Notes under the pieces: generated by a model
The model's database searches: none
What the model was told of the DNA's origin: nothing
What the model saw: the letters and a program-made list of their open reading frames with translations, nothing else
Sequence record: NZ_CP084013.1
Length of the DNA: 64,000 nt
Source of the DNA: a plasmid
Reading direction: 5' to 3' (one strand)
In this document: in pieces, positions 1 to 64,000 of the stretch
How the letters are laid out: each line of letters begins with the position of its first letter
How positions within the stretch are numbered: the first letter of the stretch is position 1
Made by a program: the position numbers and the translations under genes

Positions 1-214
1 CGGAGCCGGCCACGGTTCAAACCGGAACGGGCGGAAGCACATCGCATCCCATGCGACACGCAATCCACGTCGGAAACCGGCCCTGAAGCCGCTGCCCATG
101 TAGTCCATCAACCTCTCCTGTTCCATTTCTCGACCGCCGAATACAGGCAGGTGACACGGGTCTCGTAATTAGTTGCTTGTTTTCTAGTATTTTCTATACT
201 TATATGGTATCATA

Positions 215-808
215 TTGTTTATGAAGTTGTCGGAGTACGCGGCCAAGCATGGCATCCAGTATCGTGCCGCTTGGAACCGGTTCAAGGCGGGGAAGATTCC
301 CGGCGCTTGGCAGGACGAGTCGGGGACGATAATCGTGCCCGACGAGACGCAGGCGCGCCTGAACGACGCCGCCGTGTACGCCCGTGTCTCCGACCCGTCG
401 AAACGCAAGACCCAACTGCCCGCGCAGCAGAAGCGTGTGGAGGATTGGGCCATCGCCAATGGTTATCGGGTGGTCGCGTCCGTGTCCGAGGTCGGTTCTG
501 GGGTGAACGACAAGCGTCGCCGTCTGTCCGCGTTGCTGAAGCGCGATGATTGGGGGACGCTCATCGTGGAGCACAAGGACAGGCTGACCCGGTTCGGGTT
601 TGAATGGTTCCGTCTGTTCATCGAACAGCAGGGGCGTCGCATCGTGGTCATCAACGAGGCGGGCGACGACCGGGCGGACTTGGCGCAGGATTTGGTGAGC
701 ATCATCTACTCGTTCAGCGCCCGCCTGTACGGGCAACGGCGTTCCAAACGCGCGGAGGCCATGGTCCGCATCGTGGAGGATGGTGAGCGCGATGCCGTCC
801 AAGCGTAA
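215..808 (+). CDS. tnpA: IS607-family transposase TnpA (serine recombinase with N-terminal MerR-like HTH)
   Basis: 197 aa. N-terminal HTH 'LSEYAAKHGIQYRAAWNRFKAGKIPG'. The resolvase-type region 'AAVYARVSDPSKRKTQLPAQQKRVEDWAIANGYRVV' contains the catalytic Ser. It is paralogous to the ORF at 11868-12491. Confidence 0.8.
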   Translation: MFMKLSEYAAKHGIQYRAAWNRFKAGKIPGAWQDESGTIIVPDETQARLNDAAVYARVSDPSKRKTQLPAQQKRVEDWAIANGYRVVASVSEVGSGVNDKRRRLSALLKRDDWGTLIVEHKDRLTRFGFEWFRLFIEQQGRRIVVINEAGDDRADLAQDLVSIIYSFSARLYGQRRSKRAEAMVRIVEDGERDAVQA

Positions 809-2243
809 CGTCTCCTATCATGCGTACAACGCGGCCAGTCCGATGAACAATCGGAAGCTCGCGGAGTTCGACTGTCTGTTGCCGGTATGGCGTCGCGGCC
901 TCGTGTTTGCAATGGGCGGTTGGACGCGCGTATTGACATCCGGCGGGGAGCTGCCCCGTTGGATGGATACTAAGAGTTTCCCCGGCTGGCTGTCCCAGCG
1001 CCAGTGGGATTCCGTGACGCGTCAGGCCAAAGGCGCGTTGGATTCTTGGATGGAACTCAGGGAGACCGAGTTTCGCCGCGTCGTCAACGGCAGTAGTCTA
1101 AGCCCGGACATGAAGCGGGAACTGTACGACATCAACCGGCGGCATGAATGGTGGAAGCCGGAGGATGATGAGGCTCACCGCATGGCGCGGCGCATCATCA
1201 AACACCTGCGCAAACAAGTCCCGTTCCCCCGCATGGGACGTTGCCGGACGATGAGCATGGACGGGAAGATAGCCCGAGTCGAGGATGCCATGAACGCCGT
1301 CCATTATCGTTGGTGGGTCACGGTCAGCACCTTGGACAGGGGGCGTCCGATTCGCATCCCGATAATCGCCGACCCCCGGTTGGAAGAGAATCTGGCGGTC
1401 AACAACGAGACCTTGGCGAATCATCTGCAAGCCACCCACACCCCGGAGGAGGGGTGGACGTTCCATGTGATGACCACCAGCCCGAAGGCCACGCCCAGAC
1501 GGACGGGCGAGATTATCGGCGTTGACTGGGGAGTGCAAAGCCTGTTCGCCACCAGCGACGGGCGACTCTTGGGACTCGGACTGTACGCATGGCTGTCGGA
1601 ACGCGACGTGGAACTCGAAACGCTCACCAAGGAGCTGAACCGTAGCCATATCCCCTGCCGGGAATCGAAACGTTACCGTCGGTTGAACAAACGAATACGC
1701 GACCATGTGACCAACGAGACCAACCGGCTGCTCAACCGGCTGGGCGAACAGGACATCAAGGAAATCGTCGTAGAGGAACTCGACTTCCGCCACGGCGGAC
1801 TCACCCGCAGGATGAACCGCATCGTCAGCCGTGCGGGACGCAACGCGGTCAAGCGCAAACTCCAAGACCTGCAAGACAACAAGGGCGTCACCGTCACCAA
1901 AGTCAACCCCGCATACACATCGCAGGAATGTCCGAACTGCGGATGCACCGACCCGCGCAACCGCAAAACCAGAGACCTGTTCCGCTGCATCTGCTGCGGA
2001 TACACGCTTCATGCCGACATCAACGCCAGCCGCAACATACGTGCGAGACGTTCTCGCAGGGATGGATGGCGTTTCATCGGCAGGAAGCAAATCCTCGCCA
2101 CGCTCCGCAACGAGCACGGTGAGCGATGCTCCCGCCCCGACCATCATCGGGACGGGAGACACGTCGCCAAGAGTGCGACTACCCCACGGAACGCGAAAAC
2201 GTCACCGGAGGTCAAAGCTCCTAACGGAATAAAAAACCATTAG
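792..2243 (+). CDS. tnpB: IS607-family TnpB (RNA-guided nuclease-like OrfB)
   Basis: C-terminal zinc ribbon 'CPNCGCTDPRNRKTRDLFRCICCGYTLHADINASRNI', which combines the RuvC-III motif with a CxxC...CxxC ribbon. The ATG at 792 overlaps the tnpA stop by 17 nt. Confidence 0.8.
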   Translation: MPSKRNVSYHAYNAASPMNNRKLAEFDCLLPVWRRGLVFAMGGWTRVLTSGGELPRWMDTKSFPGWLSQRQWDSVTRQAKGALDSWMELRETEFRRVVNGSSLSPDMKRELYDINRRHEWWKPEDDEAHRMARRIIKHLRKQVPFPRMGRCRTMSMDGKIARVEDAMNAVHYRWWVTVSTLDRGRPIRIPIIADPRLEENLAVNNETLANHLQATHTPEEGWTFHVMTTSPKATPRRTGEIIGVDWGVQSLFATSDGRLLGLGLYAWLSERDVELETLTKELNRSHIPCRESKRYRRLNKRIRDHVTNETNRLLNRLGEQDIKEIVVEELDFRHGGLTRRMNRIVSRAGRNAVKRKLQDLQDNKGVTVTKVNPAYTSQECPNCGCTDPRNRKTRDLFRCICCGYTLHADINASRNIRARRSRRDGWRFIGRKQILATLRNEHGERCSRPDHHRDGRHVAKSATTPRNAKTSPEVKAPNGIKNH

Positions 2244-2454
2244 AAAGCACACTCTGGAACGATGGGTCGATCGGAACGTACCGGCCCGGCATGTTCCCGC
2301 CGCAGTCGCAGCGCACCGTGTACCGTTCCGTCGTATCGTCCACATCATCGTAGATTCGTGGCATGCCGCCGCAGAACGGGCATGGCTTCAACGTCTCGTG
2401 TTCGACCGTCGCATGCCTGTTGTTGCGGGAATCCCAGATTCCTGTGGCCTCCAT
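2221..2454 (-). CDS. small zinc-finger protein (Lar-like CPFCGG motif), hypothetical
   Basis: 77 aa containing 'CPFCGGMP' and 'CDCGG'. Last gene of the minus-strand operon; its 3' end overlaps the end of tnpB. Confidence 0.35.
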   Translation of the reverse strand: MEATGIWDSRNNRHATVEHETLKPCPFCGGMPRIYDDVDDTTERYTVRCDCGGNMPGRYVPIDPSFQSVLSNGFLFR

Positions 2455-3461
2455 CAGAGCCTGCCCTTCCGCCTGTTTCGTTCCAGACAGTCATCCATCG
2501 CCCGTCCGACCTCCTCATCCGTGATGCCGAACGCCGTGATCAGGTTGCCGACCGTCTGCAACACGTCGGCCAGTTCGTCGAGCATGGCCTGGCGACGCTG
2601 GTCGCGCACATGGCCTATCCAGCCGGCCTTCGCCTTGTCCCGGTCGTCGCCAAGCTCGCCGCCCACGTTCACCCCGTAACAGGCGAGACAGTCCGCATGA
2701 TCGTCGAACTGGTCGCCGATGCCGCTCGGATCGGTCGGATCGCAGGCCTTCAGGTATTGCTTGCATGCCTCCACGAGTTCGGCCGACTCTTCGAGGTTCT
2801 TGACGGCCAGCCACTTGTCCCGTTCCAGACGGCCGAACGATCGGACATCCGGGAGATGCACGGTGCGGCTCCCCTCATGGATCGGAGTGGAATCATTGGA
2901 GGCCGGCTTCCATGGAATCTCTTCGACGGTTTGGAGCGAATACCGGGTGTACGGGCCGTGCGCGGACGGTTCCCCGGAATCGTCGTCAAGCTCTTCGGCC
3001 GTCCATCCGCGATCGGCGATCCACGGCTTGCACCAGTCAAAGTGAGTGCCTTCATCATCCATCGGCTCGAAGTCGCAGCGTGCCCACGGGCCCCATTCGT
3101 GGAGCATCCTCACGGTGATGCCGGAACAAGGCGCGCATTCCCATTCGCGGCCCTCTTCCTTCAGCCGGAAGATGTGCCCGTCGATCCCGTCGCCGCCTGT
3201 GATGAGCCAGAGCGTGCCGTTCGCGTCGCTCCAGCATCCCGCCGTGTCGGGCATGGCGGAGAACCCGGCCCTGGTCAGGTCTATCCCCTTCCATTCGGTT
3301 CGCTGGAACGGTGCGGCCTGTTCCAGCTGTCCCGCGGACAGGATCTCGCCGGTGTCCGCATCCCGTATCGCGAGCTCGCCGGATTCCATGCAGGCCACGA
3401 CCGTTTTCTCGTTCGCATCCCGCCACAGTCCGGGCGCATCCGGTTTCTCGCGGCCGCTCAT
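2454..3461 (-). CDS. two-domain protein with a C-terminal MazG-like nucleotide pyrophosphohydrolase domain
   Basis: The C-terminal 'EELGDDRDKAKAGWIGHVRDQRRQAMLDELADVLQTVGNLITAFGI' matches the MazG/HisE-type all-alpha NTP-PPase pattern. The N-terminal domain is Cys-rich ('WECAPCSG...CDFEP...HFDWCKPW') and of unknown function. The start ATG at 3461 overlaps the upstream stop in an ATGA arrangement. Confidence 0.55.
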   Translation of the reverse strand: MSGREKPDAPGLWRDANEKTVVACMESGELAIRDADTGEILSAGQLEQAAPFQRTEWKGIDLTRAGFSAMPDTAGCWSDANGTLWLITGGDGIDGHIFRLKEEGREWECAPCSGITVRMLHEWGPWARCDFEPMDDEGTHFDWCKPWIADRGWTAEELDDDSGEPSAHGPYTRYSLQTVEEIPWKPASNDSTPIHEGSRTVHLPDVRSFGRLERDKWLAVKNLEESAELVEACKQYLKACDPTDPSGIGDQFDDHADCLACYGVNVGGELGDDRDKAKAGWIGHVRDQRRQAMLDELADVLQTVGNLITAFGITDEEVGRAMDDCLERNRRKGRL

Positions 3462-3685
3462 TCGGCCTCTCCCATCTGTTCGTCCAGCCATTTTTCGGCC
3501 TCGTTCAGGGTCGAGCATTGCCTGCGAATACTGTTCTCCACGCCGTTCGGCTGGCGGACGAGCAGTATCGCCGTATATCCGCCGACCATGCTCGCCACGA
3601 CGCCGCCGCGCCGGGTGCGGGTGCGTCTGGGATGCTCCCACATGCGCGGCAGTCCGACTCGCGCCTCATGCTCGATCAACATCAT
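3458..3685 (-). CDS. hypothetical small protein
   Basis: 75-aa ORF, translationally coupled to both neighbours through overlapping stop and start codons. Confidence 0.35.
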   Translation of the reverse strand: MMLIEHEARVGLPRMWEHPRRTRTRRGGVVASMVGGYTAILLVRQPNGVENSIRRQCSTLNEAEKWLDEQMGEAE

Positions 3686-4149
3686 GCGTCCCCCTCTTCC
3701 TTCGGATAGTCGGCTCCGTCACGGTCGAGATACTTGCAATGCAGTCGCGTGGATTCGCGTATGGGCAGGGAGTCCACCCAATGCTCGATTGTGGCCCTTT
3801 TCGCCCGGTTCAGCCATGTCTCATACGCATCCGACGCCTCGCCCGACGTCAATCCGACCGCGTCGCGCAGCATGGCCGTGACCGCCATGCAGACCATGTC
3901 GTCGGTCAGCGGGAGACCGCCCTCCACATGCTTGGGGCCGATATCCACCGATAGGACGCCATCAGGCATCGAACCGTCAGGCAGGAGCGCCGTTTTGAAG
4001 AATTCGTTGGGAATCCTGACTCCAACTGTCCCGTCCTGTAGGGTGACGGCCTTTCCGGTCAGCTCCGTGCCGTTCTCGTAATGGATGGTGGCAATAGGAT
4101 TCTCGTCTGGTTCCGTCTCGTCTGTGACTTGCCTTTTTCCATCGTTCAT
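3682..4149 (-). CDS. hypothetical protein, paralog of the ORF at 8995-9405
   Basis: 155 aa. An AAAGGA RBS lies before the ATG. It shares the 'GLPLTDDM' block and overall architecture with the ORF at 8995-9405. Confidence 0.5.
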   Translation of the reverse strand: MNDGKRQVTDETEPDENPIATIHYENGTELTGKAVTLQDGTVGVRIPNEFFKTALLPDGSMPDGVLSVDIGPKHVEGGLPLTDDMVCMAVTAMLRDAVGLTSGEASDAYETWLNRAKRATIEHWVDSLPIRESTRLHCKYLDRDGADYPKEEGDA

Positions 4150-4838
4150 CTTGTTTGTCCTTTCGATTCGATTGAGTTCAGATCGTACGATTGTTCGCCA
4201 ATCAGTTCGCGCAGCTCATACATCTTGTTTTCGATATCATGCCGTCGGGCTTCCATTCGGCTGGCATCCTCTTTGCTGAAACGCGGTAGCCGAGAAAATG
4301 ATTGGGTTAGTAGATTCTCCGTCTCGGCGAGCTGACGGCGGGCCACGCGCAGCAAGGTCCGGGATTCGATGAGACGGGAGGCGTTGATGGCCGGCACCGG
4401 TTCGTCCGGCTGGTCTTCCACAGGTTTGACCTTGACGAAGCTCGGTTGGGCGAACCGGTAGCCGGAATCGCCGAACACGTATTCCAGGCCACGGCCGCCG
4501 GCCCGGATGCCCAATACGCCGTCAAACGGTTCCAGCGGCCCCTCGAACGCCCCACGCCGTCCCCCGAATTCGACGCGCACCCGGACTCCTTCCAGCTCGT
4601 CCAGAAAACGACCCTGCCAGAACGGCTCCTCGGGACGCAGACGCACATGGTCGACTTCTTCCATGAGCCGCACGCCATCGCCCTTGTCCTTCCGTGTGAA
4701 GACGCATGTATCGTCTACCGTCAGATAATCCCCAAAACGGACGAACGGGCCGATATGCCGGCTGCCGTCCGAGGTCACGGCCGCGGCCTCCAACCCAATC
4801 AGATCGTCGAACAGGTAACGGTCCCACCATTCAGACAT
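4146..4838 (-). CDS. hypothetical protein
   Basis: 230-aa ORF in the operon, overlapping both neighbours by a few nt. Confidence 0.5.
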   Translation of the reverse strand: MSEWWDRYLFDDLIGLEAAAVTSDGSRHIGPFVRFGDYLTVDDTCVFTRKDKGDGVRLMEEVDHVRLRPEEPFWQGRFLDELEGVRVRVEFGGRRGAFEGPLEPFDGVLGIRAGGRGLEYVFGDSGYRFAQPSFVKVKPVEDQPDEPVPAINASRLIESRTLLRVARRQLAETENLLTQSFSRLPRFSKEDASRMEARRHDIENKMYELRELIGEQSYDLNSIESKGQTR

Positions 4839-4947
4839 GATCCTGCCTTTCCTCCTCCCTGTGGCGCCATGCGTCGCAGGCGGCGCATCTGTCGTTTTCG
4901 CCCAAGGCCGCGTATGCGCCGCAATCCGTGCAGAATCCTCTGTGCAT
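4831..4947 (-). CDS. putative small zinc-ribbon peptide
   Basis: 'MHRGFCTDCGAYAALGENDRCAACDAWRH', with an AAGGAGA RBS 7 nt upstream of the ATG at 4947. Small, so this is a low-confidence call. Confidence 0.3.
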   Translation of the reverse strand: MHRGFCTDCGAYAALGENDRCAACDAWRHREEERQDHV

Positions 4948-5330
4948 CAGCGAATCTCCTTGAGTTCGGCCTTCAACCTGCGGACGACGAGCAGGCCGTG
5001 CCCGCCGTCCCATTCCACCGGCCATTCCCCGTCGCGGCCGTCGCAAGGTTCGGCCGGTCCGACAATCCTCAATTCAGGCAATTGACTTCCTCCCCACGGC
5101 TGAAGCCGGTGGTCTTACGGCGCGATTCGATAAGTCCATCAGAAAAATCCTTCCAAAACGGATAGGCCGAGGAACAACAGCCACGAGACCAGCTCCGAGA
5201 ACATGATCGTGAACGCGATGGCCGCATGCAATCGTCCTAACCTCAGGTCTTTCGATCTGAGCAGCGGCGCCAGAGGAATGAGTGCGAGAAGATTGGCTCC
5301 GACCCACATGATTCGAACATAGCCCATTGC

Positions 5331-6191
5331 TTAATCCCATTTCGGTTTGATGGTGGCGACGTGGCGGGCGACGAGGCCGGTCGGGTCGATGATGGTCACG
5401 TCCAGGGCGGTCCGGTTGTCTTTCAGGTATTTCCCGTAACGGACGGCGAACCGTTCGAGTATCTTCGGATGGTCCGCGAACATGGTCAGATCCACGAAGA
5501 ACCGTCCGTGCGGCAGCCGGCCGAGCGTACGCGCGGTGATCGCCCACAGTTCGCGTCCCGACCGTTCCAATGCGCCGGTCCCGTTGGCGACGACGGGGCG
5601 CAACGGGAGGAACCCCGGATGCCGGTCCGCCCGGTCGAGCAGGCCGAGCCGGTCGGGGAACCGCATGCCGGTCAGGTTCACGCCATAATCGACGGGCCTG
5701 TCGAGCCGGCTATGGTAGGCGAACAGGAATTGGGTGCCGAGCAGGCGGATGCCGGTCGCATCCAGGAGAACATCGCCTGTCAGGGCGTTCAGCGTGTTCG
5801 CGAGACGTTTCGCCGTGTTCTCGCCCGGCGTCGGCTCCGACGGGATGATGAGGACCCCATCCGGGGTCTCCGCGATGAAGCAGGCGCATCCTTTGGCCAT
5901 CTCCATGGGTTTCATGCCGTCGGCGATCGGGTTCGGCTCCCACTTGTCGCCATCCGTGAGATGACGTGCGCAGGATTCCAGATCCGAGAGGAGCGCGTCC
6001 GCGTTCATGTACGTGTCGTACAGGCGTCGCCAATGAGCGCGAACCTGTTCCATGATCTTCGGATCGTCGCAGGACAGATGGCCTATCCCGTTCTCCGCGT
6101 CGTTGATGGCGGCGGCGAGCCCGCGGCGGGCGACCGCCAGCATCATCCTCGCCTCGGTGTTCTGTTCGAGCGTGAAATCATGACCGTTCAT
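5331..6191 (-). CDS. hypothetical protein
   Basis: 286 aa, with a strong AAGGAGGA RBS before the ATG at 6191. No recognisable motif. Confidence 0.55.
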   Translation of the reverse strand: MNGHDFTLEQNTEARMMLAVARRGLAAAINDAENGIGHLSCDDPKIMEQVRAHWRRLYDTYMNADALLSDLESCARHLTDGDKWEPNPIADGMKPMEMAKGCACFIAETPDGVLIIPSEPTPGENTAKRLANTLNALTGDVLLDATGIRLLGTQFLFAYHSRLDRPVDYGVNLTGMRFPDRLGLLDRADRHPGFLPLRPVVANGTGALERSGRELWAITARTLGRLPHGRFFVDLTMFADHPKILERFAVRYGKYLKDNRTALDVTIIDPTGLVARHVATIKPKWD

Positions 6192-6489
6192 TCGGGATCT
6201 CCTCCTTGATGCATTCGGGGCATTGCCCGTCCTTCCAGCCGGCCGGATCGATCATGATGTTCGTGCAGGTCGAGCATTCGGGCAGCCGGTGCGCCGGGCA
6301 GTAGTGCATGTCGCGTTCCAATTCGGGATGCTCGTCCTTGTACAGGATCTGCCAGCCGTCATCCTTCGCGTCGAACAGCAGATCGTCCTCGTACGCATAC
6401 CAGTCGTTGATCCGTTGTTCGCAGTTGTGGTCGTCGCATTCGAGCCTGAACCAAGCGCGGCTGTCAAACGTTTCTTTGATTCTTGCCAT
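6178..6489 (-). CDS. hypothetical Cys-rich (zinc-finger-like) protein
   Basis: Start 'MARIKETF' at 6489 is preceded by a GGAGG RBS. Contains 'CDDHNC...HYCPAHRLPECSTC...CPEC'. Confidence 0.45.
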   Translation of the reverse strand: MARIKETFDSRAWFRLECDDHNCEQRINDWYAYEDDLLFDAKDDGWQILYKDEHPELERDMHYCPAHRLPECSTCTNIMIDPAGWKDGQCPECIKEEIPNERS

Positions 6490-8251
6490 CAAGCCTCCGT
6501 TCCTTTGCGTGCGTCCGACGGTATGCGTCGCTCGGCGAGACGTCGGGAGTCGCCGGGCCTTCGACGGCCAGCAAGTCGCCGACATATTCCATATCCACGT
6601 CGCGTTCGTTGAACGCCTTGCGCGTGTACACAAGACGGTTCATGTTGGCGTGGGACAGTACCCAACGCGCTTTCTCCGCGCGTTCGGAATGGTCGTTGTC
6701 GGCAATCGGCCTATCATGCAGGACGGTACGCTTCAACATGGTTCTCAAGCTTTTGACCTCAAGATAATAGTCGGATTTCAGCTTGAACATGTACCCGTCG
6801 GCGTCATACACCACAACGCCCTCACGTGTGGAATCATGACGCTCCTCGTCCAACATGCTCCACAGTGCCTCCCGCTCCTCGTCGGATTGGAAGACGCCCA
6901 ACACCTCCGGCCGGGCGAAGAACCCGTCCATGTCAATCAGCTTGTCGGCGTCATGGTCGATATGGAAGTCCACCGTGTTCCCGATGGCGTGCAGGAACAC
7001 GAGCTGAGACGTATCATACTTGACGATGTGACGGTCGGACTCTTGGTCGATGACCTCGAACGCCAACGTCACGTCGGCATCATGGACGATGTTCCACAAC
7101 GCCTGTTCCTGACCGCCGTCCAACGTCTCCTTGAAGAGCCGTTGTATGAGATACGAGTAGTCGGTCTGTCCGCTCTTCGACCAGAAACGCCACGAACCGT
7201 CTCCGCGTGCGGACACCAAGCCGAGGAACCCGTTCTCCTTGCGTTCCACGCGCACCGGGAACTTGAGACGCTTGTCGATGTTCTCGCGGGTGGTCTGCTC
7301 GTTCTCCCCGAGGTTGAAGAACTTCTCGAATCCTCGTGCCACGACCCTGCCGTTCCCGTCGAGGAACAGGCCGCGCGCCTTGCTGGAATACTCGTCCCAA
7401 CGCTGGTTCTTGAACGCGTCACGACTGAAGTTGCAGGCGTACACGTCGGTCTCGCCTTTGACCGGACGGACGTGTACGTTGTCGGAGTCGCGCATGATGT
7501 CAAGCAGGTTGCTCCCGTCGGCGGAGAAGTCGGCGAACCCGTCTTCGGTCGTATGCGCACCCTGTTCCAGCCACTTCGAGTAACGGTCCAGTGTCCACTT
7601 CACGCCATCCTTGAGCGACGGCATGTCCAAACGGACGGTACCGGTCGCATCACGCCCATTGCTTGAGGCCGCAGTGTAACCCATTTCGGCGTCGTCCACG
7701 GTGCGGGCATTGCCGTCCCACAGCAGTCCCACGTCAACCATCACCGTCTCCCCCATTGGGTTCATACGGTACACGCCGTCCGTCTTCATGACGCGAACGT
7801 TGACCCAACGGCTGTCACGTTCAAGGCACCCATGCCAAGTCTCATACTGGGTGCGCAGATACTTCTCCGGCACACGGTCGCTCTCGACGCGGATCCTGTT
7901 GCGTTCCAGCAGTTCGTCCAACGGCGTGTTGAATGTGAAAGTCTCAACATGCGCCTTGTGACGGACGGCAATCTGCACCTCGTCCACGCAGAAACGCGGG
8001 TTGACATGCTGGGAGTCGCTGATGACATTCACGCCTTTGGCGAGCAGGTCGCTGATGATGGTATGCGCCTGACGGACGAGAATCCTGTTCAACTGTGGAT
8101 TCATGGTTTCATGCCATGCCTGACGGCCTCCCGCCATCATTTCACGCAAACCGTCCAAGCTGACGATTACCGTATTCGAATCGACATGCTTCCGCGCCCA
8201 AGTGCTCTTTCCCGAGCCGGGCAGTCCTCTAAGAATGGTCAAAGTGGTCAA
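6464..8251 (-). CDS. bifunctional polynucleotide 5'-kinase / ATP-dependent RNA ligase (T4 Pnk + Rnl-like), RNA repair enzyme
   Basis: N-terminal P-loop kinase 'LRGLPGSGKSTWARKH'. The central/C-terminal part carries nucleotidyltransferase motif I 'VERKENGFLGLV' (KxNG, the ligase lysine). Apparent TTG start at 8251. Confidence 0.75.
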   Translation of the reverse strand: MTTLTILRGLPGSGKSTWARKHVDSNTVIVSLDGLREMMAGGRQAWHETMNPQLNRILVRQAHTIISDLLAKGVNVISDSQHVNPRFCVDEVQIAVRHKAHVETFTFNTPLDELLERNRIRVESDRVPEKYLRTQYETWHGCLERDSRWVNVRVMKTDGVYRMNPMGETVMVDVGLLWDGNARTVDDAEMGYTAASSNGRDATGTVRLDMPSLKDGVKWTLDRYSKWLEQGAHTTEDGFADFSADGSNLLDIMRDSDNVHVRPVKGETDVYACNFSRDAFKNQRWDEYSSKARGLFLDGNGRVVARGFEKFFNLGENEQTTRENIDKRLKFPVRVERKENGFLGLVSARGDGSWRFWSKSGQTDYSYLIQRLFKETLDGGQEQALWNIVHDADVTLAFEVIDQESDRHIVKYDTSQLVFLHAIGNTVDFHIDHDADKLIDMDGFFARPEVLGVFQSDEEREALWSMLDEERHDSTREGVVVYDADGYMFKLKSDYYLEVKSLRTMLKRTVLHDRPIADNDHSERAEKARWVLSHANMNRLVYTRKAFNERDVDMEYVGDLLAVEGPATPDVSPSDAYRRTHAKERRLDGKNQRNV

Positions 8252-8271
8252 TTTCGAAGCCTTTCTTTACT

Positions 8272-8970
8272 TCAGTTCTCCTGAAACATGCGAACAAGTT
8301 CCACTTCGGACACGGGGCGCATGTTCCACGCGTCCAATCCCACGTTGATTTCGTTACGGTTCTTGAACTCATGGGGAGTGTTCGCATGGGTGTGACCGTG
8401 CAGCAATCGCATGCTCTCCCCCACTTGAGGAATCGCATACCGTCGAAGCTCCGACTTCGCCCAATTGGAAGCCACGTCATCCGCTGCCGGTAGGTCGAAG
8501 TCCTCACGCCATTGGAAATGGCAGAGGAACACGGTCATAATGGTTTCGCCGTCCGTGATGTCCGTCATGCCGATACGCCCGATTTCACCGAACGCCTCGG
8601 TCAAATCCTTGAAGCCCTTGCTCTTCCCGTACAGCACGTCGTCATGGTTTCCGAGAATCAGATGACGGTTATTGCGAGGACAGCGCAAGCTTTTGACATG
8701 CATAAGCGCCTGTTGAAGACTCCAAGCGCCTCCGCTGCATAGGTCCCCAAGAATGTAGAGTTCATCATTCGGACCTACGATTTCGTTGATATGGTCGGTC
8801 ACGTCCATGTCATGCCGGTACCAGTTGACGCAATCCTTGACCTGCATGTGGGCTTCGTTAGCCTGTTGCTTGATGGTATTGTCCGACGTGAATCCGGTTT
8901 TCGCATATCCCCGCAATGCGGCCACGAACGGGTGGGCGAAGTGGGTGTCGGAGGTGAAGTATTTAGTCAT
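8272..8970 (-). CDS. calcineurin-like metallophosphoesterase, putative 2',3'-phosphatase partner of the kinase-ligase
   Basis: Motifs 'FTSDTHFAH', 'LYILGDLC', 'LILGNHDD' and 'LLHGHTHAN' match the D-x-H, GD, GNHD and GH-x-H metallophosphatase blocks. AAAGGA RBS before the ATG. Confidence 0.75.
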   Translation of the reverse strand: MTKYFTSDTHFAHPFVAALRGYAKTGFTSDNTIKQQANEAHMQVKDCVNWYRHDMDVTDHINEIVGPNDELYILGDLCSGGAWSLQQALMHVKSLRCPRNNRHLILGNHDDVLYGKSKGFKDLTEAFGEIGRIGMTDITDGETIMTVFLCHFQWREDFDLPAADDVASNWAKSELRRYAIPQVGESMRLLHGHTHANTPHEFKNRNEINVGLDAWNMRPVSEVELVRMFQEN

Positions 8971-8994
8971 TGTCTTTTTCCTTTGAAAAGAAAG

Positions 8995-9405
8995 CTAGGG
9001 GAATAGGGGCTGTTCCCATCCCTTGGAATTCCGGACTACTTGATGGGGATGGGAACGGCCACCGCTTTCTTCAGGCCGTCCCGGTCTATCTGCCGCAGAT
9101 CCGTTTTCCTCGTCATCATCGTCAATCCTTTCTAAGCCTTTTCCTTCTCCTCGTTCGTGATCGATCATGTACGCCATGTCGTCGGTCAGCGGCAGCCCGT
9201 ATCCCACATGACTAGGCCGTATATCCACGAAGGTGATGTGCGGCGGCAGACTACCATCCGCGCGTTGCACAAGCATGGAAGCGGCGCCGCCCAACGAAAC
9301 AAGCAAGGCTCCCTCGTCGGTGATGACAGCCGGACCCGCGAGTTCGGCTCCGCTGTCATACCGGACCCGCAGCATCAGGTCTCCGTTTTTCTTCGGATTG
9401 GTCAA
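8995..9405 (-). CDS. hypothetical protein, paralog of the ORF at 3682-4149; first gene of the minus-strand operon
   Basis: Probable TTG start at 9405, 5 nt after an AAGAGGAGGA RBS. The longer ORF that reaches 9483 would run through the promoter motif and is unlikely. Shares 'GYGLPLTDDMAYM' with the ORF at 3682-4149. Confidence 0.45.
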   Translation of the reverse strand: MTNPKKNGDLMLRVRYDSGAELAGPAVITDEGALLVSLGGAASMLVQRADGSLPPHITFVDIRPSHVGYGLPLTDDMAYMIDHERGEGKGLERIDDDDEENGSAADRPGRPEESGGRSHPHQVVRNSKGWEQPLFP

Positions 9406-9420
9406 CGCTCCTCCTCTTTT

Positions 9421-9446
9421 TATGTGGACTTCTTCAGTATAACAAC
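9421..9446 (-). promoter_or_regulatory. conserved element motif (reverse orientation), putative promoter of the minus-strand operon 9405->2221
   Basis: The plus strand reads TATGTGGACTTCTTCAGTATAACA, the reverse complement of the TGTTATACTGAAGAAGTCCACATA-type motif. It sits about 15 nt upstream of the RBS for 8995-9405. Confidence 0.6.
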
Positions 9447-9462
9447 CATATTGTATTTTACA

Positions 9463-9486
9463 TGTTATACTGAATATGTCCACATA
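9463..9486 (+). promoter_or_regulatory. conserved element motif, putative promoter of 9516-10001 (divergent with 9421-9446)
   Basis: TGTTATACTGAATATGTCCACATA, 30 nt upstream of the ATG at 9516. Confidence 0.6.
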
Positions 9487-9515
9487 AAAAGATTGAAAGA
9501 GAAAACCAAAGGAAA

Positions 9516-10001
9516 ATGCAACCCATACAAGACGTCACAGACGCACGAAAGACCTACACCCTATACGAGTGTGAAAAATGCGGAAGCCTGCGACTCGAAA
9601 GATCCGGCAAGCCCATCACCAAGTGCGCCTACTGCGACAACCTCTCCCTAAAACAGAGATTCCTCTCCGCACTGATCTCCATCGTCCACGAAGCCACATA
9701 TAAAATCCCAAACCCAAACAACACCGGAATCGTCCAAAACAAGGCAGACACAAAACTGCCCGGGAGTGTCGTCCAAGTCTTCGTGGATAACCCGGAAACC
9801 TACTGCACAACGAAAATTCAGCTCGGAACCACATCCATCGACTACTCCTATGATTGCACATCAGGGGACATTCGTATCGTTGCGAAAAATTGGGATCCAT
9901 TCGACTTGGAAAATGCCGACCTCGGTACGGGATGGCATATCCGACTGCTGGTGCAGACATGGCGCAACGAAATTGCCAAGCGAATGGAACTGACGGCGTG
10001 A
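9516..10001 (+). CDS. hypothetical protein with N-terminal zinc ribbon
   Basis: 161 aa, 'CEKCGSLRLERSGKPITKCAYCDN'. AAAGGAAA RBS. Confidence 0.5.
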   Translation: MQPIQDVTDARKTYTLYECEKCGSLRLERSGKPITKCAYCDNLSLKQRFLSALISIVHEATYKIPNPNNTGIVQNKADTKLPGSVVQVFVDNPETYCTTKIQLGTTSIDYSYDCTSGDIRIVAKNWDPFDLENADLGTGWHIRLLVQTWRNEIAKRMELTA

Positions 10002-10783
10002 ACAACATCGACAGCATCGAAAACGCACTGGAGCAATTCCCCCAGCAACGCATCATTTCCGCATGGATAGAAGGAGACTACGCGCATGGTTTAGCGGCGA
10101 AGGACAACAAGCCCTCGCTTTGCGTCATCACGATGCCGCAGCCTTGGGAGATACTGCTCGGCGAAGCTCGAACGACTCAGAACATGCGTGATCTCGATAT
10201 CAGAATCCTCACACCTCTTTCTTATATCGACGGACTGCTCGACGGCCATCGTAGCCTGTTGGAATCGTTGACATTGCCAACCGAATGCTTTCTGCTGGAC
10301 GCCGGCTTCATTCGCGCCATCGAGCCTTTCGCCCATCGGTTGACCACCAGCAATGTCGTCAAGACGGCTTTGGATGACGCTCGCGGGAACCTGTCCGTTT
10401 TGCGGCACTGGCCGGGCATGAAGAGCGCGAAACGCAATAAATCCATGGCCGAGACCGCACGATTGCTGAACGGAGTACGTCATATCCAGTCAGGAACGGA
10501 AGCCTGGCCGTGTCTGCTGGATGCGGATGAAATCACGCTGCTCCGTCGCATCCGATTGCAGGGAATGAATCTTGCCGATCTGGAAAGAGACTATGGCCTT
10601 CTTGCAGATACCCGCAAAACGCCCCCTCTCCCCCCGTTGGAGCCTTATGTCCGCAGACAGATCGAAGACGTAGTTCTCGGATTGAATCGTCGAATCGTCA
10701 ACCGCGAGGCGGAATCATTTTCCGTCAAGAATCTGATACATGCCCTGCATGGTTTCGGAGACGGGATTACGGCTGATGCCTAA
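9959..10783 (+). CDS. hypothetical protein (start uncertain; alternative GTG at 9998 overlaps the upstream stop)
   Basis: A long ORF in a different frame from 9516-10001. The in-frame GTG at 9998 forms GTGA with the upstream stop, which suggests translational coupling. Confidence 0.4.
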   Translation: MAQRNCQANGTDGVNNIDSIENALEQFPQQRIISAWIEGDYAHGLAAKDNKPSLCVITMPQPWEILLGEARTTQNMRDLDIRILTPLSYIDGLLDGHRSLLESLTLPTECFLLDAGFIRAIEPFAHRLTTSNVVKTALDDARGNLSVLRHWPGMKSAKRNKSMAETARLLNGVRHIQSGTEAWPCLLDADEITLLRRIRLQGMNLADLERDYGLLADTRKTPPLPPLEPYVRRQIEDVVLGLNRRIVNREAESFSVKNLIHALHGFGDGITADA

Positions 10784-10946
10784 CCGAAAAGACTGGCAGC
10801 CCGAGGACACGCAAGTGGAGACCGCGGCTATGGCGCTACGTGCCCAGCAAATGCGCCTGTGGAATCTCGTCGAGGACAGTGCGACTGTCGACCGCTGCTG
10901 GCAGCAGAAACGGATTAAGGAATCGTTGAAAGGTCAGGACAATTGA
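10776..10946 (+). CDS. hypothetical small protein
   Basis: Its ATG overlaps the stop of the upstream ORF. 56 aa. Confidence 0.25.
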   Translation: MPNRKDWQPEDTQVETAAMALRAQQMRLWNLVEDSATVDRCWQQKRIKESLKGQDN

Positions 10947-11143
10947 TTGTCGAGCTGAATGATGATGTGTTGACCAAGCCCGCTGGATGCTTTCTTTGCG
11001 GAAGCACGATGGGTTTGGTGCCGAGCATGTATGGTCCGGTTTGCATGGAATGCGTGTTGTCCGACAAACAGGTTGGCCCGAATCGCGCGAGTCTGCTTTT
11101 CACGTTGTTTGGCGACGGTCGCGGTCGGAAGGTTCCTGCCTGA
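10943..11143 (+). CDS. hypothetical small zinc-ribbon protein
   Basis: 'CFLCGSTMGL...GPVCMECV'. ATGA overlap with the upstream stop. Confidence 0.3.
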   Translation: MIVELNDDVLTKPAGCFLCGSTMGLVPSMYGPVCMECVLSDKQVGPNRASLLFTLFGDGRGRKVPA

Positions 11144-11155
11144 CATCGATTTGTC

Positions 11156-11180
11156 TGCTATACTGAATATGTCCACATAA
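11156..11180 (+). promoter_or_regulatory. conserved element motif upstream of the exonuclease gene
   Basis: TGCTATACTGAATATGTCCACATAA, 25 nt before the ATG at 11205. Confidence 0.6.
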
Positions 11181-11204
11181 TCTTAGAGAACACAGGAACA
11201 CCCA

Positions 11205-11795
11205 ATGAGCTACTGGGACAAATACCGAAGCGACGATCCACGACGCATCCCGCCGCTGGAGGCGCCATTGCTCGACTACATCGTGCTCGACACCGAAACC
11301 ACCGGCCTCAACCCGGAAGATGGCGCGAAACTCATCGAAATCGGCGCCGTGAAAGTCAAGAACGGACGAATCGTCGACACCTACAGCCAACTCATCAACC
11401 CGCAAATGATCGTCCCGCCACACATCACGCAATTGACGGGAATCACCACTTACGACGTGAGCGGCAAACCGACTGTCAAGCATGCGATGAAAGAGTTCGA
11501 ACGGTGGCTGGGATTCGAAACGCCCTTCCTCGCACACAACGCGACGTTCGATTTGAAATTCCTCGACTGGGCCACGGCGGAAACCTGGCCGAATCGCCCC
11601 CTGTTCGACCACCCATTCCTGGATACCTTGGAAATGAGCCGTGACATCCATCCGGAAATTCGCCATCACAAGGTCGCGGATCTGATCAAACGCTATCACG
11701 TGGCAGACGTGGAACAGCATCGAGCTCTTTCCGACGCAATGCAAGAGCAAGCCTTGTACCAGATTATGTGCAAGGAGTATTTCCTCGGAGCCTGA
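11205..11795 (+). CDS. DEDDh 3'-5' exonuclease (DnaQ / Pol III epsilon-like)
   Basis: Exo I 'YIVLDTETTGLNPEDG', Exo II 'FLAHNATFDLKFL' and Exo III 'HRALSDAMQ' motifs. Confidence 0.8.
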   Translation: MSYWDKYRSDDPRRIPPLEAPLLDYIVLDTETTGLNPEDGAKLIEIGAVKVKNGRIVDTYSQLINPQMIVPPHITQLTGITTYDVSGKPTVKHAMKEFERWLGFETPFLAHNATFDLKFLDWATAETWPNRPLFDHPFLDTLEMSRDIHPEIRHHKVADLIKRYHVADVEQHRALSDAMQEQALYQIMCKEYFLGA

Positions 11796-11867
11796 TTTGC
11801 AGTTGTTGTGTTTGCGGTCGAATGCGGCTATAATTTATTTTACATATTATGATTGGAGGTGTTTGGT

Positions 11868-12491
11868 ATGCGCACGTATCTTCGGAGGGCCGAGGCGGCG
11901 AACCGTCTGCACATATCGACCACCGCGTTCAAAACGCTCGTAGCCGAGGGGAAAATCAAATACGAGCTGTCGCCCGGCGGGCAGAAGGTGTATGACCCGA
12001 AGGAAATCGACCGTTTCGCCGCCCGCGTTCAGGGTAGGGAGCCGGCGGAAGGCGTTCTCGTGTTCTACGTGCGGGACAGCGAGGGCAACACGACGCGAAT
12101 GAGAAATCAGGAGGAGCGGCTAGAGAAGGCGTATGGCGCTCCGTCAAAAGTGTACCGCGACCGCGCCTCCGGATTGAATGAGAACCGCAAGGGACTGGCA
12201 CGACTGCTCGACGACGCGGAGGAGGGACGTTTCGACCGGGTGGCCGTCACCGCCAAAGACAGGTTGAGCAGGTTCGGCGCATCTTATCTACAACGGCATC
12301 TCGCGTTCCTCGGCATCGACCTGATTGTGTTGGACGGGGAACGGGAGAAGGGGATGATGGACGAACTCATGGACGACTTCATGGCTTTGCTCGCCTCGTT
12401 CTCCGGACGGTTCTACAAGCTGCGCAGCATCGAACATGAGAAACTGCTGCTCGACCGGGCGCGCGAAAGACTGGAGGAGCGTGGAGCATGA
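11868..12491 (+). CDS. tnpA: IS607-family TnpA serine recombinase
   Basis: GGAGG RBS, then an ATG at 11868. MerR-like HTH 'LRRAEAANRLHISTTAFKTLVAEGKIKY' plus a resolvase core 'VLVFYVRDSEGN'. Confidence 0.8.
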   Translation: MRTYLRRAEAANRLHISTTAFKTLVAEGKIKYELSPGGQKVYDPKEIDRFAARVQGREPAEGVLVFYVRDSEGNTTRMRNQEERLEKAYGAPSKVYRDRASGLNENRKGLARLLDDAEEGRFDRVAVTAKDRLSRFGASYLQRHLAFLGIDLIVLDGEREKGMMDELMDDFMALLASFSGRFYKLRSIEHEKLLLDRARERLEERGA

Positions 12492-14146
12492 AAACCGGTG
12501 AAATCGCCTGCGCTGTTCCAGACCTGCACGACTACCGTCTATACGACCACAGGACAGGCGAACCGTTGGACCCGGTGGAGGCCGAAACGCTGCTCTGGCT
12601 GCACTTGGACCATTGCCGGCAATGCCAGAACCGGATGATTCACGACCCGAGGAACCGGAATCTCAAACGGGGCGGAAATGCTGGGAGAGGCAACGAATGG
12701 GCGAGGAAGAACGTCGCCTGCACAAGCCTGCCCTCCAAGTTCAGAAACCTCTCCCATCAGAACCGCGTCAATCAGACCGAGGCCGCCCGACTGCTCCTCG
12801 CATGGCGGGAACGCGAGGACATCGCCACCGCAATCGACGCCATCGGCTGGGAGAAGGCCACCTACGGGAACGTGCAGAAACGTTTGAGCCGGGACATCGA
12901 CCGTGAACTGTTCACGAACGTGCTCAACAGCGGCGGTCATCCAAGCCTGCCCACCGTGGAGCGCACGCAGTTCCCCTACGCGTACTCGAACAACAACTCC
13001 TGCGGCATGTACGTCATCGACCAGCCCGCCGGGGTCATCCGATACGAGCGGATGGCCGTCTACGACAGGTTCGTGGACGTTGAGATATACGCGCCGCACA
13101 TCATGCGCCTGCATCCGAACCTGACGAAGGTGTCCCGGCCCACGCTACGGTGGAACGGGGACTGCGTGACATGGGATGTCATCGTCTTCGAACCAAAACC
13201 CCGCAAAGAGGATGTGAACAAGGTGAGCCACGTCGTCGGCTTCGACCTGAACGCCGACTGGCATGGTGGCATCAGCGGGGCGCGACTCTCCTACAACGGG
13301 ACGGTGAGCCGAGAACTCGTAGCCGGCATCGACACACGCCGCCAGCAAACCGTGTTGGAGGAGCTGTATGTCCAATACCAGCGGTGTTTGAAGAAGCTCG
13401 ACCGGCTCATGCCATGGCAGCGGCCACACGACCCGGACGACCCGCAGCAAGTGGCAGCCCACCCCGAATGGCGGCGACTCTACGAACAGTCGCTCAACCT
13501 CCGGGATAAGATGTACCGCATCAAAACCCTGTTGGACTGGCGGTACGCGCACGACATCACCGACCATGCCAAACCCGGCGAACTCATCGCCGTGGAGAAA
13601 CTTTCCCCGTTCGATGCGGCAGGACGCGTCGAGTTCCGGCACGGCAGCCAACTGGAAAAACTGGAACACGTCGCCTCCAAGACCGGACAGCGCGTGGTGC
13701 AGGTCAACCCGGCGCACACGTCCGCCACCTGCCCGTGGTGCGATACCGTCAACAAGGTCGGCAAAGCCAGACAATACCGGTGCGCAGGATGCAGACGTGA
13801 CATCCCCCGCGACTACGGGTCTGGCGTCAACATCGCCAAACGCGGCGCACGCTATCTCGGACACAAAAACGTCCGACCTACCCCGCCGAAGGGACACGCC
13901 ACACCCAAACGTCCACCGGTCAGACACAAACGACCGGACGAAAAAACACGAGAACTTCTCACACAGATAACGTCAGGAACCGGCAAGGGGCCGGAATCCT
14001 TATGGGCCAAGACCACTCCACTGGAATGGCACATCCCATCGACGGCGACTATCGAGAATACAAGGAACCGACTAGCCCTCGCAAACCAGCGAGACCGGGC
14101 AGCAACGGGGTTACGGCAGAAACCGCAACCACCCCATTCTCGATAA
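12488..14146 (+). CDS. tnpB: IS607-family TnpB
   Basis: 'NPAHTSATCPWCDTVNKVGKARQYRCAGCRRDIPRDYGSGVNIAKRG' forms the zinc ribbon and RuvC-III motif. The start overlaps the tnpA stop. Confidence 0.8.
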   Translation: MKTGEIACAVPDLHDYRLYDHRTGEPLDPVEAETLLWLHLDHCRQCQNRMIHDPRNRNLKRGGNAGRGNEWARKNVACTSLPSKFRNLSHQNRVNQTEAARLLLAWREREDIATAIDAIGWEKATYGNVQKRLSRDIDRELFTNVLNSGGHPSLPTVERTQFPYAYSNNNSCGMYVIDQPAGVIRYERMAVYDRFVDVEIYAPHIMRLHPNLTKVSRPTLRWNGDCVTWDVIVFEPKPRKEDVNKVSHVVGFDLNADWHGGISGARLSYNGTVSRELVAGIDTRRQQTVLEELYVQYQRCLKKLDRLMPWQRPHDPDDPQQVAAHPEWRRLYEQSLNLRDKMYRIKTLLDWRYAHDITDHAKPGELIAVEKLSPFDAAGRVEFRHGSQLEKLEHVASKTGQRVVQVNPAHTSATCPWCDTVNKVGKARQYRCAGCRRDIPRDYGSGVNIAKRGARYLGHKNVRPTPPKGHATPKRPPVRHKRPDEKTRELLTQITSGTGKGPESLWAKTTPLEWHIPSTATIENTRNRLALANQRDRAATGLRQKPQPPHSR

Positions 14147-14192
14147 CCCTAATCCCGGGCATACTGGATTCTATTCTTTCCTGATATTTTGC

Positions 14193-14220
14193 TTGTTAAA
14201 CTGAATATGTCCACATAACA
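14193..14220 (+). promoter_or_regulatory. conserved element motif
   Basis: TTGTTAAACTGAATATGTCCACATAACA, about 27 nt before the GTG at 14247. Confidence 0.55.
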
Positions 14221-14246
14221 CCAGAGCAGAAAGGCATGACCTTGAA

Positions 14247-14576
14247 GTGTGCGAAAAACTAACAGTACACGTGCGACTCATTCCCTACGGTAACCTGCGA
14301 GATGCGGCAAAGCTCCACCATTACGAGCTGCGTCGCAGAAACATGGTCAGGGATGCCGGCAAGGAGCCAAATCCATTCGTCTTGGAACGCTGGATGGTCA
14401 ATTATGCCCGGCATGCGTTGACCGATTACGACCAGCAGTGCCATGACTTGGATCAAGATAGGTATGTCGAGCTTCGGACGGCGACATTGGACGCCATAGC
14501 CGACACGTATCCGCCATTGAGACATGAATGCGAACGTCAGAAAAGAATCCAGAATCCAGAAAAGGAGCCCGAGTGA
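14247..14576 (+). CDS. hypothetical protein (GTG start)
   Basis: 109-aa ORF directly after the motif, with no recognisable domain. Confidence 0.35.
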   Translation: MCEKLTVHVRLIPYGNLRDAAKLHHYELRRRNMVRDAGKEPNPFVLERWMVNYARHALTDYDQQCHDLDQDRYVELRTATLDAIADTYPPLRHECERQKRIQNPEKEPE

Positions 14577-14902
14577 GTAAGGAAAACAGCGCCGGCGAAA
14601 CCATCGGGGCGACTACGACGATCATTCTGGAACCGGCTCGAATCAGTGGCAGTACCGTCGAACCGTCGCGGCGCGAAATAGCGAGAAAGCGTCGGAAGGA
14701 ACGACGTTTGAACTGGGCTCTCGTGCTGGGAATGCTGGTTTTCGCGGTGTTCTGGCTGTTGGGGATGCAGTTGGTTTCCTGGCTTGCGGTTGGGGTGCCT
14801 TTGATGTGGAGGCTCGTACTGACGGTGTCTTCGCTTGTTTTTGCGGCCGCGTCCATGGTCCCCTCTTTGGTATATGCGTTTCGTCGAGAAAGGAAAAATT
14901 AG
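14573..14902 (+). CDS. hypothetical membrane protein (2 TM)
   Basis: An AAAGGAG RBS 5 nt before the GTG at 14573. Two hydrophobic helices, 'LVLGMLVFAVFWLLGMQLVSWLAVGVPLMW'. Confidence 0.4.
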   Translation: MSKENSAGETIGATTTIILEPARISGSTVEPSRREIARKRRKERRLNWALVLGMLVFAVFWLLGMQLVSWLAVGVPLMWRLVLTVSSLVFAAASMVPSLVYAFRRERKN

Positions 14903-15175
14903 TTGGGTGTCGGGTTGGCTGATGTGGCCGCTGAATATGTCCGATTGCACCGGGTCGAGCGGCAGTCTTTGCAGATTCGCAGTGTTAATCGCGTCGAGTT
15001 GACTGTGATACAGAATTTGTGGGCGGATAGGGTCGGGAAAGCTCGATTGGATATCCGTTCCGCTCCGGAGGTGGTGATGCGTGCGATCGAGCGGTCGAAG
15101 CGTGGTCACGAGCTTTTCGGTCGGGTTCGTGAGACTCCCGTATTGGTTGTGTACGAACTGAAGACACTTACCTGA
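14903..15175 (+). CDS. hypothetical protein (TTG start); doubtful
   Basis: 90-aa ORF. Its 5' region contains a partial copy of the motif (GCTGAATATGTCC at 14929-14941), so this may be a degenerate regulatory region rather than a gene. Confidence 0.2.
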   Translation: MGVGLADVAAEYVRLHRVERQSLQIRSVNRVELTVIQNLWADRVGKARLDIRSAPEVVMRAIERSKRGHELFGRVRETPVLVVYELKTLT

Positions 15176-15185
15176 CATACTGAAT

Positions 15186-15210
15186 ATATTCACATGTGGT
15201 AAGATTGTTC
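15186..15210 (+). promoter_or_regulatory. degenerate copy of the conserved motif
   Basis: ACATACTGAATATATTCACATGTGG, immediately upstream of the ATG at 15212. Confidence 0.45.
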
Positions 15211-15211
15211 C

Positions 15212-15694
15212 ATGACATCGCAAACTGAACCCTTCAAGATAGACGGACTTACCTTGATGCTACGAATAGGCCACGCCCCACGAGGGCGAATCTCCTATTT
15301 TAGCCCGCAAACCACCATCGAAGAATTCCTCCGTCATGCCGCCGAGCACGAGGGAAGACTGCTGTTCGTCGGCAACTTTAAATCATTGCGAAACAAAATA
15401 GGCTTTAATTATTTGCTGCTCTGGTCACCCCAAAGCGCAATCAAACTCGTTGGAACGGTGACCAATTTCGGAGAGGCATACAATCCAAAAACCTGGAATC
15501 CGAAATCCCACTATCAGGCACCATTCCCATGGGGAAGAACGCCTGCCAACTACTGGTTGGCGTTGGACAATGTGCAGCAATTGGGAGATTTCGATCCGGA
15601 CAAGTTCGAGAGATTGGGCTACAACGCCAAAAAGATATCGCTGGCGGATGAGATGGAAACAAATGCAGCCACGTTCATAATCCGCCCTATTTAA
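15212..15694 (+). CDS. hypothetical protein
   Basis: 160 aa, no recognisable motif. Confidence 0.45.
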   Translation: MTSQTEPFKIDGLTLMLRIGHAPRGRISYFSPQTTIEEFLRHAAEHEGRLLFVGNFKSLRNKIGFNYLLLWSPQSAIKLVGTVTNFGEAYNPKTWNPKSHYQAPFPWGRTPANYWLALDNVQQLGDFDPDKFERLGYNAKKISLADEMETNAATFIIRPI

Positions 15695-15801
15695 CCTTCC
15701 TCGCCAAGGATTCCCCCGCCTCTAAGCGAAGCGTAGGCGGGGGATGAATTGGCGTATCTATATATGTTATACTGTAATCAGTCGTATATGTTATAAACGA
15801 G

Positions 15802-16209
15802 GTGATTGCAGTGGAATTGGAGTCGAATCATCATTCGGTGTTCCTGTTGTATTATCATCTCGTGCTCGTCGTGAAATACCGTCGCAAGGTGTTCGACGAC
15901 ATCGTTTCGGCGCGTGCGCGTGAGATATTCGAGTACATCGCACCCAAGTATGGGATAACCGTTGAGGAATGGAACCACGACATGGACCACGTGCACGTAT
16001 TGTTCCGTGCCCAGCCGAAGAGCGAGTTGAGCAAGTTCATCAACGCTTACAAGAGCGCGTCGAGTCGTCTGCTCAAGCAGGAGTTTCCGCAGATTCGGCA
16101 GAAACTGTGGAAGGAGTATTTCTGGAGCCGCAGCTTCTGCCTACTGACCACAGGAGGCGCGCCAATCGAAGTCATCCGCAAATACATCGAGAACCAAGGC
16201 AGGAAGTAA
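15802..16209 (+). CDS. tnpA: IS200/IS605 Y1 transposase TnpA
   Basis: 'HHSVFLLYYHLVLVVKYRRKVF...EWNHDMDHVHVLFRAQPKSELSKFINAYKSASSRL' contains the HuH motif and a catalytic Tyr, consistent with an IS200-like transposase. Confidence 0.85.
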   Translation: MIAVELESNHHSVFLLYYHLVLVVKYRRKVFDDIVSARAREIFEYIAPKYGITVEEWNHDMDHVHVLFRAQPKSELSKFINAYKSASSRLLKQEFPQIRQKLWKEYFWSRSFCLLTTGGAPIEVIRKYIENQGRK

Positions 16210-16223
16210 GGAGGTGAACCATC

Positions 16224-17345
16224 ATGCAGGTGAAACGTCATTGCGCGGTCAAGTACCGCATGTACCCGAACAGGGCTCAGGCGGCATTGATTGACCGCAC
16301 CATCGGTTGTGCGAGGTTCATCTACAATCAGATGCTTGAAACCCGCATCGGCACCTATAAGGCTACGGGTAAGTCGTGCAATCCGACTCCCGCCCAGTAC
16401 AAGGACAGGTATCCGTTCCTGCGTGAGGTGGACAGCCTCGCACTGTGCAACGCCCAATTGAACGTGGCGAAGGCGTACAGGAACTTCTTCCGCGACCCCA
16501 AGCACATCGGCTTCCCGAAGTACAAGGCGAAGCATCGCAATCGTCAGACCTACACGACGAACAACAGCAATAACAACGTCACCCTCGATGAAGGAGGCAG
16601 GCATCTCAAACTACCGAAAGTAGGGATTGTGCGCGTCCGCCAGCATAAACGCATACCCGAAGACTGGAAACTGAAGAGCGTGACCATCGAGCATTGCAAA
16701 AACGGCGAATACACGGCGACGATACTGTTCGAGTACGAGACCCAAGCACTCGAACCCGTCCGACCCGTGCATATCGTCGGATTGGATTACTCCTCCCACG
16801 GCCTGTACGTGTCCAGCGACGGCGAACGAGCCGACTATTCGCGTTTCTACCGGCGGATGGAGCCACGGCTGATGCGCGAGCAACGTAGACTCAGCCACAT
16901 GGTAAAAGGGTCCGGTAATTGGGTGAAACAGAAGCGGCGCATCGCCAAGCTCGCCGCCAAGGTCGGGAACCAGCGAGCCGACTTCCTGCATAAGACGGCC
17001 AACCGGCTCGCCGCCCGATATGATTGCGTCGGCGTGGAGGACTTGGACATGAAGAACATGAGCCAATCCCTCACACTCGGCAAAAGCACGATGGACAACG
17101 GGTACGGCATGTTCCGCACCATGCTCGCATACAAGCTCGAACGGCAAGGCAAGCAGCTGGTCACGGTAGACAGGTTCTACCCGTCCAGTCAACTATGCTC
17201 CGATTGCGGATACCGCAATAAGGATACGAAGGACCTGCATATCCGCGAATGGACATGCCCTGACTGTGGCGTTTGGCATGACAGGGACGTGAACGCCGCG
17301 ACCAACATCATGCACGAAACACGACGACTCATGCAGGAACGATAA
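16224..17345 (+). CDS. tnpB: IS605-family TnpB
   Basis: GGAGG RBS. 'CSDCGYRNKDTKDLHIREWTCPDCGVWHDRDVNAATNI' forms the zinc ribbon and RuvC-III motif. Confidence 0.85.
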   Translation: MQVKRHCAVKYRMYPNRAQAALIDRTIGCARFIYNQMLETRIGTYKATGKSCNPTPAQYKDRYPFLREVDSLALCNAQLNVAKAYRNFFRDPKHIGFPKYKAKHRNRQTYTTNNSNNNVTLDEGGRHLKLPKVGIVRVRQHKRIPEDWKLKSVTIEHCKNGEYTATILFEYETQALEPVRPVHIVGLDYSSHGLYVSSDGERADYSRFYRRMEPRLMREQRRLSHMVKGSGNWVKQKRRIAKLAAKVGNQRADFLHKTANRLAARYDCVGVEDLDMKNMSQSLTLGKSTMDNGYGMFRTMLAYKLERQGKQLVTVDRFYPSSQLCSDCGYRNKDTKDLHIREWTCPDCGVWHDRDVNAATNIMHETRRLMQER

Positions 17346-17480
17346 CAAAAAACTTACGAGAACCGTGGGGCGCACGGGAATAGCCTGTAGACACTGACTC
17401 GGATACGAGCCTTGAGCAGGAAGCCCCCACCTCAGATCGCGAAGCGGTCAGGTGGCGGGAGCACGTCACCCTCTGTCGTG

Positions 17481-17512
17481 GCTGTTATACTGAAAACATC
17501 TGCATAAAAGGA
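17481..17512 (+). promoter_or_regulatory. degenerate conserved motif just outside the IS right end
   Basis: GCTGTTATACTGAAAACATCTGCATAAAAGG, upstream of the ATG at 17519. Confidence 0.45.
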
Positions 17513-17518
17513 AGACTT

Positions 17519-18049
17519 ATGGCAACACTATACGATCGACGAGCGCTCTTCGTGCGCTACAAGAAACAGTCATCCTATCCAGGACGGCAATCGGTCAAAC
17601 TCGCCGACGGAATCACCTGCCGGTATAACTGGGATCTGGATAAAACCATTCTGGATTACATAGAGGAGCATGCCGAGAAATCCGACGGGAAAGTGCTGTT
17701 CCCTCTCAAGTTCAACGTGTCCGATTTGACCGTCAACACATGTAAAAAAGCGTTCTTATGGATGACGGATGACACTTACATTGAGGCCGACATTCATGAT
17801 TCAGGCGCATATTACGCTTACGGCATGAATGACTATGACGGGTTCACAGCGCCGCCAAGCCTCACCATCCCCGAAGCGCGGTGCTGGGTGAAACTCGAGC
17901 ACGTATCGAAAATAAAAACCAAGTTCCCCATCGACGATTACAGCATCCAAGCATATAAGGGCGGAGGCGTCGTCAAAGAAACCCCTCTGCGCGAAATCCT
18001 GAAAACCACTCACATGAATTGCATGTACATCACCCGAAACGAGGGTTAA
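17519..18049 (+). CDS. hypothetical protein
   Basis: 176-aa ORF. AAAGGAAGA RBS. Confidence 0.5.
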   Translation: MATLYDRRALFVRYKKQSSYPGRQSVKLADGITCRYNWDLDKTILDYIEEHAEKSDGKVLFPLKFNVSDLTVNTCKKAFLWMTDDTYIEADIHDSGAYYAYGMNDYDGFTAPPSLTIPEARCWVKLEHVSKIKTKFPIDDYSIQAYKGGGVVKETPLREILKTTHMNCMYITRNEG

Positions 18050-18051
18050 TC

Positions 18052-18378
18052 ATGTCGAAAATCATATCCAGCATCCCAAGCATCCGATACACGGCGGACG
18101 TGGCATATCAGTTGGAACCAAACATCACCGTCCAAGGGACACTGAAATATGCGGGGGGACGTCGCGAGCTGACCGCAAGGACCCTGTTCGTCCACTTGGA
18201 CCGTGACGACAAGGGCAAGATGACGGTGACCAACGTCGCGGTCAGCGCCAGTCGTAAATCCAACGGCAACTCGGCCTTCTACCGTACCGATGACTTCGAC
18301 ATGACACCGGAACTGCAGCGGGCCGTCGATCACGTGCGTGAACTAGTCAACCAGGACTGCGTCGGCGTGGACGACTAA
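18052..18378 (+). CDS. hypothetical protein
   Basis: ATG 2 nt after the upstream stop. 108 aa. Confidence 0.45.
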   Translation: MSKIISSIPSIRYTADVAYQLEPNITVQGTLKYAGGRRELTARTLFVHLDRDDKGKMTVTNVAVSASRKSNGNSAFYRTDDFDMTPELQRAVDHVRELVNQDCVGVDD

Positions 18379-18398
18379 CCGGCAACCTTTCCTAATCT

Positions 18399-18428
18399 CC
18401 CGACCATTGCGGTCGGGATATTTTTTTT
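18399..18428 (+). terminator. rho-independent terminator
   Basis: Stem CCCGACC / GGTCGGG followed by ATATTTTTTTT. Confidence 0.6.
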
Positions 18429-18508
18429 GGATATCGCCACCAACCGAAAAACGGGTATTTTCAATAGAATATCGGTTAATAACAACATCAAAATCTATCG
18501 TGGAATAT

Positions 18509-21500
18509 ATGCCACGAGGAAACTTCTACCGTCCAGAAAGCTTTATAAGCCCGGCCAGCGAATACGGGCTGCTCCGTTCTGCCACGCCGGATCGCACCGT
18601 ATGGCTGTACGCGCGCATCCCCTGGAGCACTGCATTGCTGGATGGAGCCAACGACCGGAAACGCAACGATGCCGCGCAACAGCTGATGGCGTTCTTCGAC
18701 GGCCTCGCCAATCAGGTCACGGTTGCCGGTATGCGCTACCGTTACATGCTTCAAAGCGAATATCGCGAATTCCATCTACTCACCGGATCCATGCCCGTCC
18801 GATACAGTCCGCCGGCCAGCATGAGGGACACCGACCTCGGACGATACCAGGCGCAGTACTACCGTAGCCAGAAGGTATGCAAGCAGTTCGCGGTCATCGG
18901 CGTTCCTTTGAAACTGGTCGGGGATCATAGCAACAATCGCAAGCCCGGCATGCTGCAACGCGCCCTGACATGGTACGACCGCATGTGCTATTCGGTGGCA
19001 AACGGATGCCCAATGTTCGAAGAGTATCTGCCAGACGCGCATAATATCGAACGAATCATGCTCAACGCCGGGCTGGAACCATTCACCATCATGGATGAGC
19101 AGGAACGCGAACAGCTGGTCGCCATGATGGAATCATGGTGGGTGGGGCGCGCCAACTCGTCGGCCCTGCCTATCCTGGCGGAGAACGCACACGTGCATTT
19201 CTTCCCGGATAACGCGACCTGCGCCCACGCCAAAAACCTGTACGACAATGGCGTGGACTGCACCGAGTGGAATATCGACGAAGAATACCCGGCCAGCATC
19301 TGCTTCGCACGCACGGCGGATTTCAACCAAAGCAGCATCACGGATCCAAACAACCTGTGGATTGCTAGACTCATGGAAGTCGGACGAGCCGGCGGAGCCA
19401 ATGCGGTCGCCACAAGCATCCGAGGCAAAGTCGAACCGGCGAAAGTCACCGCCGACCAGATTCGACGCAACAGCCGCACCATCGACGAAAGCATTAAGGA
19501 ACGGTACGAGAAAGGCCATGAAGCCCCCGGTGATATGACCGAAATCAAGGAGCGTTTGGATTATAAGAAGGCAATCTACAATACTCCGGACATGCCGCCC
19601 AGCATCATTGATCTGAGCGTCGCCACCTGCGTGGCGGGCAACGAGCAGATGGCCATCGACGCTTTGGGGTGTATCCCCAACATCGAGTTCGTCAATCTGA
19701 CGACGGCTAGCGAACAGTTGATGGCGTTCAAAAGCATGCAGGCCTGTTCGAACGTACGCATGACCCCCTATGAGATCCACTGGGCCGCAACATGCGTCGC
19801 GGGAGGAGGCGTGAGCAGTTTCGCCAAAGCAGGCGACAGGGACGGAGCTCTTGTCGGATTGTCCGAAGCCAACAGGCAACCGGTGTATATCGGGACAACA
19901 ACCGTGCAGGACAAGGACAGGCGTCCAATTTTGGCTATTATCGGAGATACAGGAAGCGGGAAGGCCGTTCACATTTCCTCCACAATTCCGGTTCCCCCTC
20001 AGGCTAGCTTCCCCCATGGAAAAATGGCTAAGATCAGCGATTTGCATGAGGGAGACCTCGTCTACGGGCGGGACGGAAAACCTTATCCACTCCTCAAGCT
20101 TCATCCGATTCACACGGAAGATCTTTACGAAGTCACCCTCAGTGACGGTCAAACGATAAAAGCCAGCGGGAACCACCAGTGGATCGTCTCCGATTTCAAA
20201 GATCGAAACAAATTCAGAAAACCAAAACATTTGAAATCCCAACAGCGTAAGAACATGCTGTCGGAGACATACGATGAGCTATGTCGGATGTCTGATGCGC
20301 TACCGGCCCAATCAACCATGAGCGTGAACGAGCTTGCAGAGTTTGTCCATCCAGTAACGAGTCGTTGGTGGAGCGGAGAGAGCAATGCCAAGACCATTGC
20401 CGCAGCGCTGCGATTTATGGGAGTTGAATCTCATCAAGAACAGCGAGACCGCGCGATAGCGGATACAAAAAAACCTTTTAAGACTCGGCAGAACTGTAGG
20501 CGCTATAACACGCAGGAAGCTCTTCGGGCTTTGATTGCACATTATGATGGCGTGGCGCAGCATGCGAAAAGATGGAACGATCTCGCCAGGGAGCGTGCGG
20601 ATGTCCTAAGAAAGCATTTGGAAGATAACTATCCGAAGGGCATCAGCATCACTGACATACAGAAGATGCTCGAGGATCGTTCACCAAGCCGTTCCTCTAT
20701 CGCATCTGTCATAAAAACGCTCAATCCAATCAGTGAGTGGGATACGGAAGAACGAATTCACTCCGACAGAATGCGTCATGATTCGGTATCCGTATACAAC
20801 GTTCGAGAAGCATGCAGAGCCATAGGGCAACGCATGATGCTTCGTTATGAGGGGGCCTTCAACGAGACCAATTCCCTTGGATATTGTGAACAGGTTGTGA
20901 CTACGCGAGACATGCTTGCGTCTGGTCTAAAGGATTCAGGCAATCGTGCGCAATGGGCAATCCGAGCCGCGATGCCTGTTGCCAACCCGCAAGCCGACCT
21001 GCCACTTGACCCATGGGTTTTAGGGGCTTGGTTAGCCGACGGTAGTATCGGCACTGGAATCATCGCTTCAGATAACAGGAATGGTGATTTGCAGCATGTG
21101 AAGTCCTGTCTCACCTCTGCGGGATTTTCTCTAGGAAGCATCAATACGCCGATGGTCGTGAATGTGAAGGGGCTTGTCTCCATTCTTCGCGATATGGGGA
21201 TACTCCGCGAAAAACGCATTCCTGAGATCTACTTCTCGGCGAGCATCGAGCAAAGACTCTCCCTCGTGCAGGGGTTGCTGGATCAGGATGGGACCATCTC
21301 CTCAAATGGGAATATAGAGTTCACCCAGTCCGCCGATCATCTGCCGATTGTCCGAGGAATGGTGCGCCTGCTGAGATCTCTGGGAATCGTCGTTCACGAA
21401 CCCCATCTCAACAAAGCAGGATACACGGCTGATGGTGTGCGTCACGAGGCTCAGGATCGTTATCGCATCACCTTCACGACGGATCTGCCGGTATTCTCTT

Positions 21501-22828
21501 TGCAACGCAAAGCGGCTTTAATCCCTACGACGTTGAGACAAACCCAGCAATGGCTATACGTCAAAGACATCAGGAAGATATCCAACGCGCCTCATCGTTG
21601 TCTGACCGTTGGAAGCCCTGACCATTCGTTCCTCATCGCTGATTACGTGCCGACCCATAATACGATGGCGGCGTTCAGCCTGTTTCTGCAATGGTCGAAG
21701 ATTGACGCGCGTGACGGTAAAGGCAAGACCCCGTGCATTTACATTAATCCGAAGGCCGGTAATGATTTGGAGGATGCGACCCGTTCGCAGGGTGGTACGG
21801 TCATCCGGTTGGATTCCGATGTGGCCAACGGCACGTTCGACCCGTTCAACGTGATTCCGAATGTGGAGGAGGCCAAGGAAATCGCCGTCCTGATGATGAC
21901 GAACATTCTTGGCGGTGACACAAAGATGGAATCCGCCATGACAGCCATGCTGGATTACGGCGTCAAACACGGGGCGCGTTACGTAGGCCGGGCTCTGCTT
22001 GTCGCCGCCCAAGCTGTTGCGAAGACCATCAAAGCGGGGAACACGGCGGAGTCCATTGGGTTGCCTTCCAACACCCTCGAGGTGTTTTCGACAATCAGCA
22101 TGAACCTGAAGGCGAACCAGGGACTACGTCTTATCTTCGGCACCGATAATGACACCAAGCCGTTGACGATCAGCCAAAACCTGACCCTCATCAATGCCGG
22201 AGACCGTTCACTCATCCCCGAAGGCCAAGATGATTCCATGACCGCTCGCATCCGCCAGTGGACGTTGCGAATGGTCGTCATGGGAGCCGGCACCGCCGTT
22301 CGAGGCCGCGATGGCATGGTAGGTGTCGATGAGGCATGGGTGTTCATGGGCAAGGACAAGGGAGCTTCCCGAACCTTCGAACAATGGGTGCGTATGGCCC
22401 GTTCGCAACGATTCACGCCTGTCATCATCAGCCAGAAAGTGCAGGAGTTCATCGATGCCGACTTGACCGGAGGTATCAGCCGCGCCCTCCTTCTGGCGTT
22501 GGACAACCCGGAAGAAGCCAATGGCACGGTCAGTCCGGCCAAATCAGCGGAACGACTCCTAGGCATCGAAGACCCCAATGGTCGGATCTTGCAGCGCATG
22601 GGAGCCGATGATACTTTGGACAACGGTCAGCCGAACCCGAACAGTCTGAAGCGCCTGGTAAGCGCATCGACGAGGAAGACCGTTCGCGGAGCCGTCGCCT
22701 ATTTCAAAGACGGGTCCAAGCAGCCTATTCCAGTGGAAATCGTGATTCCTCCGGCATTGTTGAAGGAAATCAGCACCACTGCCACGGACAAGATCGCACG
22801 AGAACAACGAAAGAACAAGGAGCAGTGA
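18509..22828 (+). CDS. VirB4/TrsE-like conjugative P-loop ATPase, interrupted by a large intein
   Basis: A split Walker A, 'IIGDTGSGK' ... intein ... 'TMAAFSLF', reconstitutes GDTGSGKT after splicing. Walker B 'VGVDEAWVFMG' follows. The extein is about 870-900 aa. The start at M35 (18509) is preferred, because the ORF-track start at 18407 lies inside the upstream terminator. Confidence 0.7.
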   Translation: MPRGNFYRPESFISPASEYGLLRSATPDRTVWLYARIPWSTALLDGANDRKRNDAAQQLMAFFDGLANQVTVAGMRYRYMLQSEYREFHLLTGSMPVRYSPPASMRDTDLGRYQAQYYRSQKVCKQFAVIGVPLKLVGDHSNNRKPGMLQRALTWYDRMCYSVANGCPMFEEYLPDAHNIERIMLNAGLEPFTIMDEQEREQLVAMMESWWVGRANSSALPILAENAHVHFFPDNATCAHAKNLYDNGVDCTEWNIDEEYPASICFARTADFNQSSITDPNNLWIARLMEVGRAGGANAVATSIRGKVEPAKVTADQIRRNSRTIDESIKERYEKGHEAPGDMTEIKERLDYKKAIYNTPDMPPSIIDLSVATCVAGNEQMAIDALGCIPNIEFVNLTTASEQLMAFKSMQACSNVRMTPYEIHWAATCVAGGGVSSFAKAGDRDGALVGLSEANRQPVYIGTTTVQDKDRRPILAIIGDTGSGKAVHISSTIPVPPQASFPHGKMAKISDLHEGDLVYGRDGKPYPLLKLHPIHTEDLYEVTLSDGQTIKASGNHQWIVSDFKDRNKFRKPKHLKSQQRKNMLSETYDELCRMSDALPAQSTMSVNELAEFVHPVTSRWWSGESNAKTIAAALRFMGVESHQEQRDRAIADTKKPFKTRQNCRRYNTQEALRALIAHYDGVAQHAKRWNDLARERADVLRKHLEDNYPKGISITDIQKMLEDRSPSRSSIASVIKTLNPISEWDTEERIHSDRMRHDSVSVYNVREACRAIGQRMMLRYEGAFNETNSLGYCEQVVTTRDMLASGLKDSGNRAQWAIRAAMPVANPQADLPLDPWVLGAWLADGSIGTGIIASDNRNGDLQHVKSCLTSAGFSLGSINTPMVVNVKGLVSILRDMGILREKRIPEIYFSASIEQRLSLVQGLLDQDGTISSNGNIEFTQSADHLPIVRGMVRLLRSLGIVVHEPHLNKAGYTADGVRHEAQDRYRITFTTDLPVFSLQRKAALIPTTLRQTQQWLYVKDIRKISNAPHRCLTVGSPDHSFLIADYVPTHNTMAAFSLFLQWSKIDARDGKGKTPCIYINPKAGNDLEDATRSQGGTVIRLDSDVANGTFDPFNVIPNVEEAKEIAVLMMTNILGGDTKMESAMTAMLDYGVKHGARYVGRALLVAAQAVAKTIKAGNTAESIGLPSNTLEVFSTISMNLKANQGLRLIFGTDNDTKPLTISQNLTLINAGDRSLIPEGQDDSMTARIRQWTLRMVVMGAGTAVRGRDGMVGVDEAWVFMGKDKGASRTFEQWVRMARSQRFTPVIISQKVQEFIDADLTGGISRALLLALDNPEEANGTVSPAKSAERLLGIEDPNGRILQRMGADDTLDNGQPNPNSLKRLVSASTRKTVRGAVAYFKDGSKQPIPVEIVIPPALLKEISTTATDKIAREQRKNKEQ
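19964..21661 (+). other. intein (566 aa) with a LAGLIDADG homing-endonuclease domain, class-3-like (Ala1, WCT triplet)
   Basis: Starts at Ala, directly after the Walker A lysine. Block B 'ASGNHQW'. Two LAGLIDADG-type motifs, 'LGAWLADGSIGTG' and 'LVQGLLDQDGTIS'. Block F 'HRCLTVGSPDHSFLIAD' has Cys in place of the usual Asp. Block G 'VPTHN' is followed by the +1 Thr. GC content is lower than in the flanking extein DNA. Confidence 0.7.
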
Positions 22829-22834
22829 CCCCTT

Positions 22835-23596
22835 ATGGGATACAAAGACATATTCGATGACTCATTTTCCACACCGGCTTCCGACAAGTCGGAGGAATCA
22901 TCTGCCGTTACCCCTTTGACCCCGGAGCCGGAGGAACAGCAGCAGTCGAAACCATTGCTGTTCCCTGGTTTCGGTAGCGGACGTCCTCTCCTATTGGAAC
23001 GCCCCAGCAGATATATCCAACGTCTCAGCGATACCGCATCCAAAGTGTATGCGGTACCTGACGGAGACCCATACGGAGGAGTGGAAAACCGTATCCTGTA
23101 CTCCCCCGTGATCAGCCTCCCCGTATTTCTGCTTCAGGGGAATGAGCTGTTCGCGAATCATGACGTGCTCAAGTATCCTTTGCTGAATCCTCCACTGAAT
23201 CACGCTTGGGATGGAAGCGACATCAGCGTGTACATGCTCACCATCATCGCCGCATATACTTCAGCGGGCATCCTGCATGAGGATGTAGACGGTGATGTGC
23301 TTGCGTACGATGTCGAATATCCCCTCTCCGTTGCAGACGAGCTTTGGAATGCGGCATCCGATTGGGCTTCCGAAGCGGCTCCGCTGTTGAAGGATCTGAA
23401 CACCGCACGGCTTTTGGGATTCGCGTTGAAGAGTCCCAACGAGGAAACCGATGCTTTGAGGGCTTTGTTTGAATCATGGGATGAGAATCGTTCTTCAGGT
23501 GAGATCATCGAGGCGGGGAAACATGCCGCGAATCTTCTTCGAGACGATTACAACGTGTTCGTCGACGTGGAATTCCGACCATTCCAAGAACGGTAA
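22835..23596 (+). CDS. hypothetical protein (conjugation-module accessory)
   Basis: 253-aa ORF lying 7 nt after the ATPase stop. Confidence 0.45.
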   Translation: MGYKDIFDDSFSTPASDKSEESSAVTPLTPEPEEQQQSKPLLFPGFGSGRPLLLERPSRYIQRLSDTASKVYAVPDGDPYGGVENRILYSPVISLPVFLLQGNELFANHDVLKYPLLNPPLNHAWDGSDISVYMLTIIAAYTSAGILHEDVDGDVLAYDVEYPLSVADELWNAASDWASEAAPLLKDLNTARLLGFALKSPNEETDALRALFESWDENRSSGEIIEAGKHAANLLRDDYNVFVDVEFRPFQER

Positions 23597-23661
23597 TTCA
23601 CCGAATCATTCAAAGTCGGTAAATTTTTACCGACTTTTGCCTTCCGTAAGGGGGTCATCCT

Positions 23662-24963
23662 TTGAAAACCAGTACAAAACTCATGGCTGCGGGAGCCGCA
23701 TTGCTGGTGGGGTTGAACGGTCTTATCGTCATGAACGTGGTGAGTGCCGTTTCCGGCAGTGTCGCGGCCCTTACCAGCAACGTCGGAAAGTCATTATCAG
23801 CCGCAGAATATGATTGCGGCACCTCATCAGATGATGATTCGACAACCGGGACCACATCGATAGCCCCCAACAAGGTCGCGGTGGCCATAGCCGAGGCATT
23901 CGCCAAAGCCGGGTATTCGAAAGCCAGCACGGCAGGCGCTCTTGGTGTGATCCAATTCGAATCTGGGATGAATCCGGAACAGGAGCAGATAGGAGAGACC
24001 AATCCCGCATTGCGTGGCTTCGGTCTGAATCAGTGGACACCGCGCAGCAAAATCCAAGCATGGATGGATCAGCATAACGTGTCTGGCAAAGACTCTGATG
24101 CCGACGTGCAGATAAAAATGCTGGTTGACACGTCCGAATCCGATTGGAACAACTTCTATCTGGATAACATCGAGGCCGAAGGGTACAACGTCACCGACCA
24201 TGACCTGCACAAATGGTGGCTGCATGCGGATAATCCGGAGGACGCCTCAATCGCATGGCTTGCCGGGTATGGGCGCGGAGCGTGGAACGATCGGCATGAA
24301 GAGGAACGTAAGAAATATGCGCGCTCCTACTATGATTCACCGGAGATTAGTGCGATCGAGTTCACTGGGAAGGCAAGCGACGATTCCCGTGGTTCCGACA
24401 ATGTCGTTCAAGCTTCCTGCTCATCCGACGACGATGGTGATGGAGGCAGTGCCGTCGTAGGTTCTGTGGGCGGGGCTCCTATAGGCAAAACCCGTAATTT
24501 TGGCTGGCTGTGCGATACGGATGCAAAAGTGTGTCACGACGGGGACTACGGACCATTCACTTCCTTCGCCAGCGGCGGACATTACCAGTGCTACTGGTAT
24601 GCACTTGTCAGACTATGGGTGATTCACCATCATGACGTGGCAAACTGGAACACCCCCGTGGGTGGTGACGTCCATGTGCATCTCGCCTCCGACCCTGCAT
24701 ACACAGTCGATTCCAGTCCACACCCGGGGGATGGCGTCAGTCAGTTCGGCGGTGCTTTGGGAGGTGATATGAGCTCCGGGCATATCGCCGTGGTCGAAGA
24801 AGTCAAGCAGGACGCAAACGGATGGAGAATCCGAATCAGCGAGGGAAACTACGGCACGAACGGAAGCGGCCCATGGGAGGGGTACAACAGTCGCTGGCTC
24901 ACGCAAAAGCAGTTCGATGGCGCCGGCAACGTGTTCTTCCGGAAGAAAAGCTGGAAGAACTAG
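23662..24963 (+). CDS. secreted peptidoglycan hydrolase: lysozyme-like N-domain + C-terminal CHAP domain (TcpG/PrgK-type conjugation hydrolase)
   Basis: TTG start with an AAGGGGG RBS. N-terminal signal/TM 'LMAAGAALLVGLNGLIVMNVVSAVSG'. 'GVIQFESGMNPEQEQ' is a lytic transglycosylase-like block. The C-terminal part carries the CHAP residues Cys 'GGHYQCYWYALVRL' and His 'SSGHIAVVEEV'. Confidence 0.7.
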   Translation: MKTSTKLMAAGAALLVGLNGLIVMNVVSAVSGSVAALTSNVGKSLSAAEYDCGTSSDDDSTTGTTSIAPNKVAVAIAEAFAKAGYSKASTAGALGVIQFESGMNPEQEQIGETNPALRGFGLNQWTPRSKIQAWMDQHNVSGKDSDADVQIKMLVDTSESDWNNFYLDNIEAEGYNVTDHDLHKWWLHADNPEDASIAWLAGYGRGAWNDRHEEERKKYARSYYDSPEISAIEFTGKASDDSRGSDNVVQASCSSDDDGDGGSAVVGSVGGAPIGKTRNFGWLCDTDAKVCHDGDYGPFTSFASGGHYQCYWYALVRLWVIHHHDVANWNTPVGGDVHVHLASDPAYTVDSSPHPGDGVSQFGGALGGDMSSGHIAVVEEVKQDANGWRIRISEGNYGTNGSGPWEGYNSRWLTQKQFDGAGNVFFRKKSWKN

Positions 24964-25937
24964 CCGCAGTATCCCGGATTCTGGCAGCCTCCTCCAACCG
25001 ATGCCATGGGAATGCTATCCCAAAGATGCCAGTCAACCTTGCCATCCAAGTCCGACTGCGTGACAGGTCCCTTAAGGATGGGCGTCATGCTGGAATGGGC
25101 GAGGCCCATCTCGGGATCGCCTTTCACTGGGATGGCTATTCTGGTTCCCTCGCTCAAATCGTCGGCCATGTTATTGTCCCAGCGTGTCAGCCAAGGATTA
25201 ATCCACCAAGGGTTGTCGCCGTTGATGTTCATGCCGCTGATTTTCCCGTTTGCGATGGTGAGTTCATCGTTGATGTCGTAGTCTCTCCAAGCTGGAGTCA
25301 ATGCCCAGATGCTCCCATTGTTGAAGGAATCACCGTCCTGCAAAAGCATGGATTCGACCTTTCCTGTGACCGTGACCGTTCGGTCTTCGTTGACCGTCAC
25401 GTGAGGTCCGTCCGTCCACCGGCTGCCGGTCGCCAACGCCTCACTGTTCCACCATGCTTTCATTGTCGGATACGCTTTACAAGCGTTTTCATATTCCTCT
25501 TCGCATGGATAGCTGACGGCATCAGGCCCATCGTTCTTATCCGCTGGGATAGCGCTCAGAGCGGGTAGAGGATTGCTTCCGATGTCCGGTGTCCGCAACT
25601 GGTCGATTACCTGTTGAGCATCATGTTGGCTGAGTGAGTCCAAATTGATCGTGGGGTCACTCCCCCAGTTGCGGGCTGCCTGTTCGAATTGGATGGCCAG
25701 ATCCGTGTACTGTTGTTTCTCCTCATCGGTCAGCTGATTTGCGGCAGCCTCAGCGGCTTTCTTGCGTTCCTCCGACTTATGTTTTTTCAACTGTTGGGCC
25801 TGCACCTGCTGGCGTTCCTCAGCGGTGACTTTTTTACGCCACGTACTCCAAGCCAGGATGCCAGCGACGAGAACCACCACTGTAATAACACTGGCGAGTA
25901 TTTTCATAGGCCTGCTGAATGTTCCGTGCATCCTCAA
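24960..25937 (-). CDS. membrane-anchored extracytoplasmic protein, hypothetical
   Basis: AGGAG RBS before the ATG. A single N-terminal TM helix 'ILASVITVVVLVAGILAWS', followed by a Lys/Glu-rich coiled segment. Convergent with the hydrolase gene. Confidence 0.5.
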   Translation of the reverse strand: MRMHGTFSRPMKILASVITVVVLVAGILAWSTWRKKVTAEERQQVQAQQLKKHKSEERKKAAEAAANQLTDEEKQQYTDLAIQFEQAARNWGSDPTINLDSLSQHDAQQVIDQLRTPDIGSNPLPALSAIPADKNDGPDAVSYPCEEEYENACKAYPTMKAWWNSEALATGSRWTDGPHVTVNEDRTVTVTGKVESMLLQDGDSFNNGSIWALTPAWRDYDINDELTIANGKISGMNINGDNPWWINPWLTRWDNNMADDLSEGTRIAIPVKGDPEMGLAHSSMTPILKGPVTQSDLDGKVDWHLWDSIPMASVGGGCQNPGYCG

Positions 25938-26056
25938 CTCCTAATCCAAAAAAAACGTGTGGTTCCAGCGTATCCTTCCCAGAAAAGCGAATGCCTCCGA
26001 TTATCCGAATCGGAGGCATTCTGTCCACTGAGAGATAGTTTTTTTCGGGCGAAGGA

Positions 26057-26509
26057 TCAATCAACCTTCGAATTCTTGTTTTCCTTGATCTCCTCAAGCT
26101 TGACGTACACGTTCAAACCCAGGTTGTACAAGGCCGGCAATGCGAAGATAAGAACACACAGGACACCAGCCCACCGATACTCCAAGCCCCAGGCCGTGAA
26201 GAAGAACGCAGGAATCGGGATGAGAACAATCAGTTCGATGATCATTTGGACGATCAACGGGAGCGCAGATTCCAACATCCTCTCGCTGACGAAGAACCAG
26301 ATAACGGCTTGTACTGCGAAAGCCGCAAACAGGATGATGAGCATGACCCCAACGGTCACCAGATCAGCGATCCCAGTGGAAGTCGCATAGTTGAACACGT
26401 TCACGAACATGCCGCCCATGTCGCTGCTGAAGAACATTCCCATCAACAGGACTATCACCAATCCCAGAACGAGAAGAAAAAGTCCAATCATTGCCAGCAA
26501 GGTAAGCAT
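26057..26509 (-). CDS. polytopic membrane protein (4 TM), possible T4SS channel component
   Basis: ATG at 26509, 6 nt after a GGAGGTGG RBS. Four hydrophobic helices. Confidence 0.5.
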   Translation of the reverse strand: MLTLLAMIGLFLLVLGLVIVLLMGMFFSSDMGGMFVNVFNYATSTGIADLVTVGVMLIILFAAFAVQAVIWFFVSERMLESALPLIVQMIIELIVLIPIPAFFFTAWGLEYRWAGVLCVLIFALPALYNLGLNVYVKLEEIKENKNSKVD

Positions 26510-26634
26510 TGCGACCACCTCCAATCCATGCTCAGCGTTCTGTTATATGCAGTTGCATTGCTTCGTTTGCCTGACCTTATTCTGTGACAGAATTCATCGA
26601 CAAGCAAATCAACACCAGCAGTGGCCGCATTGTC

Positions 26635-27933
26635 CTATCTGGATGGTTTGCGCCGCCAATAGTCATGCACCGGATGCCCATCACGATCGTGGGAGACGAC
26701 ATGCACCATGCCATTGTCGGGAAGGACGAAGCGTTGAGGACTTGGCATGCCACTGTTCGCGACACGAATCTTGTCCAACAGCTTGGCCTGCAGTTCCGGG
26801 GCCAGATCCATATACGCAGTATGCGCATTCAACCGGACCAAGTCGCTGATGCGGATAGCCTCGTCTCGTGCAGTGTCGGAATCGAATCCACAATAATCAG
26901 CCAACCTCGCATAATGGTCCGGCGTCACTTCACTGGCATGCTCCGCTCCTGAGAATGGCATCGCGAGCTTGTCCGTCAACCCCGGCCATACAGTCGTGGT
27001 CATCACATCGTATGCTGGGCTTAGTTTCCAGGACTCACCATCCAGCGAAGTAGGCATGACTGAATAGTTACGGGCATGCGCATCGCAATTATCGACAGCC
27101 ACGTTGAAGGCCAATCGTCGCAGCCACTCCTCCCCCAGTCTGCCGGACGGATCCATCTTCCGTAGGGTGGTCAGCGTATCGACGGCACTCACCTTGTACT
27201 TCTCGGATGATGGTAGGCCCAATGCCTGCACCATATCCTCCATCGGCAGACGAACCGGCATACCATTTTCGATACGACGATCGAACCGTTCCACGATATA
27301 GGTCTGCTGGCCGTTGAATTCCTGGATATCCGACTCCGGGGTTTCGATGCCGACCATCTTGGAAAGCATCATGGTCGCATGTTCTACTTCATCAGCGTCA
27401 TAAATGCCGGCCGGTTTAAGAATATGAGTCGACGGAACGGCGCCATTGGGCCACACCCATTCATCGCCTACACGGGACAAGGAGAATTTGCCTTGAGCTC
27501 CTGCCAAGGAAAATCTGGCACCTTTGTTCCTGACGAACCATGAATCAGGCGTCCGTTTGACGGCGGCAATACGTGTCGCGATTTCGTCATCGGTTGCTTC
27601 TGCAGGAGGCACACTGGCAATAGTCGGCATCTCATCGTTCCGAGAGAACACCAGCGCACCAGCTGAATCCACGTTTTCCAGCAAGTCGAAGGATTCCTGA
27701 GATTTCGCGCCGACTGCCTGCATCATGGCATACTTGGCGGCACCTGATTCCGGGAGTAAATTTTCTAGAAAATTCTCCGGTGCATCCTCGCGCCACTCTC
27801 CATCTTTCGGGAGGCTGAAACTTATCCGTGGAGCATTCCAATCATACTCAAACGCGACTCCTCGTTTGAGAGAGGTGAACACGCCAACGTGGGAGCCGTT
27901 CATCCAGACGTTTAGCCGATCACCTTTTCTCAT
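26635..27933 (-). CDS. hipA: HipA-family serine/threonine kinase toxin
   Basis: 'LRRLAFNVAVDNCDAHARNYSV' is the HipA catalytic-loop equivalent, and the N-terminal region has HipA-type coupling-domain character. The start overlaps the upstream stop (ATGA). Confidence 0.75.
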   Translation of the reverse strand: MRKGDRLNVWMNGSHVGVFTSLKRGVAFEYDWNAPRISFSLPKDGEWREDAPENFLENLLPESGAAKYAMMQAVGAKSQESFDLLENVDSAGALVFSRNDEMPTIASVPPAEATDDEIATRIAAVKRTPDSWFVRNKGARFSLAGAQGKFSLSRVGDEWVWPNGAVPSTHILKPAGIYDADEVEHATMMLSKMVGIETPESDIQEFNGQQTYIVERFDRRIENGMPVRLPMEDMVQALGLPSSEKYKVSAVDTLTTLRKMDPSGRLGEEWLRRLAFNVAVDNCDAHARNYSVMPTSLDGESWKLSPAYDVMTTTVWPGLTDKLAMPFSGAEHASEVTPDHYARLADYCGFDSDTARDEAIRISDLVRLNAHTAYMDLAPELQAKLLDKIRVANSGMPSPQRFVLPDNGMVHVVSHDRDGHPVHDYWRRKPSR

Positions 27934-28226
27934 GCCACCACGCATTCCGCAGGCAAGGCAGTGGCATCCACTCCAAGAACCTTCATTATCCGTCGAGTCG
28001 GAAGATATGGTGCAACGCCGGTGTCAATCAGCCGTTGCACCACGCTTGAATCGACTCGTGCTTTCTCGGCCACTTCATCGACGGTACGGTGCTGCATGAA
28101 CTCGGCCATGACCCTGCGCATACGTTCCGGTGATTCGATGAATCTCACGTTGCTGGCGGTTTTCGGCATGGCCTGCTTGATGCGCTGACGGTACTCGTCG
28201 CTAACCTGCCATTTCTCGTATATCAT
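27930..28226 (-). CDS. hipB: HTH antitoxin partner of HipA (HipB-like)
   Basis: 98 aa with the HTH 'HRTVDEVAEKARVDSSVVQRLIDTG'. Lies immediately upstream of hipA and is translationally coupled to it. Confidence 0.55.
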   Translation of the reverse strand: MIYEKWQVSDEYRQRIKQAMPKTASNVRFIESPERMRRVMAEFMQHRTVDEVAEKARVDSSVVQRLIDTGVAPYLPTRRIMKVLGVDATALPAECVVA

Positions 28227-28234
28227 TTTTTTGC

Positions 28235-28516
28235 CTATGCATTAGTAAGGTGTCTGCGAATGTATTCGCTACGACTGATGTGGTACCGCTTCGCGGCGGC
28301 AGTGACCTGTTCGAGCTGGCTTTCGGGCATCTTTATGGTGACGGTGACCATGCGCTCGTCCCGTTTCGGCAGCATGTGGAGACCGTAGTAGATAGGGCCG
28401 GTGATACCGTGGCCGGCGTCCTCGCTTTCCATTCGTTCCACGTCACTGCTGACCTGCTCCTCGGTCATTCCGAATTTCTCCAGCAGTTCCTTGTCTCGTT
28501 CGTTGAAATCGCTCAT
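28235..28516 (-). CDS. ribbon-helix-helix antitoxin (BrnA/CopG-like)
   Basis: C-terminal RHH-like 'KMPESQLEQVTAAAKRYHISRSEYIRRHL'. AGAGGTGA RBS. ATGA overlap with the upstream toxin-like ORF. Confidence 0.5.
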   Translation of the reverse strand: MSDFNERDKELLEKFGMTEEQVSSDVERMESEDAGHGITGPIYYGLHMLPKRDERMVTVTIKMPESQLEQVTAAAKRYHISRSEYIRRHLTNA

Positions 28517-28782
28517 CGTTCACCTCTTTTGCCTTCCAGCTGATTAATTTCCTTTAGTGTTTTCTTCGTCGGAGGTGTCATCACGTGGTAGATCAGTACG
28601 CTGTCGTTCAACTGCTTGTAGACCATCTCCACGTCACGGCCATGTCCGTCAAGACCTATTGCCACCCAAGTGCCATCCGCCCTACGCGCGTCTTTCATGA
28701 CACTTCGAAAGGCCGTCAGCACGTCCTCTGATGTCAGCTCCGGATGCCGTTCATGCACGCGCGACAGCACGTAGATTTTCAA
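28513..28782 (-). CDS. putative toxin (BrnT/DUF497-like), TTG start
   Basis: A GGAGTGGAGG RBS precedes TTG 'LKIYVLSRVHERH...'. The toxin-first, RHH-second gene order and the C-terminal 'IYHVMTPPTKKTLKEI' resemble BrnT. The longer ORF beginning at 28875 is probably not used. Confidence 0.4.
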   Translation of the reverse strand: MKIYVLSRVHERHPELTSEDVLTAFRSVMKDARRADGTWVAIGLDGHGRDVEMVYKQLNDSVLIYHVMTPPTKKTLKEINQLEGKRGER

Positions 28783-28895
28783 AAAGCAACCTCCACTCCT
28801 CTTGACGAAACTATTATAACACGCAGGTAATACCAATAGAATACCGCAGAAATGATACATGCCAGCAGAAGCCACAAAAAAACCGAGCCGCCTAA

Positions 28896-29945
28896 TCAGC
28901 CCAACAAAACCCGCGACACCGCCCCCTCATCAGGCAACCCGGAATCCAACAATTCAGCCAAACGCGACGCAACACGATCGGCATCAACACCGGTGAACAT
29001 GCCACCCATCCATTCGGACATCAGCGTCCGGACATGCTCGCAGTCGGCGGAATGCACGTGACGTGCGGGACCTTTGCTCTCATCCACTACTTCAGCCTCA
29101 AGGGGAATATCAGCCGACTCGCTCTGCGCAGTCTGTCGCGTTGGAGCATCGGTGCGAGGATAATACTTGATCCCATGCCTGAACGGTTCGGCCCTCAAAT
29201 TCGGAGCCGCCTCCAAGACATTCGACAACGCCTGTTTGAACCTGCGCCGGAAGTCCTTCATCGGCAGGCCGGTGCCCTCGAACTGGTCATACAGTTGACG
29301 CCATGAAACGTAGGCGACGTGGTCGAGCCGGTATGTGCGGTACGTCAACCATATATAGACGTCCAACGCCCGCGCCGATTTGCCCAGACGCGAGATGACA
29401 TCCATGCTGAGTGGGACGCTTGGCTTCGACAGCTCGGCCCACATCTCGTCCGTGAACTGGATTGACGCGATGATGTCCTGTTCTGGCCTGAACTGTGTAC
29501 GGCCTTTTCTGGCGACGGTGAACGGCGTGCATTCGCCTTTGTTCTCACGACTCTCGTCGGTGTTCATGATGGAGATCGAGGTTCGCGCCAAGTTCATCAG
29601 CGTGTCCTCCGTCTCTTTCTGACAGCCGGAGTGGTTGGATATTCCGGTGTTGTCGCAGAATTCCTGGAAGCTGCCACGAAAGACAACAGTGTGGGTGTCC
29701 TGATCCACGTCGGGATTGTTCTTCATGCGAATCATGGACTGCACGTAGAGGAATATCAGTCGCGGGGTTTTCCCGTAGACCCATTCCTCGGGGCGACTGG
29801 GGGTTATGCGGACTGTTTCCCGACCGTTCGTTCTCTCTATGTAGGATGAGCTTGGTTTCGACACGGGGAAGAGGGCGAGTTTCGCCATGAGCGGCGGTGC
29901 GCCCGTGTTCATTTTCGTTGTGGCGATGGCGTTATTATTGGTCAT
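28896..29945 (-). CDS. repA: RepA-like plasmid replication initiator
   Basis: ACGGAG RBS. Winged-helix-like 'LDVYIWLTYRTYRL'. It is adjacent to the iteron array and paralogous to the ORFs at 51205-52185 and 61902-62666. Confidence 0.65.
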   Translation of the reverse strand: MTNNNAIATTKMNTGAPPLMAKLALFPVSKPSSSYIERTNGRETVRITPSRPEEWVYGKTPRLIFLYVQSMIRMKNNPDVDQDTHTVVFRGSFQEFCDNTGISNHSGCQKETEDTLMNLARTSISIMNTDESRENKGECTPFTVARKGRTQFRPEQDIIASIQFTDEMWAELSKPSVPLSMDVISRLGKSARALDVYIWLTYRTYRLDHVAYVSWRQLYDQFEGTGLPMKDFRRRFKQALSNVLEAAPNLRAEPFRHGIKYYPRTDAPTRQTAQSESADIPLEAEVVDESKGPARHVHSADCEHVRTLMSEWMGGMFTGVDADRVASRLAELLDSGLPDEGAVSRVLLG

Positions 29946-30035
29946 GTGGTCGCTCCGTTTCAGCGATTGCCAGATACCCGGCCGGTACGAACGGTGCGGG
30001 TATCTTTTTTCTTTTCGTCGTTATTTTATCGCGTT

Positions 30036-30273
30036 TTTCTTAGAATTTTGACACCTTTCTTAGAATTCTGACACCAAATTTAGAATTTGGACACCATTTT
30101 TAGAATTATGACACCTTTCTTAGAATTTTGACACCATCTCTGCGAATGCCATCGAACCACACCCCGATTGCCTACGATCAGAGCGGTCACAGCCTTAGAA
30201 TTTTGACACCCTCGCTTAGAATTTTGACACCGACTCTTAGAATTTTGACACCCGTTCTTAGAATTTTGACACC
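30036..30273 (+). repeat. iterons: 9 direct repeats of TTAGAATTTTGACACC (5 at 20-bp spacing, 4 at 21-bp spacing), putative oriV
   Basis: Repeats start at 30040, 30060, 30080, 30100 and 30120, then at 30195, 30216, 30237 and 30258. They lie immediately upstream of repA, on the opposite strand. Confidence 0.8.
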
Positions 30274-30320
30274 GACATGGCCTCTCAGCCCTTATGGCAG
30301 TAGGGCTAAGCGGCACCCCC

Positions 30321-30361
30321 AAGTGATATTACAAGTGATATTACAAGTGAATATACAAACT
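30321..30361 (+). repeat. 3 tandem copies of the 12-bp unit CAAGTGATATTA next to the iterons (possible DNA-unwinding or host-factor site)
   Basis: CAAGTGATATTA CAAGTGATATTA CAAGTGAATATA. Confidence 0.6.
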
Positions 30362-30618
30362 CTCTCTTAATCTCTCTCCACTTCGACCCGCGATCCACCG
30401 GGATGCCGCTGACGCGGCAAATGCCACACGCTCTCCTGCACCTGTTTCGACCTCGGAAAAGAAGAATCCAGTCGGTTCGCTTGGCAGCGAACCTCAGAGC
30501 AAACAAAAAAAAAGACTGAATCTCGGACGAACAGGATTGCCGTACTCGTTCTTTCTAGTATCGGTTAATTTCAATAAATCTTCGGTTAATAACAAAACTC
30601 GAAGATAGATTGACAATC

Positions 30619-33600
30619 ATGGCAAGCAGAAACAGCAGGAGCAGAACACAGACCCGTCCTATATCGAGTGGCGTCTGGTTTTCGCTGTTTCTTGTCTTTG
30701 GAATTATCCTCTGGTTCTTTTGGCGCCTGCCCTTGGTCCCGTTCCTTTGGCTTGGCATGCTCGCCGGAGGAATCACACAACAGTATCCGGTCAACGCTTC
30801 CGGAAGCCGCAAGGATCCCCCATCCGACAAGCAGATGATGGTCTACCACCGTTGGAAGGACATGCTTGCCGGTCTTATTCCGAATGCGGATTGGCTGGAG
30901 ATTCGTCGTGTTTCCTGGTGGATGGGCTGGATGGGCGGCATGCTGCTGGGATTGAACGGTGCCGTCTGGATTGCCCTGGTGGATGGCCTGTTCGGTTTCA
31001 TGCTCGCCCAAGGCTGGTCGCATTACAGGAATCGGCGCGTTGACCGTAGGCATGTCTACAAGGGCGTCAGTATTCCGGCGTTCCTGACCAAATCGCCCGC
31101 CTGGGCGCGGCTTTTGTCCGTCTCCATGGCGTTGCTGGTTTTCGCCGGGGTCCTGGTTTTCGTGTTGGCGGGATACATGAGCTGGCTGAGCGCTGTGACG
31201 CTTCCGGGGTTCGTGTTCCTGCTACTCGTATGGATGTTGGGGCGCAAACCGCAGTCCCGGTACTGGCGTGAGCTGGTCGAAGGGCAACAGCTGCTTGATG
31301 GTTGGCTTGCCGGGGACGATTTGCAGAAGGCATGGTCGGGAGCCTATCTGACGCAGGTCAACAAAATCGGTTCTTCGGATAATCCTCTGATCGTCTACCG
31401 GATTCGTCTGCAGGGGTCGGACGGTAAGCCTCGCTCGAACGAAGGAGTTTTCAAGCTCGGCGTGGAAGCGTTGCGGGCGCCGGCATTGGCGGACGGATAC
31501 CGTTTCGTGTGTCTACTGTCCGCCAAGCAGAAGAAGAAAGGGGCGGAACAGTTCGACCCGTCCAGTGTCCGTCTGGCGCTTGGCATGGACGAATCCTGCA
31601 TCCCCTCCATCGCGGAGAGAAAGGCCGGCGAAGGTCTTGCCTCTCTCGTCGCCGACATCGCCTATGCGCAAACCGCTTTCATCTGGCATAAACGCGCCCC
31701 GTTGACGTTGGCTCATGATGTGAGCGCCGACGAGAGCAAAGCCGCCTGGCTGTTGGAGATCATCACTCCCCCGCAGGGCGGGGATTCCATCGACCGCATC
31801 AGCTTCGACTGGCTGGAGGGAGAAGGATCTCCTGCCGAGACTCTGCGGATGCCGGTGTTCGCCGACCTGCAGGACAAGTTCCACCTGGTTGCATTCGACG
31901 ATGCGAAACTATCCGACAAGGGCAACAAGTGGCGGCCGGACGGCATGACCCACAAGAAAGCCTTTGACGATTACATCACCATTTCCAAACGGTTCAAAAG
32001 CGACCAGTCCGCTTGGGTCAAATGCCTCCCGTCGAAACTCAATCCACCGGCACCCATCTACGACTATGAGAAAACCCAGGACTGCGACGGCTGGCAACTG
32101 CATTACCTGCCATTGGTACTCACCGCACCAGCCACGCCGTCCGACTACGAGCGTTGCGACCTTGGCCCATTGCAGCCGGAGGCACGGTTCATCGGACTCG
32201 TGGACGAAGGCTCCGACATGGCCGGACTGATCTGGTCCACCGGAAGCGCGCCCGTACGCATCGACCAGCTGACCGGCAACACCCCCCTTCACCGCAAGTA
32301 TGCGGAAGCGTTGATATTCAAAACCCTTATCGACGTGCTTCCCGCAAAAGCGTCCGTGAACATCACGGCCTGCACTCCGCAAAGCAAAGACAAGCCGATT
32401 TGGAGCATCCAATTCCAATTAGGCAACGGCGCGACCGTGGAAGACGCCCGCAAACAGTCCGCCAGAATCCAATCGTCGGTCGGGGCGAAACATATTTACT
32501 GGGAATGGCGGTCAGCCGACAGTGCGACCGTATGGCTGTGCGACGACCCGTGCCTGGATGTCAGGGACATCAGCCACTGGAATCGCAGATCAAAGCAAAA
32601 GCATCTCATCGAACTCGCCTTAAGCGACTCGTGGGGCGTGGCCGGAGTCAGCGATCCCAGCGGACGCACCCCCGATGTGGTCAGTCTCGGCGCGTTGCCA
32701 AGCAACCATGACGTGTTGTTGGCACGATTCCAGATTCCGGCCGGGTTGGATGTGGACAAGCCCTCACGGAACATAGGCAAGTTCCTGACCAGCGCAGACT
32801 ACGCCTACGGGCGTATCCTCCCGCGCGGTGAGGAACACGGTTCGAACCTGTACGACATGGTGCTGGCGAAACGCAGCCCGTTCCCCACCATGGTCAACGC
32901 GGACTGGGATTTCGCCCGCCAGTCGAAACCACGCATGTTCCCGTTGGGCGTGGACGATATGGGCAAACCGGTCTACTGGAGCATGAAGGACACGTTCCAC
33001 CTGCTCATCAGCGGCAAATCCGGAACCGGTAAATCCTCCATCGCGCAGATCGTGGTCGCCGAAGCGCTGCTCAAAGGCCATGACATCATCCTCATCGACC
33101 CATCCAAAGGTTGCATCGACTTCACTCAATGGGCGAAACCGTTGGCGTTGGCGTTCGTCGGCTTGGGCCAGATGCGCGAAACCGAAGCCGTCATCGCCTG
33201 GCTGCGCAACGAGATGGCACAACGGGTGAAACTGTTCAGCCGGTATGGTGTCGGCAGCATCTACGACCTCGACAAAAGCCAGCTCAATGAGGAAGAGCTT
33301 GCCCACACGAAACCCATCGACATCGTGTTCGACGAATTCAACAGCTACCTGCAAGAGGCCGGCAAGACCACGCAGAACCCGAACAGGGACATCCAGCTGG
33401 CCAACGACAATGCGGCCGTCAGCGCGACGAACAATTCGATACGACGCACCATGAGCGCTCTCGGCAAAATCGTCGTGCAGGGGCGTACCGCAGGCATCAG
33501 CGTCATCCTCGGCGCCCAGCGTCTGACCATGGACGACATGAAGCCGTACAACGCGAACGCCTTCTTCCGTTCGCTCGGCCGAATCCTGTTGGGTATGGAC

Positions 33601-34017
33601 TCCACGGCGGGCATCATCAGCGCGCAGAACCTCAGAGAGGCGAACCGGCTCCAACAGTCGTTGAAGGGCGAAGGCGGGAAAATCCCGCAGGGCCGCGGAA
33701 TCTTCGAAACCGCGCAAGGCGAACTGCTGGCCGTCCAAACATGGTGGTCGGGAGGCCAAGAAAAGTTGGCGGAACTGTTCGCCGACCGCACTCCCCCGCA
33801 ACCCATCGACTATTCGCGGTTCATGCCATCCGAAGCGGAAACCTACGGCGAAGTGTCCGAAGACGAACTTTCCAAGCTGCTCAGCCAAGGAACGGATCCA
33901 CAGACAGCCGGCGAGGAAATCAACGACATGGACGAACTCCACGACATGCTCCACCACCCAGACAACAACGATGCCGATTCCGAAGACGGGGACGACATCG
34001 AAGAAGTCGACTGGTAG
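30619..34017 (+). CDS. FtsK/SpoIIIE-family DNA translocase with N-terminal TM domain (TraB/TcpA-like conjugal transfer ATPase)
   Basis: The N-terminal roughly 250 aa has 4-6 hydrophobic helices. Walker A 'LLISGKSGTGKSSIAQ' and Walker B 'IDIVFDEFNSY'. Acidic C-terminus. Confidence 0.75.
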   Translation: MASRNSRSRTQTRPISSGVWFSLFLVFGIILWFFWRLPLVPFLWLGMLAGGITQQYPVNASGSRKDPPSDKQMMVYHRWKDMLAGLIPNADWLEIRRVSWWMGWMGGMLLGLNGAVWIALVDGLFGFMLAQGWSHYRNRRVDRRHVYKGVSIPAFLTKSPAWARLLSVSMALLVFAGVLVFVLAGYMSWLSAVTLPGFVFLLLVWMLGRKPQSRYWRELVEGQQLLDGWLAGDDLQKAWSGAYLTQVNKIGSSDNPLIVYRIRLQGSDGKPRSNEGVFKLGVEALRAPALADGYRFVCLLSAKQKKKGAEQFDPSSVRLALGMDESCIPSIAERKAGEGLASLVADIAYAQTAFIWHKRAPLTLAHDVSADESKAAWLLEIITPPQGGDSIDRISFDWLEGEGSPAETLRMPVFADLQDKFHLVAFDDAKLSDKGNKWRPDGMTHKKAFDDYITISKRFKSDQSAWVKCLPSKLNPPAPIYDYEKTQDCDGWQLHYLPLVLTAPATPSDYERCDLGPLQPEARFIGLVDEGSDMAGLIWSTGSAPVRIDQLTGNTPLHRKYAEALIFKTLIDVLPAKASVNITACTPQSKDKPIWSIQFQLGNGATVEDARKQSARIQSSVGAKHIYWEWRSADSATVWLCDDPCLDVRDISHWNRRSKQKHLIELALSDSWGVAGVSDPSGRTPDVVSLGALPSNHDVLLARFQIPAGLDVDKPSRNIGKFLTSADYAYGRILPRGEEHGSNLYDMVLAKRSPFPTMVNADWDFARQSKPRMFPLGVDDMGKPVYWSMKDTFHLLISGKSGTGKSSIAQIVVAEALLKGHDIILIDPSKGCIDFTQWAKPLALAFVGLGQMRETEAVIAWLRNEMAQRVKLFSRYGVGSIYDLDKSQLNEEELAHTKPIDIVFDEFNSYLQEAGKTTQNPNRDIQLANDNAAVSATNNSIRRTMSALGKIVVQGRTAGISVILGAQRLTMDDMKPYNANAFFRSLGRILLGMDSTAGIISAQNLREANRLQQSLKGEGGKIPQGRGIFETAQGELLAVQTWWSGGQEKLAELFADRTPPQPIDYSRFMPSEAETYGEVSEDELSKLLSQGTDPQTAGEEINDMDELHDMLHHPDNNDADSEDGDDIEEVDW

Positions 34018-34041
34018 CCAAACACAAAAAGGGGAAACAAC

Positions 34042-34761
34042 ATGCTCATCAACCTAGGAACAGACGTTCACGGGAAAAACCTTGGATGGGACACGTCCAC
34101 GGGAACGTCACTCACCATCACCGGGCCCGACGGAAGCGGGAAAACCATACTGCTTGACAGCATCATCCGACAGGCAGATCAGGACGGCACGCTCGTAACC
34201 TTCACCGACCAGCGGGACAGCATCCCACCCTCCCCCACCATCATGTGCGGACGCTACCGGCAACCCTATGAGCTACTGGAAATAGTGCAACGGGTCAGCA
34301 TGGAACAGCGACGGCGCATCAAGGGCGAACCCGAGCCGATCAAGCCGATCAAGCCGATACTGCTCGCCTTCGATGACTATGACGTACACAACGGCTCCCC
34401 GGACATGAATCTGCTAAACGTCGGCAGTCAAATCTCCGACGAACTCAGCCGAATCATCGAAATGGCACCCGGAACGAACGTCAACGTGGTCATGGTCCGC
34501 AGCAGCATTCACCCATCCACAGTGGGTCAAAAGCTCTACGACCGGCTTATCGCCGGCAACCATGTGCTATTCCATCCGGCCGGACAGCTCGGCCCGCACA
34601 CGCAACCTCTTTTCCACGCCGAAAACACCCGTGAAGCCGAAACCCTCACCTATCTCAACCGGCATTTGGACTTCAAACAGGCCCGCAATTGCCTGTACGA
34701 AACATCAGACAGGCCACTCCGGGCTTTCCATACCCCCATCTACAAGAGAAAGGAAAACTGA
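34042..34761 (+). CDS. small P-loop NTPase, hypothetical
   Basis: 'SLTITGPDGSGKTILLD'. Its stop overlaps the next start (TGATG). Confidence 0.45.
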   Translation: MLINLGTDVHGKNLGWDTSTGTSLTITGPDGSGKTILLDSIIRQADQDGTLVTFTDQRDSIPPSPTIMCGRYRQPYELLEIVQRVSMEQRRRIKGEPEPIKPIKPILLAFDDYDVHNGSPDMNLLNVGSQISDELSRIIEMAPGTNVNVVMVRSSIHPSTVGQKLYDRLIAGNHVLFHPAGQLGPHTQPLFHAENTREAETLTYLNRHLDFKQARNCLYETSDRPLRAFHTPIYKRKEN

Positions 34762-36608
34762 TGGCCGACCGTCGAAAGAAAATCCCTCTCGAAAAATTCT
34801 TCCCCAATGGTTTTGATAAAACCAATCCGGACGACATGATCAAACTCACCGTCCTCATCCAAGAGAAAGCCGCAAAGAACCCTGAGTTTGAAGGCTACAG
34901 CGTATTCAGCGTCGATTCCGACAACCGGTACGCGATCATCGCGCCGATGGATATGGATTCCGATGATATCAACAACGGAATCAAAGCCGTCAGACTCAGC
35001 AACAGCGAATGCGCGGACACGGCTTCCCAGAAGAAGACGGTGCAGAACCTGGAAAGCCAACCCCAGTACGAAGGCTATTCCGTCGTCGATTTCGTTCGAA
35101 TCAGTTCCAGCGAATTCCTTGTGTTGCTCCAACAGTTGGACGAGAAGGCCGCAGCCACCCGGCGTATATTCGCGAACGTTCTCAAGGTCAAGCCTTGGGA
35201 AATTCGTATCTCACGTACTCCTGAGAACGGTTGGAAAATCCGCATCAAGGAGAACACCGTCACCTATCAGGCCTCCGTATACGACAAGCGAATGCAGGAA
35301 GCCGTCGAAGTGGTCGGCAAAAAAGGCTGGTTCTTCAAGGCCGACCCCGAAAAAGGCGTCATCATGGTGTATCCCGGCACTCCCCCGACTTTTCCTGCGA
35401 TGATAACCTGCCCGAAACAGCTGATCGGTAAAAACGACCTACGTCACGCCTATCTGGGCATGAAGCTGCCCGAACGAGGCCGCGAAACCGGCGACTGGCT
35501 GTCACTCGACTGGAAGTCCGGCCCGGGAATCATGGTCGCCGCCGCAGCCAACAGCGGGAAAAGCGTTGTCATCAACACGCTCATCGCCGCCGCACTGGAA
35601 GCCGGATTCCAGCTTGCCATCTGCGACGACGAGGACAAGAGCGTCGATTTTCAATGGTGCCGCCCATGGGTCATCACCCACGGCTGGGGTTGTGACAGTC
35701 CCGAATCGGCTGCCGCGACGTTGATTCATGTGCTTGAGATCTGCTCCTACCGGTCGAAACTCATCAAACAGTACGGTGTCGAAAACTGGTGGGGGCTTCC
35801 CAAGGAAGAACAGGAAAAGAACCCCCTGCTGCTGCTTGTGTGCGATGAGGTGGCCCAATGGGCCGGAAGCGTCACCATTCCAAAGGTCAGCAAGGACAAT
35901 CCGATGCGCATCCGAGCCGAGTATGAGGCAAGCATCCATGCGGCGAATATCACGTACGCGATGAAGATCACCCAGAAAGCCCGGTTCTCCGGTGTCTGCT
36001 TCCTGTTCTGCGGACAATCGACCCGCCTGCAGGACGGTTTCGACCCCGGTATGCGAGTCAATCTGACCACGGTCATCTCCCCTACCCTGCAACCCTCCAC
36101 CGCTGTCGAAGAGCTGCTGGGAGGAGCGAAGGACTTCCCCGAGATACCGGAAAACATCATGCAACCGGGAATCTCCAGAGGAGCCGGCCTTATCAGGCTT
36201 CCCGGCATGAAACCCGTCATCTACAAGGGCTTCTACGAGGAGAACCAGAAGCAAAGGAAATCATACAGCGATCTGCTGCGTGAACGTCTGACCGCAATCC
36301 GACCGCCGGAAGGCGACATGAACTCGGGACACTGGTCATGGGATGAAATCGTAAATGCCCTGCCAACCGCCGCAGAAAAACCAGATGACGGCATGATTGA
36401 CCCCGGCGGGGATGAGGACGACGGGTTCCCCACAGACGGTTTCGGCGAGGACGGGCGTGATGTCGCAGACCGTGACAAGCCGTTGAAGGGTGCCGCCGCT
36501 GCGGCGCATGCGAGCAAACTGTATGCGGCTGGCGTTGATGTGCCGCACATGAGCGCCATCGATGCCGCTATGAATATCGGGCGCCTATCTGCCGAAAAAG
36601 GTCTATGA
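34761..36608 (+). CDS. second FtsK/TraG-like P-loop ATPase (coupling-protein candidate)
   Basis: Walker A 'IMVAAAANSGKSVVINTL' and Walker B 'LLLLVCDEVAQW'. Confidence 0.65.
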   Translation: MADRRKKIPLEKFFPNGFDKTNPDDMIKLTVLIQEKAAKNPEFEGYSVFSVDSDNRYAIIAPMDMDSDDINNGIKAVRLSNSECADTASQKKTVQNLESQPQYEGYSVVDFVRISSSEFLVLLQQLDEKAAATRRIFANVLKVKPWEIRISRTPENGWKIRIKENTVTYQASVYDKRMQEAVEVVGKKGWFFKADPEKGVIMVYPGTPPTFPAMITCPKQLIGKNDLRHAYLGMKLPERGRETGDWLSLDWKSGPGIMVAAAANSGKSVVINTLIAAALEAGFQLAICDDEDKSVDFQWCRPWVITHGWGCDSPESAAATLIHVLEICSYRSKLIKQYGVENWWGLPKEEQEKNPLLLLVCDEVAQWAGSVTIPKVSKDNPMRIRAEYEASIHAANITYAMKITQKARFSGVCFLFCGQSTRLQDGFDPGMRVNLTTVISPTLQPSTAVEELLGGAKDFPEIPENIMQPGISRGAGLIRLPGMKPVIYKGFYEENQKQRKSYSDLLRERLTAIRPPEGDMNSGHWSWDEIVNALPTAAEKPDDGMIDPGGDEDDGFPTDGFGEDGRDVADRDKPLKGAAAAAHASKLYAAGVDVPHMSAIDAAMNIGRLSAEKGL

Positions 36609-36622
36609 CATAGGATGTGTTG

Positions 36623-38884
36623 ATGTTGGCGAAGGATGATGATTGGCTGACGGCGGGGAATCAGTTGGATGATTCCCTGTTGATGGATGATTTGTGGGAT
36701 GATGATGCAGCTCCACAGGATGACAAAGGCACAGCGTCACATTCCACTGGTTCCACATTCCCACAGGACAATGCGGAAACGCTTCCACAGAAAGGCGATG
36801 GTGCAGGAAGTAGTTCCAATGTACCCACAGTTCCGCAATCCAACAGGGAATCCATTCCCGGTGAAAATGCGAACACGTTTCCACAGTATTTTGATGACTC
36901 ATTTCCACAGTCTGACGAAAGCACAACCCATCAGTCCGACAGCAACCCATTTCAACAGGAAGACGTAGACCCATTCCAACAGGATGACAGTCAATTGTCT
37001 ACACAGGAGAAAGAGGAATCGTTTTCACGTTCCAATGATTCCACTGTTTCACGTTCCAACAGCGCATCACTTTCACAGGAAGACGCGGAAACGATTCCTC
37101 ATTCCACTGAACACACAGTTCCACAGTCCGACAAAACGACAGATTCGCAGGACAGCAAAGGCACAGCTTCACGTCCCATCAGGACGACAGCCCCCCAGAA
37201 CACTGTCGACCCAGTTCAACAGGACACTGCGGATACGACTCCACAGGAGAATGCGAAAAACCCCGATCAGATAGACCTACTCGCCAACGGCTACGACCCG
37301 TTCAAGGAATTCATCGACTCAGCAGAAGACCATAACGACAAGAAATCAGAAGAACAGTCTGCTGTTTCCGCATTTCCGCAGAACAATGAGGAAACACGGG
37401 AACAAGGAAAAGGCCCGGAGGAATACGACCCGTTCGAGCAATTCGACCTGCAATCGGACGATTCCAGCGAACCGACAACGGAACAGAACGAACGTCGAGA
37501 CGACAACATCATACAAGACAGTTCCGCAGATTCAAAGAAAAACGTTGATATGCAGGAACAGGGAGACATTGAAACTGTTTTCCCATCCAATGTTCCTATG
37601 CAAAATCAATGGAACAGCGAAACAGAAGAACAGTATGACAGTTCGTCCTTCCAACAGGAAGACAGTTCCCCAGTAAGACAGGACACTGGCGAAACATACC
37701 CGAAGGACACGGACTCTGCGGATCCATTCGACCTTTGGGATGACCCATCCGAACCTCCGGAGGGGGGACCACAAACATCGTCCCCATCCGCCGGAAGCCT
37801 TGGCGCGGATGATTACCCAACGCAAACATTCCAGACGGGAGATGACTTTTGGAGCCAGACGGACGACGAATCGAACGATCAGTGGAATACAGGCCAGCAA
37901 ACGAATGGCATGCCCCCGCAACAATTCGACAATCCGCCATTCCCACAGGTAAATGTCTTCCCAGTTGAACACCAGTATGATTCCCCATTCCCACAGGAAA
38001 ACACTGATACAGAAAATAGGGGAAATGGTGGAACGCTGATAAAGATTATCGCAGTCGCGGCCGCCATACTCATAGGCCTCGGAGCACTGATAGGCGGGGG
38101 AGCGTACACCTATCACGCATACACCACTCACGTCGCGGAACAGCAGGCCGAAGCCGACCGCAAACAGCGCCAACAATCCCTGGTGAAGGCACAGAACAAA
38201 TGGGACGGGAGGAAACGGAAGGCCGATGACCTGGTCTCCACGATCAAAGCCAGTCCCGTCGCGGAAAACAGCGACGTGCAAAAAGCCATGGAAGCCCTCC
38301 AGAAAACAACCACAGGGAATCCGATGACTGAAAAAGACATCACATCGGCCCTGGAAAAACTGGACGGCGAATATGAGAAAACCAACAGAACCTACACGGA
38401 TGCAATGCAGGCAAAAGCCAAGGAAACCAGAACGACACTCGACGGTCTGGTACAGCAGGCAAATGGTCTTGCTGACGCTCCTGACGGCAACGACAAGAAG
38501 CAGATGCAAAGCCTCGCATCCCAGTGGAAAAGCACGGAAATAACGTCTGACAACCTGTCCGACGCTATTTCGGCTTCGACCGAGCTGAAGAACCTCATCT
38601 CCAAAGTGGATAAAGCCAAGAAGGATGCGGACGCGAAGAAGAAAGCCGAGGAAGAGGCCAAGGCAAAAGCGGAAGCGGAACGACAGGCCCAAGCCCAACA
38701 GGAGCAGCAGCAGGCGCAGCAGCCTCAGCAGAATCCATACGGGAACATGTACTACTGGGGCGGGGGATATGGTTCGACTGGTGGATCAACCGGCGGATCA
38801 ACCGGCAACAGTGGGGGAGGGGTATCCCCGCAACCGCAGCAGGAGATGCCACCCAAGGGCAACAGTGGCGGCAACGTCGGCTGA
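36623..38884 (+). CDS. large acidic repeat protein with a central TM helix and C-terminal coiled coil, hypothetical
   Basis: The N-terminal roughly 470 aa are low-complexity, with about 15 degenerate '(D/N)xxT(F/V)PQ' repeats. TM helix 'LIKIIAVAAAILIGLGALIGGGAY'. The C-terminus is K/E/A/Q-rich and ends in a GGSTGGSTG tail. GC content is markedly lower than in the neighbouring DNA. A GTG at 36617 is an alternative start. Confidence 0.5.
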   Translation: MLAKDDDWLTAGNQLDDSLLMDDLWDDDAAPQDDKGTASHSTGSTFPQDNAETLPQKGDGAGSSSNVPTVPQSNRESIPGENANTFPQYFDDSFPQSDESTTHQSDSNPFQQEDVDPFQQDDSQLSTQEKEESFSRSNDSTVSRSNSASLSQEDAETIPHSTEHTVPQSDKTTDSQDSKGTASRPIRTTAPQNTVDPVQQDTADTTPQENAKNPDQIDLLANGYDPFKEFIDSAEDHNDKKSEEQSAVSAFPQNNEETREQGKGPEEYDPFEQFDLQSDDSSEPTTEQNERRDDNIIQDSSADSKKNVDMQEQGDIETVFPSNVPMQNQWNSETEEQYDSSSFQQEDSSPVRQDTGETYPKDTDSADPFDLWDDPSEPPEGGPQTSSPSAGSLGADDYPTQTFQTGDDFWSQTDDESNDQWNTGQQTNGMPPQQFDNPPFPQVNVFPVEHQYDSPFPQENTDTENRGNGGTLIKIIAVAAAILIGLGALIGGGAYTYHAYTTHVAEQQAEADRKQRQQSLVKAQNKWDGRKRKADDLVSTIKASPVAENSDVQKAMEALQKTTTGNPMTEKDITSALEKLDGEYEKTNRTYTDAMQAKAKETRTTLDGLVQQANGLADAPDGNDKKQMQSLASQWKSTEITSDNLSDAISASTELKNLISKVDKAKKDADAKKKAEEEAKAKAEAERQAQAQQEQQQAQQPQQNPYGNMYYWGGGYGSTGGSTGGSTGNSGGGVSPQPQQEMPPKGNSGGNVG

Positions 38885-38890
38885 AAAAAA

Positions 38891-38925
38891 CGGGAAAGCC
38901 GAGGCAATTGACCTCGGCTTTCCCG
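38891..38925 (-). terminator. hairpin terminator (followed by a T-tract on the minus strand), possibly bidirectional
   Basis: CGGGAAAGCCGAGG ... CCTCGGCTTTCCCG. On the minus strand it is followed by TTTTTTT. Confidence 0.6.
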
Positions 38926-38987
38926 TTAATCCCATCGTTTTGCCGTGAGGGTGCCCCCGCCTTTAGGCGTGGGGAGGACGTCAAACA

Positions 38988-40163
38988 TCAGAACATGTCG
39001 GGATAATCCTCATCGTCCACGTCATCATCTTCAACCTCGACAGGAGCCGGCTTACGACGGCCCCACGAAGAGGTCTTCTTCGGACGATGGCGCGGAGCTT
39101 CCTCCTCGTCCTCGTCCTCGTCCACGTCATCATCTTCAACCTCGACAGGCTTCGGACGACGACGGGAAACGGCAGCCTTGCGACGTGGCTTGACCGCGAT
39201 TTCACCGGTATCCTCGTCCACCTCATCATCGGAATCAGCCTCATCGAAGTCAGTATCCGCAAGAAGGGCCGCCTCATCATCGGCCTTGGAAGGCTTTGCG
39301 TTCACATGCTTGTCTCGCCAAGCGATAAGAGCCTCGATATCCTCATCGGTGAAGTCCTCATCGTATTCGAAGCTTCCATCTCGCACGCCTCCGCCAACAA
39401 TCGTGAGATTATCCAAACGATAGCTGACACCGCTACCGGTCTGAGTCTTCCACGCACGTGCCGTAACCGAAGCCTGCACGTTCTGACCGGGATACACCAG
39501 CTTATCCCATAAGACCTTGACTTCCTTGGCCTTGGCATCACGCTCCTGAGCCTCCTCAAGATTGCGCGTCGCCTCCAGAACGAGCGTCTTCGCCTCCTCC
39601 CGAGCGTCTTCATCAGCCGTAGCGTAAGCGGCTCGGGCATCATTAAGATTGGCTTGAGCGGCCTGAATGTCCTCCTTTGTCCCGAGAATCGGTTCGGGGA
39701 GCTCACGCAGGATTCCTTCATCGTCGATGTAGCGGATTCCGGGACGACCAGCCTTGGAGCTACGACTGAAGTTCACATAAAAATGGTTGGCTCGATTCGG
39801 ATATTTATCGGTCATGAGGACGGTTTTATCACCGTCAAGGATTTCATCCTCGTCGGCATCCTTGAGACCGTCATTGGAAACGATACGATCCTTCTTGCCC
39901 CATTTCTTCAAGGCGATGGCGTTGGCTTCCGCATTCTTGCTCAGCTTCTGAAGGATTCGGACGGTTCGCATGTGATCGGGGTCATCCTTGTCGAGAAGCA
40001 CAGGGAACCCGTATGCAGGCGTGCTTTCGTTTTTCTTCTTATCGTCCTTCTTGGCGGACTTGTCATCGTCCTTGTTTCCCTTGAATGCGACCGCCTCGTA
40101 GAGCTTGGGCCATCCCATCTGGATGACTCCGGTTTTCGCGTGAGTTAGCAGTTCTGTTGCCAT
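38988..40163 (-). CDS. hypothetical protein with an acidic C-terminal tandem repeat
   Basis: GGAGG RBS 7 nt before the ATG at 40163. The C-terminus, 'RRRPKPVEVEDDDVDEDEDEEE ... RRKPAPVEVEDDDVDDEDYPDMF', is encoded by a roughly 60-bp direct repeat at 38999-39060 and 39107-39168. Confidence 0.5.
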   Translation of the reverse strand: MATELLTHAKTGVIQMGWPKLYEAVAFKGNKDDDKSAKKDDKKKNESTPAYGFPVLLDKDDPDHMRTVRILQKLSKNAEANAIALKKWGKKDRIVSNDGLKDADEDEILDGDKTVLMTDKYPNRANHFYVNFSRSSKAGRPGIRYIDDEGILRELPEPILGTKEDIQAAQANLNDARAAYATADEDAREEAKTLVLEATRNLEEAQERDAKAKEVKVLWDKLVYPGQNVQASVTARAWKTQTGSGVSYRLDNLTIVGGGVRDGSFEYDEDFTDEDIEALIAWRDKHVNAKPSKADDEAALLADTDFDEADSDDEVDEDTGEIAVKPRRKAAVSRRRPKPVEVEDDDVDEDEDEEEAPRHRPKKTSSWGRRKPAPVEVEDDDVDDEDYPDMF

Positions 40164-40240
40164 GATGGTTCCTCCTTGACGATTTGACGATCGCTCCACA
40201 GTGCATTGAGGATGGGAGTTTTCGTCTTCTCTTCTTTTTT

Positions 40241-40265
40241 CTATGTGGACATATTCAAATATACG
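40241..40265 (-). promoter_or_regulatory. conserved element motif (reverse orientation), upstream of the minus-strand gene 38988-40163
   Basis: The plus strand reads CTATGTGGACATATTCAAATATACG, the reverse complement of the motif, about 75 nt upstream of the start at 40163. Confidence 0.55.
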
Positions 40266-40435
40266 CAGTTATCTGAACATGTATATTATTCGGCGTGTTG
40301 CCTTTATTTCCAAGGCGTTTCTCCTTGTTAGAGAATGCTGAAAAACGCAGTTTTCTGCATGTTGTACAATGGGAGCGTGAACACAACCAGAAGACTGGAC
40401 GACACCAGTCCGACCACTGCATCCAGGAGAGGCGA

Positions 40436-41083
40436 ATGAACCAGCTATCAATCAGACGCCTGCGCCAGCTAGCAGGAAAAACCAAAAACGAGATAGCCGA
40501 CCTGCTGGGCATGAGCGTCAACACGTACAGCAAGTACGAGGACAACCCCATGAGCCTGTCCTACGCCGCATACCATCAGCTCATCGAATATCTCGAAACA
40601 GCAATCCAAATCAGGAAAAAACTGGAAAAGGAGCAACCTATGAACACCCCCATCAAAGCGAAAGTCCGATTCGTCGCACCCGACGAAGACGACGAGGACC
40701 GTCTCAGCGACTACACAGTGCCGATCCCCGAAGGACTGACCGAGGAATTCCACCCCTCGCAACCCGTCACACCGAAGCAGCTCCTCGACTGGGAAACCAA
40801 GAACAAGGAACCATACCCGGGTTATTCGGAGGAATTCTTCAACTGGGAGAACGCTTGGGAAGAGGTCAACCGCGCCCAGCAGAAAGCCGATGGCGGATAT
40901 CTCCACCTCTCCGACCCGGTGCCCGTCAGCCCGGAGTTCGACGAGACGACCGGAGAACCCATCACCTACGACGAGCCTCACGTCGTCGTGGATCCGGAAA
41001 GCGGCAACACCAGCGTGTACGTCGACGAGGCTGACATGTCAGCCCAGGAAATCGCCGAATCCGATCCAGTGAACAACAAGTAG
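40436..41083 (+). CDS. XRE-family HTH transcriptional regulator
   Basis: GGAGAGG RBS. N-terminal HTH 'IRRLRQLAGKTKNEIADLLGMSVNTYSKYE'. Confidence 0.65.
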   Translation: MNQLSIRRLRQLAGKTKNEIADLLGMSVNTYSKYEDNPMSLSYAAYHQLIEYLETAIQIRKKLEKEQPMNTPIKAKVRFVAPDEDDEDRLSDYTVPIPEGLTEEFHPSQPVTPKQLLDWETKNKEPYPGYSEEFFNWENAWEEVNRAQQKADGGYLHLSDPVPVSPEFDETTGEPITYDEPHVVVDPESGNTSVYVDEADMSAQEIAESDPVNNK

Positions 41084-41158
41084 CCTCCCCACATACCGTT
41101 CCGGCATGCTCCGTCCATAGGCATGCCCGGAACTTGAATCCAAGAAGGAAAGACACCA

Positions 41159-42088
41159 ATGGCCTACGCGAAAATCATCGACATCGACGACCCCGGCTAC
41201 TTCCGGTTGAAATCAATCGACCAAAGCCAATTGAAACAATTCCTGAAAAACCCGGCCGACTGGGCATATCACCGTCTCAACGACGACCACAAGCCCACCG
41301 ACGCCATGAAGTTCGGTACGGCGTTCCACGCTTACCTGCTCGGCACCAGCGACGTTGTCAGCCTGCCTGAGGGAGAGAGCTTCAGGAGCAAAGACAACCA
41401 GAAGTGGCGAGCAGACCAGCTGGAAGCAGGAAACATCATCGTCTCCTACAATGACATGCAACTGCTCAAACGCATGAAAGAAGGCATCGAACAGACCAGT
41501 CTCATGCCCGAATACCCCGATTACATGGAAATCATCGAACAGGGAACCAAGGAACAGTGCATCGAATGGAAGGACCGTCAAACCGGTCTGATGCTCAAGG
41601 CGAAGCCTGATCTGATTCCTGCCGGCACCGATTACCTGGTCGATTTGAAAACCGCCCAGAAGGCCGACGCGGAATCATTCGCCAAGGAAGTCATCAACTA
41701 CGGTTATCACATTCAGACCGTTTTCTACCGTGCCGCGGTAGCCGCATGCAAGCCGGACGCCTTCGACCGTGGATCCAAGGCTCCCAGCACCATGCAATTC
41801 TGGGTGTTCGAGAAATCCGATGCCTGCGACTGGCAGCCTTTCAGCATCAGCGATGACAATCCGATCACGAATCTTGCCGCGACCAGCATCCGCCAAGCAC
41901 TCTTGGGCATCGCCTTGATGGTCAAGAAAGCCAAGGAGGAAGGCTACGCAGAGAACACTCCAGACCCCGTGGACGCCGCCGCGAAGTATGCGCTCCGACA
42001 TGGTTTCAACAAGAAGGTCAAGGAGGTTTCGTTCCAGAACTGGCAGCTGCTGACTGCGGAAAACATGCTCTGCGATCTCGCCAGCTGA
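41159..42088 (+). CDS. PD-(D/E)XK-family nuclease (YqaJ/RecB-like exonuclease)
   Basis: 'MLKAKPDLIPAGTDYLVDLKTAQ' matches the D...(D/E)xK catalytic signature. Confidence 0.6.
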   Translation: MAYAKIIDIDDPGYFRLKSIDQSQLKQFLKNPADWAYHRLNDDHKPTDAMKFGTAFHAYLLGTSDVVSLPEGESFRSKDNQKWRADQLEAGNIIVSYNDMQLLKRMKEGIEQTSLMPEYPDYMEIIEQGTKEQCIEWKDRQTGLMLKAKPDLIPAGTDYLVDLKTAQKADAESFAKEVINYGYHIQTVFYRAAVAACKPDAFDRGSKAPSTMQFWVFEKSDACDWQPFSISDDNPITNLAATSIRQALLGIALMVKKAKEEGYAENTPDPVDAAAKYALRHGFNKKVKEVSFQNWQLLTAENMLCDLAS

Positions 42089-42156
42089 TTGCCTGAGGGT
42101 TGACGGAGAGGACCATCCAGCACGATGATCCTCTCTTCTTTTTTTTATCGTTTGCT

Positions 42157-42185
42157 CGTTATACTGAATATGTCCACATACAGTA
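42157..42185 (+). promoter_or_regulatory. conserved element motif
   Basis: TCGTTATACTGAATATGTCCACATACAG, about 22 nt before the ATG at 42207. Confidence 0.6.
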
Positions 42186-42206
42186 AAGACGACAGAACCA
42201 ACGCCA

Positions 42207-43253
42207 ATGCCATCAGCACCTCGAACACGCCGGACAACATCCAGCAATCCAAGAAAACCAGCCAACTACAAACGCAGAGGCTACGCCCACGAGTTCACCA
42301 TCCCAATCGAATGGTGGAGTACGACCGACACCATACAGACGGAACGCATGCGAGCCAGACGAAGGGCATGGGTGAGGGACTACGCGAAAAACGAATGGCG
42401 CAACCTCAAGAAAACAGGAAAAGCCTGGAAAGTGGAACGGTTCATCGCCCTTATAGGCGTAGCCTGTCCAAGCCAGAAAAACATTTTCCCGGCGAGAGCG
42501 GCCGAAACCATCAAACCCATCATCGACGGTGGCAGTGATGCCCGACTCTGGGACGACGATGACAGCCAGCACCGGCACAGCACCGTATACATCCAACTGC
42601 CAACACCGGCACCAGTCAACCATTACAGGCTGAGCGTGCTCATCATCCCGGTGCCGGAATCAATGCCGAAATACCAGATCACCTCACGTCTCGCATCGAA
42701 CATCGACCAGCATTGGCGAAATAATCCCAATCCGCCGGCATGGCACGACGGGTACTCGGTGTCATTCACGATTCCCGACAAACAGTGGATAACCAGCAAC
42801 TATACGGATAGTGACCTCATCGCCAGACAGAACGGCGAACGGAAATCAGCCACATGGGGGAGGGGAGGCAGCTTCGGCATTCGGGAACGAGTACGCGCAC
42901 AACTCATCGAACTGGCCTTCCAACAGTGGAAAAGACAAGCCTACCGTCCGTATGAAAGATTCGCCATCATCGCCGGAATCGCATACCCGTACGGGGTGAA
43001 AACCGCCGACCCTGACAATGCGGCGGAAACGGTGAACACCATACTGCATTCGGGAACCCGCATCGGAGCCTGGCCGGATGTGAACAGCCAGCATTGCAGG
43101 GGAGTGGCTTTCGTACGTCTGCCGAATCTCATGACGGGAAACCATATGGTCAGACTTTTTGTTTTCCCGGTGCCCGAGAATTTTCAGATGGCGCAGAGCA
43201 TAGCCGAAAGCTCCATCGACGCTTGGGGCGAACATGATCGGAGGATGCGTTGA
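42207..43253 (+). CDS. protein with two tandem RusA-like (Holliday-junction resolvase) domains, putative
   Basis: An internal duplication: both halves end in 'PVPE' and carry a 'DxDN..E/K' pattern typical of RusA ('PDNAAETVNTILHSGTRIGAWPDVNSQH'). Confidence 0.4.
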   Translation: MPSAPRTRRTTSSNPRKPANYKRRGYAHEFTIPIEWWSTTDTIQTERMRARRRAWVRDYAKNEWRNLKKTGKAWKVERFIALIGVACPSQKNIFPARAAETIKPIIDGGSDARLWDDDDSQHRHSTVYIQLPTPAPVNHYRLSVLIIPVPESMPKYQITSRLASNIDQHWRNNPNPPAWHDGYSVSFTIPDKQWITSNYTDSDLIARQNGERKSATWGRGGSFGIRERVRAQLIELAFQQWKRQAYRPYERFAIIAGIAYPYGVKTADPDNAAETVNTILHSGTRIGAWPDVNSQHCRGVAFVRLPNLMTGNHMVRLFVFPVPENFQMAQSIAESSIDAWGEHDRRMR

Positions 43254-43597
43254 ACCTGAGACAAGTGCTAGTCCAGACCGTGATAGGACTCATCGCTATC
43301 CTCATAGCCGTCCTATATGCGATGTTCATCGTCCCGCAGGACTGGTTCATCGACTCCAGGGAATCAGTCGTCACCATATCGGTCATAATCTGCGCGACCG
43401 GATACATCATCACGGTCTGGGCCCGTTATATCCGTCATCTCACACGCCGGAGAATCGATCAACGAATCATCCGCGACGCCGAATCCGAGATGAAAAAAGG
43501 TCTTTGGCAAAAACCGAAAATTCTTCGAAATGAACCGACCGCAACCATACGATTGGACAGGAAGCACATCCGACAATCTCAGAGAAAGAGCCGATAA
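43250..43597 (+). CDS. small membrane protein (2 TM), TTG start
   Basis: GGAGGA RBS. TTGA overlap with the upstream stop. Confidence 0.4.
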   Translation: MNLRQVLVQTVIGLIAILIAVLYAMFIVPQDWFIDSRESVVTISVIICATGYIITVWARYIRHLTRRRIDQRIIRDAESEMKKGLWQKPKILRNEPTATIRLDRKHIRQSQRKSR

Positions 43598-45129
43598 TGG
43601 TATGGACTCCAGCAACACAGCCGCGTGACCCCCTTGGCAGATTCCGTAAAACCAATCTCGTCCCCGGCGAATACACGTACACCACGCGCAGCGGCATCGT
43701 CAAGAAATACTATGTCAACGATATGAACCAGCTGGCAGACGGGTCCACCATCCTGCACATGAGCGCCCAAGGCAAGGTGTTCGGCAGTTTCAAGACCCAG
43801 AACCCCATCGAACGCATCCACATCATCGGCAACAGCGATATGGAACAGATGGCCGTCGCGGCGTCCGGGGAAACCACATTCGGCGTGATCAACCACAGCA
43901 AGGCCGCCCCACCGGACGTGTTCAGCCTCAACCGCGGACACGATTTCCAACCGGTCGGCTCCAACCTGCCGGACGGGGAAACATCCTTTGGGGGAAGAGC
44001 GGCTCAAATCACCGGCCGTCCGGACGGGAAAACCTATGACACGTTGAACGCCCAGAAAGCCGAACAAGCCAACCTCGCGGCGTTCGCAGACCCAAGCAAC
44101 CGCGTCTATTCCGCTGACCCCGGCGACTTCGCCGAAGCTGCGGTCCAGGCACGTCATTACTACGAGAAGGAGTTCGGGCTCAGCGAATCCCAAGCCCGGG
44201 AAATGCCGGTCTACGTGTATGCGGACAAGAACGGCAACGTCACCGTGAAACCCGCATACAAGCCTGAAAGCGTTCCCATGAGCGAACTGGGAATGCAGCC
44301 AGGCGACCCGGTGCCGGAAGGCTTCCATGTGAACGGGGACAATCTCGTCGCCATGGTGCCCCAGCGGAGCCCCAACACGCATGGAGGCAGCGGCAGCGTC
44401 CGTCTCCGTGGCCGTGACCTCACTCGCATGACCAGGGCCATGCAGAAGGATGGTCTCAAGAGCGTCGACTTCACCGTGAGCGGAGGCACCAAGGTCTCGG
44501 CAAAAAGCGGCAAACCGTTGCAGAACGCCTTGCATTTCCGCACCGACTACATGAACCCCCACAGCGGAGACGACATCACCGTATGGGGTTCCATCGAAGC
44601 GAAACAGTACGGGACGCAGCCGGTCAAGGCACGCAGGGAGTTCACCACCAACGAGGAATTCCAAGACTATACGCGCAAGGTGCAAGCAGTCCGCGAACGG
44701 GCGGCCGCACCATACGTGGATCCGCAATCCCCACAGGCAGCCGCGAAACTGCTGCGAGCCAAGTATGGAACGAATCGGTTCTACAGCAGCGACATCCAGA
44801 TGCGCGACGGCAAAGAGGGAGTGGCCTTTGCCGTCAATACTCCCGGCGGACACGCCCGCATGCTGTCCAACGGGAACGGTGTCTGCATCGGCAAGGAGCC
44901 GGCCGACGCGGAGGGCTTCGCATCCATGTTCAATAACGGCAAGAGTCCGGCCAATCGTATCACCGCCGACAACGTGAAGGTCTTGTCGGATGGTAATTTC
45001 CGCGTCCGGAAAAACGGTCAGGAAACGTTCTACACGCCATCCCTGTCCACTACCCGCGGGACTCGTAGCCGCAACGGAAAACTTTACGGCTACAACGAGG
45101 CCGGAGATTTCGTCAACTTACCGCGATGA
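43597..45129 (+). CDS. hypothetical protein
   Basis: 510-aa ORF with no recognisable motif. Its start overlaps the upstream stop. Confidence 0.45.
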   Translation: MVWTPATQPRDPLGRFRKTNLVPGEYTYTTRSGIVKKYYVNDMNQLADGSTILHMSAQGKVFGSFKTQNPIERIHIIGNSDMEQMAVAASGETTFGVINHSKAAPPDVFSLNRGHDFQPVGSNLPDGETSFGGRAAQITGRPDGKTYDTLNAQKAEQANLAAFADPSNRVYSADPGDFAEAAVQARHYYEKEFGLSESQAREMPVYVYADKNGNVTVKPAYKPESVPMSELGMQPGDPVPEGFHVNGDNLVAMVPQRSPNTHGGSGSVRLRGRDLTRMTRAMQKDGLKSVDFTVSGGTKVSAKSGKPLQNALHFRTDYMNPHSGDDITVWGSIEAKQYGTQPVKARREFTTNEEFQDYTRKVQAVRERAAAPYVDPQSPQAAAKLLRAKYGTNRFYSSDIQMRDGKEGVAFAVNTPGGHARMLSNGNGVCIGKEPADAEGFASMFNNGKSPANRITADNVKVLSDGNFRVRKNGQETFYTPSLSTTRGTRSRNGKLYGYNEAGDFVNLPR

Positions 45130-45139
45130 CGAGCATCGC

Positions 45140-46625
45140 GGCTTGTCCCTGTCCAGCGGTAAAAGCGAGACATTCGTGATGATTGTCTCTCCCGCCTTTG
45201 ATTCCGTTTCCCCGAGGGGTTGCGGTGACGGAACATCATGGGATGGTTGGCTGCACCCCTGCGACGTCAAGCGTGTTGGCGTCGCACTGCATCACGGTAA
45301 GGTCGTAGCCTTTGTGACGCAGGTTCATCGCGGCTATCCGGTCGTCGTTCGACCGGTAGCCGCAGTTGCGGCAGCGGAACGTGTGCGTTTCCTTGTTGCG
45401 GTTCTTGCGGGACACGTATCCGCATCGGGGGCATGTCTGGCTCGTGTACGCTGGGTCCACTGCTATCGTGGCCTGCCCGTTGCGGGCGGCCTTGTATTCG
45501 ATGAACGAGCGGAGTTGGCTGAACGCCCACGAGACTTGCACGTAACGTTGTTGGACTTTCACGGTTTCCGCCGTATTGCGGATGCCTGTGAGGTCTTCGA
45601 GCGTGAAGAGCGTGTCCTTGCCGTACTGGTTGACGAGTGCCTTAGAGACCTGATGGTTGATGTCGGTCATCCAACGGTTTTCTCGACTGCCTATGGCTTT
45701 GAGACGTTTTCTCGCGCTGCGCGTGCCCCTGTGTTGCAACTGTTTGCGGAGTTCCTTGTATTTGCCGCGCCGGTGTTTCACCTCCTTCCCATCGTAGAAA
45801 ACGGTGCGCTCCCCGTCGTAGGAGGTAGCAAGGAACCGGATACCCAGGTCGATGCCGACGATGGTCTTCGGATGTTCCGTGGCATCCGGCGTTGGGATGG
45901 TGACGGGGATGAGCAGATGCCATTTGTCCCGCTTGCGGATGAGGCGTGCGGTTCCGAACCTCCCATGCCGGTATTGGTCGGGAATGCTGGCCCATTCGGC
46001 TTTCACTTTGATGCGCCCATCCATGACGGGGAGGCTGAACAGGCCTGTCTTGGTGGAGTACGAGTAGTCCCTGTTCCACAACAGGTCGGCACCGTCCGGC
46101 GCATACTGGGGTTTGATACTGTAATATGCTGGGATTTTCCTCCTCTTGCGCCTCTTCCCGTTCTTCTTACCTTTGCTCTCCTCGCGGAGGTTAGCGATTC
46201 GCGTGTGGATGGCCTTGTAGTTGGCGATGACCCGGCGTATCGCCGATTGGGTCATCTGCGCGAGCAGCCCATGGGTTTCGCGCAACTGGTGGTAGATGGC
46301 CTTGTTGATTTTCTTCTGGCTGAGCGTGTGCGTGGAGTCCACGTAGTCAGCCACGTCGTTGCAGCAGTCGGCGAACGTCGAACACAACGCTGCGAGAGCG
46401 TCCGCTTGCCGCCGTGTGGGCGATAGACGGACGCACATCGTCAACGTCAACTCAGCCATCAAACCTCCAATAAGACAAATAATATCATAAACTTAGTGGA
46501 AAGAAAAGTGGCGTTCACCCGCGACGACAAGCATCGCGGTACCCCGCCATAAACACTCATGGAATTGCCGAATCGCTGACTCTAGGAAAATGCCGGGTGG
46601 TTTTTACTTCCCGGCATTTTACCTG
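45140..46625 (-). mobile_element. solo-tnpB IS element (IS1341-like)
   Basis: tnpB only. An inverted repeat, AAAATGCCGGG...CCCGGCATTTT, at 46589-46622 flanks the 5' side. The omega-RNA region is expected between about 45130 and 45240. Confidence 0.6.
45236..46459 (-). CDS. tnpB: TnpB (IS605/IS1341 family)
   Basis: 'CPRCGYVSRKNRNKETHTFRCRNCGYRSNDDRIAAMNL' forms the zinc ribbon and RuvC-III motif. Confidence 0.8.
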   Translation of the reverse strand: MAELTLTMCVRLSPTRRQADALAALCSTFADCCNDVADYVDSTHTLSQKKINKAIYHQLRETHGLLAQMTQSAIRRVIANYKAIHTRIANLREESKGKKNGKRRKRRKIPAYYSIKPQYAPDGADLLWNRDYSYSTKTGLFSLPVMDGRIKVKAEWASIPDQYRHGRFGTARLIRKRDKWHLLIPVTIPTPDATEHPKTIVGIDLGIRFLATSYDGERTVFYDGKEVKHRRGKYKELRKQLQHRGTRSARKRLKAIGSRENRWMTDINHQVSKALVNQYGKDTLFTLEDLTGIRNTAETVKVQQRYVQVSWAFSQLRSFIEYKAARNGQATIAVDPAYTSQTCPRCGYVSRKNRNKETHTFRCRNCGYRSNDDRIAAMNLRHKGYDLTVMQCDANTLDVAGVQPTIP

Positions 46626-46649
46626 TTATACTGAATCTGTCCACATAGA
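46622..46649 (+). promoter_or_regulatory. conserved element motif
   Basis: TGTTATACTGAATCTGTCCACATAGAAA, about 32 nt before the ATG at 46681. Confidence 0.6.
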
Positions 46650-46680
46650 AAAAAGTGAAGTCAGGAGACCCAAATCCACC

Positions 46681-47505
46681 ATGCCCATCATCGAATTCGA
46701 CACGAAGATGCGAGGCTACGATCCCCAACAAGTCAATGACGCCGTAACCAATTTCCAGGACACCATCAACAAGTATGCGCAAGCAAACACTGATCTGAAG
46801 AGAACCCTGGATACGGTCAACAACCAGTTCACCCAGGCAAACCAAGACATCGATCAGCTGCAAGCCGAAAACAAGAAGCTCTCCGAACGGATCGAAGAAC
46901 TCGAAAAGCAGAACGACGATCTGGAAGCAAAACTCAAGAACAAGTACACGAGCGTGGGCGACGATGTGAGGAAACTCCTCGAAGACACCCAGACCGTTTA
47001 TCATGCTGCGGAAAAGAACGCAGCCGACATCAAGAACAAGGCGCTGCAGGAAGCTGAAAACATTCGCAAGCAGAGCCAGTCCGCCGCGGAGAAAGCGATA
47101 GTGGACGCGCGGCAGGTCGCCGAAAAGAACGTGAAGGAATCCCAAGCGAAGTCGAAGCAGATCATCGAATCCGCGCAGCAGTCCGCCGCACAGTTGCGTA
47201 AGGAAGCCGACTCGTATGCCACTGGACGGCAAAACATCGCGGAGCAGGCCGATGCAAGGGTTCGTGCGATTCTCGGCCGTCTTGAGGAGGCAAGCAAAGT
47301 GCTTGACAACGCCTACCAGTCCGGACGCAAGCCTAACGCCACTACAGTCCAGTCAGCTCCGAAGGATGCGCCAACACCGGTCATCGCCGGCCAGGCCACT
47401 AATCCGAACGAGGCGGATCTTGAAGACGATAGGACCATCGCCTTCGCTCAAATCCATGCGAAGAACACCGCATCCGCACCCGCGACCCCTGTTGACGCCC
47501 AATAA
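46681..47505 (+). CDS. DivIVA-domain coiled-coil protein
   Basis: The N-terminal 'FDTKMRGYDPQQVNDAV' is the DivIVA signature. The rest is a long coiled coil. Confidence 0.7.
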   Translation: MPIIEFDTKMRGYDPQQVNDAVTNFQDTINKYAQANTDLKRTLDTVNNQFTQANQDIDQLQAENKKLSERIEELEKQNDDLEAKLKNKYTSVGDDVRKLLEDTQTVYHAAEKNAADIKNKALQEAENIRKQSQSAAEKAIVDARQVAEKNVKESQAKSKQIIESAQQSAAQLRKEADSYATGRQNIAEQADARVRAILGRLEEASKVLDNAYQSGRKPNATTVQSAPKDAPTPVIAGQATNPNEADLEDDRTIAFAQIHAKNTASAPATPVDAQ

Positions 47506-47520
47506 GACCATTCCCGGAAC

Positions 47521-47763
47521 GTGAGAATCTTGATCCTCCAATACGTAATGGTTATGACCGGAGGATATGCCAGTTCATGGCTTATCCTCCATGTCGGCAT
47601 GCTGTTCGGGCAAGGCGCGAAGAACGCCGCTTCTCTGGACCGAATCAAGGAAGCCCGCTGTTGGAACATCGCATATTATCTGTGCGTCATCCTGACGTTC
47701 CTGTGCGTCATTGCCGGATCATTGGGTCTCATGCTCCTGTTCAAGAAGCTGATCATTGACTGA
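47521..47763 (+). CDS. hypothetical small membrane protein
   Basis: Two hydrophobic helices. A low-confidence call. Confidence 0.3.
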   Translation: MRILILQYVMVMTGGYASSWLILHVGMLFGQGAKNAASLDRIKEARCWNIAYYLCVILTFLCVIAGSLGLMLLFKKLIID

Positions 47764-47977
47764 AAAAACATCCCTCAAGCAGTCCCGTAATCCTTTCCTG
47801 ACCATCGGACGCTATGTCCGGCAGGTAATCGATGAAACCCGTAAGACGGTGACTCCAACCGCCCGCGAATGGATGGCCTGGAGTATTGCCGCATTCGTGT
47901 TCGTCATCCTGCTCATGATATTGGTCACGGGCATGGATTTCGGGCTCGGCAAACTCACTCTCATGGTGTTCGGGTGA
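47756..47977 (+). CDS. secE: SecE-like preprotein translocase subunit paralog
   Basis: 'RNPFLTIGRYVRQVIDETRKTVTPTAREWMAWSIAAFVFVILLMILVTGMDFGLGKL' matches the SecE pattern NPF..R.V..E.RKV.WP.R.E plus a TM helix and FG.GK. TTG start. Confidence 0.55.
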   Translation: MTEKTSLKQSRNPFLTIGRYVRQVIDETRKTVTPTAREWMAWSIAAFVFVILLMILVTGMDFGLGKLTLMVFG

Positions 47978-48183
47978 CGGTCACACATCCCGTGACCCTT
48001 GCCATGCTGCTATGGATGGGTATCGCCCTGCTCACGTTTCTTCTCATGAGCGTATGGACGGATAATCCACAGCATCGCAGCACCTATCGCCATTGGGCTG
48101 TCGCATACCTGACAGCCCTGATCATCTTCATCGCCATCTTCTATTCCGAAGGAACCCTATGGCCGTTCTCATCATCGTTTTGA
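47974..48183 (+). CDS. hypothetical small membrane protein between secE-like and secG-like
   Basis: GTGA overlap with the secE-like stop. Two TM helices. Confidence 0.3.
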   Translation: MTVTHPVTLAMLLWMGIALLTFLLMSVWTDNPQHRSTYRHWAVAYLTALIIFIAIFYSEGTLWPFSSSF

Positions 48184-48401
48184 AAACCATCGTCGCCGTC
48201 CTGAGCGTCCTGCTATCCCTGCTGATTCTTCTGCACAAAGGCAAGGGCGGGGGATTGTCCGACATGTTCGGCGGCGGCTTGACCGCAAACGCAGGCACAT
48301 CCGGGGTCGCGGAGAAGAACCTCAACCGTTGGACGGTCGGCATCGCGATCCTATGGGTTTTGCTGATCGTCTCGATCAGCCTCATCGCAAAAACCATCTG
48401 A
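48159..48401 (+). CDS. secG: SecG-like preprotein translocase subunit paralog
   Basis: GAAGGAA RBS. 'MAVLIIVLKTIVAVLSVLLSLLILLHKGKGGGLSDMFGGG...TSGVAEKNLNRWTVGIAILWVLLIVSISLI' is the classical two-helix SecG pattern with Gly-rich loops. Confidence 0.6.
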   Translation: MAVLIIVLKTIVAVLSVLLSLLILLHKGKGGGLSDMFGGGLTANAGTSGVAEKNLNRWTVGIAILWVLLIVSISLIAKTI

Positions 48402-48524
48402 CGAAACAGGAGACCTCATGCTAATTGCCATCATCTGCCTATTTACGGGCTTCACCCTTGGCTTCTTCACCGCAGCCCTATGCCAAGCAGCATCACACTC
48501 AGATTCTGACAGAAAGGACAACCA

Positions 48525-48707
48525 ATGAAAAACAACTGGTTCTGCCCCAACTGCGGGCAGCCGATGGAAGCGCAACGCCACGTGGACAATCCCACCGGCC
48601 GTATCACATGGACAATCGGCTGCCTCAACCCGAAACACTTCCACACGCGCGGCTACATGAACGCCGCCATCGCCGAAATCCAACTCGAAAAACTCCTCCA
48701 CCAGTGA
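48525..48707 (+). CDS. small zinc-ribbon protein
   Basis: 'WFCPNCGQPM...GCLNPKHFH'. Its stop overlaps the GTG start of the methyltransferase. Confidence 0.35.
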   Translation: MKNNWFCPNCGQPMEAQRHVDNPTGRITWTIGCLNPKHFHTRGYMNAAIAEIQLEKLLHQ

Positions 48708-50404
48708 AATACGTCAGCATCTTCAGCGGCATTGAAGCCGCCACCGTCGCATGGCATCCACTGGGATGGGAGCCGCTGGCCTTCAGCGAAATCGACCCAT
48801 TCCCCTCAACCGTCCTGCAACACCATTACCCGGATATCCCGAATCTTGGAGATATCACGAAAATCGATTGGAGCCCGTATGTGGGAGCAGCAGACATTGT
48901 TGTCGGAGGTAGCCCCTGTCAAAGCTTCTCTGTCGCAGGCAAGAGGGAAGGACTCGCAGGAGCTTCCGGACTCATGTTCGAATACATTCGAGCGGTACGT
49001 GAACTCCGTCCACGTTGGTTTGTCTGGGAGAACGTCCCAGGAGCGTTCACAAGCGAGCGGGGGGAGGCTTACCGCCAGCTCCTGTCAGAGATGGATGCGC
49101 TCGGGTATGGTCTGGCATGGCGAGTATTGGATGCGCAGTTTTTCGGTGTGGCCCAAAGACGCGAGCGTGTGTTCCTTGTTGGAAGTCTTGGAACCATGCG
49201 TTGCGCGGAAGTACTTTTTGAGCGCGAAAGCCTGTCGTGGAATCATCAGTCGAGCCGACAGAAGAGGCAAGCCCTTACCGAAGAGGCTCAGGAACGCGTT
49301 GGAGAAGCAGATCATGATTCTGGCTGCCTGAATCCCGGCGAAACCCAGAGTCGAAGGGTTTATCCGGCTTCCGGCGTATATCCGACGTTGTCCACGAGAG
49401 AAAAGTCAGGGCAAAATCAGGAAAGCGTTTTCACCCAGTTCGGTGATGATGTCGCCGGCACTCTCACCTCACGATACGATAGTTCCCCCTGCGTTGACCG
49501 TGGAGCAAACGTCGTCGTTGACGAACGGGATAAAGTATTCCTTTGCCAGACGGCGCAAACCGGCAGCAACGGGAAACTCGTCAAACAGGACGATGTAATG
49601 AACACGTTGGATCGGACGAACAGCACCGCAGTGGCCGCATTGGACTTCAATCCGACCGATGCCAGACTCCGGTATGCGAATGATGACGTCAGCCAGACAT
49701 TGACCGCACGGGCCGGAACCGGAGGCAACCAAGTCCCATTGGTGCAGGTGCAGCCGCTCGCGTTCCTGTATAACCAAGGTGCGAAGGCCCGGAGTCTAGG
49801 GATAAGTGAAATAAGCCCTACGTTAAAAACCGACCATAATCCGGTTGCAGCATTCGCTTCAAATCAGCGTGACGAGGTTCGTGAACTGGAAGTCGCAGGC
49901 GCATTGGCCGCGCAGCCTGGCATCAAACAGCAGACGTACATCTGCCGGGCCGACGGACAGACGAACGCGATGGAAGGCGAAAATCTCGCTCCCACGTTGA
50001 CCTCGCACGCGAAGAAGGATCCACCGCTCATCTATCCTGCTGAAGATTCAACCGGGGAAGATGAGCCTGTCACCTCGCAGATTCACGGCGGGAAACCCGG
50101 CGGCGGGAAAGGTGCCTTAATCCAACGGGATATGAGCGCCACATTGTCCACTCATAACACCCAGACGCCGATAACAGGCGACCACGAGAAGAGAGATCTC
50201 ACCGTCCGTCGGCTGACACCACGAGAATGCGAACGCTTGCAAGGCTTCCCCGACGATTACACCGATATCCCATACCGCAACAAGGAACACGCTCCGGACG
50301 GTCCCCGTTACAAGGCGTTGGGCAACAGCATGGCCGTACCGGTCATGCGATGGATCGGAGAACGCATTCGGACGGTCGAAGAAGCCGCCGAAACAACCGA
50401 TTAG
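48704..50404 (+). CDS. dcm: DNA (cytosine-5)-methyltransferase (Dcm-type), apparently orphan
   Basis: Motif I 'VSIFSGIEAA', motif IV 'GGSPCQSFSVAGKREG' and motif VI 'VWENVPG'. GTG start at 48704. No restriction endonuclease gene is evident nearby. Confidence 0.8.
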   Translation: MKYVSIFSGIEAATVAWHPLGWEPLAFSEIDPFPSTVLQHHYPDIPNLGDITKIDWSPYVGAADIVVGGSPCQSFSVAGKREGLAGASGLMFEYIRAVRELRPRWFVWENVPGAFTSERGEAYRQLLSEMDALGYGLAWRVLDAQFFGVAQRRERVFLVGSLGTMRCAEVLFERESLSWNHQSSRQKRQALTEEAQERVGEADHDSGCLNPGETQSRRVYPASGVYPTLSTREKSGQNQESVFTQFGDDVAGTLTSRYDSSPCVDRGANVVVDERDKVFLCQTAQTGSNGKLVKQDDVMNTLDRTNSTAVAALDFNPTDARLRYANDDVSQTLTARAGTGGNQVPLVQVQPLAFLYNQGAKARSLGISEISPTLKTDHNPVAAFASNQRDEVRELEVAGALAAQPGIKQQTYICRADGQTNAMEGENLAPTLTSHAKKDPPLIYPAEDSTGEDEPVTSQIHGGKPGGGKGALIQRDMSATLSTHNTQTPITGDHEKRDLTVRRLTPRECERLQGFPDDYTDIPYRNKEHAPDGPRYKALGNSMAVPVMRWIGERIRTVEEAAETTD

Positions 50405-50463
50405 ACAACAGAAACAGGTGGATCGTCGCAGAAGAGGGGGCGACGTTCCTCAAAAAAACAATA

Positions 50464-51213
50464 CAGCGATAGGCCACGATCTTGTTCAGGATTTCCTTTT
50501 GTTCGGCGAAATCACCAGAAGCAAGAAGAATCATGGCCGTCGCTCGACTCCGCAAGGAAAATCAAGTGGACAACACCCTCCTAGGAGATCAAGATCGTGG
50601 CCTATCGGTGTAAATGTATTCACCGATAGGCCACTATCGTTCGTTCTCGTTCTTACTGCTATAAAAGAGTATGTCCAGTATGTAGTATGACTATAAGCAC
50701 TGCCCGTCAGCCCTTATAGGAGAAGCGGTTTGAGCAGGTTCGTTACACCGATAGTCCACGGATTCGGCAGTGATATTCCACGGAAACGACACTGATAGGT
50801 CACTAAAACAGCAGCGATAGTCCACTATCATTGCATGGATACTCCACGTTGCAAGACCATCGTCAAAGGCGATTGCACCGATAGTCCATCATTGGATGCA
50901 CCGATAGGCCACTATCCGCGAAAAGTGCCGGATAGTGGCAGTATACAAGGCATGGAACCGTCGGATAAGCAACGCAGTAATACTGCGGAAGAAAGGTTTT
51001 TGCACCGATAGGCCATCAACAGAGACAAGAAAACAGCATCGATAGGCCACTACGTGTGGGATGAAATCCACGAATCAACTTCAAAAAAATTGGGAAACTG
51101 CACCGATAGGCCACGTGTCGATACAGCGATATGCCATCAGCATCAAAAACCGACTGCATTAAGCACTGATCTGCATCAGCGAATAAGGTGGGACGATTAG
51201 TGGCCTATCGCTG
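50464..51213 (+). repeat. array of about 13 copies of a 14-bp motif CACCGATAGGCCAC, in both orientations at irregular 20-60 bp spacing
   Basis: Copies at 50464, 50597(rev), 50621, 50746, 50790, 50811, 50875, 50898, 51003, 51037, 51100, 51124 and 51200(rev). The pair 50597/50621 forms a palindrome around TAAATGTAT. The array lies 3' of dcm and 3' of the RepA-like gene at 51205-52185. Confidence 0.75.
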
Positions 51214-52185
51214 CCAATCGCCCCGCCCCTCGTCCAAAGCACGCCGTTCCGCCTTGGGTGGGACGGACGTTGGCGACGGGTGCAGGATGATGCCGTCCCG
51301 GGTGGTTTCCACGTTCGCGGCGGGATACACGTCGTGAATCTTCTTCAATGCTTCACGGAACTTGGCTTTGAACACGCGGCGTTCCTTGATGCTGTCGCCG
51401 AAACGTCCGTGCAGCCAATCCCAATCCAATGTGAGGTCGTGATGCAGGTTGCGGAATGTTCCGGTCAGCCACACGTACACGTCGTAGGGGAGCACTGATT
51501 TGCCGGACAGCAGGTAGTTGGTGGCACGAGTGTCGAATGGTGCCGACTCCTGGGCGAGCCTGTCCCACACTTCATCGGTGAGGATGAACTTGGCGCCGCT
51601 GAAATCCTGATTATTGTTATCGTTCAGGAAGCTGACGGCCTTCACCATCTGCATGTTCACGGAGTCGAACCGATCCCGGTTGCCCGCAAACCCGGTTTTC
51701 TGCCTGATGCTGATATGACAGTACAGGAGACGGCGCAACTGTTCCTGCAAACGTTTCGATGACTGTCCTCCACGGGGTATGCCGAGCTCTTCGGACAACT
51801 GGTACATGCTGGGAATCGTGATGGTGTGCTGCGACGGGTCAACGGTCGGGGTTTTCCTTGTTCCCGCAGAGCGAATCTGCTTTGCCATCCACGCCATCAA
51901 CAGTCGGGGATATTTCCCGTAGGGGAAGTCCCTTGACCTGGTGAGGCTATCGATACCGGCTTCGAGGATGTATTCGACGGTACTGTTGTCTTTGCTGACG
52001 AAGTCGGTGCCTTCCGCCGGGGGAGTGGCGGGGAAAAGGGTGCTGGTGAGGATGCTGTGCCCGTACCAGATTTCCTTACTGTCCGGCAAACGGTTTTCGA
52101 TGTCTGAGATCGTGGCTACCCGGTCGAGCACGAGGTCGGTTGAATGGGTAGCTGGTTTCGTGTTGTCCGGACTGTTGTTGGTCAT
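51205..52185 (-). CDS. RepA-like DNA-binding/initiator protein (paralog 2)
   Basis: Shares 'YGK.PRL' ('FPYGKYPRLLMAWMAKQ') and 'YDVYVWLTGTFRNL' with the RepA-like protein at 28896-29945. Confidence 0.55.
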   Translation of the reverse strand: MTNNSPDNTKPATHSTDLVLDRVATISDIENRLPDSKEIWYGHSILTSTLFPATPPAEGTDFVSKDNSTVEYILEAGIDSLTRSRDFPYGKYPRLLMAWMAKQIRSAGTRKTPTVDPSQHTITIPSMYQLSEELGIPRGGQSSKRLQEQLRRLLYCHISIRQKTGFAGNRDRFDSVNMQMVKAVSFLNDNNNQDFSGAKFILTDEVWDRLAQESAPFDTRATNYLLSGKSVLPYDVYVWLTGTFRNLHHDLTLDWDWLHGRFGDSIKERRVFKAKFREALKKIHDVYPAANVETTRDGIILHPSPTSVPPKAERRALDEGRGDWQR

Positions 52186-52362
52186 GGTTCTCTATGGTAG
52201 CGGCAATCAGCGGAATACGAAAAAACGATGTTTGGTGGCGCTTGTCCGGGTTTTCCCCGGTGCGACACGCCGTATATCAAACATATTTTTTTGTTATTAA
52301 CCGTTGATATTTCAACATTATGGCTTGTTTATAGGGTTTCTCTTTTTTGACAGCATCAAAAT

Positions 52363-52392
52363 ACTTGTTATACTGAATGTGTCCACATAGAA
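52363..52392 (+). promoter_or_regulatory. conserved element motif; the downstream region lacks a clear intact gene
   Basis: GTTATACTGAATGTGTCCACATAGAAATG. The next recognisable coding feature is the tnpB remnant. Confidence 0.5.
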
Positions 52393-52741
52393 ATGAAAGA
52401 GGTTCAAGGATCCATCAAATCGGATCATTTCTTCGACTTCTCTCAAGACTGCAATCCGACAAAAGCGGATCATCCCGGAGCAAGACCGGGGCAGTCGCGA
52501 AGCATCCTGCGTAGGAAGCCAACCACTACACCACGCACGTGATGCGGACGCTTGAAAACCGAAGAGAGACACCAAAAACATTCGTGTCCAAGGCAACTCT
52601 AGCCCGCATGGGCGTGAGGACAAGACCTTGGACCATACGCCACCCTTGCAAGGTGGCAGCAGTAAAGACATGGGTTGAACGGCTGAAGTTCACGCCGTTC
52701 AACCCATATCACCTGTTCAGTTCGGCCGGTTCTGGTTTCGG

Positions 52742-52900
52742 ATGTACCGCGACTACAATGCGGCCCTGAACATTCTCGACGCGGCAGGGCTTGCCGAGTC
52801 GTTAAACGCGCATGGAGACGGTATAAGACTGCGCTTGGCTTCGGCCAAGCGCAGCAGCCGTCAGGGAAGTGCGAACCCTACAGGCGGAACGCTTGCGCGT
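52742..52900 (+). pseudogene. TnpB C-terminal remnant (RuvC-III 'RDYNAALNI'), with a possible adjacent omega-RNA-like structured region
   Basis: 'MYRDYNAALNILDAAGLAESLNA' is only the extreme C-terminus of a TnpB. The following 52850-52990 is rich in hairpins, for example GGAACGCTTGCGCGTTCC. Confidence 0.4.
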
Positions 52901-53285
52901 TCCGCGCTGGGAATCCCGGTGCTAAAGCACCGGGAGGAAGTCAATGGGGCTGACAGGCTTTCGATAGCCTGCCGGAAACCATTTGCTACGTGCCGGAGGC
53001 CGGTAAGGACAACCGTCATCAACCTTGCCACAAGAATAGACGCCAACACCGTTTCTTCTTCCCGTTTCACCCTCGTAGCGTGAAACCCGACTTTGATCCC
53101 ATTGCCGATTAACGGGTCAAAGCCGGAAAACTTTGAATCGGACTGGTCGGACAGTCGGACGATGGATTCGCCCGACCAGTACATGAACATCGTCTACAAG
53201 CCGTGCGGGTTCGCCGAACGCACCCGTCCACGGATGATCTTCCCCACGCAAGTGGGGATAAACCTACGCACGTGACAGCAAGCAA

Positions 53286-53335
53286 AGGCTGACAGCAGGC
53301 CAGATCCGAGTTCGATTCTCGGCAGCTCCACGACC
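53286..53335 (+). other. tRNA 3'-half-like fragment (T-arm + acceptor strand only)
   Basis: CCGAG TTCGATT CTCGG CAGCTCC A has a canonical T-loop, but there is no matching 5' acceptor strand upstream. Confidence 0.3.
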
Positions 53336-53438
53336 CTGATCCATCTCCCATGAGCTTGTGCAGACTCACGGTCTGCGGGTACAGATGAATCGGGCACGGT
53401 ACGCATCGCACCGTGACGGACGACAGAAGCGATGCACC

Positions 53439-53520
53439 GGTGGTGTGGCCCAGCGGCGACGGCAGCAGACTGTAAATCTGCGACAAGGAAACACCGGAGG
53501 TTCGAGTCCTCCCGCCACCA
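53439..53520 (+). tRNA. tRNA-Tyr (anticodon GTA)
   Basis: Acceptor GGTGGTG/CGCCACC. Anticodon arm GCAGA CTGTAAA TCTGC. Long variable arm. T-arm GGAGG TTCGAGT CCTCC. Close to the E. coli tRNA-Tyr layout. Confidence 0.8.
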
Positions 53521-53708
53521 CTATCCGCCTGGTTGCAAACAGGCGGATTAACAGGTAGCGGCGCCTTCAAGGCCGTGCTGTGGTTTTCGTTTGCACACAG
53601 TATCTAAACAACAAACGGATTTTATCCGCTGTCAGGCCAGTCTCATTAGTCTGACAGCGAACGGTAAAAGCCGGAATGATACGCGCCATGAGACGACGCG
53701 TTCCGGCC

Positions 53709-53768
53709 GGCTTCGTAGCTCAAACGGCGGAGCATGCATGGTTGGTGGTTCGAATCCACCCGGAGCCA
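53709..53768 (+). pseudogene. truncated tRNA-like element lacking an anticodon arm (60 nt)
   Basis: Acceptor GGCTTCG/CGGAGCC, D-arm GCTC...GAGC and T-arm GGTGG TTCGAAT CCACC. Only 10 nt sit where the anticodon arm should be. Confidence 0.4.
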
Positions 53769-54025
53769 CGTTTTTGACAGGTCTTACAACCGGAGAGTCG
53801 AGGACTGTGAAGAAAAACTGGAAGAGCGTGCAAATCCTAGGTCGCACGCTTGGAAGGGGAGGTTTCGCAGGAGGTTAGGAAAACCGGTGGAGACAGTCTA
53901 AACACGCGAAAGAATCAAGATGAAAGCATCGTGGTACTGGCTTAAGACGGTGCCAGAATCTGAGGAAATCGCGTTTAATAGGGCACGTACGTAGCTGGTA
54001 AGCCACGGAGTCCTGTCAAAAATAT

Positions 54026-54099
54026 CGGATTGTGGCGCAGTTTGGTAGCGCACGTGCTTTGGGAGCATGGGGTCGCAGGTTCGAATCCTGTCAATCCGA
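54026..54099 (+). tRNA. tRNA-Pro (TGG)
   Basis: Acceptor CGGATTG/CAATCCG. U8. Anticodon arm CGTGC TTTGGGA GCATG, with G37. Confidence 0.8.
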
Positions 54100-54179
54100 C
54101 TCGGAGACCAGCCATCCCTCTTTCGGCTGGCGGACTATACGTCACCGCCGTGCGACGTATCCGAAAAAAGCACGGCAAT

Positions 54180-54254
54180 GCGGATGTGGTGCAGTGGCAG
54201 CACGCCTGCTTCCCAAGCAGGAAACCGCGGGTTCGAACCCCGTCATCCGCTCCA
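54180..54254 (+). tRNA. tRNA-Gly (CCC), CCA encoded
   Basis: Acceptor GCGGATG/CATCCGC. Anticodon loop TTCCCAA. T-loop TTCGAAC. The 3' end reads TCCA. Confidence 0.8.
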
Positions 54255-54389
54255 TCCGGAAAACCAAAACAATGGATCTGATCCAACAATGGGACTCGTA
54301 ACCGTCCTTTCCATGGGACGTTTCCGGAGAAACATGGACGAACAGCCTCGGCATGGGCGCACATCGTCTAGGAAGAAAACATGCCAGTC

Positions 54390-54461
54390 GCCCCGGTAGC
54401 TCAGAGGAAGAGCAGGTGCCTTTTAAGCACTGGGTCCGGATATCGTAATTCCGTCGGGGCA
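54390..54461 (+). tRNA. tRNA-Lys (TTT) with a non-canonical T-arm
   Basis: Acceptor GCCCCGG/TCGGGGC. Anticodon arm GGTGC CTTTTAA GCACT. The T-region CGGA TATCGTAAT TCCG lacks the GTTC/TPsiC consensus. Confidence 0.55.
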
Positions 54462-54625
54462 CGATGCTTGGTACATCGCCGAGCATAAGCGCATCAATCT
54501 ATTATCGGATAGGCTGCGGCAACTTCTTCTTCCGGCCGCGCGCGAAACAAGGGAAGGAAAACACACAGTGCGACGGACCAGGGAAGGGCCTATAACCCAG
54601 ATCCCATAACAGTCCGTCGTACGGT

Positions 54626-54697
54626 GCCTCTGTAGCTTAAATGGTAGAGCAACGGTCTGAAGCACCGTGGATGCTGGTTCGATTCCAGACGGAGGCA
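54626..54697 (+). tRNA. tRNA-Phe (GAA)
   Basis: Acceptor GCCTCTG/CGGAGGC. Anticodon arm ACGGT CTGAAGC ACCGT. Confidence 0.75.
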
Positions 54698-55025
54698 CGA
54701 AGCAATCCATCCGATCAATGGACTGCTTTCAGGGAGTGATCGAACAATCGCATCGGAAACGAGGCGATAAGATGAGCCGGGCCCGGCAGGGTGGTTTGCG
54801 ACCGAACCGGCGGCACGTCCAGAGGGGATCTGACATGATCTCGTTTGTCCTCGACGTTGCTGGTAAAACCCAATCCAGTCTCCCGATTCCCCTCCATCTG
54901 TCATTCAGGACGGATGGGGAGGACGCTCTTTTTGCAGCGATGGTCTCCGGAGCGACATCAATGAGGACCATGCCGAACACGGCCCGGCACAGGCGTACGT
55001 CGTTAAAGGAACGAAATGTGCCATC

Positions 55026-55101
55026 GCCCTCGTAGCTCAATCGGATTCAGAGCGTTGGTCTACGGAACCGGAGGTTGCGGGTTCGAACCCCGCCGAGGGC
55101 A
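55026..55101 (+). tRNA. tRNA-Arg (ACG)
   Basis: Acceptor GCCCTCG/CGAGGGC. Anticodon loop CTACGGA. T-arm GCGGG TTCGAAC CCCGC. Confidence 0.8.
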
Positions 55102-55152
55102 CTCGGAGCAGGAAGCTATTCCGCTGCCTATCTTCGGCTTCCTGCTCCACAT

Positions 55153-55227
55153 GCGTCGGTAGCTTAACGGCAGAGTACCGGTCTCCAAAACCGGTGGGTG
55201 TGAGGTCGAGACTCACCCGACGTGCCA
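55153..55227 (+). tRNA. tRNA-Trp (CCA), CCA encoded
   Basis: Anticodon arm CCGGT CTCCAAA ACCGG. T-arm GTGAG GTCGAGA CTCAC. The 3' end reads G-CCA. Confidence 0.7.
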
Positions 55228-55352
55228 GGACGGTATTGTTTGGCTCCTTACTCACTCACGGATTCGTCAAGCCGAATGATACCGTTCCACCCGGTTCCGA
55301 TCGTCGTTTGAAGGATTTCCTATTCTCTTCGGCTGTTCGACCGGAACCATCG

Positions 55353-55434
55353 CCCCGTTGGCGGAACTGGTAGACGCATCCGGCTCAAACCCGGATTCCT
55401 GACGGAGTGAGGGTTCAACTCCCTCATGGGGCAC
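55353..55434 (+). tRNA. tRNA-Leu (CAA), type II
   Basis: Acceptor GCCCCGT/ATGGGGC. Anticodon arm TCCGG CTCAAAC CCGGA. Long variable arm. T-arm GAGGG TTCAACT CCCTC. Confidence 0.8.
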
Positions 55435-55687
55435 TATCCGTTGGAACCTTTTCGCACTCGCTTTGAAAAGATTTCAACGGATATTCTTCCGATTGGCGTG
55501 CCTAGTTTCTTTCTTCTTTCATTGACAGGTACGGCATGTTCCAGCTGCCTTGGAGTCGGACAGTGGAAGAAAAAAACGACTCCAAATAATCTTGGATGGC
55601 CGGTTTGAAAACAGATAACCAATGCGAAATTACTCCTTTGGAAAAGGGTTGTCGCTTTTTCTTGAACCACCCGGCCATCCACCATCC

Positions 55688-55762
55688 GCTTCCGTAGCTC
55701 AGTGGAATCAGAGCAGACGGCTTCTAATCGTCCGGTCGTGGGTTCGAATCCCACCGGGAGCA
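55688..55762 (+). tRNA. tRNA-Arg (TCT)
   Basis: Acceptor GCTTCCG/CGGGAGC. Anticodon arm GACGG CTTCTAA TCGTC. T-arm GTGGG TTCGAAT CCCAC. Confidence 0.8.
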
Positions 55763-55812
55763 CGAGATCCACACGAATACGTCAACCAGTTTGTTCCTTC
55801 GTGCGGATCGGT

Positions 55813-55897
55813 GGAGTAGTGGCAGAGCGGTCGAATGCGACTGTCCCGAAAGCAGCAGGGGCGCAAGCCCCCGGAGGTTCGAATCCTCCCTACTCCG
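55813..55897 (+). tRNA. tRNA-Ser-like (CGA), type II, with unusual C33 and an A27:C43 mismatch
   Basis: Acceptor GGAGTAG/CTACTCC. Ser-type D-arm. Anticodon arm ACTGT CCCGAAA GCAGC. Variable-arm hairpin AGGGGCGCAAGCCCCC. T-arm GGAGG TTCGAAT CCTCC. Confidence 0.55.
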
Positions 55898-55976
55898 CGA
55901 ACCCCGCATGAAAATCGTTCCCATGAGGGGTTTATCGAGGTTTGGCCGGTGTGCCCCGTACTGAAAACACTGGCAT

Positions 55977-56062
55977 GGATGGTGGGCCGTGCGGCAAAGG
56001 CGCAGTCCTGCTAAGACTGTTGGGGCGGAAGTCCCTGGCGAGTTCGACTCTCGCACCATCCG
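55977..56062 (+). tRNA. tRNA-Ser (GCT), type II
   Basis: Acceptor GGATGGT/ACCATCC. Anticodon arm CAGTC CTGCTAA GACTG. Long variable arm. T-arm GCGAG TTCGACT CTCGC. Confidence 0.8.
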
Positions 56063-56179
56063 CTAGCCGATCTGCAGTGATAGGCCACGGGATAGGACCT
56101 GGAATCCAGTCAGCAAAACGGGTTGGATCGGCATGGCGGAACGCAGTCGGGCATACGTGTCCGATGCGTTCGCGCACAT

Positions 56180-56250
56180 TCCTCCTTGGTGTAACGGCAG
56201 CACACGGGTCTTTGGAACCCATAGTCCTGGTTCGAAACCAGGAGGAGGAG
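56180..56250 (+). tRNA. tRNA-Gln (TTG)
   Basis: Acceptor UCCUCCU/AGGAGGA, with the U1:A72 pair typical of bacterial tRNA-Gln. Anticodon loop CTTTGGA. T-arm CCTGG TTCGAAA CCAGG. Confidence 0.75.
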
Positions 56251-56358
56251 CTTAGCGGCAGCACCTCGAATTGATTTTCCCTCTACACTCGATTCGACGT
56301 TTGTTGTACCGGACATACAGGAGGTCAGGCGCCAACCCAAGCCGCGAAACGACGCCAC

Positions 56359-56431
56359 GCCCTTGTAGCTCAGTGGATAGAGCGTCCGTCTCCGGAACGG
56401 AAGGCCACGAGTCCGATTCTCGTTGAGGGCA
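56359..56431 (+). tRNA. tRNA-Arg (CCG)
   Basis: Acceptor GCCCTTG/TGAGGGC. Anticodon arm TCCGT CTCCGGA ACGGA. T-arm ACGAG TCCGATT CTCGT. Confidence 0.7.
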
Positions 56432-56526
56432 CGCACGAAAACTCCGCCAACCATAATGCACGGAGCCCTTCTTCTCTTCTCTCTCAAACCGTCGCGCCTC
56501 GTACGGCTCGTGCATCACGAGGCAAC

Positions 56527-56599
56527 GCCCTTGTAGCTCAACGGATAGAGCGCCGGTTTCCTAAACCGGGCGCAGCCGGTCCGACTCCGGCCATGGGCA
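56527..56599 (+). tRNA. tRNA-Arg (CCT)
   Basis: Acceptor GCCCTTG/CATGGGC, with one U:U mismatch. Anticodon arm CCGGT TTCCTAA ACCGG. T-arm GCCGG TCCGACT CCGGC. Confidence 0.7.
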
Positions 56600-56603
56600 C
56601 GAT

Positions 56604-56678
56604 GCCTTGTTAGCTCAGTCGGTTAGAGCGCGGAGCTCATAACTCCATGGTCGTTGGTTCAAGCCCAACACGAGGCAC
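56604..56678 (+). tRNA. tRNA-Met (CAT), elongator-type
   Basis: Acceptor GCCTTGT/ACGAGGC. Anticodon loop CTCATAA. T-arm GTTGG TTCAAGC CCAAC. Confidence 0.75.
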
Positions 56679-56809
56679 TAGGATACCGTCGTCAACGTCA
56701 CCGCCTGTTCTCTCGATCCATGGGGAATGGGGATGGAGCGATGGATGGCATTGCAGCTTTTAGTCCTTTCAGCTTAGGCTAAGCCGTTCAGCGTCGGCAT
56801 CCGATAATC

Positions 56810-56883
56810 GCATTGCTAGCTCAGTCGGTTAGATCACCCTGCTCATAACGGGGAGGTCGTTGGTTCGATTCCAGCGCAATGCA
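56810..56883 (+). tRNA. tRNA with CAT anticodon and CCC/GGG anticodon stem (initiator-like stem with paired 1:72; Met or Ile2)
   Basis: Acceptor GCATTGC/GCAATGC. Anticodon arm CCCTG CTCATAA CGGGG. T-arm GTTGG TTCGATT CCAGC. Confidence 0.65.
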
Positions 56884-57014
56884 CGAGTGCCGTATTTTGA
56901 CGGTTCCCGCACTCGGTAAAAACGGAACCGTTGGAGTCCCGACCGGCCTCCGTCGTGATAAATCCCCGGTCAGGCAAACGCATGGGTCGTACGATCATGA
57001 CGCGCAACCGTGCG

Positions 57015-57084
57015 GGGCGTTGGTGTAATGGCAGCACGCCACCCCCTGTGGGTGGAGATCCGGGTTCGAATCCCGTGGCGTCCG
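57015..57084 (+). tRNA. tRNA-Gln-like (CTG), slightly irregular
   Basis: D-arm nearly identical to tRNA-Gln(TTG). Anticodon arm CCACC CCCTGTG GGTGG, with C33. T-arm CGGG TTCGAAT CCCG. Acceptor pairing GGGCGTT/GGCGTCC includes G:U pairs. Confidence 0.5.
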
Positions 57085-57125
57085 CTAAGGAATCCGCTTC
57101 TGATACGGTGTGCGGATTCCTGTTT

Positions 57126-57197
57126 GCGGTGTTAGCACAACGGTTAGTGCCTCAGTCTTCCAAACTGATTACGCGGGTTCGATTCCCGTACACCGCT
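57126..57197 (+). tRNA. tRNA-Gly (TCC)
   Basis: Acceptor GCGGTGT/ACACCGC. Anticodon arm TCAGT CTTCCAA ACTGA. T-arm GCGGG TTCGATT CCCGT. Confidence 0.8.
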
Positions 57198-57615
57198 CGA
57201 TACGATTCCATGCCCGTTGGGAGTTCCCGGCGGGGAAGCCATGACCATGCGACTCGTGTCCGATGATCCGCGCCTCCGTTTGTTCGACGGACACGCGGAT
57301 ATCGCCGGCGCCCATCATTCCAGGATGATGCGAACAGCCCCCGTCGGAGGGGTCGGCGCGAATCCGATCTGCCCATCCGCCAAGTGCGGACAGGGTTTCC
57401 TGAGTCGTAATCGATTACGCCTCTTGTCAGCCGATCCACATGATGTGGAAACGGTCTCGGTGGAGCATGGGCGTCATAGCCCGTGATCCTCGTCATGCCT
57501 CATGCCGTAGTATGCGCGTCCACCGCAAGCATGAGTGCAAGGATCCGGCACGAGTGGCCGGATCGATTGTGGACTGTGCGGATATTGCGACCTCGCAAGG
57601 GTGGTATCCGCACAT

Positions 57616-57689
57616 GCTTTCGTAGCCCAACCGGTAGAGGCAACAGTCTAAGGAACTGTCCAGTCCGGGTTCGAACCCCGGCGAAAGCA
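57616..57689 (+). tRNA. type-I tRNA with apparent anticodon AAG (identity uncertain)
   Basis: Acceptor GCTTTCG/CGAAAGC. Anticodon arm ACAGT CTAAGGA ACTGT. Short variable arm. T-arm CCGGG TTCGAAC CCCGG. An AAG anticodon would read Leu codons, but the fold is not a type-II Leu tRNA. Confidence 0.5.
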
Positions 57690-57965
57690 CCAGCGGAAGC
57701 AACGGCGTCAACGCCACCCGATCCGGTTCGAACGTCTGACGGAACGGGAACGATGCTACGGTAGGTTCTCTCCATAACTGGGACCCGTAACCGTTGCAGC
57801 GCCCACTTCCGCTCATATTCTTGCGGAATATGATGTCAACGCCACCACCCGCCCGCTGCCATATTGGGGCGGAGTGGAACGATGGTCAAGGCGCAGGCCT
57901 GCACCTCAGTGGCCTGAACAGAACCGCCTCTCCAGCATCGTATCCGCAACACCGCTTCGTCCTTT

Positions 57966-58040
57966 AACGGTAGGATGCTCTGTTTTTTTTTGGAGTAATG
58001 CGGGTTCGAATCCCGTCGAAGCACGATGGGCCCAGTGGCC
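57966..58040 (+). pseudogene. tRNA-like element whose anticodon region is a T9 homopolymer (degenerate Lys-TTT-like or slipped)
   Basis: Acceptor GCTTCG/CGAAGC and T-arm GCGGG TTCGAAT CCCGT are present, but the anticodon arm reads CTCTG TTTTTTTTT GGAG. Confidence 0.35.
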
Positions 58041-58162
58041 ACATGCGAAAAAACTGGGTTCCCGAATGGGAGCAGTCTGTGGCCGATGGCATGAACCGGC
58101 CGCAGGACAAGCATCCCTGCCTCGCATGGCCCATCCGCCGTTCCTCATGCCGGAACGGTTCC

Positions 58163-58235
58163 GCCGTCGTAGCTCAGCTGGCAGAGCAGCGCCCTCGTAA
58201 TGCGCAGGTCACCGGTCCGAATCCGGTCGATGGCT
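58163..58235 (+). tRNA. tRNA-Thr (CGT)
   Basis: Acceptor GCCGTCG/CGATGGC. Anticodon arm GCGCC CTCGTAA TGCGC. T-arm ACCGG TCCGAAT CCGGT. Confidence 0.75.
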
Positions 58236-58259
58236 CTTTCTCCACTAAAAACCGACCTG

Positions 58260-59599
58260 TTTGGCCTTTCGCTGTTTGGTGTGGGTGGGTCTGTCAGGTG
58301 GTGACGGTGCTGAGGTCGAGTTTGCCGCAGGTCAGGTAGATCATGGTGCTGAAGTAGCCCATGTTCTTGAATCCGCGGGCTCGGGTCTTGACGTTCTGGA
58401 TGACGCTGTTGAGTCCTTCGAGGATCGCGTTGGTGTAGGGGTGGTCGAAGTAGGCGAGGATGTCCCGCCAGTGGCGGCGTATCTGGCGGGCGAACTCTTT
58501 CATGGGTTCGAGTCGGGAGCGCGTCATCCACGAGCACAGACGCTTGAGGGCCGTCTCGGCCTCGGCTCGATCGGCGCTGGTGTCGTAGATGTCCTGGAGG
58601 GTCTCGCGCATCTGACAGGCGCGTCCGGTTTTCAATCGTCGCCGTTGCAGGCTGCGCTTGGTTTCCAATTGCAGGCCGGTCAGGTTCGATTCGTTCCTCA
58701 ACCACAGGTACTTGGTCCGCTTGAGCAGCGCGTTGCCGCGGGCCTCCTGTTTGCGGACCTTGTCGACGGCCTCGTTGGCGTGTTTGATCACGTGGAACTT
58801 GTCGATGATTCTCGCCGCGTTGGGCAGCCGCTCGCGGATGCCCTTGGCGAACCCCAGGCTCATGTCGCAGGTAACCAGACGCACCCGGTCGGGATCGCCG
58901 TTGTGATCCATGAAATCCCGCGCGAACCGTTTGATCGTGGTCGAGTCCTTGCCCGGGACCACGCAGATTACGTTGCGCTCCACCAGGTCGGCGACCACGG
59001 TGATGTACCGGTGGCCCTTCCGGCTGGTCTCGTCGATGCCTATGGCCTCCACGCCCGTGTAGTCCTCGTAAAGCCTCGCCTCGTCCACGTAATGGCGGAT
59101 GAACCGCCACAGGCGGGTGTCATGTTCGCCGACCTGCTCGGCGATGTCCGCGACCGGCTGGCTTTTGGCCAGCTCCACGACCATCGCCTCGAACAGGAGC
59201 GTGAACCCGCTTCCCGGCCTCGCCCACGGCACCGGGACCGCGTGCACGCCGTGGGCGGGGCACGTCACGCGCGGCACGCCCGCGTGAATGAACGCCTTGT
59301 ACTGGAAGAAGTTCAGATGCCGCCACACGCGCTCCCTCGCGTCATGCACCGGACACGCGGCCTCGCCGCACCCCGGTTCCGGGCAGGGGAACCGCGAACC
59401 CGCCGCGAACCCGATCGCGATATGCAGTTCCCGTCTGCCGTCCTCCTCGTCACGGAACTCCACGCCCGACACCCTCCACGGGTCAGGCAGTTGCAGAGCG
59501 GCGGTGAACAACGACGTGGTATCCATACCCCCCAAACTACCCGACCAGCACCACCACCCCCCGACCCACTCACCCACACCAAACAGCGAAAGGCCAAAA
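58260..59599 (-). mobile_element. ISL3-family insertion sequence
   Basis: 28-bp terminal inverted repeats with one mismatch (24 bp are perfect): GGCCTTTCGCTGTTTGGTGTGGGTGGGT at 58260-58287 is the reverse complement of 59572-59599. No target-site duplication is obvious. The insertion lies about 25 bp after the last tRNA. Confidence 0.8.
58294..59526 (-). CDS. ISL3-family DDE transposase
   Basis: 'MDTTSLFTAALQLPDPWRV...' with the N-terminal zinc-binding region and C-terminal DDE region characteristic of ISL3 transposases. Start taken at the internal 'MDTTSLF'. Confidence 0.8.
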   Translation of the reverse strand: MDTTSLFTAALQLPDPWRVSGVEFRDEEDGRRELHIAIGFAAGSRFPCPEPGCGEAACPVHDARERVWRHLNFFQYKAFIHAGVPRVTCPAHGVHAVPVPWARPGSGFTLLFEAMVVELAKSQPVADIAEQVGEHDTRLWRFIRHYVDEARLYEDYTGVEAIGIDETSRKGHRYITVVADLVERNVICVVPGKDSTTIKRFARDFMDHNGDPDRVRLVTCDMSLGFAKGIRERLPNAARIIDKFHVIKHANEAVDKVRKQEARGNALLKRTKYLWLRNESNLTGLQLETKRSLQRRRLKTGRACQMRETLQDIYDTSADRAEAETALKRLCSWMTRSRLEPMKEFARQIRRHWRDILAYFDHPYTNAILEGLNSVIQNVKTRARGFKNMGYFSTMIYLTCGKLDLSTVTT

Positions 59600-59639
59600 A
59601 ATACTCATCGGTTTCCTTGTCGTTCTGAATTACGGTCTC

Positions 59640-59834
59640 TTATCGGCCCGCCATCGGCTGATATCCGTCGAGTTCTCGAAGCAGTTCCTCCTGCCAGTCC
59701 TTGTCATCAAGGGACTGCTTCTTCTCCTTTTCGAACCAGCAGGAAGAGCAGAGTCCGGTCTGTCTCTCATCTGCCGACAGGAGGGTTCCACATCCTCGGC
59801 AGAAGTGGTTCAGGATTTTCGTTCGGAACCGCAT
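59640..59834 (-). CDS. small zinc-ribbon protein, hypothetical
   Basis: 'CRGCGTLL...CSSCW'. Confidence 0.35.
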   Translation of the reverse strand: MRFRTKILNHFCRGCGTLLSADERQTGLCSSCWFEKEKKQSLDDKDWQEELLRELDGYQPMAGR

Positions 59835-60091
59835 TTCATTTCCTTTCGCGCATCGTTGAAGGCTTTGAACGCTTCGTTGATGTACCGGTTCTGATCTCGT
59901 TTCGGGAGTTGCCCGAAGTCGAGAATCTGACGGCCACTACGACCTTCGACGAGCCGGTATAGGGCTTTCGTCGCGGCAAGAACCTCGGCGGTGGTGCCAA
60001 GATCCGCAGCGTCAACCGTTCTCTTGTGCAGTGGTCCAGGAATAGGCGGAGAGAGACGCAGTTGGTCGAAAATGTTGGTGACGGATTGCAT
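59810..60091 (-). CDS. hypothetical protein
   Basis: 93-aa ORF overlapping its neighbours by a few codons. Confidence 0.35.
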   Translation of the reverse strand: MQSVTNIFDQLRLSPPIPGPLHKRTVDAADLGTTAEVLAATKALYRLVEGRSGRQILDFGQLPKRDQNRYINEAFKAFNDARKEMKCGSERKS

Positions 60092-60100
60092 TCTCTCCCC

Positions 60101-60769
60101 TCACAGTTCTTCATCATGGAATCGGAATGGAGCTTTCGAGGACAGATCCTTTGTCGTTGAATCGTTGACGTTTTCTCCCGTCTTGCCGATTAGCAGCGCA
60201 GGGCCGTTCATCCAACGCCCATCGGACTCGCGTATCTGCATGATCCAAAGCTCCTGACCGTTTTTCCACACGGTGTACAGGCCGTCTGACTTGTCCTCCC
60301 ACAGTCCGGGGCGATCCGGAATTCGTGCGGGTGCCGGTCGCAAAGCATGGTCGAATGCGTCGTCATCAATCCGATAGGTGTTGGAGTCAATCAGGACTAG
60401 ACAATGGCCGTCATCGGTGATTTCCTGTACTGGATATTTGTTCCCGTTCGTTTGCACGAAGACGTCTCTGGGTTGCACGCCGGTGATGTCTTCGATGATT
60501 TTGTATTCGGGTTCGTCGGGTAGCAGCTTGATGCTGACGGGTGCTTTCTGCCGGGTGAGTTCCATGAATCCGTCATGGCCTTCGTGGAACAGTTCGCCGA
60601 TGTCGAAGCCGTTGACAGTGTATTGCCGGGCTCCGAGCGTGTGTCCGATTCCGGGAGTGAGTCGGAATTCGAGGATCATGTCGCCGCCGTATGCGGAGAC
60701 TCGTACCCGTCGGTTTCTGAGCTGGGCGAATGTCATGTTTCGCCAGAAGCGTTTGTCGTGTTCTTCCAT
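60101..60769 (-). CDS. hypothetical protein
   Basis: 222 aa. The motif lies upstream in the reverse orientation. Confidence 0.45.
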   Translation of the reverse strand: MEEHDKRFWRNMTFAQLRNRRVRVSAYGGDMILEFRLTPGIGHTLGARQYTVNGFDIGELFHEGHDGFMELTRQKAPVSIKLLPDEPEYKIIEDITGVQPRDVFVQTNGNKYPVQEITDDGHCLVLIDSNTYRIDDDAFDHALRPAPARIPDRPGLWEDKSDGLYTVWKNGQELWIMQIRESDGRWMNGPALLIGKTGENVNDSTTKDLSSKAPFRFHDEEL

Positions 60770-60802
60770 TGGTTGTCGTTGTTTTCTTTCGATTTATGTG
60801 GA

Positions 60803-60830
60803 CGTATTTAGTATAACAAGTAAAAGAGAA
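60803..60830 (-). promoter_or_regulatory. conserved element motif (reverse orientation), upstream of the minus-strand gene 60101-60769
   Basis: The plus strand reads TTATGTGGACGTATTTAGTATAACAAG. Confidence 0.55.
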
Positions 60831-60857
60831 TTAAGGGGAGGGGGTGAATCTTCGGAG

Positions 60858-60884
60858 TGTCGCGATATGCTGAACGCGTCCACA
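60858..60884 (+). promoter_or_regulatory. partial motif copy, divergent, upstream of 61035-61445
   Basis: TGCTGAACGCGTCCACATAAAAAAAC. Confidence 0.4.
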
Positions 60885-61034
60885 TAAAAAAACAAAAGAT
60901 ACACACCGAGAAAACAGCGGAACCCCCAACGCAATTACCTCAGGGCCACCACAAGCGATGCCGAAGACGGCGATTGCGGTTCCCCCAAAACGACAAAACG
61001 TAATCGGTTGATATCAAAAAAAACAGGAGCCAAC

Positions 61035-61445
61035 ATGACCTTCACGGCAGAACCGAACATCGGATCGCACCTCGTCGAAGCGACACCACCAAACCTCTTG
61101 GAGCGCTTCGACGAACACATCAAATTTCTCCGGGAATGCAAAATCACCTTCACGAGAAGCATCGGAAGAGGGGACATCCCGTACACGAAAAGCGCGATGA
61201 CATTGCTCAACAACATCGACGTGCTGATCGCCGGCGAGGAAGCCGACAAGGAAGTCCTCCGATTCAACAGCGGGGACATGATGGGCATGATACCGCCAGC
61301 CACCAAGCACTATAGGCCCGACCTCGACCTCAGGACCCAGAGTCTCATGGACGGCGGATACACCGAAGCGATGATCAATTCAGACAGGCAGATGTGGGGC
61401 GGCTCGCCCATCTCATTCCCGAACGGCCCGCAGTGGAACAAATAA
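61035..61445 (+). CDS. hypothetical protein
   Basis: GGAG RBS before the ATG at 61035. 136 aa. Confidence 0.45.
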   Translation: MTFTAEPNIGSHLVEATPPNLLERFDEHIKFLRECKITFTRSIGRGDIPYTKSAMTLLNNIDVLIAGEEADKEVLRFNSGDMMGMIPPATKHYRPDLDLRTQSLMDGGYTEAMINSDRQMWGGSPISFPNGPQWNK

Positions 61446-61455
61446 GAACCACGAC

Positions 61456-61510
61456 CGGCGGGCATGCCGAGTGACGACCCCAACGCCTCCAGCATGCCCG
61501 CCTTTTTTTT
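61456..61510 (+). terminator. rho-independent terminator
   Basis: Stem CGGCGGGCATGC...GCATGCCCGCC followed by T8. Confidence 0.55.
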
Positions 61511-61901
61511 GACCAACTTGGACGGCGCGTCGGCCGTCGAATCCGGATGCGAATCGGTGTGAATCGGAGGTTGTTTTTTCTGATGGCGAGGCATAAGTCT
61601 CACGAGGAGGAACCATTGGGTTGGAGTGTCGGTGATTTCGCTTTGTCGGATCCGGGGTGTCGACTGTATATCGACATGGCCCGGAATGCGTATGGGAAAC
61701 TCGACCCGAAACTGGTGTCCTGCAGAATTCATTACCGGCTGCAGTGTCTGAACCTCAGTCCCAGGAAGAAAGGCCAGTAGGTCTTCGGTTCGACGGTGTA
61801 AAACAAGCATCTGCCTTACTGGGTATGTTGGCATGTCGCGTATGAAAAACCGTAAAATTGTTGGTATCAACCGAAAAAGCAAAAACAGGGGAAGAGTCGG
61901 G

Positions 61902-62666
61902 ATGCTCAACAAAATACACAGGCTGAGAAGCGTCGGGATGGACAACGGCATAGCCACAGGATTCGGAATTCTTTACGTCGCGGAAGAGGCATACCCGCTC
62001 ATCCCATACGTGCGCGGCAACGAACATCCGCTCGCATTCGGCAGGACGCCTCGACTCCTAAGCATCCTGTTCACGACATTCGTGAACACACAAAACGCGG
62101 ATTACAACGGCAAGACCAGGACGCTGACCATCGGCAAGGACGTACGGCAAGTGGCCCGCAGAATGGGCATGCTGACGGGAGGCTGCGGCCGACAGAATAC
62201 GGTCACCAGCATCATCGGCTATCAGGACATCACGTTCACTTCAAGGGACGGCAAAGAAATAAAACCGATCGAAGAGACGAACATCGTCCAAGGCGAAAGC
62301 TGGAACGAAAAAACCATTACCTTCACTTGGGAATACGTCCGATTGATGTCGCGCGAACCGAAGGAGATTCCTCTTTCCGCCGTCGTCGGAACCAGTGGCG
62401 GAAGCCTGTCCTTGGATCTGCTGGTGTTCGCGACGCTCTACTGTCCGGAGCAGAAGGAACTGTATATCAGTCGAAATAATCTATACAAGATCGTCCCCGG
62501 TACGAGCACGGAGACGGTGTCCACCAAGCACCTCACCGTCAGCCTCACAAAGCTCAACCAGATTCAGAAAATCTGGGTATTCTCGTTGACGAGGGCGGGC
62601 CTCGTGATCAGACCATACGGGATGCCGCCAAAGGCGGAGAACCGTGTGCAGCTCATCGCGGAATAA
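61902..62666 (+). CDS. RepA-like DNA-binding protein (paralog 3); alternative start at 61833
   Basis: 'FGRTPRLLSILFTTF' and 'LDLLVFATLYC' parallel the PRL and (L/Y)D(V/L)Y(V/I)WL blocks of the other two RepA-like proteins. A GGGGAAGAG RBS precedes the ATG at 61902. Confidence 0.4.
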   Translation: MLNKIHRLRSVGMDNGIATGFGILYVAEEAYPLIPYVRGNEHPLAFGRTPRLLSILFTTFVNTQNADYNGKTRTLTIGKDVRQVARRMGMLTGGCGRQNTVTSIIGYQDITFTSRDGKEIKPIEETNIVQGESWNEKTITFTWEYVRLMSREPKEIPLSAVVGTSGGSLSLDLLVFATLYCPEQKELYISRNNLYKIVPGTSTETVSTKHLTVSLTKLNQIQKIWVFSLTRAGLVIRPYGMPPKAENRVQLIAE

Positions 62667-62671
62667 TAAAA

Positions 62672-62709
62672 AACGGTTGGATACGGATCCATGTTCGTAT
62701 CCAACCGTT
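62672..62709 (+). terminator. bidirectional hairpin terminator between convergent genes
   Basis: AACGGTTGGATACG...CGTATCCAACCGTT, with A/T tracts on both sides. Confidence 0.55.
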
Positions 62710-62732
62710 CAAGCATCCCGAGATGCCGGCCG

Positions 62733-63401
62733 TCAGATTTTCAGCTTCTCAACCACACTGAGATCAACGCCGTCACCCCAGTGTTCAGCCACCGCATTGA
62801 CATCCTTCATCGGCTCACCGGACGCGCGGCCGAAACCACGATCCGGTTCGGCGGCATTCAAAACAGCGAACAGAGTCTTGGACAGAGTCTTGTCTTCCAT
62901 GAACGCGAAAGCAAGCCTCATCTTCAGGTCGGACGGTTGAGCGCCAGCCAGTTCCTTGACGAACTTGGAGAATTCGGCGACCCGCTTCCGCGTCTTGGTT
63001 TCCGTCAACACCTCAAGCAGAACCGGAGCGTCGGTCTTGCTGGTCTCGCACAGAATCTTGGCGATGTTCGCGGTACGGTCATCGGAAAGAACGTCGAGCA
63101 TGTCCTTGATCTTCGCGTACGAGGCGGCTTCCAAATGAGGGAAGGACGAGTTTTTCTTCGCGGTCTTGCGCCGCGTGGTCTTGGCACCCTTGACGGAGGT
63201 TTCTTCCTCACGGTCGGGCGTTGTCTCATCGACGGAATCCGTCTCTTCCGGCTGGACGTCAGGCTGAGAATCCTCGCCCGATGCCGACCAGTTCTCAGAA
63301 TCGTCCGCTTGCCCGGCTTCGTTCACCGGCTTGGAATCGTCGACCGGCGCCGGGGCTGGGGTCGGGGTGCCGAAATTGTTGTTCCATGGAAAATCTGCCA
63401 T
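62733..63401 (-). CDS. hypothetical acidic protein
   Basis: AAGGGAG RBS before the ATG at 63401. The N-terminal half is D/E/P-rich and low-complexity. Confidence 0.45.
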   Translation of the reverse strand: MADFPWNNNFGTPTPAPAPVDDSKPVNEAGQADDSENWSASGEDSQPDVQPEETDSVDETTPDREEETSVKGAKTTRRKTAKKNSSFPHLEAASYAKIKDMLDVLSDDRTANIAKILCETSKTDAPVLLEVLTETKTRKRVAEFSKFVKELAGAQPSDLKMRLAFAFMEDKTLSKTLFAVLNAAEPDRGFGRASGEPMKDVNAVAEHWGDGVDLSVVEKLKI

Positions 63402-63539
63402 CGTTAACTCCCTTCGTCAAGGCAGGACCGTTCGAGTGAACCGTCTTCAACGACTGTATCCGAGCAAACAACGAATAACCGAAAAAATATTGAAATTAAC
63501 CGTTTTGACTTCGGCGCGGCGTCGCGCGGCCGCCGTTTC

Positions 63540-63850
63540 TCATGCAAACTAGCGGACCAGAAAAATCACGGACAAAAACAAAAGAGCAGACAGGCAACCA
63601 AGAAAAGTCAGAAAAAAAGAAGAGAAGAAAAAATAAGAAAAAGACAATCCGAGAACAAGAGAAAGAAGCCAACCCGCAACACATCACACAAACACCAAGA
63701 CACCATTACCACATCACAGCAGGGTAAAACCAGAGCAACGAACCGCAACATTGCCAACAAAGCAACGAACCTACGGAACGAAAACGCAACAAAGCAACGA
63801 ACCGCAACAACCCATACATCAGCAAAGTCATCATCCTGAATGGTTAATTT
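63540..63850 (+). repeat. strand-asymmetric A/C-rich non-coding region (almost T-free on the plus strand) with direct repeats of AAAGCAACGAACC / CAACGAACCGCAACA
   Basis: Repeat copies at about 63727, 63757 and 63789, plus purine-rich runs of AAGAAAAG. Confidence 0.5.
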
Positions 63851-64000
63851 CAACAAATATTCGGCACATAACAAGATATGACGTAATATCAAGAAATGAA
63901 CAGACAGGACGATTGACGAACAAGCAACAAAAAACAGTCAATAAAACTAAATCAGTGTTGTTTCGTCAAAAATGGTCTCTTTCCGGAGCAAACCCCCGGA

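Follow-up and report, generated by a model that had tools for sequence, protein, structure and literature searches.

The 64-kb window, by which we mean the whole stretch of plasmid DNA analysed here, carries 20 tRNA genes between positions 53439 and 58236, all on the plus strand and at a density of 4.2 genes/kb (Table 1). ARAGORN detects no further tRNAs in the rest of the 64 kb and recovers exactly the 20 listed in an earlier note on this DNA, four arginine isoacceptors included: Tyr(GTA), Pro(TGG), Gly(CCC and TCC), Lys(TTT), Phe(GAA), Arg(ACG, TCT, CCG and CCT), Trp(CCA), Leu(CAA), Ser(CGA and GCT), Gln(TTG and CTG), Thr(CGT), two genes with the anticodon CAT and one with AAG. Most members are good tRNAs, with 19 of the 20 passing the gathering score of the Rfam tRNA model (RF00005, 29 bits), 18 at 45.9-69.3 bits and Gln(CTG) at 30.4 bits. 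Two additional tRNA-like elements lie among them. The location on a mobile element proposed in that note is borne out by the adjoining RepA gene, the IS elements on the flanks and the conjugation-type genes within the window, and the locus is not a genus-wide chromosomal tRNA cluster.

Table 1. Features of the tRNA array, its borders and the RNA-repair cassette in the window.
Feature	Position	Strand	Basis
Polynucleotide-kinase-like P-loop + Rnl1-family RNA ligase fusion	6464-8251	-	Pfam AAA_33 1.1e-20, RNA_lig_T4_1 4e-34
Metallophosphoesterase, candidate end-healing phosphatase	8272-8970	-	Pfam Metallophos E=6.8e-8
Promoter-region segment	9417-9509	-	homologous to DNA directly 3' of array in related plasmids
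RepA-family replication protein, divergent from RNA cluster	51205-52185	-	Pfam RepA_C E=2.3e-10
Promoter-like site TTGACA-16-TATACT with TG, 5' of tmRNA	52347-52374	+	consensus scan, 11/12 matches; putative function
IS605-family tnpB 3'-end remnant, abuts tmRNA 5' end	52712-52940	+	frame translation
tmRNA, complete, tag peptide ANTVSSSRFTLVA	52946-53331	+	ARAGORN; Rfam RF00023 84.5 bits, full length
tRNA-Tyr(GTA), type II	53439-53521	+	ARAGORN; Rfam 55 bits
tRNA-like RNA without anticodon arm	53709-53768	+	Rfam tRNA 44.8 bits; fold
tRNA-Pro(TGG)	54026-54100	+	ARAGORN; Rfam 64.6 bits; identical in 11 loci
tRNA-Gly(CCC), CCA encoded	54180-54254	+	ARAGORN; Rfam 69.3 bits
tRNA-Lys(TTT), non-canonical T arm	54390-54462	+	ARAGORN; Rfam 45.9 bits
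tRNA-Phe(GAA)	54626-54698	+	ARAGORN; Rfam 59.9 bits
manA-like structured RNA between Phe and Arg(ACG)	54716-54889	+	Rfam RF01745 48.2 bits, E=2.9e-10
tRNA-Arg(ACG)	55026-55102	+	ARAGORN; Rfam 61.7 bits
tRNA-Trp(CCA), G54, CCA encoded	55153-55227	+	ARAGORN; Rfam 57 bits
tRNA-Leu(CAA), type II	55352-55434	+	ARAGORN; Rfam 54.1 bits
tRNA-Arg(TCT)	55688-55763	+	ARAGORN; Rfam 64.7 bits
tRNA-Ser(CGA), C33	55813-55898	+	ARAGORN; Rfam 48.3 bits
tRNA-Ser(GCT), G8, 6-bp anticodon stem	55977-56063	+	ARAGORN
tRNA-Gln(TTG)	56180-56251	+	ARAGORN; Rfam 53.8 bits
tRNA-Arg(CCG), C55 in T loop	56359-56432	+	ARAGORN; Rfam 62.5 bits
tRNA-Arg(CCT), C55 in T loop	56527-56600	+	ARAGORN; Rfam 57 bits
CAT tRNA no. 1, probably tRNA-Ile2 (lysidine type, reads AUA)	56604-56678	+	E. 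coli likeness
CAT tRNA no. 2, elongator-type (Met-like)	56810-56884	+	G1-C72 and anticodon stem
Gln(CTG)-like tRNA, aberrant	57015-57085	+	Rfam 30.4 bits; fold
tRNA-Gly(TCC)	57126-57198	+	ARAGORN; Rfam 67.6 bits
Type-I tRNA, anticodon AAG, A73, CCA encoded, Leu-like D arm	57616-57692	+	Rfam 55 bits
tRNA-like RNA, anticodon loop a U run (T9)	57953-58024	+	Rfam 29.6 bits; fold
tRNA-Thr(CGT), C55	58163-58236	+	ARAGORN; Rfam 57.2 bits
ISL3-family transposase at downstream breakpoint of array	58294-59577	-	Pfam DDE_Tnp_ISL3 E=3.8e-68

The RepA protein is 98-100% identical to the RepA that adjoins the array in Bifidobacterium longum plasmids. Between its gene and the array lies a tmRNA that the earlier note had missed, what was taken there for a truncated tRNA at 53286 being the 3' tRNA-like end of this complete molecule. 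The tnpB remnant preceding it, whose translation includes RDYNAALNIL, the C-terminal motif of the window's own TnpB, is found in two related loci (L003 and L004) and not in L001 or L002. A manA-like structured RNA within the array had likewise been overlooked; its score lies below the gathering score of RF01745 (55.2 bits). At the other border, tRNA-Thr(CGT) is the final gene ahead of a rearrangement breakpoint, and homology to the other plasmids stops at its last nucleotide.

Near-universal positions (U33, U55, T54, G53-C61 and U8) deviate in 8 of the 20 array genes. The C33 previously noticed in Ser(CGA) is present, in the loop CCCGAAA, and is retained in all 11 loci that have the gene; among 108 distinct array tRNAs, 18 carry C33. 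The Lys(TTT) gene was said to lack a TPsiC loop; the loop is indeed altered, with A54 for T54, U58 for A58 and a U53/U61 mismatch for G53-C61, but it is not absent, since a 7-nt T loop (AUCGUAA) with U55 and C56 is in place. This gene is identical in 19 of 20 loci, probable phage contigs among them. Within the Rfam clan, Ser(GCT) matches the tRNA-Sec model best (43.8 bits, under the gathering score of that model, 47), and 100% of the pair cells of this gene are paired across 5 variants. The Arg(TCT) orthologues of 8 loci, in which the anticodon stem is weakened, are labelled 'Pyl(cta)' by ARAGORN. Neither of the two CAT tRNAs is of the initiator-like type that had been suggested, the anticodon stem of the second being 5'-CCCUG/CGGGG-3' rather than GGG/CCC at 29-31/39-41, with its 1:72 paired. 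The first shares 81% identity over 92% of its length with E. coli genes annotated as tRNA-Ile with a CAT anticodon and has C33 loop variants in L001 and L003, while comparison of the second with E. coli tRNAs gave no informative match. The Gln(CTG)-like tRNA combines C33 and U37 with a single nucleotide separating the acceptor and D stems. The type-I tRNA bearing an AAG anticodon, also reported before, has a D arm (3-bp stem, 11-nt loop) similar to that of Leu(CAA) and looks like a leucine tRNA without the long arm.

The remaining two oddities of the earlier note are real as well. The truncated tRNA at 53709 keeps its acceptor, D and T arms around a 10-nt linker where the anticodon arm belongs, and has the same sequence in 9 of 11 related loci, the B. 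breve megaplasmid pMP7017 among them. The T9 run replacing an anticodon varies in length among five variants (T9, T8, T7, T5 and T5), and L029 has a compensating change in the stem. In pMP7017, these elements appear as 'tRNA2, tRNA-OTHER' and 'tRNA18, tRNA-OTHER', respectively (Table S5 of PMC10832533). Neither is capable of decoding, which simple codon supply leaves unexplained.

Such irregularities could mean that the array is largely decaying cargo, picked up a single time, from a phage or some other actinobacterial element, and hitch-hiking beside the replication region, with the aberrant members being pseudogenes that have no role. Array make-up does differ among the plasmids, with gains or losses of Leu-TAA, Cys, Trp, Leu-CAA, the CAT genes and Arg-CCG, IS elements break up some related arrays, and homopolymers in anticodon loops vary in length, all of which, along with the deviant genes and the two elements unable to decode, would suit that scenario. 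We nevertheless consider it quite improbable in view of the conservation across 15 related loci, where none of the 60 anticodon positions varies, versus 133 of 1442 other positions. Compensatory double changes occur at 21 stem pairs, with 94-100% of pair cells paired in every gene; tRNA-Trp(CCA) alone has 5 such pairs among orthologues. Even the oddest members show them: the AAG tRNA at 4 anticodon-stem pairs, with 0 broken pairs among 4 variants, Gln(CTG) at 2 relative to pMP7017, and the U-run element in its stem. The arm-less element shows no change among 9 loci in which the surrounding DNA differs by up to ~15%, and a distant Streptosporangiaceae array (L010) has the same oddities, namely C33, a type-I Leu tRNA and, in its Lys(CTT), the T arm of the array Lys(TTT). 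Transcription, which others have demonstrated for pMP7017 only, where 17 of the 20 genes are highly transcribed (PMC10832533), may by analogy extend to the present array. Invariant anticodons and compensatory changes, together with codon over-use, support a functional array.

That codon over-use emerged from a comparison of 10,786 codons of window genes with published B. breve usage. The mean log2 ratio (window/B. breve) is 0.61 for the 18 codons that are Watson-Crick cognates of array anticodons, compared with an average of 0.04 over the 41 others (Mann-Whitney p=0.001), and GGA, GGG, ATA, AAA, CCA, AGA, AGG and CGG are each over-used at least 1.9-fold. ATA use is 0.12 in the window versus 0.05, in agreement with the likeness of the first CAT tRNA to tRNA-Ile(CAT) of E. 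coli. Codon compensation, one of the functions suggested earlier, is thus backed both by this test and by the published codon-usage fit of the pMP7017 array (PMC10832533). We accordingly favour, at a probability of about 0.6, a megaplasmid tRNA array that supplements the decoding pool of the host, with tmRNA and RNA repair forming a translation-support island. The array tRNAs, presumably aminoacylated and used in decoding, would most likely enlarge that pool, perhaps with a fitness benefit; their anticodons fit codons favoured by the plasmid over the host chromosome (GGA, GGG, AGA, AGG, CGG, AAA, CCA and CAA), and AUA would probably also be covered through the lysidine-type tRNA-Ile2. Translation of plasmid genes could thereby become less reliant on whichever Bifidobacterium is entered, the plasmid tmRNA would contribute ribosome rescue, and the linked RNA-repair operon may complete the island. 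Several facts speak against codon supply. Besides the deviant genes and the two elements unable to decode, the array is without tRNAs for 7-8 amino acids and includes tRNAs for codons that are already common (TTC, TAC, CAG and CGT). The published codon table of B. longum NCIMB8809 is near plasmid usage (PMC10832533), so that there would be little mismatch to compensate in B. longum, the main species for these plasmids. Comparable tRNA arrays of mycobacteriophages are not explained by codon compensation (van den Berg et al.).

The pairing of the array with RNA repair, proposed in the earlier note, extends beyond this plasmid: in 9 related loci, an operon 1-4 kb downstream of the array encodes a PHA02142-type RNA ligase and a HAD phosphatase, and every locus that extends far enough to reveal them has RNA-repair genes linked to its array. 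In the window, the promoter region is homologous to theirs (88-93% identity by blastn to L001 13158-13209 and the equivalent region of L002-L004), whereas the cassette behind it, a kinase-Rnl1 fusion plus a phosphoesterase, is not homologous to their ligase and phosphatase. The fusion matches fungal tRNA ligase, T4 Rnl1, T4 Pnk and the Clostridium thermocellum Pnkp kinase in the PDB, with KENG aligned to the ligase lysine motif; the phosphoesterase has only weak matches elsewhere.

This linkage in all sufficiently long loci also fits a counter-defence or anti-toxin island, in which array tRNAs would be resistant to tRNA-targeting nucleases or toxins, or stand in for host tRNAs that these have cleaved or modified, the threat being either host defences met on conjugative entry or TacT-, HipA- and RelE-type toxins of the plasmid itself. 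Kinase, phosphatase and ligase would reseal cleaved tRNAs, tmRNA would free stalled ribosomes, and the non-decoding RNAs might be decoys; such a role may coexist with codon supply. That a functional analogue has taken the place of the repair cassette suggests that the function is under selection, and the TROVE/Ro60-like protein encoded immediately 3' of the L001 array, the recurrent C33 and the T loops with C55, G54 or A54 point in the same direction. In probable phage contigs, a minimal cluster combines Thr(UGU), Arg(UCU) and Ile(UAU) with an identical copy of the odd Lys(UUU); in E. coli, PARIS AriB targets the tRNAs Lys(UUU) and Thr(UGU). Precedents exist in phage tRNAs evading anticodon nucleases, an established idea (van den Berg et al. 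among the sources), and in Mycobacterium plasmid arrays already termed putative anti-defence. TacT, HipA and RelE toxins are present on pMP7017 (PMC10832533), and a HipA gene lies in the window. However, this reading does not predict the good correlation between anticodons and plasmid codon usage, and no tRNA-targeting nuclease was identified in the Bifidobacterium hosts here. Nor are the anticodon-loop flanks of orthologues more variable than the rest of the molecule (8/80 versus 133/1442, Fisher p=0.84), so the loop gives no sign of an arms race. As an account of the array, counter-defence, the other function suggested earlier, is a tentative possibility.

In 5 loci, the downstream operon includes a FemAB-family protein (Pfam E=2.7e-94), and some array tRNAs might conceivably be substrates of this peptidoglycan-bridge transferase, in non-ribosomal aminoacyl transfer. 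The two Gly, two Ser and Thr tRNAs would be apt, and altered T loops could weaken EF-Tu or ribosome use. We hold this to be very unlikely: the argument is purely circumstantial, FemAB occurs neither in this window nor in pMP7017 despite the array being kept in both, and no particular tRNA co-varies with its presence.

The array belongs to a known family. Four B. longum megaplasmids match the region at 95-98% nucleotide identity and pMP7017 matches it at 92%, and all share the order RepA, tmRNA, array. A study of pMP7017 that included RNA-seq describes a 20-gene tRNA array unit with three transcription units, a highly transcribed tmRNA between repA and the array, and a manA motif within it (Dineen et al. 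2024, PMC10832533), at the position of the manA-like RNA found here. With this counterpart already published, the array is not the discovery it might have seemed. It is real and probably functional, but no novel type of element; it represents the tRNA array unit of a pMP7017-family Bifidobacterium conjugative megaplasmid, in a B. longum-type variant, beside repA and preceded by a plasmid tmRNA.

The tRNA genes beside repA in this window are an already known element, here carried by a new plasmid variant. ARAGORN, run on the whole window, returned 20 tRNA genes, all on the plus strand and with anticodons identical to those that the earlier note had read from the sequence, and no further tRNA in the 64 kb outside the array. 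Of these genes, 19 pass the Rfam gathering threshold, Gln-CTG with 30.4 bits and the remaining 18 with 45.9-69.3 bits, so that most members do not rank as pseudogenes; in a permissive Rfam run, the top clan match of Ser-GCT was the tRNA-Sec model (43.8 bits). Beyond the 20 genes there are 2 tRNA-like Rfam matches, one lacking the anticodon arm and one with a run of U residues in the anticodon loop, and we disregarded matches to Plastid-ycf2 (on the minus strand of the tRNAs), YrlA, sX4, HgcC, and Transposase-2, all far under threshold. At 4.2 tRNA genes per kb (20 in 4.8 kb), the locus is a tRNA array unit in the sense of Tran et al. (2016, PMC4758250), i.e., at least 20 tRNA genes at a density of at least 2 per kb, with a gene count exactly at the threshold. 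Overall, the original observation is confirmed, and its interpretation is partly supported.

Coordinates of the features discussed (positions refer to the window unless a related locus is named)
Feature	Position	Strand	Details
tRNA array	53439-58236	+	20 tRNA genes
tmRNA	52946-53331	+	Complete; ARAGORN; Rfam 84.5 bits; directly upstream of the array
tnpB 3'-end remnant	52712-52940	+	...RDYNAALNIL...; with downstream non-coding part
manA-like RNA	54716-54889	+	48.2 bits, E=2.9e-10, under the Rfam gathering score of 55.2
Arm-less tRNA-like element	53709-53768		Rfam 44.8 bits
U-run tRNA-like element	57953-58024		Rfam 29.6 bits; T9 at 57980-57988
Trp tRNA	55153-55227	+	G54
Arg-CCG tRNA	56359-56432	+	C55
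Arg-CCT tRNA	56527-56600	+	C55
Thr-CGT tRNA	58163-58236	+	C55
Kinase-Rnl1 fusion	6464-8251	-	595 aa; polynucleotide-kinase-like P-loop and Rnl1-family ligase
Candidate metallophosphoesterase	8272-8970	-	232 aa; calcineurin-like, Pfam E=6.8e-8; other matches weak and generic
Promoter-proximal segment of relatives' repair operon	9417-9509		Inverted
Five other ORFs of the minus-strand operon	2454-6633	-	
AAA_10 (VirB4-like) ATPase	18407-22828	+	1473 aa
HipA-family toxin gene	26635-27945	-	
DivIVA-domain protein	46597-47505	+	
Repair cassette of relatives (reference), plasmid CP146883 p1 (L001)	13158-16027		
TROVE/Ro60-like protein, L001	10014-11540		508 aa
SecE and SecG, related plasmid L004	963-1608		
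Arg(TCT) orthologue, related plasmid L003	9233-9307		'tRNA-Pyl(cta)' per ARAGORN
Arg(TCT) orthologue, L004	9060-9134		'tRNA-Pyl(cta)' per ARAGORN
Homopolymer difference, related locus L029	6834-6908		
Homopolymer difference, related locus L030	7409-7479		
tRNA array, contig CAYPQM010000069.1 (L010)	2060-6434		33 tRNAs; Streptosporangiaceae MAG

In PLSDB, the 5.4-kb region containing the array matches Bifidobacterium plasmids only, at 95.9-98.1% identity and 94-96% coverage for 4 B. longum megaplasmids and at 92.2% identity and 74% coverage for B. breve pMP7017; all matching plasmid records are Bifidobacterium and belong to rep_cluster_329. Because every match is a plasmid and the locus abuts repA, a conserved chromosomal tRNA operon is ruled out. 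RepA is encoded directly upstream of the RNA cluster, in divergent orientation, and is 89-100% identical to the RepA of the family. The flanks match the same plasmids as a mosaic, and 68% of the interval 40000-64000 is covered by family plasmids, with 97% identity. Nucleotide homology and shared gene order across RepA, tmRNA, and array, together with the plasmid and conjugation backbone around them, place the element in the pMP7017 family; the backbone proteins in the window include 2 RepA_C proteins, FtsK/SpoIIIE-type ATPases, an AAA_10 ATPase, a lysozyme/CHAP protein, and HipA. Three TnpB genes and an ISL3 transposase right behind the last tRNA agree with the description of a mobile element with IS-rich flanks. 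The AAA_10 ATPase has an internal Hom_end homing-endonuclease segment, which suggests an intein; a DivIVA-domain protein is also encoded on the plasmid, and in related plasmids SecE and SecG are annotated near the replication region.

The array is accompanied by other RNAs. What had been listed as a truncated tRNA at 53286 is in fact the 3' tRNA-like end of the complete tmRNA, whose tag peptide is ANTVSSSRFTLVA; the tag ends in ...LAA in the pMP7017 orthologue and in ...LTA in one metagenomic variant. The tnpB remnant abuts the 5' end of the tmRNA and occurs in L003 and L004, not in L001 and L002 (all related plasmid loci). The manA-like RNA lies between Phe and Arg(ACG), the site occupied by the manA motif of pMP7017. 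The second element reported as truncated, at 53709, is genuine: acceptor, D, and T arms are retained, and a linker of 10 nt stands where the anticodon arm would be. The sequence is unchanged in 9 of 11 loci, pMP7017 among them, while the surrounding DNA is only 85-96% identical. The T9 run in place of an anticodon is likewise present, in a cloverleaf whose anticodon loop is a run of U. Its length is T9 in the window, T8 in CP146883, T7 in one metagenomic contig, and T5 in pMP7017, and a further T5 variant has its stem changed from CUCU/GGAG to CCCC/GGGG; none of the variants has the standard 7-nt loop. Since the lengths differ among independent assemblies, the length variation is recurrent, and a homopolymer error may lie behind the length found in any single assembly. 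Homopolymer differences affect other anticodon loops as well, namely a Leu(TAA) variant with an 8-nt loop, CCCTAAAC, and a Gln(CTG) variant with one C fewer, and either genuine phase-like variation or errors of assembly could account for all of these.

Near-universal positions are altered in 8 of the 20 array tRNA genes. The Lys(TTT) gene had been described as lacking a TPsiC loop; the T arm is present, but it is non-canonical, with a stem (CGGAU/UUCCG) carrying U53/U61 where G53-C61 is expected and a loop (AUCGUAA) in which A54 and U58 are swapped relative to T54/A58 and U55-C56 are retained. Of 20 loci, 19 share an identical copy of the gene. C33 in Ser(CGA), as noted earlier, is evident from the loop CCCGAAA and is retained in all 11 loci with this gene. 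Gln-CTG combines C33 with U37 and a single nucleotide separating the acceptor and D stems. C33 recurs in 18 of 108 distinct tRNA sequences from the megaplasmid arrays, and a limited literature search found no description of it as a feature of these arrays. In the two Arg genes and the Thr gene so marked in the table, C55 replaces the universal T-loop U55; Trp departs at position 54, and Ser-GCT has G8.

Several anticodon identities needed revision. The CAT tRNA at 56810 had been thought initiator-like, a view that its sequence contradicts: G1-C72 is paired where an initiator has an unpaired 1:72 (C1/A72), and the anticodon stem (C27 C28 C29 U30 G31 / C39 G40 G41 G42 G43) has its C-G pairs on the wrong strand relative to the G29-31:C39-41 signature, in a run that does not adjoin the loop. 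This pairing and stem orientation rule out tRNA-fMet. The other CAT tRNA, at 56604, aligns over 92% of its length, at 81% identity, with CAT-bearing E. coli genes annotated as tRNA-Ile, with a common D arm and a near-identical T arm; a CAT anticodon on a tRNA-Ile-like body is one mark of tRNA-Ile2, and the gene probably specifies a lysidine-type tRNA-Ile2 reading AUA. The type-I tRNA with an AAG anticodon (57616) is as reported, with a variable loop of 5 nt, and has an encoded CCA. It shows one set of tRNA-Leu hallmarks, A73 and a Leu-type D arm (3-bp stem and long loop with G18G19; D loop CAACCGGTAGA vs GAACTGGTAGA in the Leu(CAA) of the array), and lacks the other, the long variable arm. With so short a variable loop, it should not be filed as a canonical tRNA-Leu; these features fit a Leu tRNA that no longer has the long arm. 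E. coli LeuRS is not known to require the long arm. Compared with pMP7017 and 2 metagenomic variants, the AAG tRNA has 4 compensatory anticodon-stem pairs and none broken. Type-I tRNAs with Leu anticodons also occur elsewhere, as a sister tRNA with anticodon TAA in pMP7017 and as CAA, GAG, and CAG tRNAs in the L010 contig.

In 8 relatives (L003, L004, and 6 IMG/VR loci), ARAGORN calls the orthologue of Arg(TCT) 'tRNA-Pyl(cta)', the degenerate anticodon stem leaving the register ambiguous. An amber suppressor was considered and judged less probable, as the site following CCTTA, T or C depending on the relative, would lose its pairing in the CTA register and is unpaired in the TCT register. Because the site that varies between relatives is unpaired only in the latter, we read these genes as Arg(UCU) with a weak stem, the assignment favoured here over suppression.

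Comparison of orthologues from 4 plasmid records and 10 array-carrying IMG/VR contigs indicates how these genes are maintained. Across the 20 genes, none of the 60 anticodon positions is variable vs 133 of 1442 other positions; 21 stem pairs have changed on both sides with pairing kept, and 94-100% of pair cells in each gene are still paired. Fixed anticodons and compensatory stems argue against pseudogenes, including the AAG and Gln-CTG genes, and the covariation is evidence that the odd members, too, are probably under structural selection. That the array is hitch-hiking cargo in decay, a reading that invariant anticodons and compensatory stem changes oppose, appears improbable.

The suggestion that the array compensates for a codon-usage mismatch gains support when its anticodons are set against the codons of the element. 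We compared 22 confident window ORFs (10,786 codons) with the published fractions for B. breve JCM7017 (PMC10832533 Table S6), counting 18 Watson-Crick-cognate codons including ATA, on the assumption that the CAT tRNA at 56604 is tRNA-Ile2. The mean log2(window/host) is 0.61 for the 18 cognate codons vs 0.04 for the other 41 (Mann-Whitney p=0.001), with GGA, GGG, ATA, AAA, CCA, AGA, and AGG over-used 2.1-2.6-fold and CGG 1.9-fold. ACA, over-used 2.2-fold, is the sole strongly over-used codon without a cognate in the window array; 3 relatives have a cognate Thr(TGT) gene a short way downstream of the array. These data reproduce, on a different plasmid, the published conclusion that, through the array, the tRNA pool of the cell is fitted to the codon usage of the plasmid (PMC10832533). 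We put at roughly 60% the probability that the array supplements the decoding tRNAs of the cell in line with the codons that the plasmid prefers; such a set would be expressed, along with the tmRNA, from the region near the replication gene. The B. longum codon column lies close to plasmid usage (PMC10832533), and the mismatch is therefore small in the main host species.

The earlier note also paired the array with an RNA-repair operon. In 9 related loci, such an operon lies 1-4 kb downstream of the array and encodes 2 small proteins, an RNA ligase (PHA02142 OB domain and RNA_ligase), and a HAD/NT5C-like phosphatase, with FemAB in 5 loci. In the window, homology with the other plasmids ends at 58236, at the ISL3 element, and the promoter-proximal segment of the relatives' operon is found inverted; behind it, on the minus strand, stand genes for a 162-aa protein, the metallophosphoesterase, and the kinase-Rnl1 fusion, a repair cassette now ~49 kb away from the array through IS-associated rearrangement. 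The kinase domain of the fusion (Pfam AAA_33, E=1.1e-20, residues 4-137) matches T4 Pnk (1ly1, 1ltq) and the Clostridium thermocellum Pnkp kinase (4jst) in the PDB, and the ligase domain (Pfam RNA_lig_T4_1, E=4e-34) matches T4 Rnl1 (2c5u) and a fungal tRNA ligase (6n0v), with a KENG motif aligned to the KxNG lysine motif of ligases. The sequence thus contains both the P-loop 5'-kinase domain and the Rnl1-family ligase with lysine motif of a T4-type (Pnkp + Rnl1) pathway. For removal of a 2',3'-phosphate or cyclic phosphate, the candidate is the adjacent metallophosphoesterase, whose calcineurin-like fold is the one used by bacterial Pnkp and whose matches are otherwise weak and generic. There is no sequence homology between the kinase-Rnl1 ligase and the ligase of the relatives. 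Synteny accordingly upholds the proposed pairing for the 2 genes with recognisable domains; the five other ORFs of the operon have no Pfam or NCBIfam match.

The presence of different repair cassettes at the same array-linked position is an addition of this analysis. None of the FemAB, PHA02142-type ligase, HAD phosphatase, or TROVE protein of the relatives is found in the window. That the array tRNAs might serve as FemAB substrates could be entertained for the 5 loci with FemAB; with FemAB missing from the window, this idea cannot explain the present array, and we hold it to be very improbable. In a single plasmid, CP146883 p1, a TROVE/Ro60-like protein (PDB 9l5y, E=1e-25; weak Ro60 vWA Pfam match) is encoded directly behind the array.

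The unusual tRNA features extend to other elements. Using the 18-mer of the Lys T arm as query against genome contigs and IMG/VR, we obtained 13 genome-contig matches vs ~17 expected by chance; 12 had no tRNA at the site, none was in a Bifidobacterium chromosome, and the only real array among them was that of L010, the Streptosporangiaceae contig. This independent array has 12 tRNAs with C33, 3 type-I Leu tRNAs, Rfam scores of 44-69 bits, and a tRNA-Lys(CTT) whose T arm, CCGGAUAUCGUAAUUCCGG, is exactly that of the window Lys(TTT). Such likeness suggests that arrays on actinobacterial mobile elements have these departures from universal positions in common. A small tRNA cluster is present on five IMG/VR contigs of 35-116 kb (L019, L023, L024, L026, and L034), in full Ile(TAT), Thr(TGT), Arg(TCT), and Lys(TTT) and only partly present in some of the fetched loci; the Lys gene is identical to that of the window in 4 of them and differs by one base in L019. 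In the 2 examined, L026 and L034, the cluster adjoins genes for a UvsX-like recombinase, DnaB, a DnaC-like loader, and a resolvase, and these contigs are probably Bifidobacterium phages. In the cultured-phage collection, no homologue of the array was found, just generic single-tRNA similarity, mostly to tRNA-Pro.

Such observations bear on the main rival to codon supply, a role in counter-defence or against toxins, which may coexist with it. Speaking for this role are the repair cassettes that replace one another, the Ro60-like gene of CP146883, the altered universal positions of the tRNAs, and the mini-cluster of the probable phages, centred on Lys and Thr, in keeping with work on T4, T5, and mycobacteriophages; against it, the orthologues show no sign of accelerated anticodon-loop change. 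Indeed, the loop flanks (positions 32, 33, 37, and 38) were variable at 8 of 80 sites vs 133 of 1442 elsewhere (Fisher p=0.84), i.e., without the diversifying excess sought as an arms-race signal, variability at these flanks being our own proxy rather than a formal criterion of nuclease-evading tRNA families. We regard the role as possible and its odds as low; the swapping of cassettes beside the array makes it experimentally testable. More doubtful still is a broader proposal, in which the RepA-proximal island of tmRNA, array, and swappable healing, sealing, or Ro60-type cassettes would protect the plasmid from nucleases or toxins that target tRNAs and are encountered as it spreads by conjugation. 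Under this proposal, C33, C55, and the A54/U58 T arm of Lys would be escape changes common to actinobacterial mobile-element arrays, and the conserved arm-less and U-run RNAs would be non-decoding decoys or regulators rather than pseudogenes. The oddities cited for it are found also in the distant Streptosporangiaceae array and the probable Bifidobacterium phages.

For the supplementary decoding set, the wider significance lies in plasmid gene expression across B. longum and B. breve hosts, which bears on gene flow among infant-gut bifidobacteria. pMP7017-type megaplasmids occur in ~10% of sampled gut microbiomes, mostly of infants and mothers (PMC10832533), so that expression across hosts is relevant to such flow. 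To the published picture, this study adds an independent confirmation of the codon-usage result in a different plasmid variant, covariation evidence for structural selection on the odd members, and corrected identities (a tRNA-Ile2-like and a Leu-like type-I tRNA, and no initiator). Points of interest that are left are the non-decoding tRNA-like RNAs, C33 and C55, the Lys T arm in a distant array, and repair-cassette swapping.

Among known systems, the L010 array resembles that of the window in its C33 tRNAs, type-I Leu tRNAs, and Lys T arm, but its tRNAs are 64-79% identical to those of the window, nearly all amino acids are covered, the host family is another, and no tmRNA is present in the 8 kb examined. 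Arrays with tmRNA and a structured RNA are known from Mycobacterium plasmids, phages, and chromosomes (Morgado & Vicente 2018, PMC5966550) and have been called putative anti-defence systems (Yano et al. 2026, PMC12803027). They, too, have at least 20 clustered tRNAs on actinobacterial mobile elements, often with the tmRNA and structured RNA inside, and divergent 'anticodon domain' variants for which anti-defence is suggested, a likeness in organisation. Unlike the circular conjugative megaplasmid studied here, they reside in another genus on giant linear plasmids and phages, and their structured RNA is of ~430 nt rather than manA-like. Phage tRNAs and ligases defeat the PrrC, PARIS, and retron nucleases (for nuclease-evading tRNAs of mobile elements, van den Berg et al. 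2023; T5 vs PARIS). As in T4 and T5, a mobile element here brings tRNAs of its own, Lys(UUU) and Thr among them, together with a 5'-kinase, an Rnl1-family ligase, and a candidate phosphatase; those are lytic phages, whereas this is a plasmid, in which one protein joins kinase and ligase and the candidate phosphatase is a metallophosphoesterase encoded on its own instead of the HAD domain of T4 Pnkp.

The closest counterpart is pMP7017, with an array unit of 20 tRNA genes in 3 transcription units by the replicase gene (Dineen et al. 2024, PMC10832533), of which Bottacini 2015 first counted 14 (per PMC10832533). RNA-seq found 17 of the 20 array genes highly transcribed, as is the 397-nt tmRNA between repA and the array, and the manA motif lies within the array (PMC10832533); the tRNAs have an overall identity of 74-90% to host tRNAs or no detectable host match, and the arm-less and U-run elements are listed as "tRNA-OTHER" (PMC10832533 Table S5). 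The order RepA, tmRNA, Tyr, arm-less tRNA-like element, Pro, Gly, Lys, Phe, manA, Arg, and on to Thr is the same in both plasmids, which have both 'tRNA-OTHER' elements in common and near-identical tmRNA tags (...FTLVA in the window vs ...FTLAA). In contrast, Trp, Leu-CAA, Ser-CGA, Arg-CCG, and two CAT tRNAs are found in the window and not in pMP7017, whereas Leu-TAA, Ser-TGA, Cys, and a downstream Ala tRNA are found only in the latter. Finally, relative to pMP7017, the window has exchanged the ligase/HAD operon for a distant kinase-Rnl1 and phosphoesterase cassette and carries a tnpB remnant at the tmRNA.
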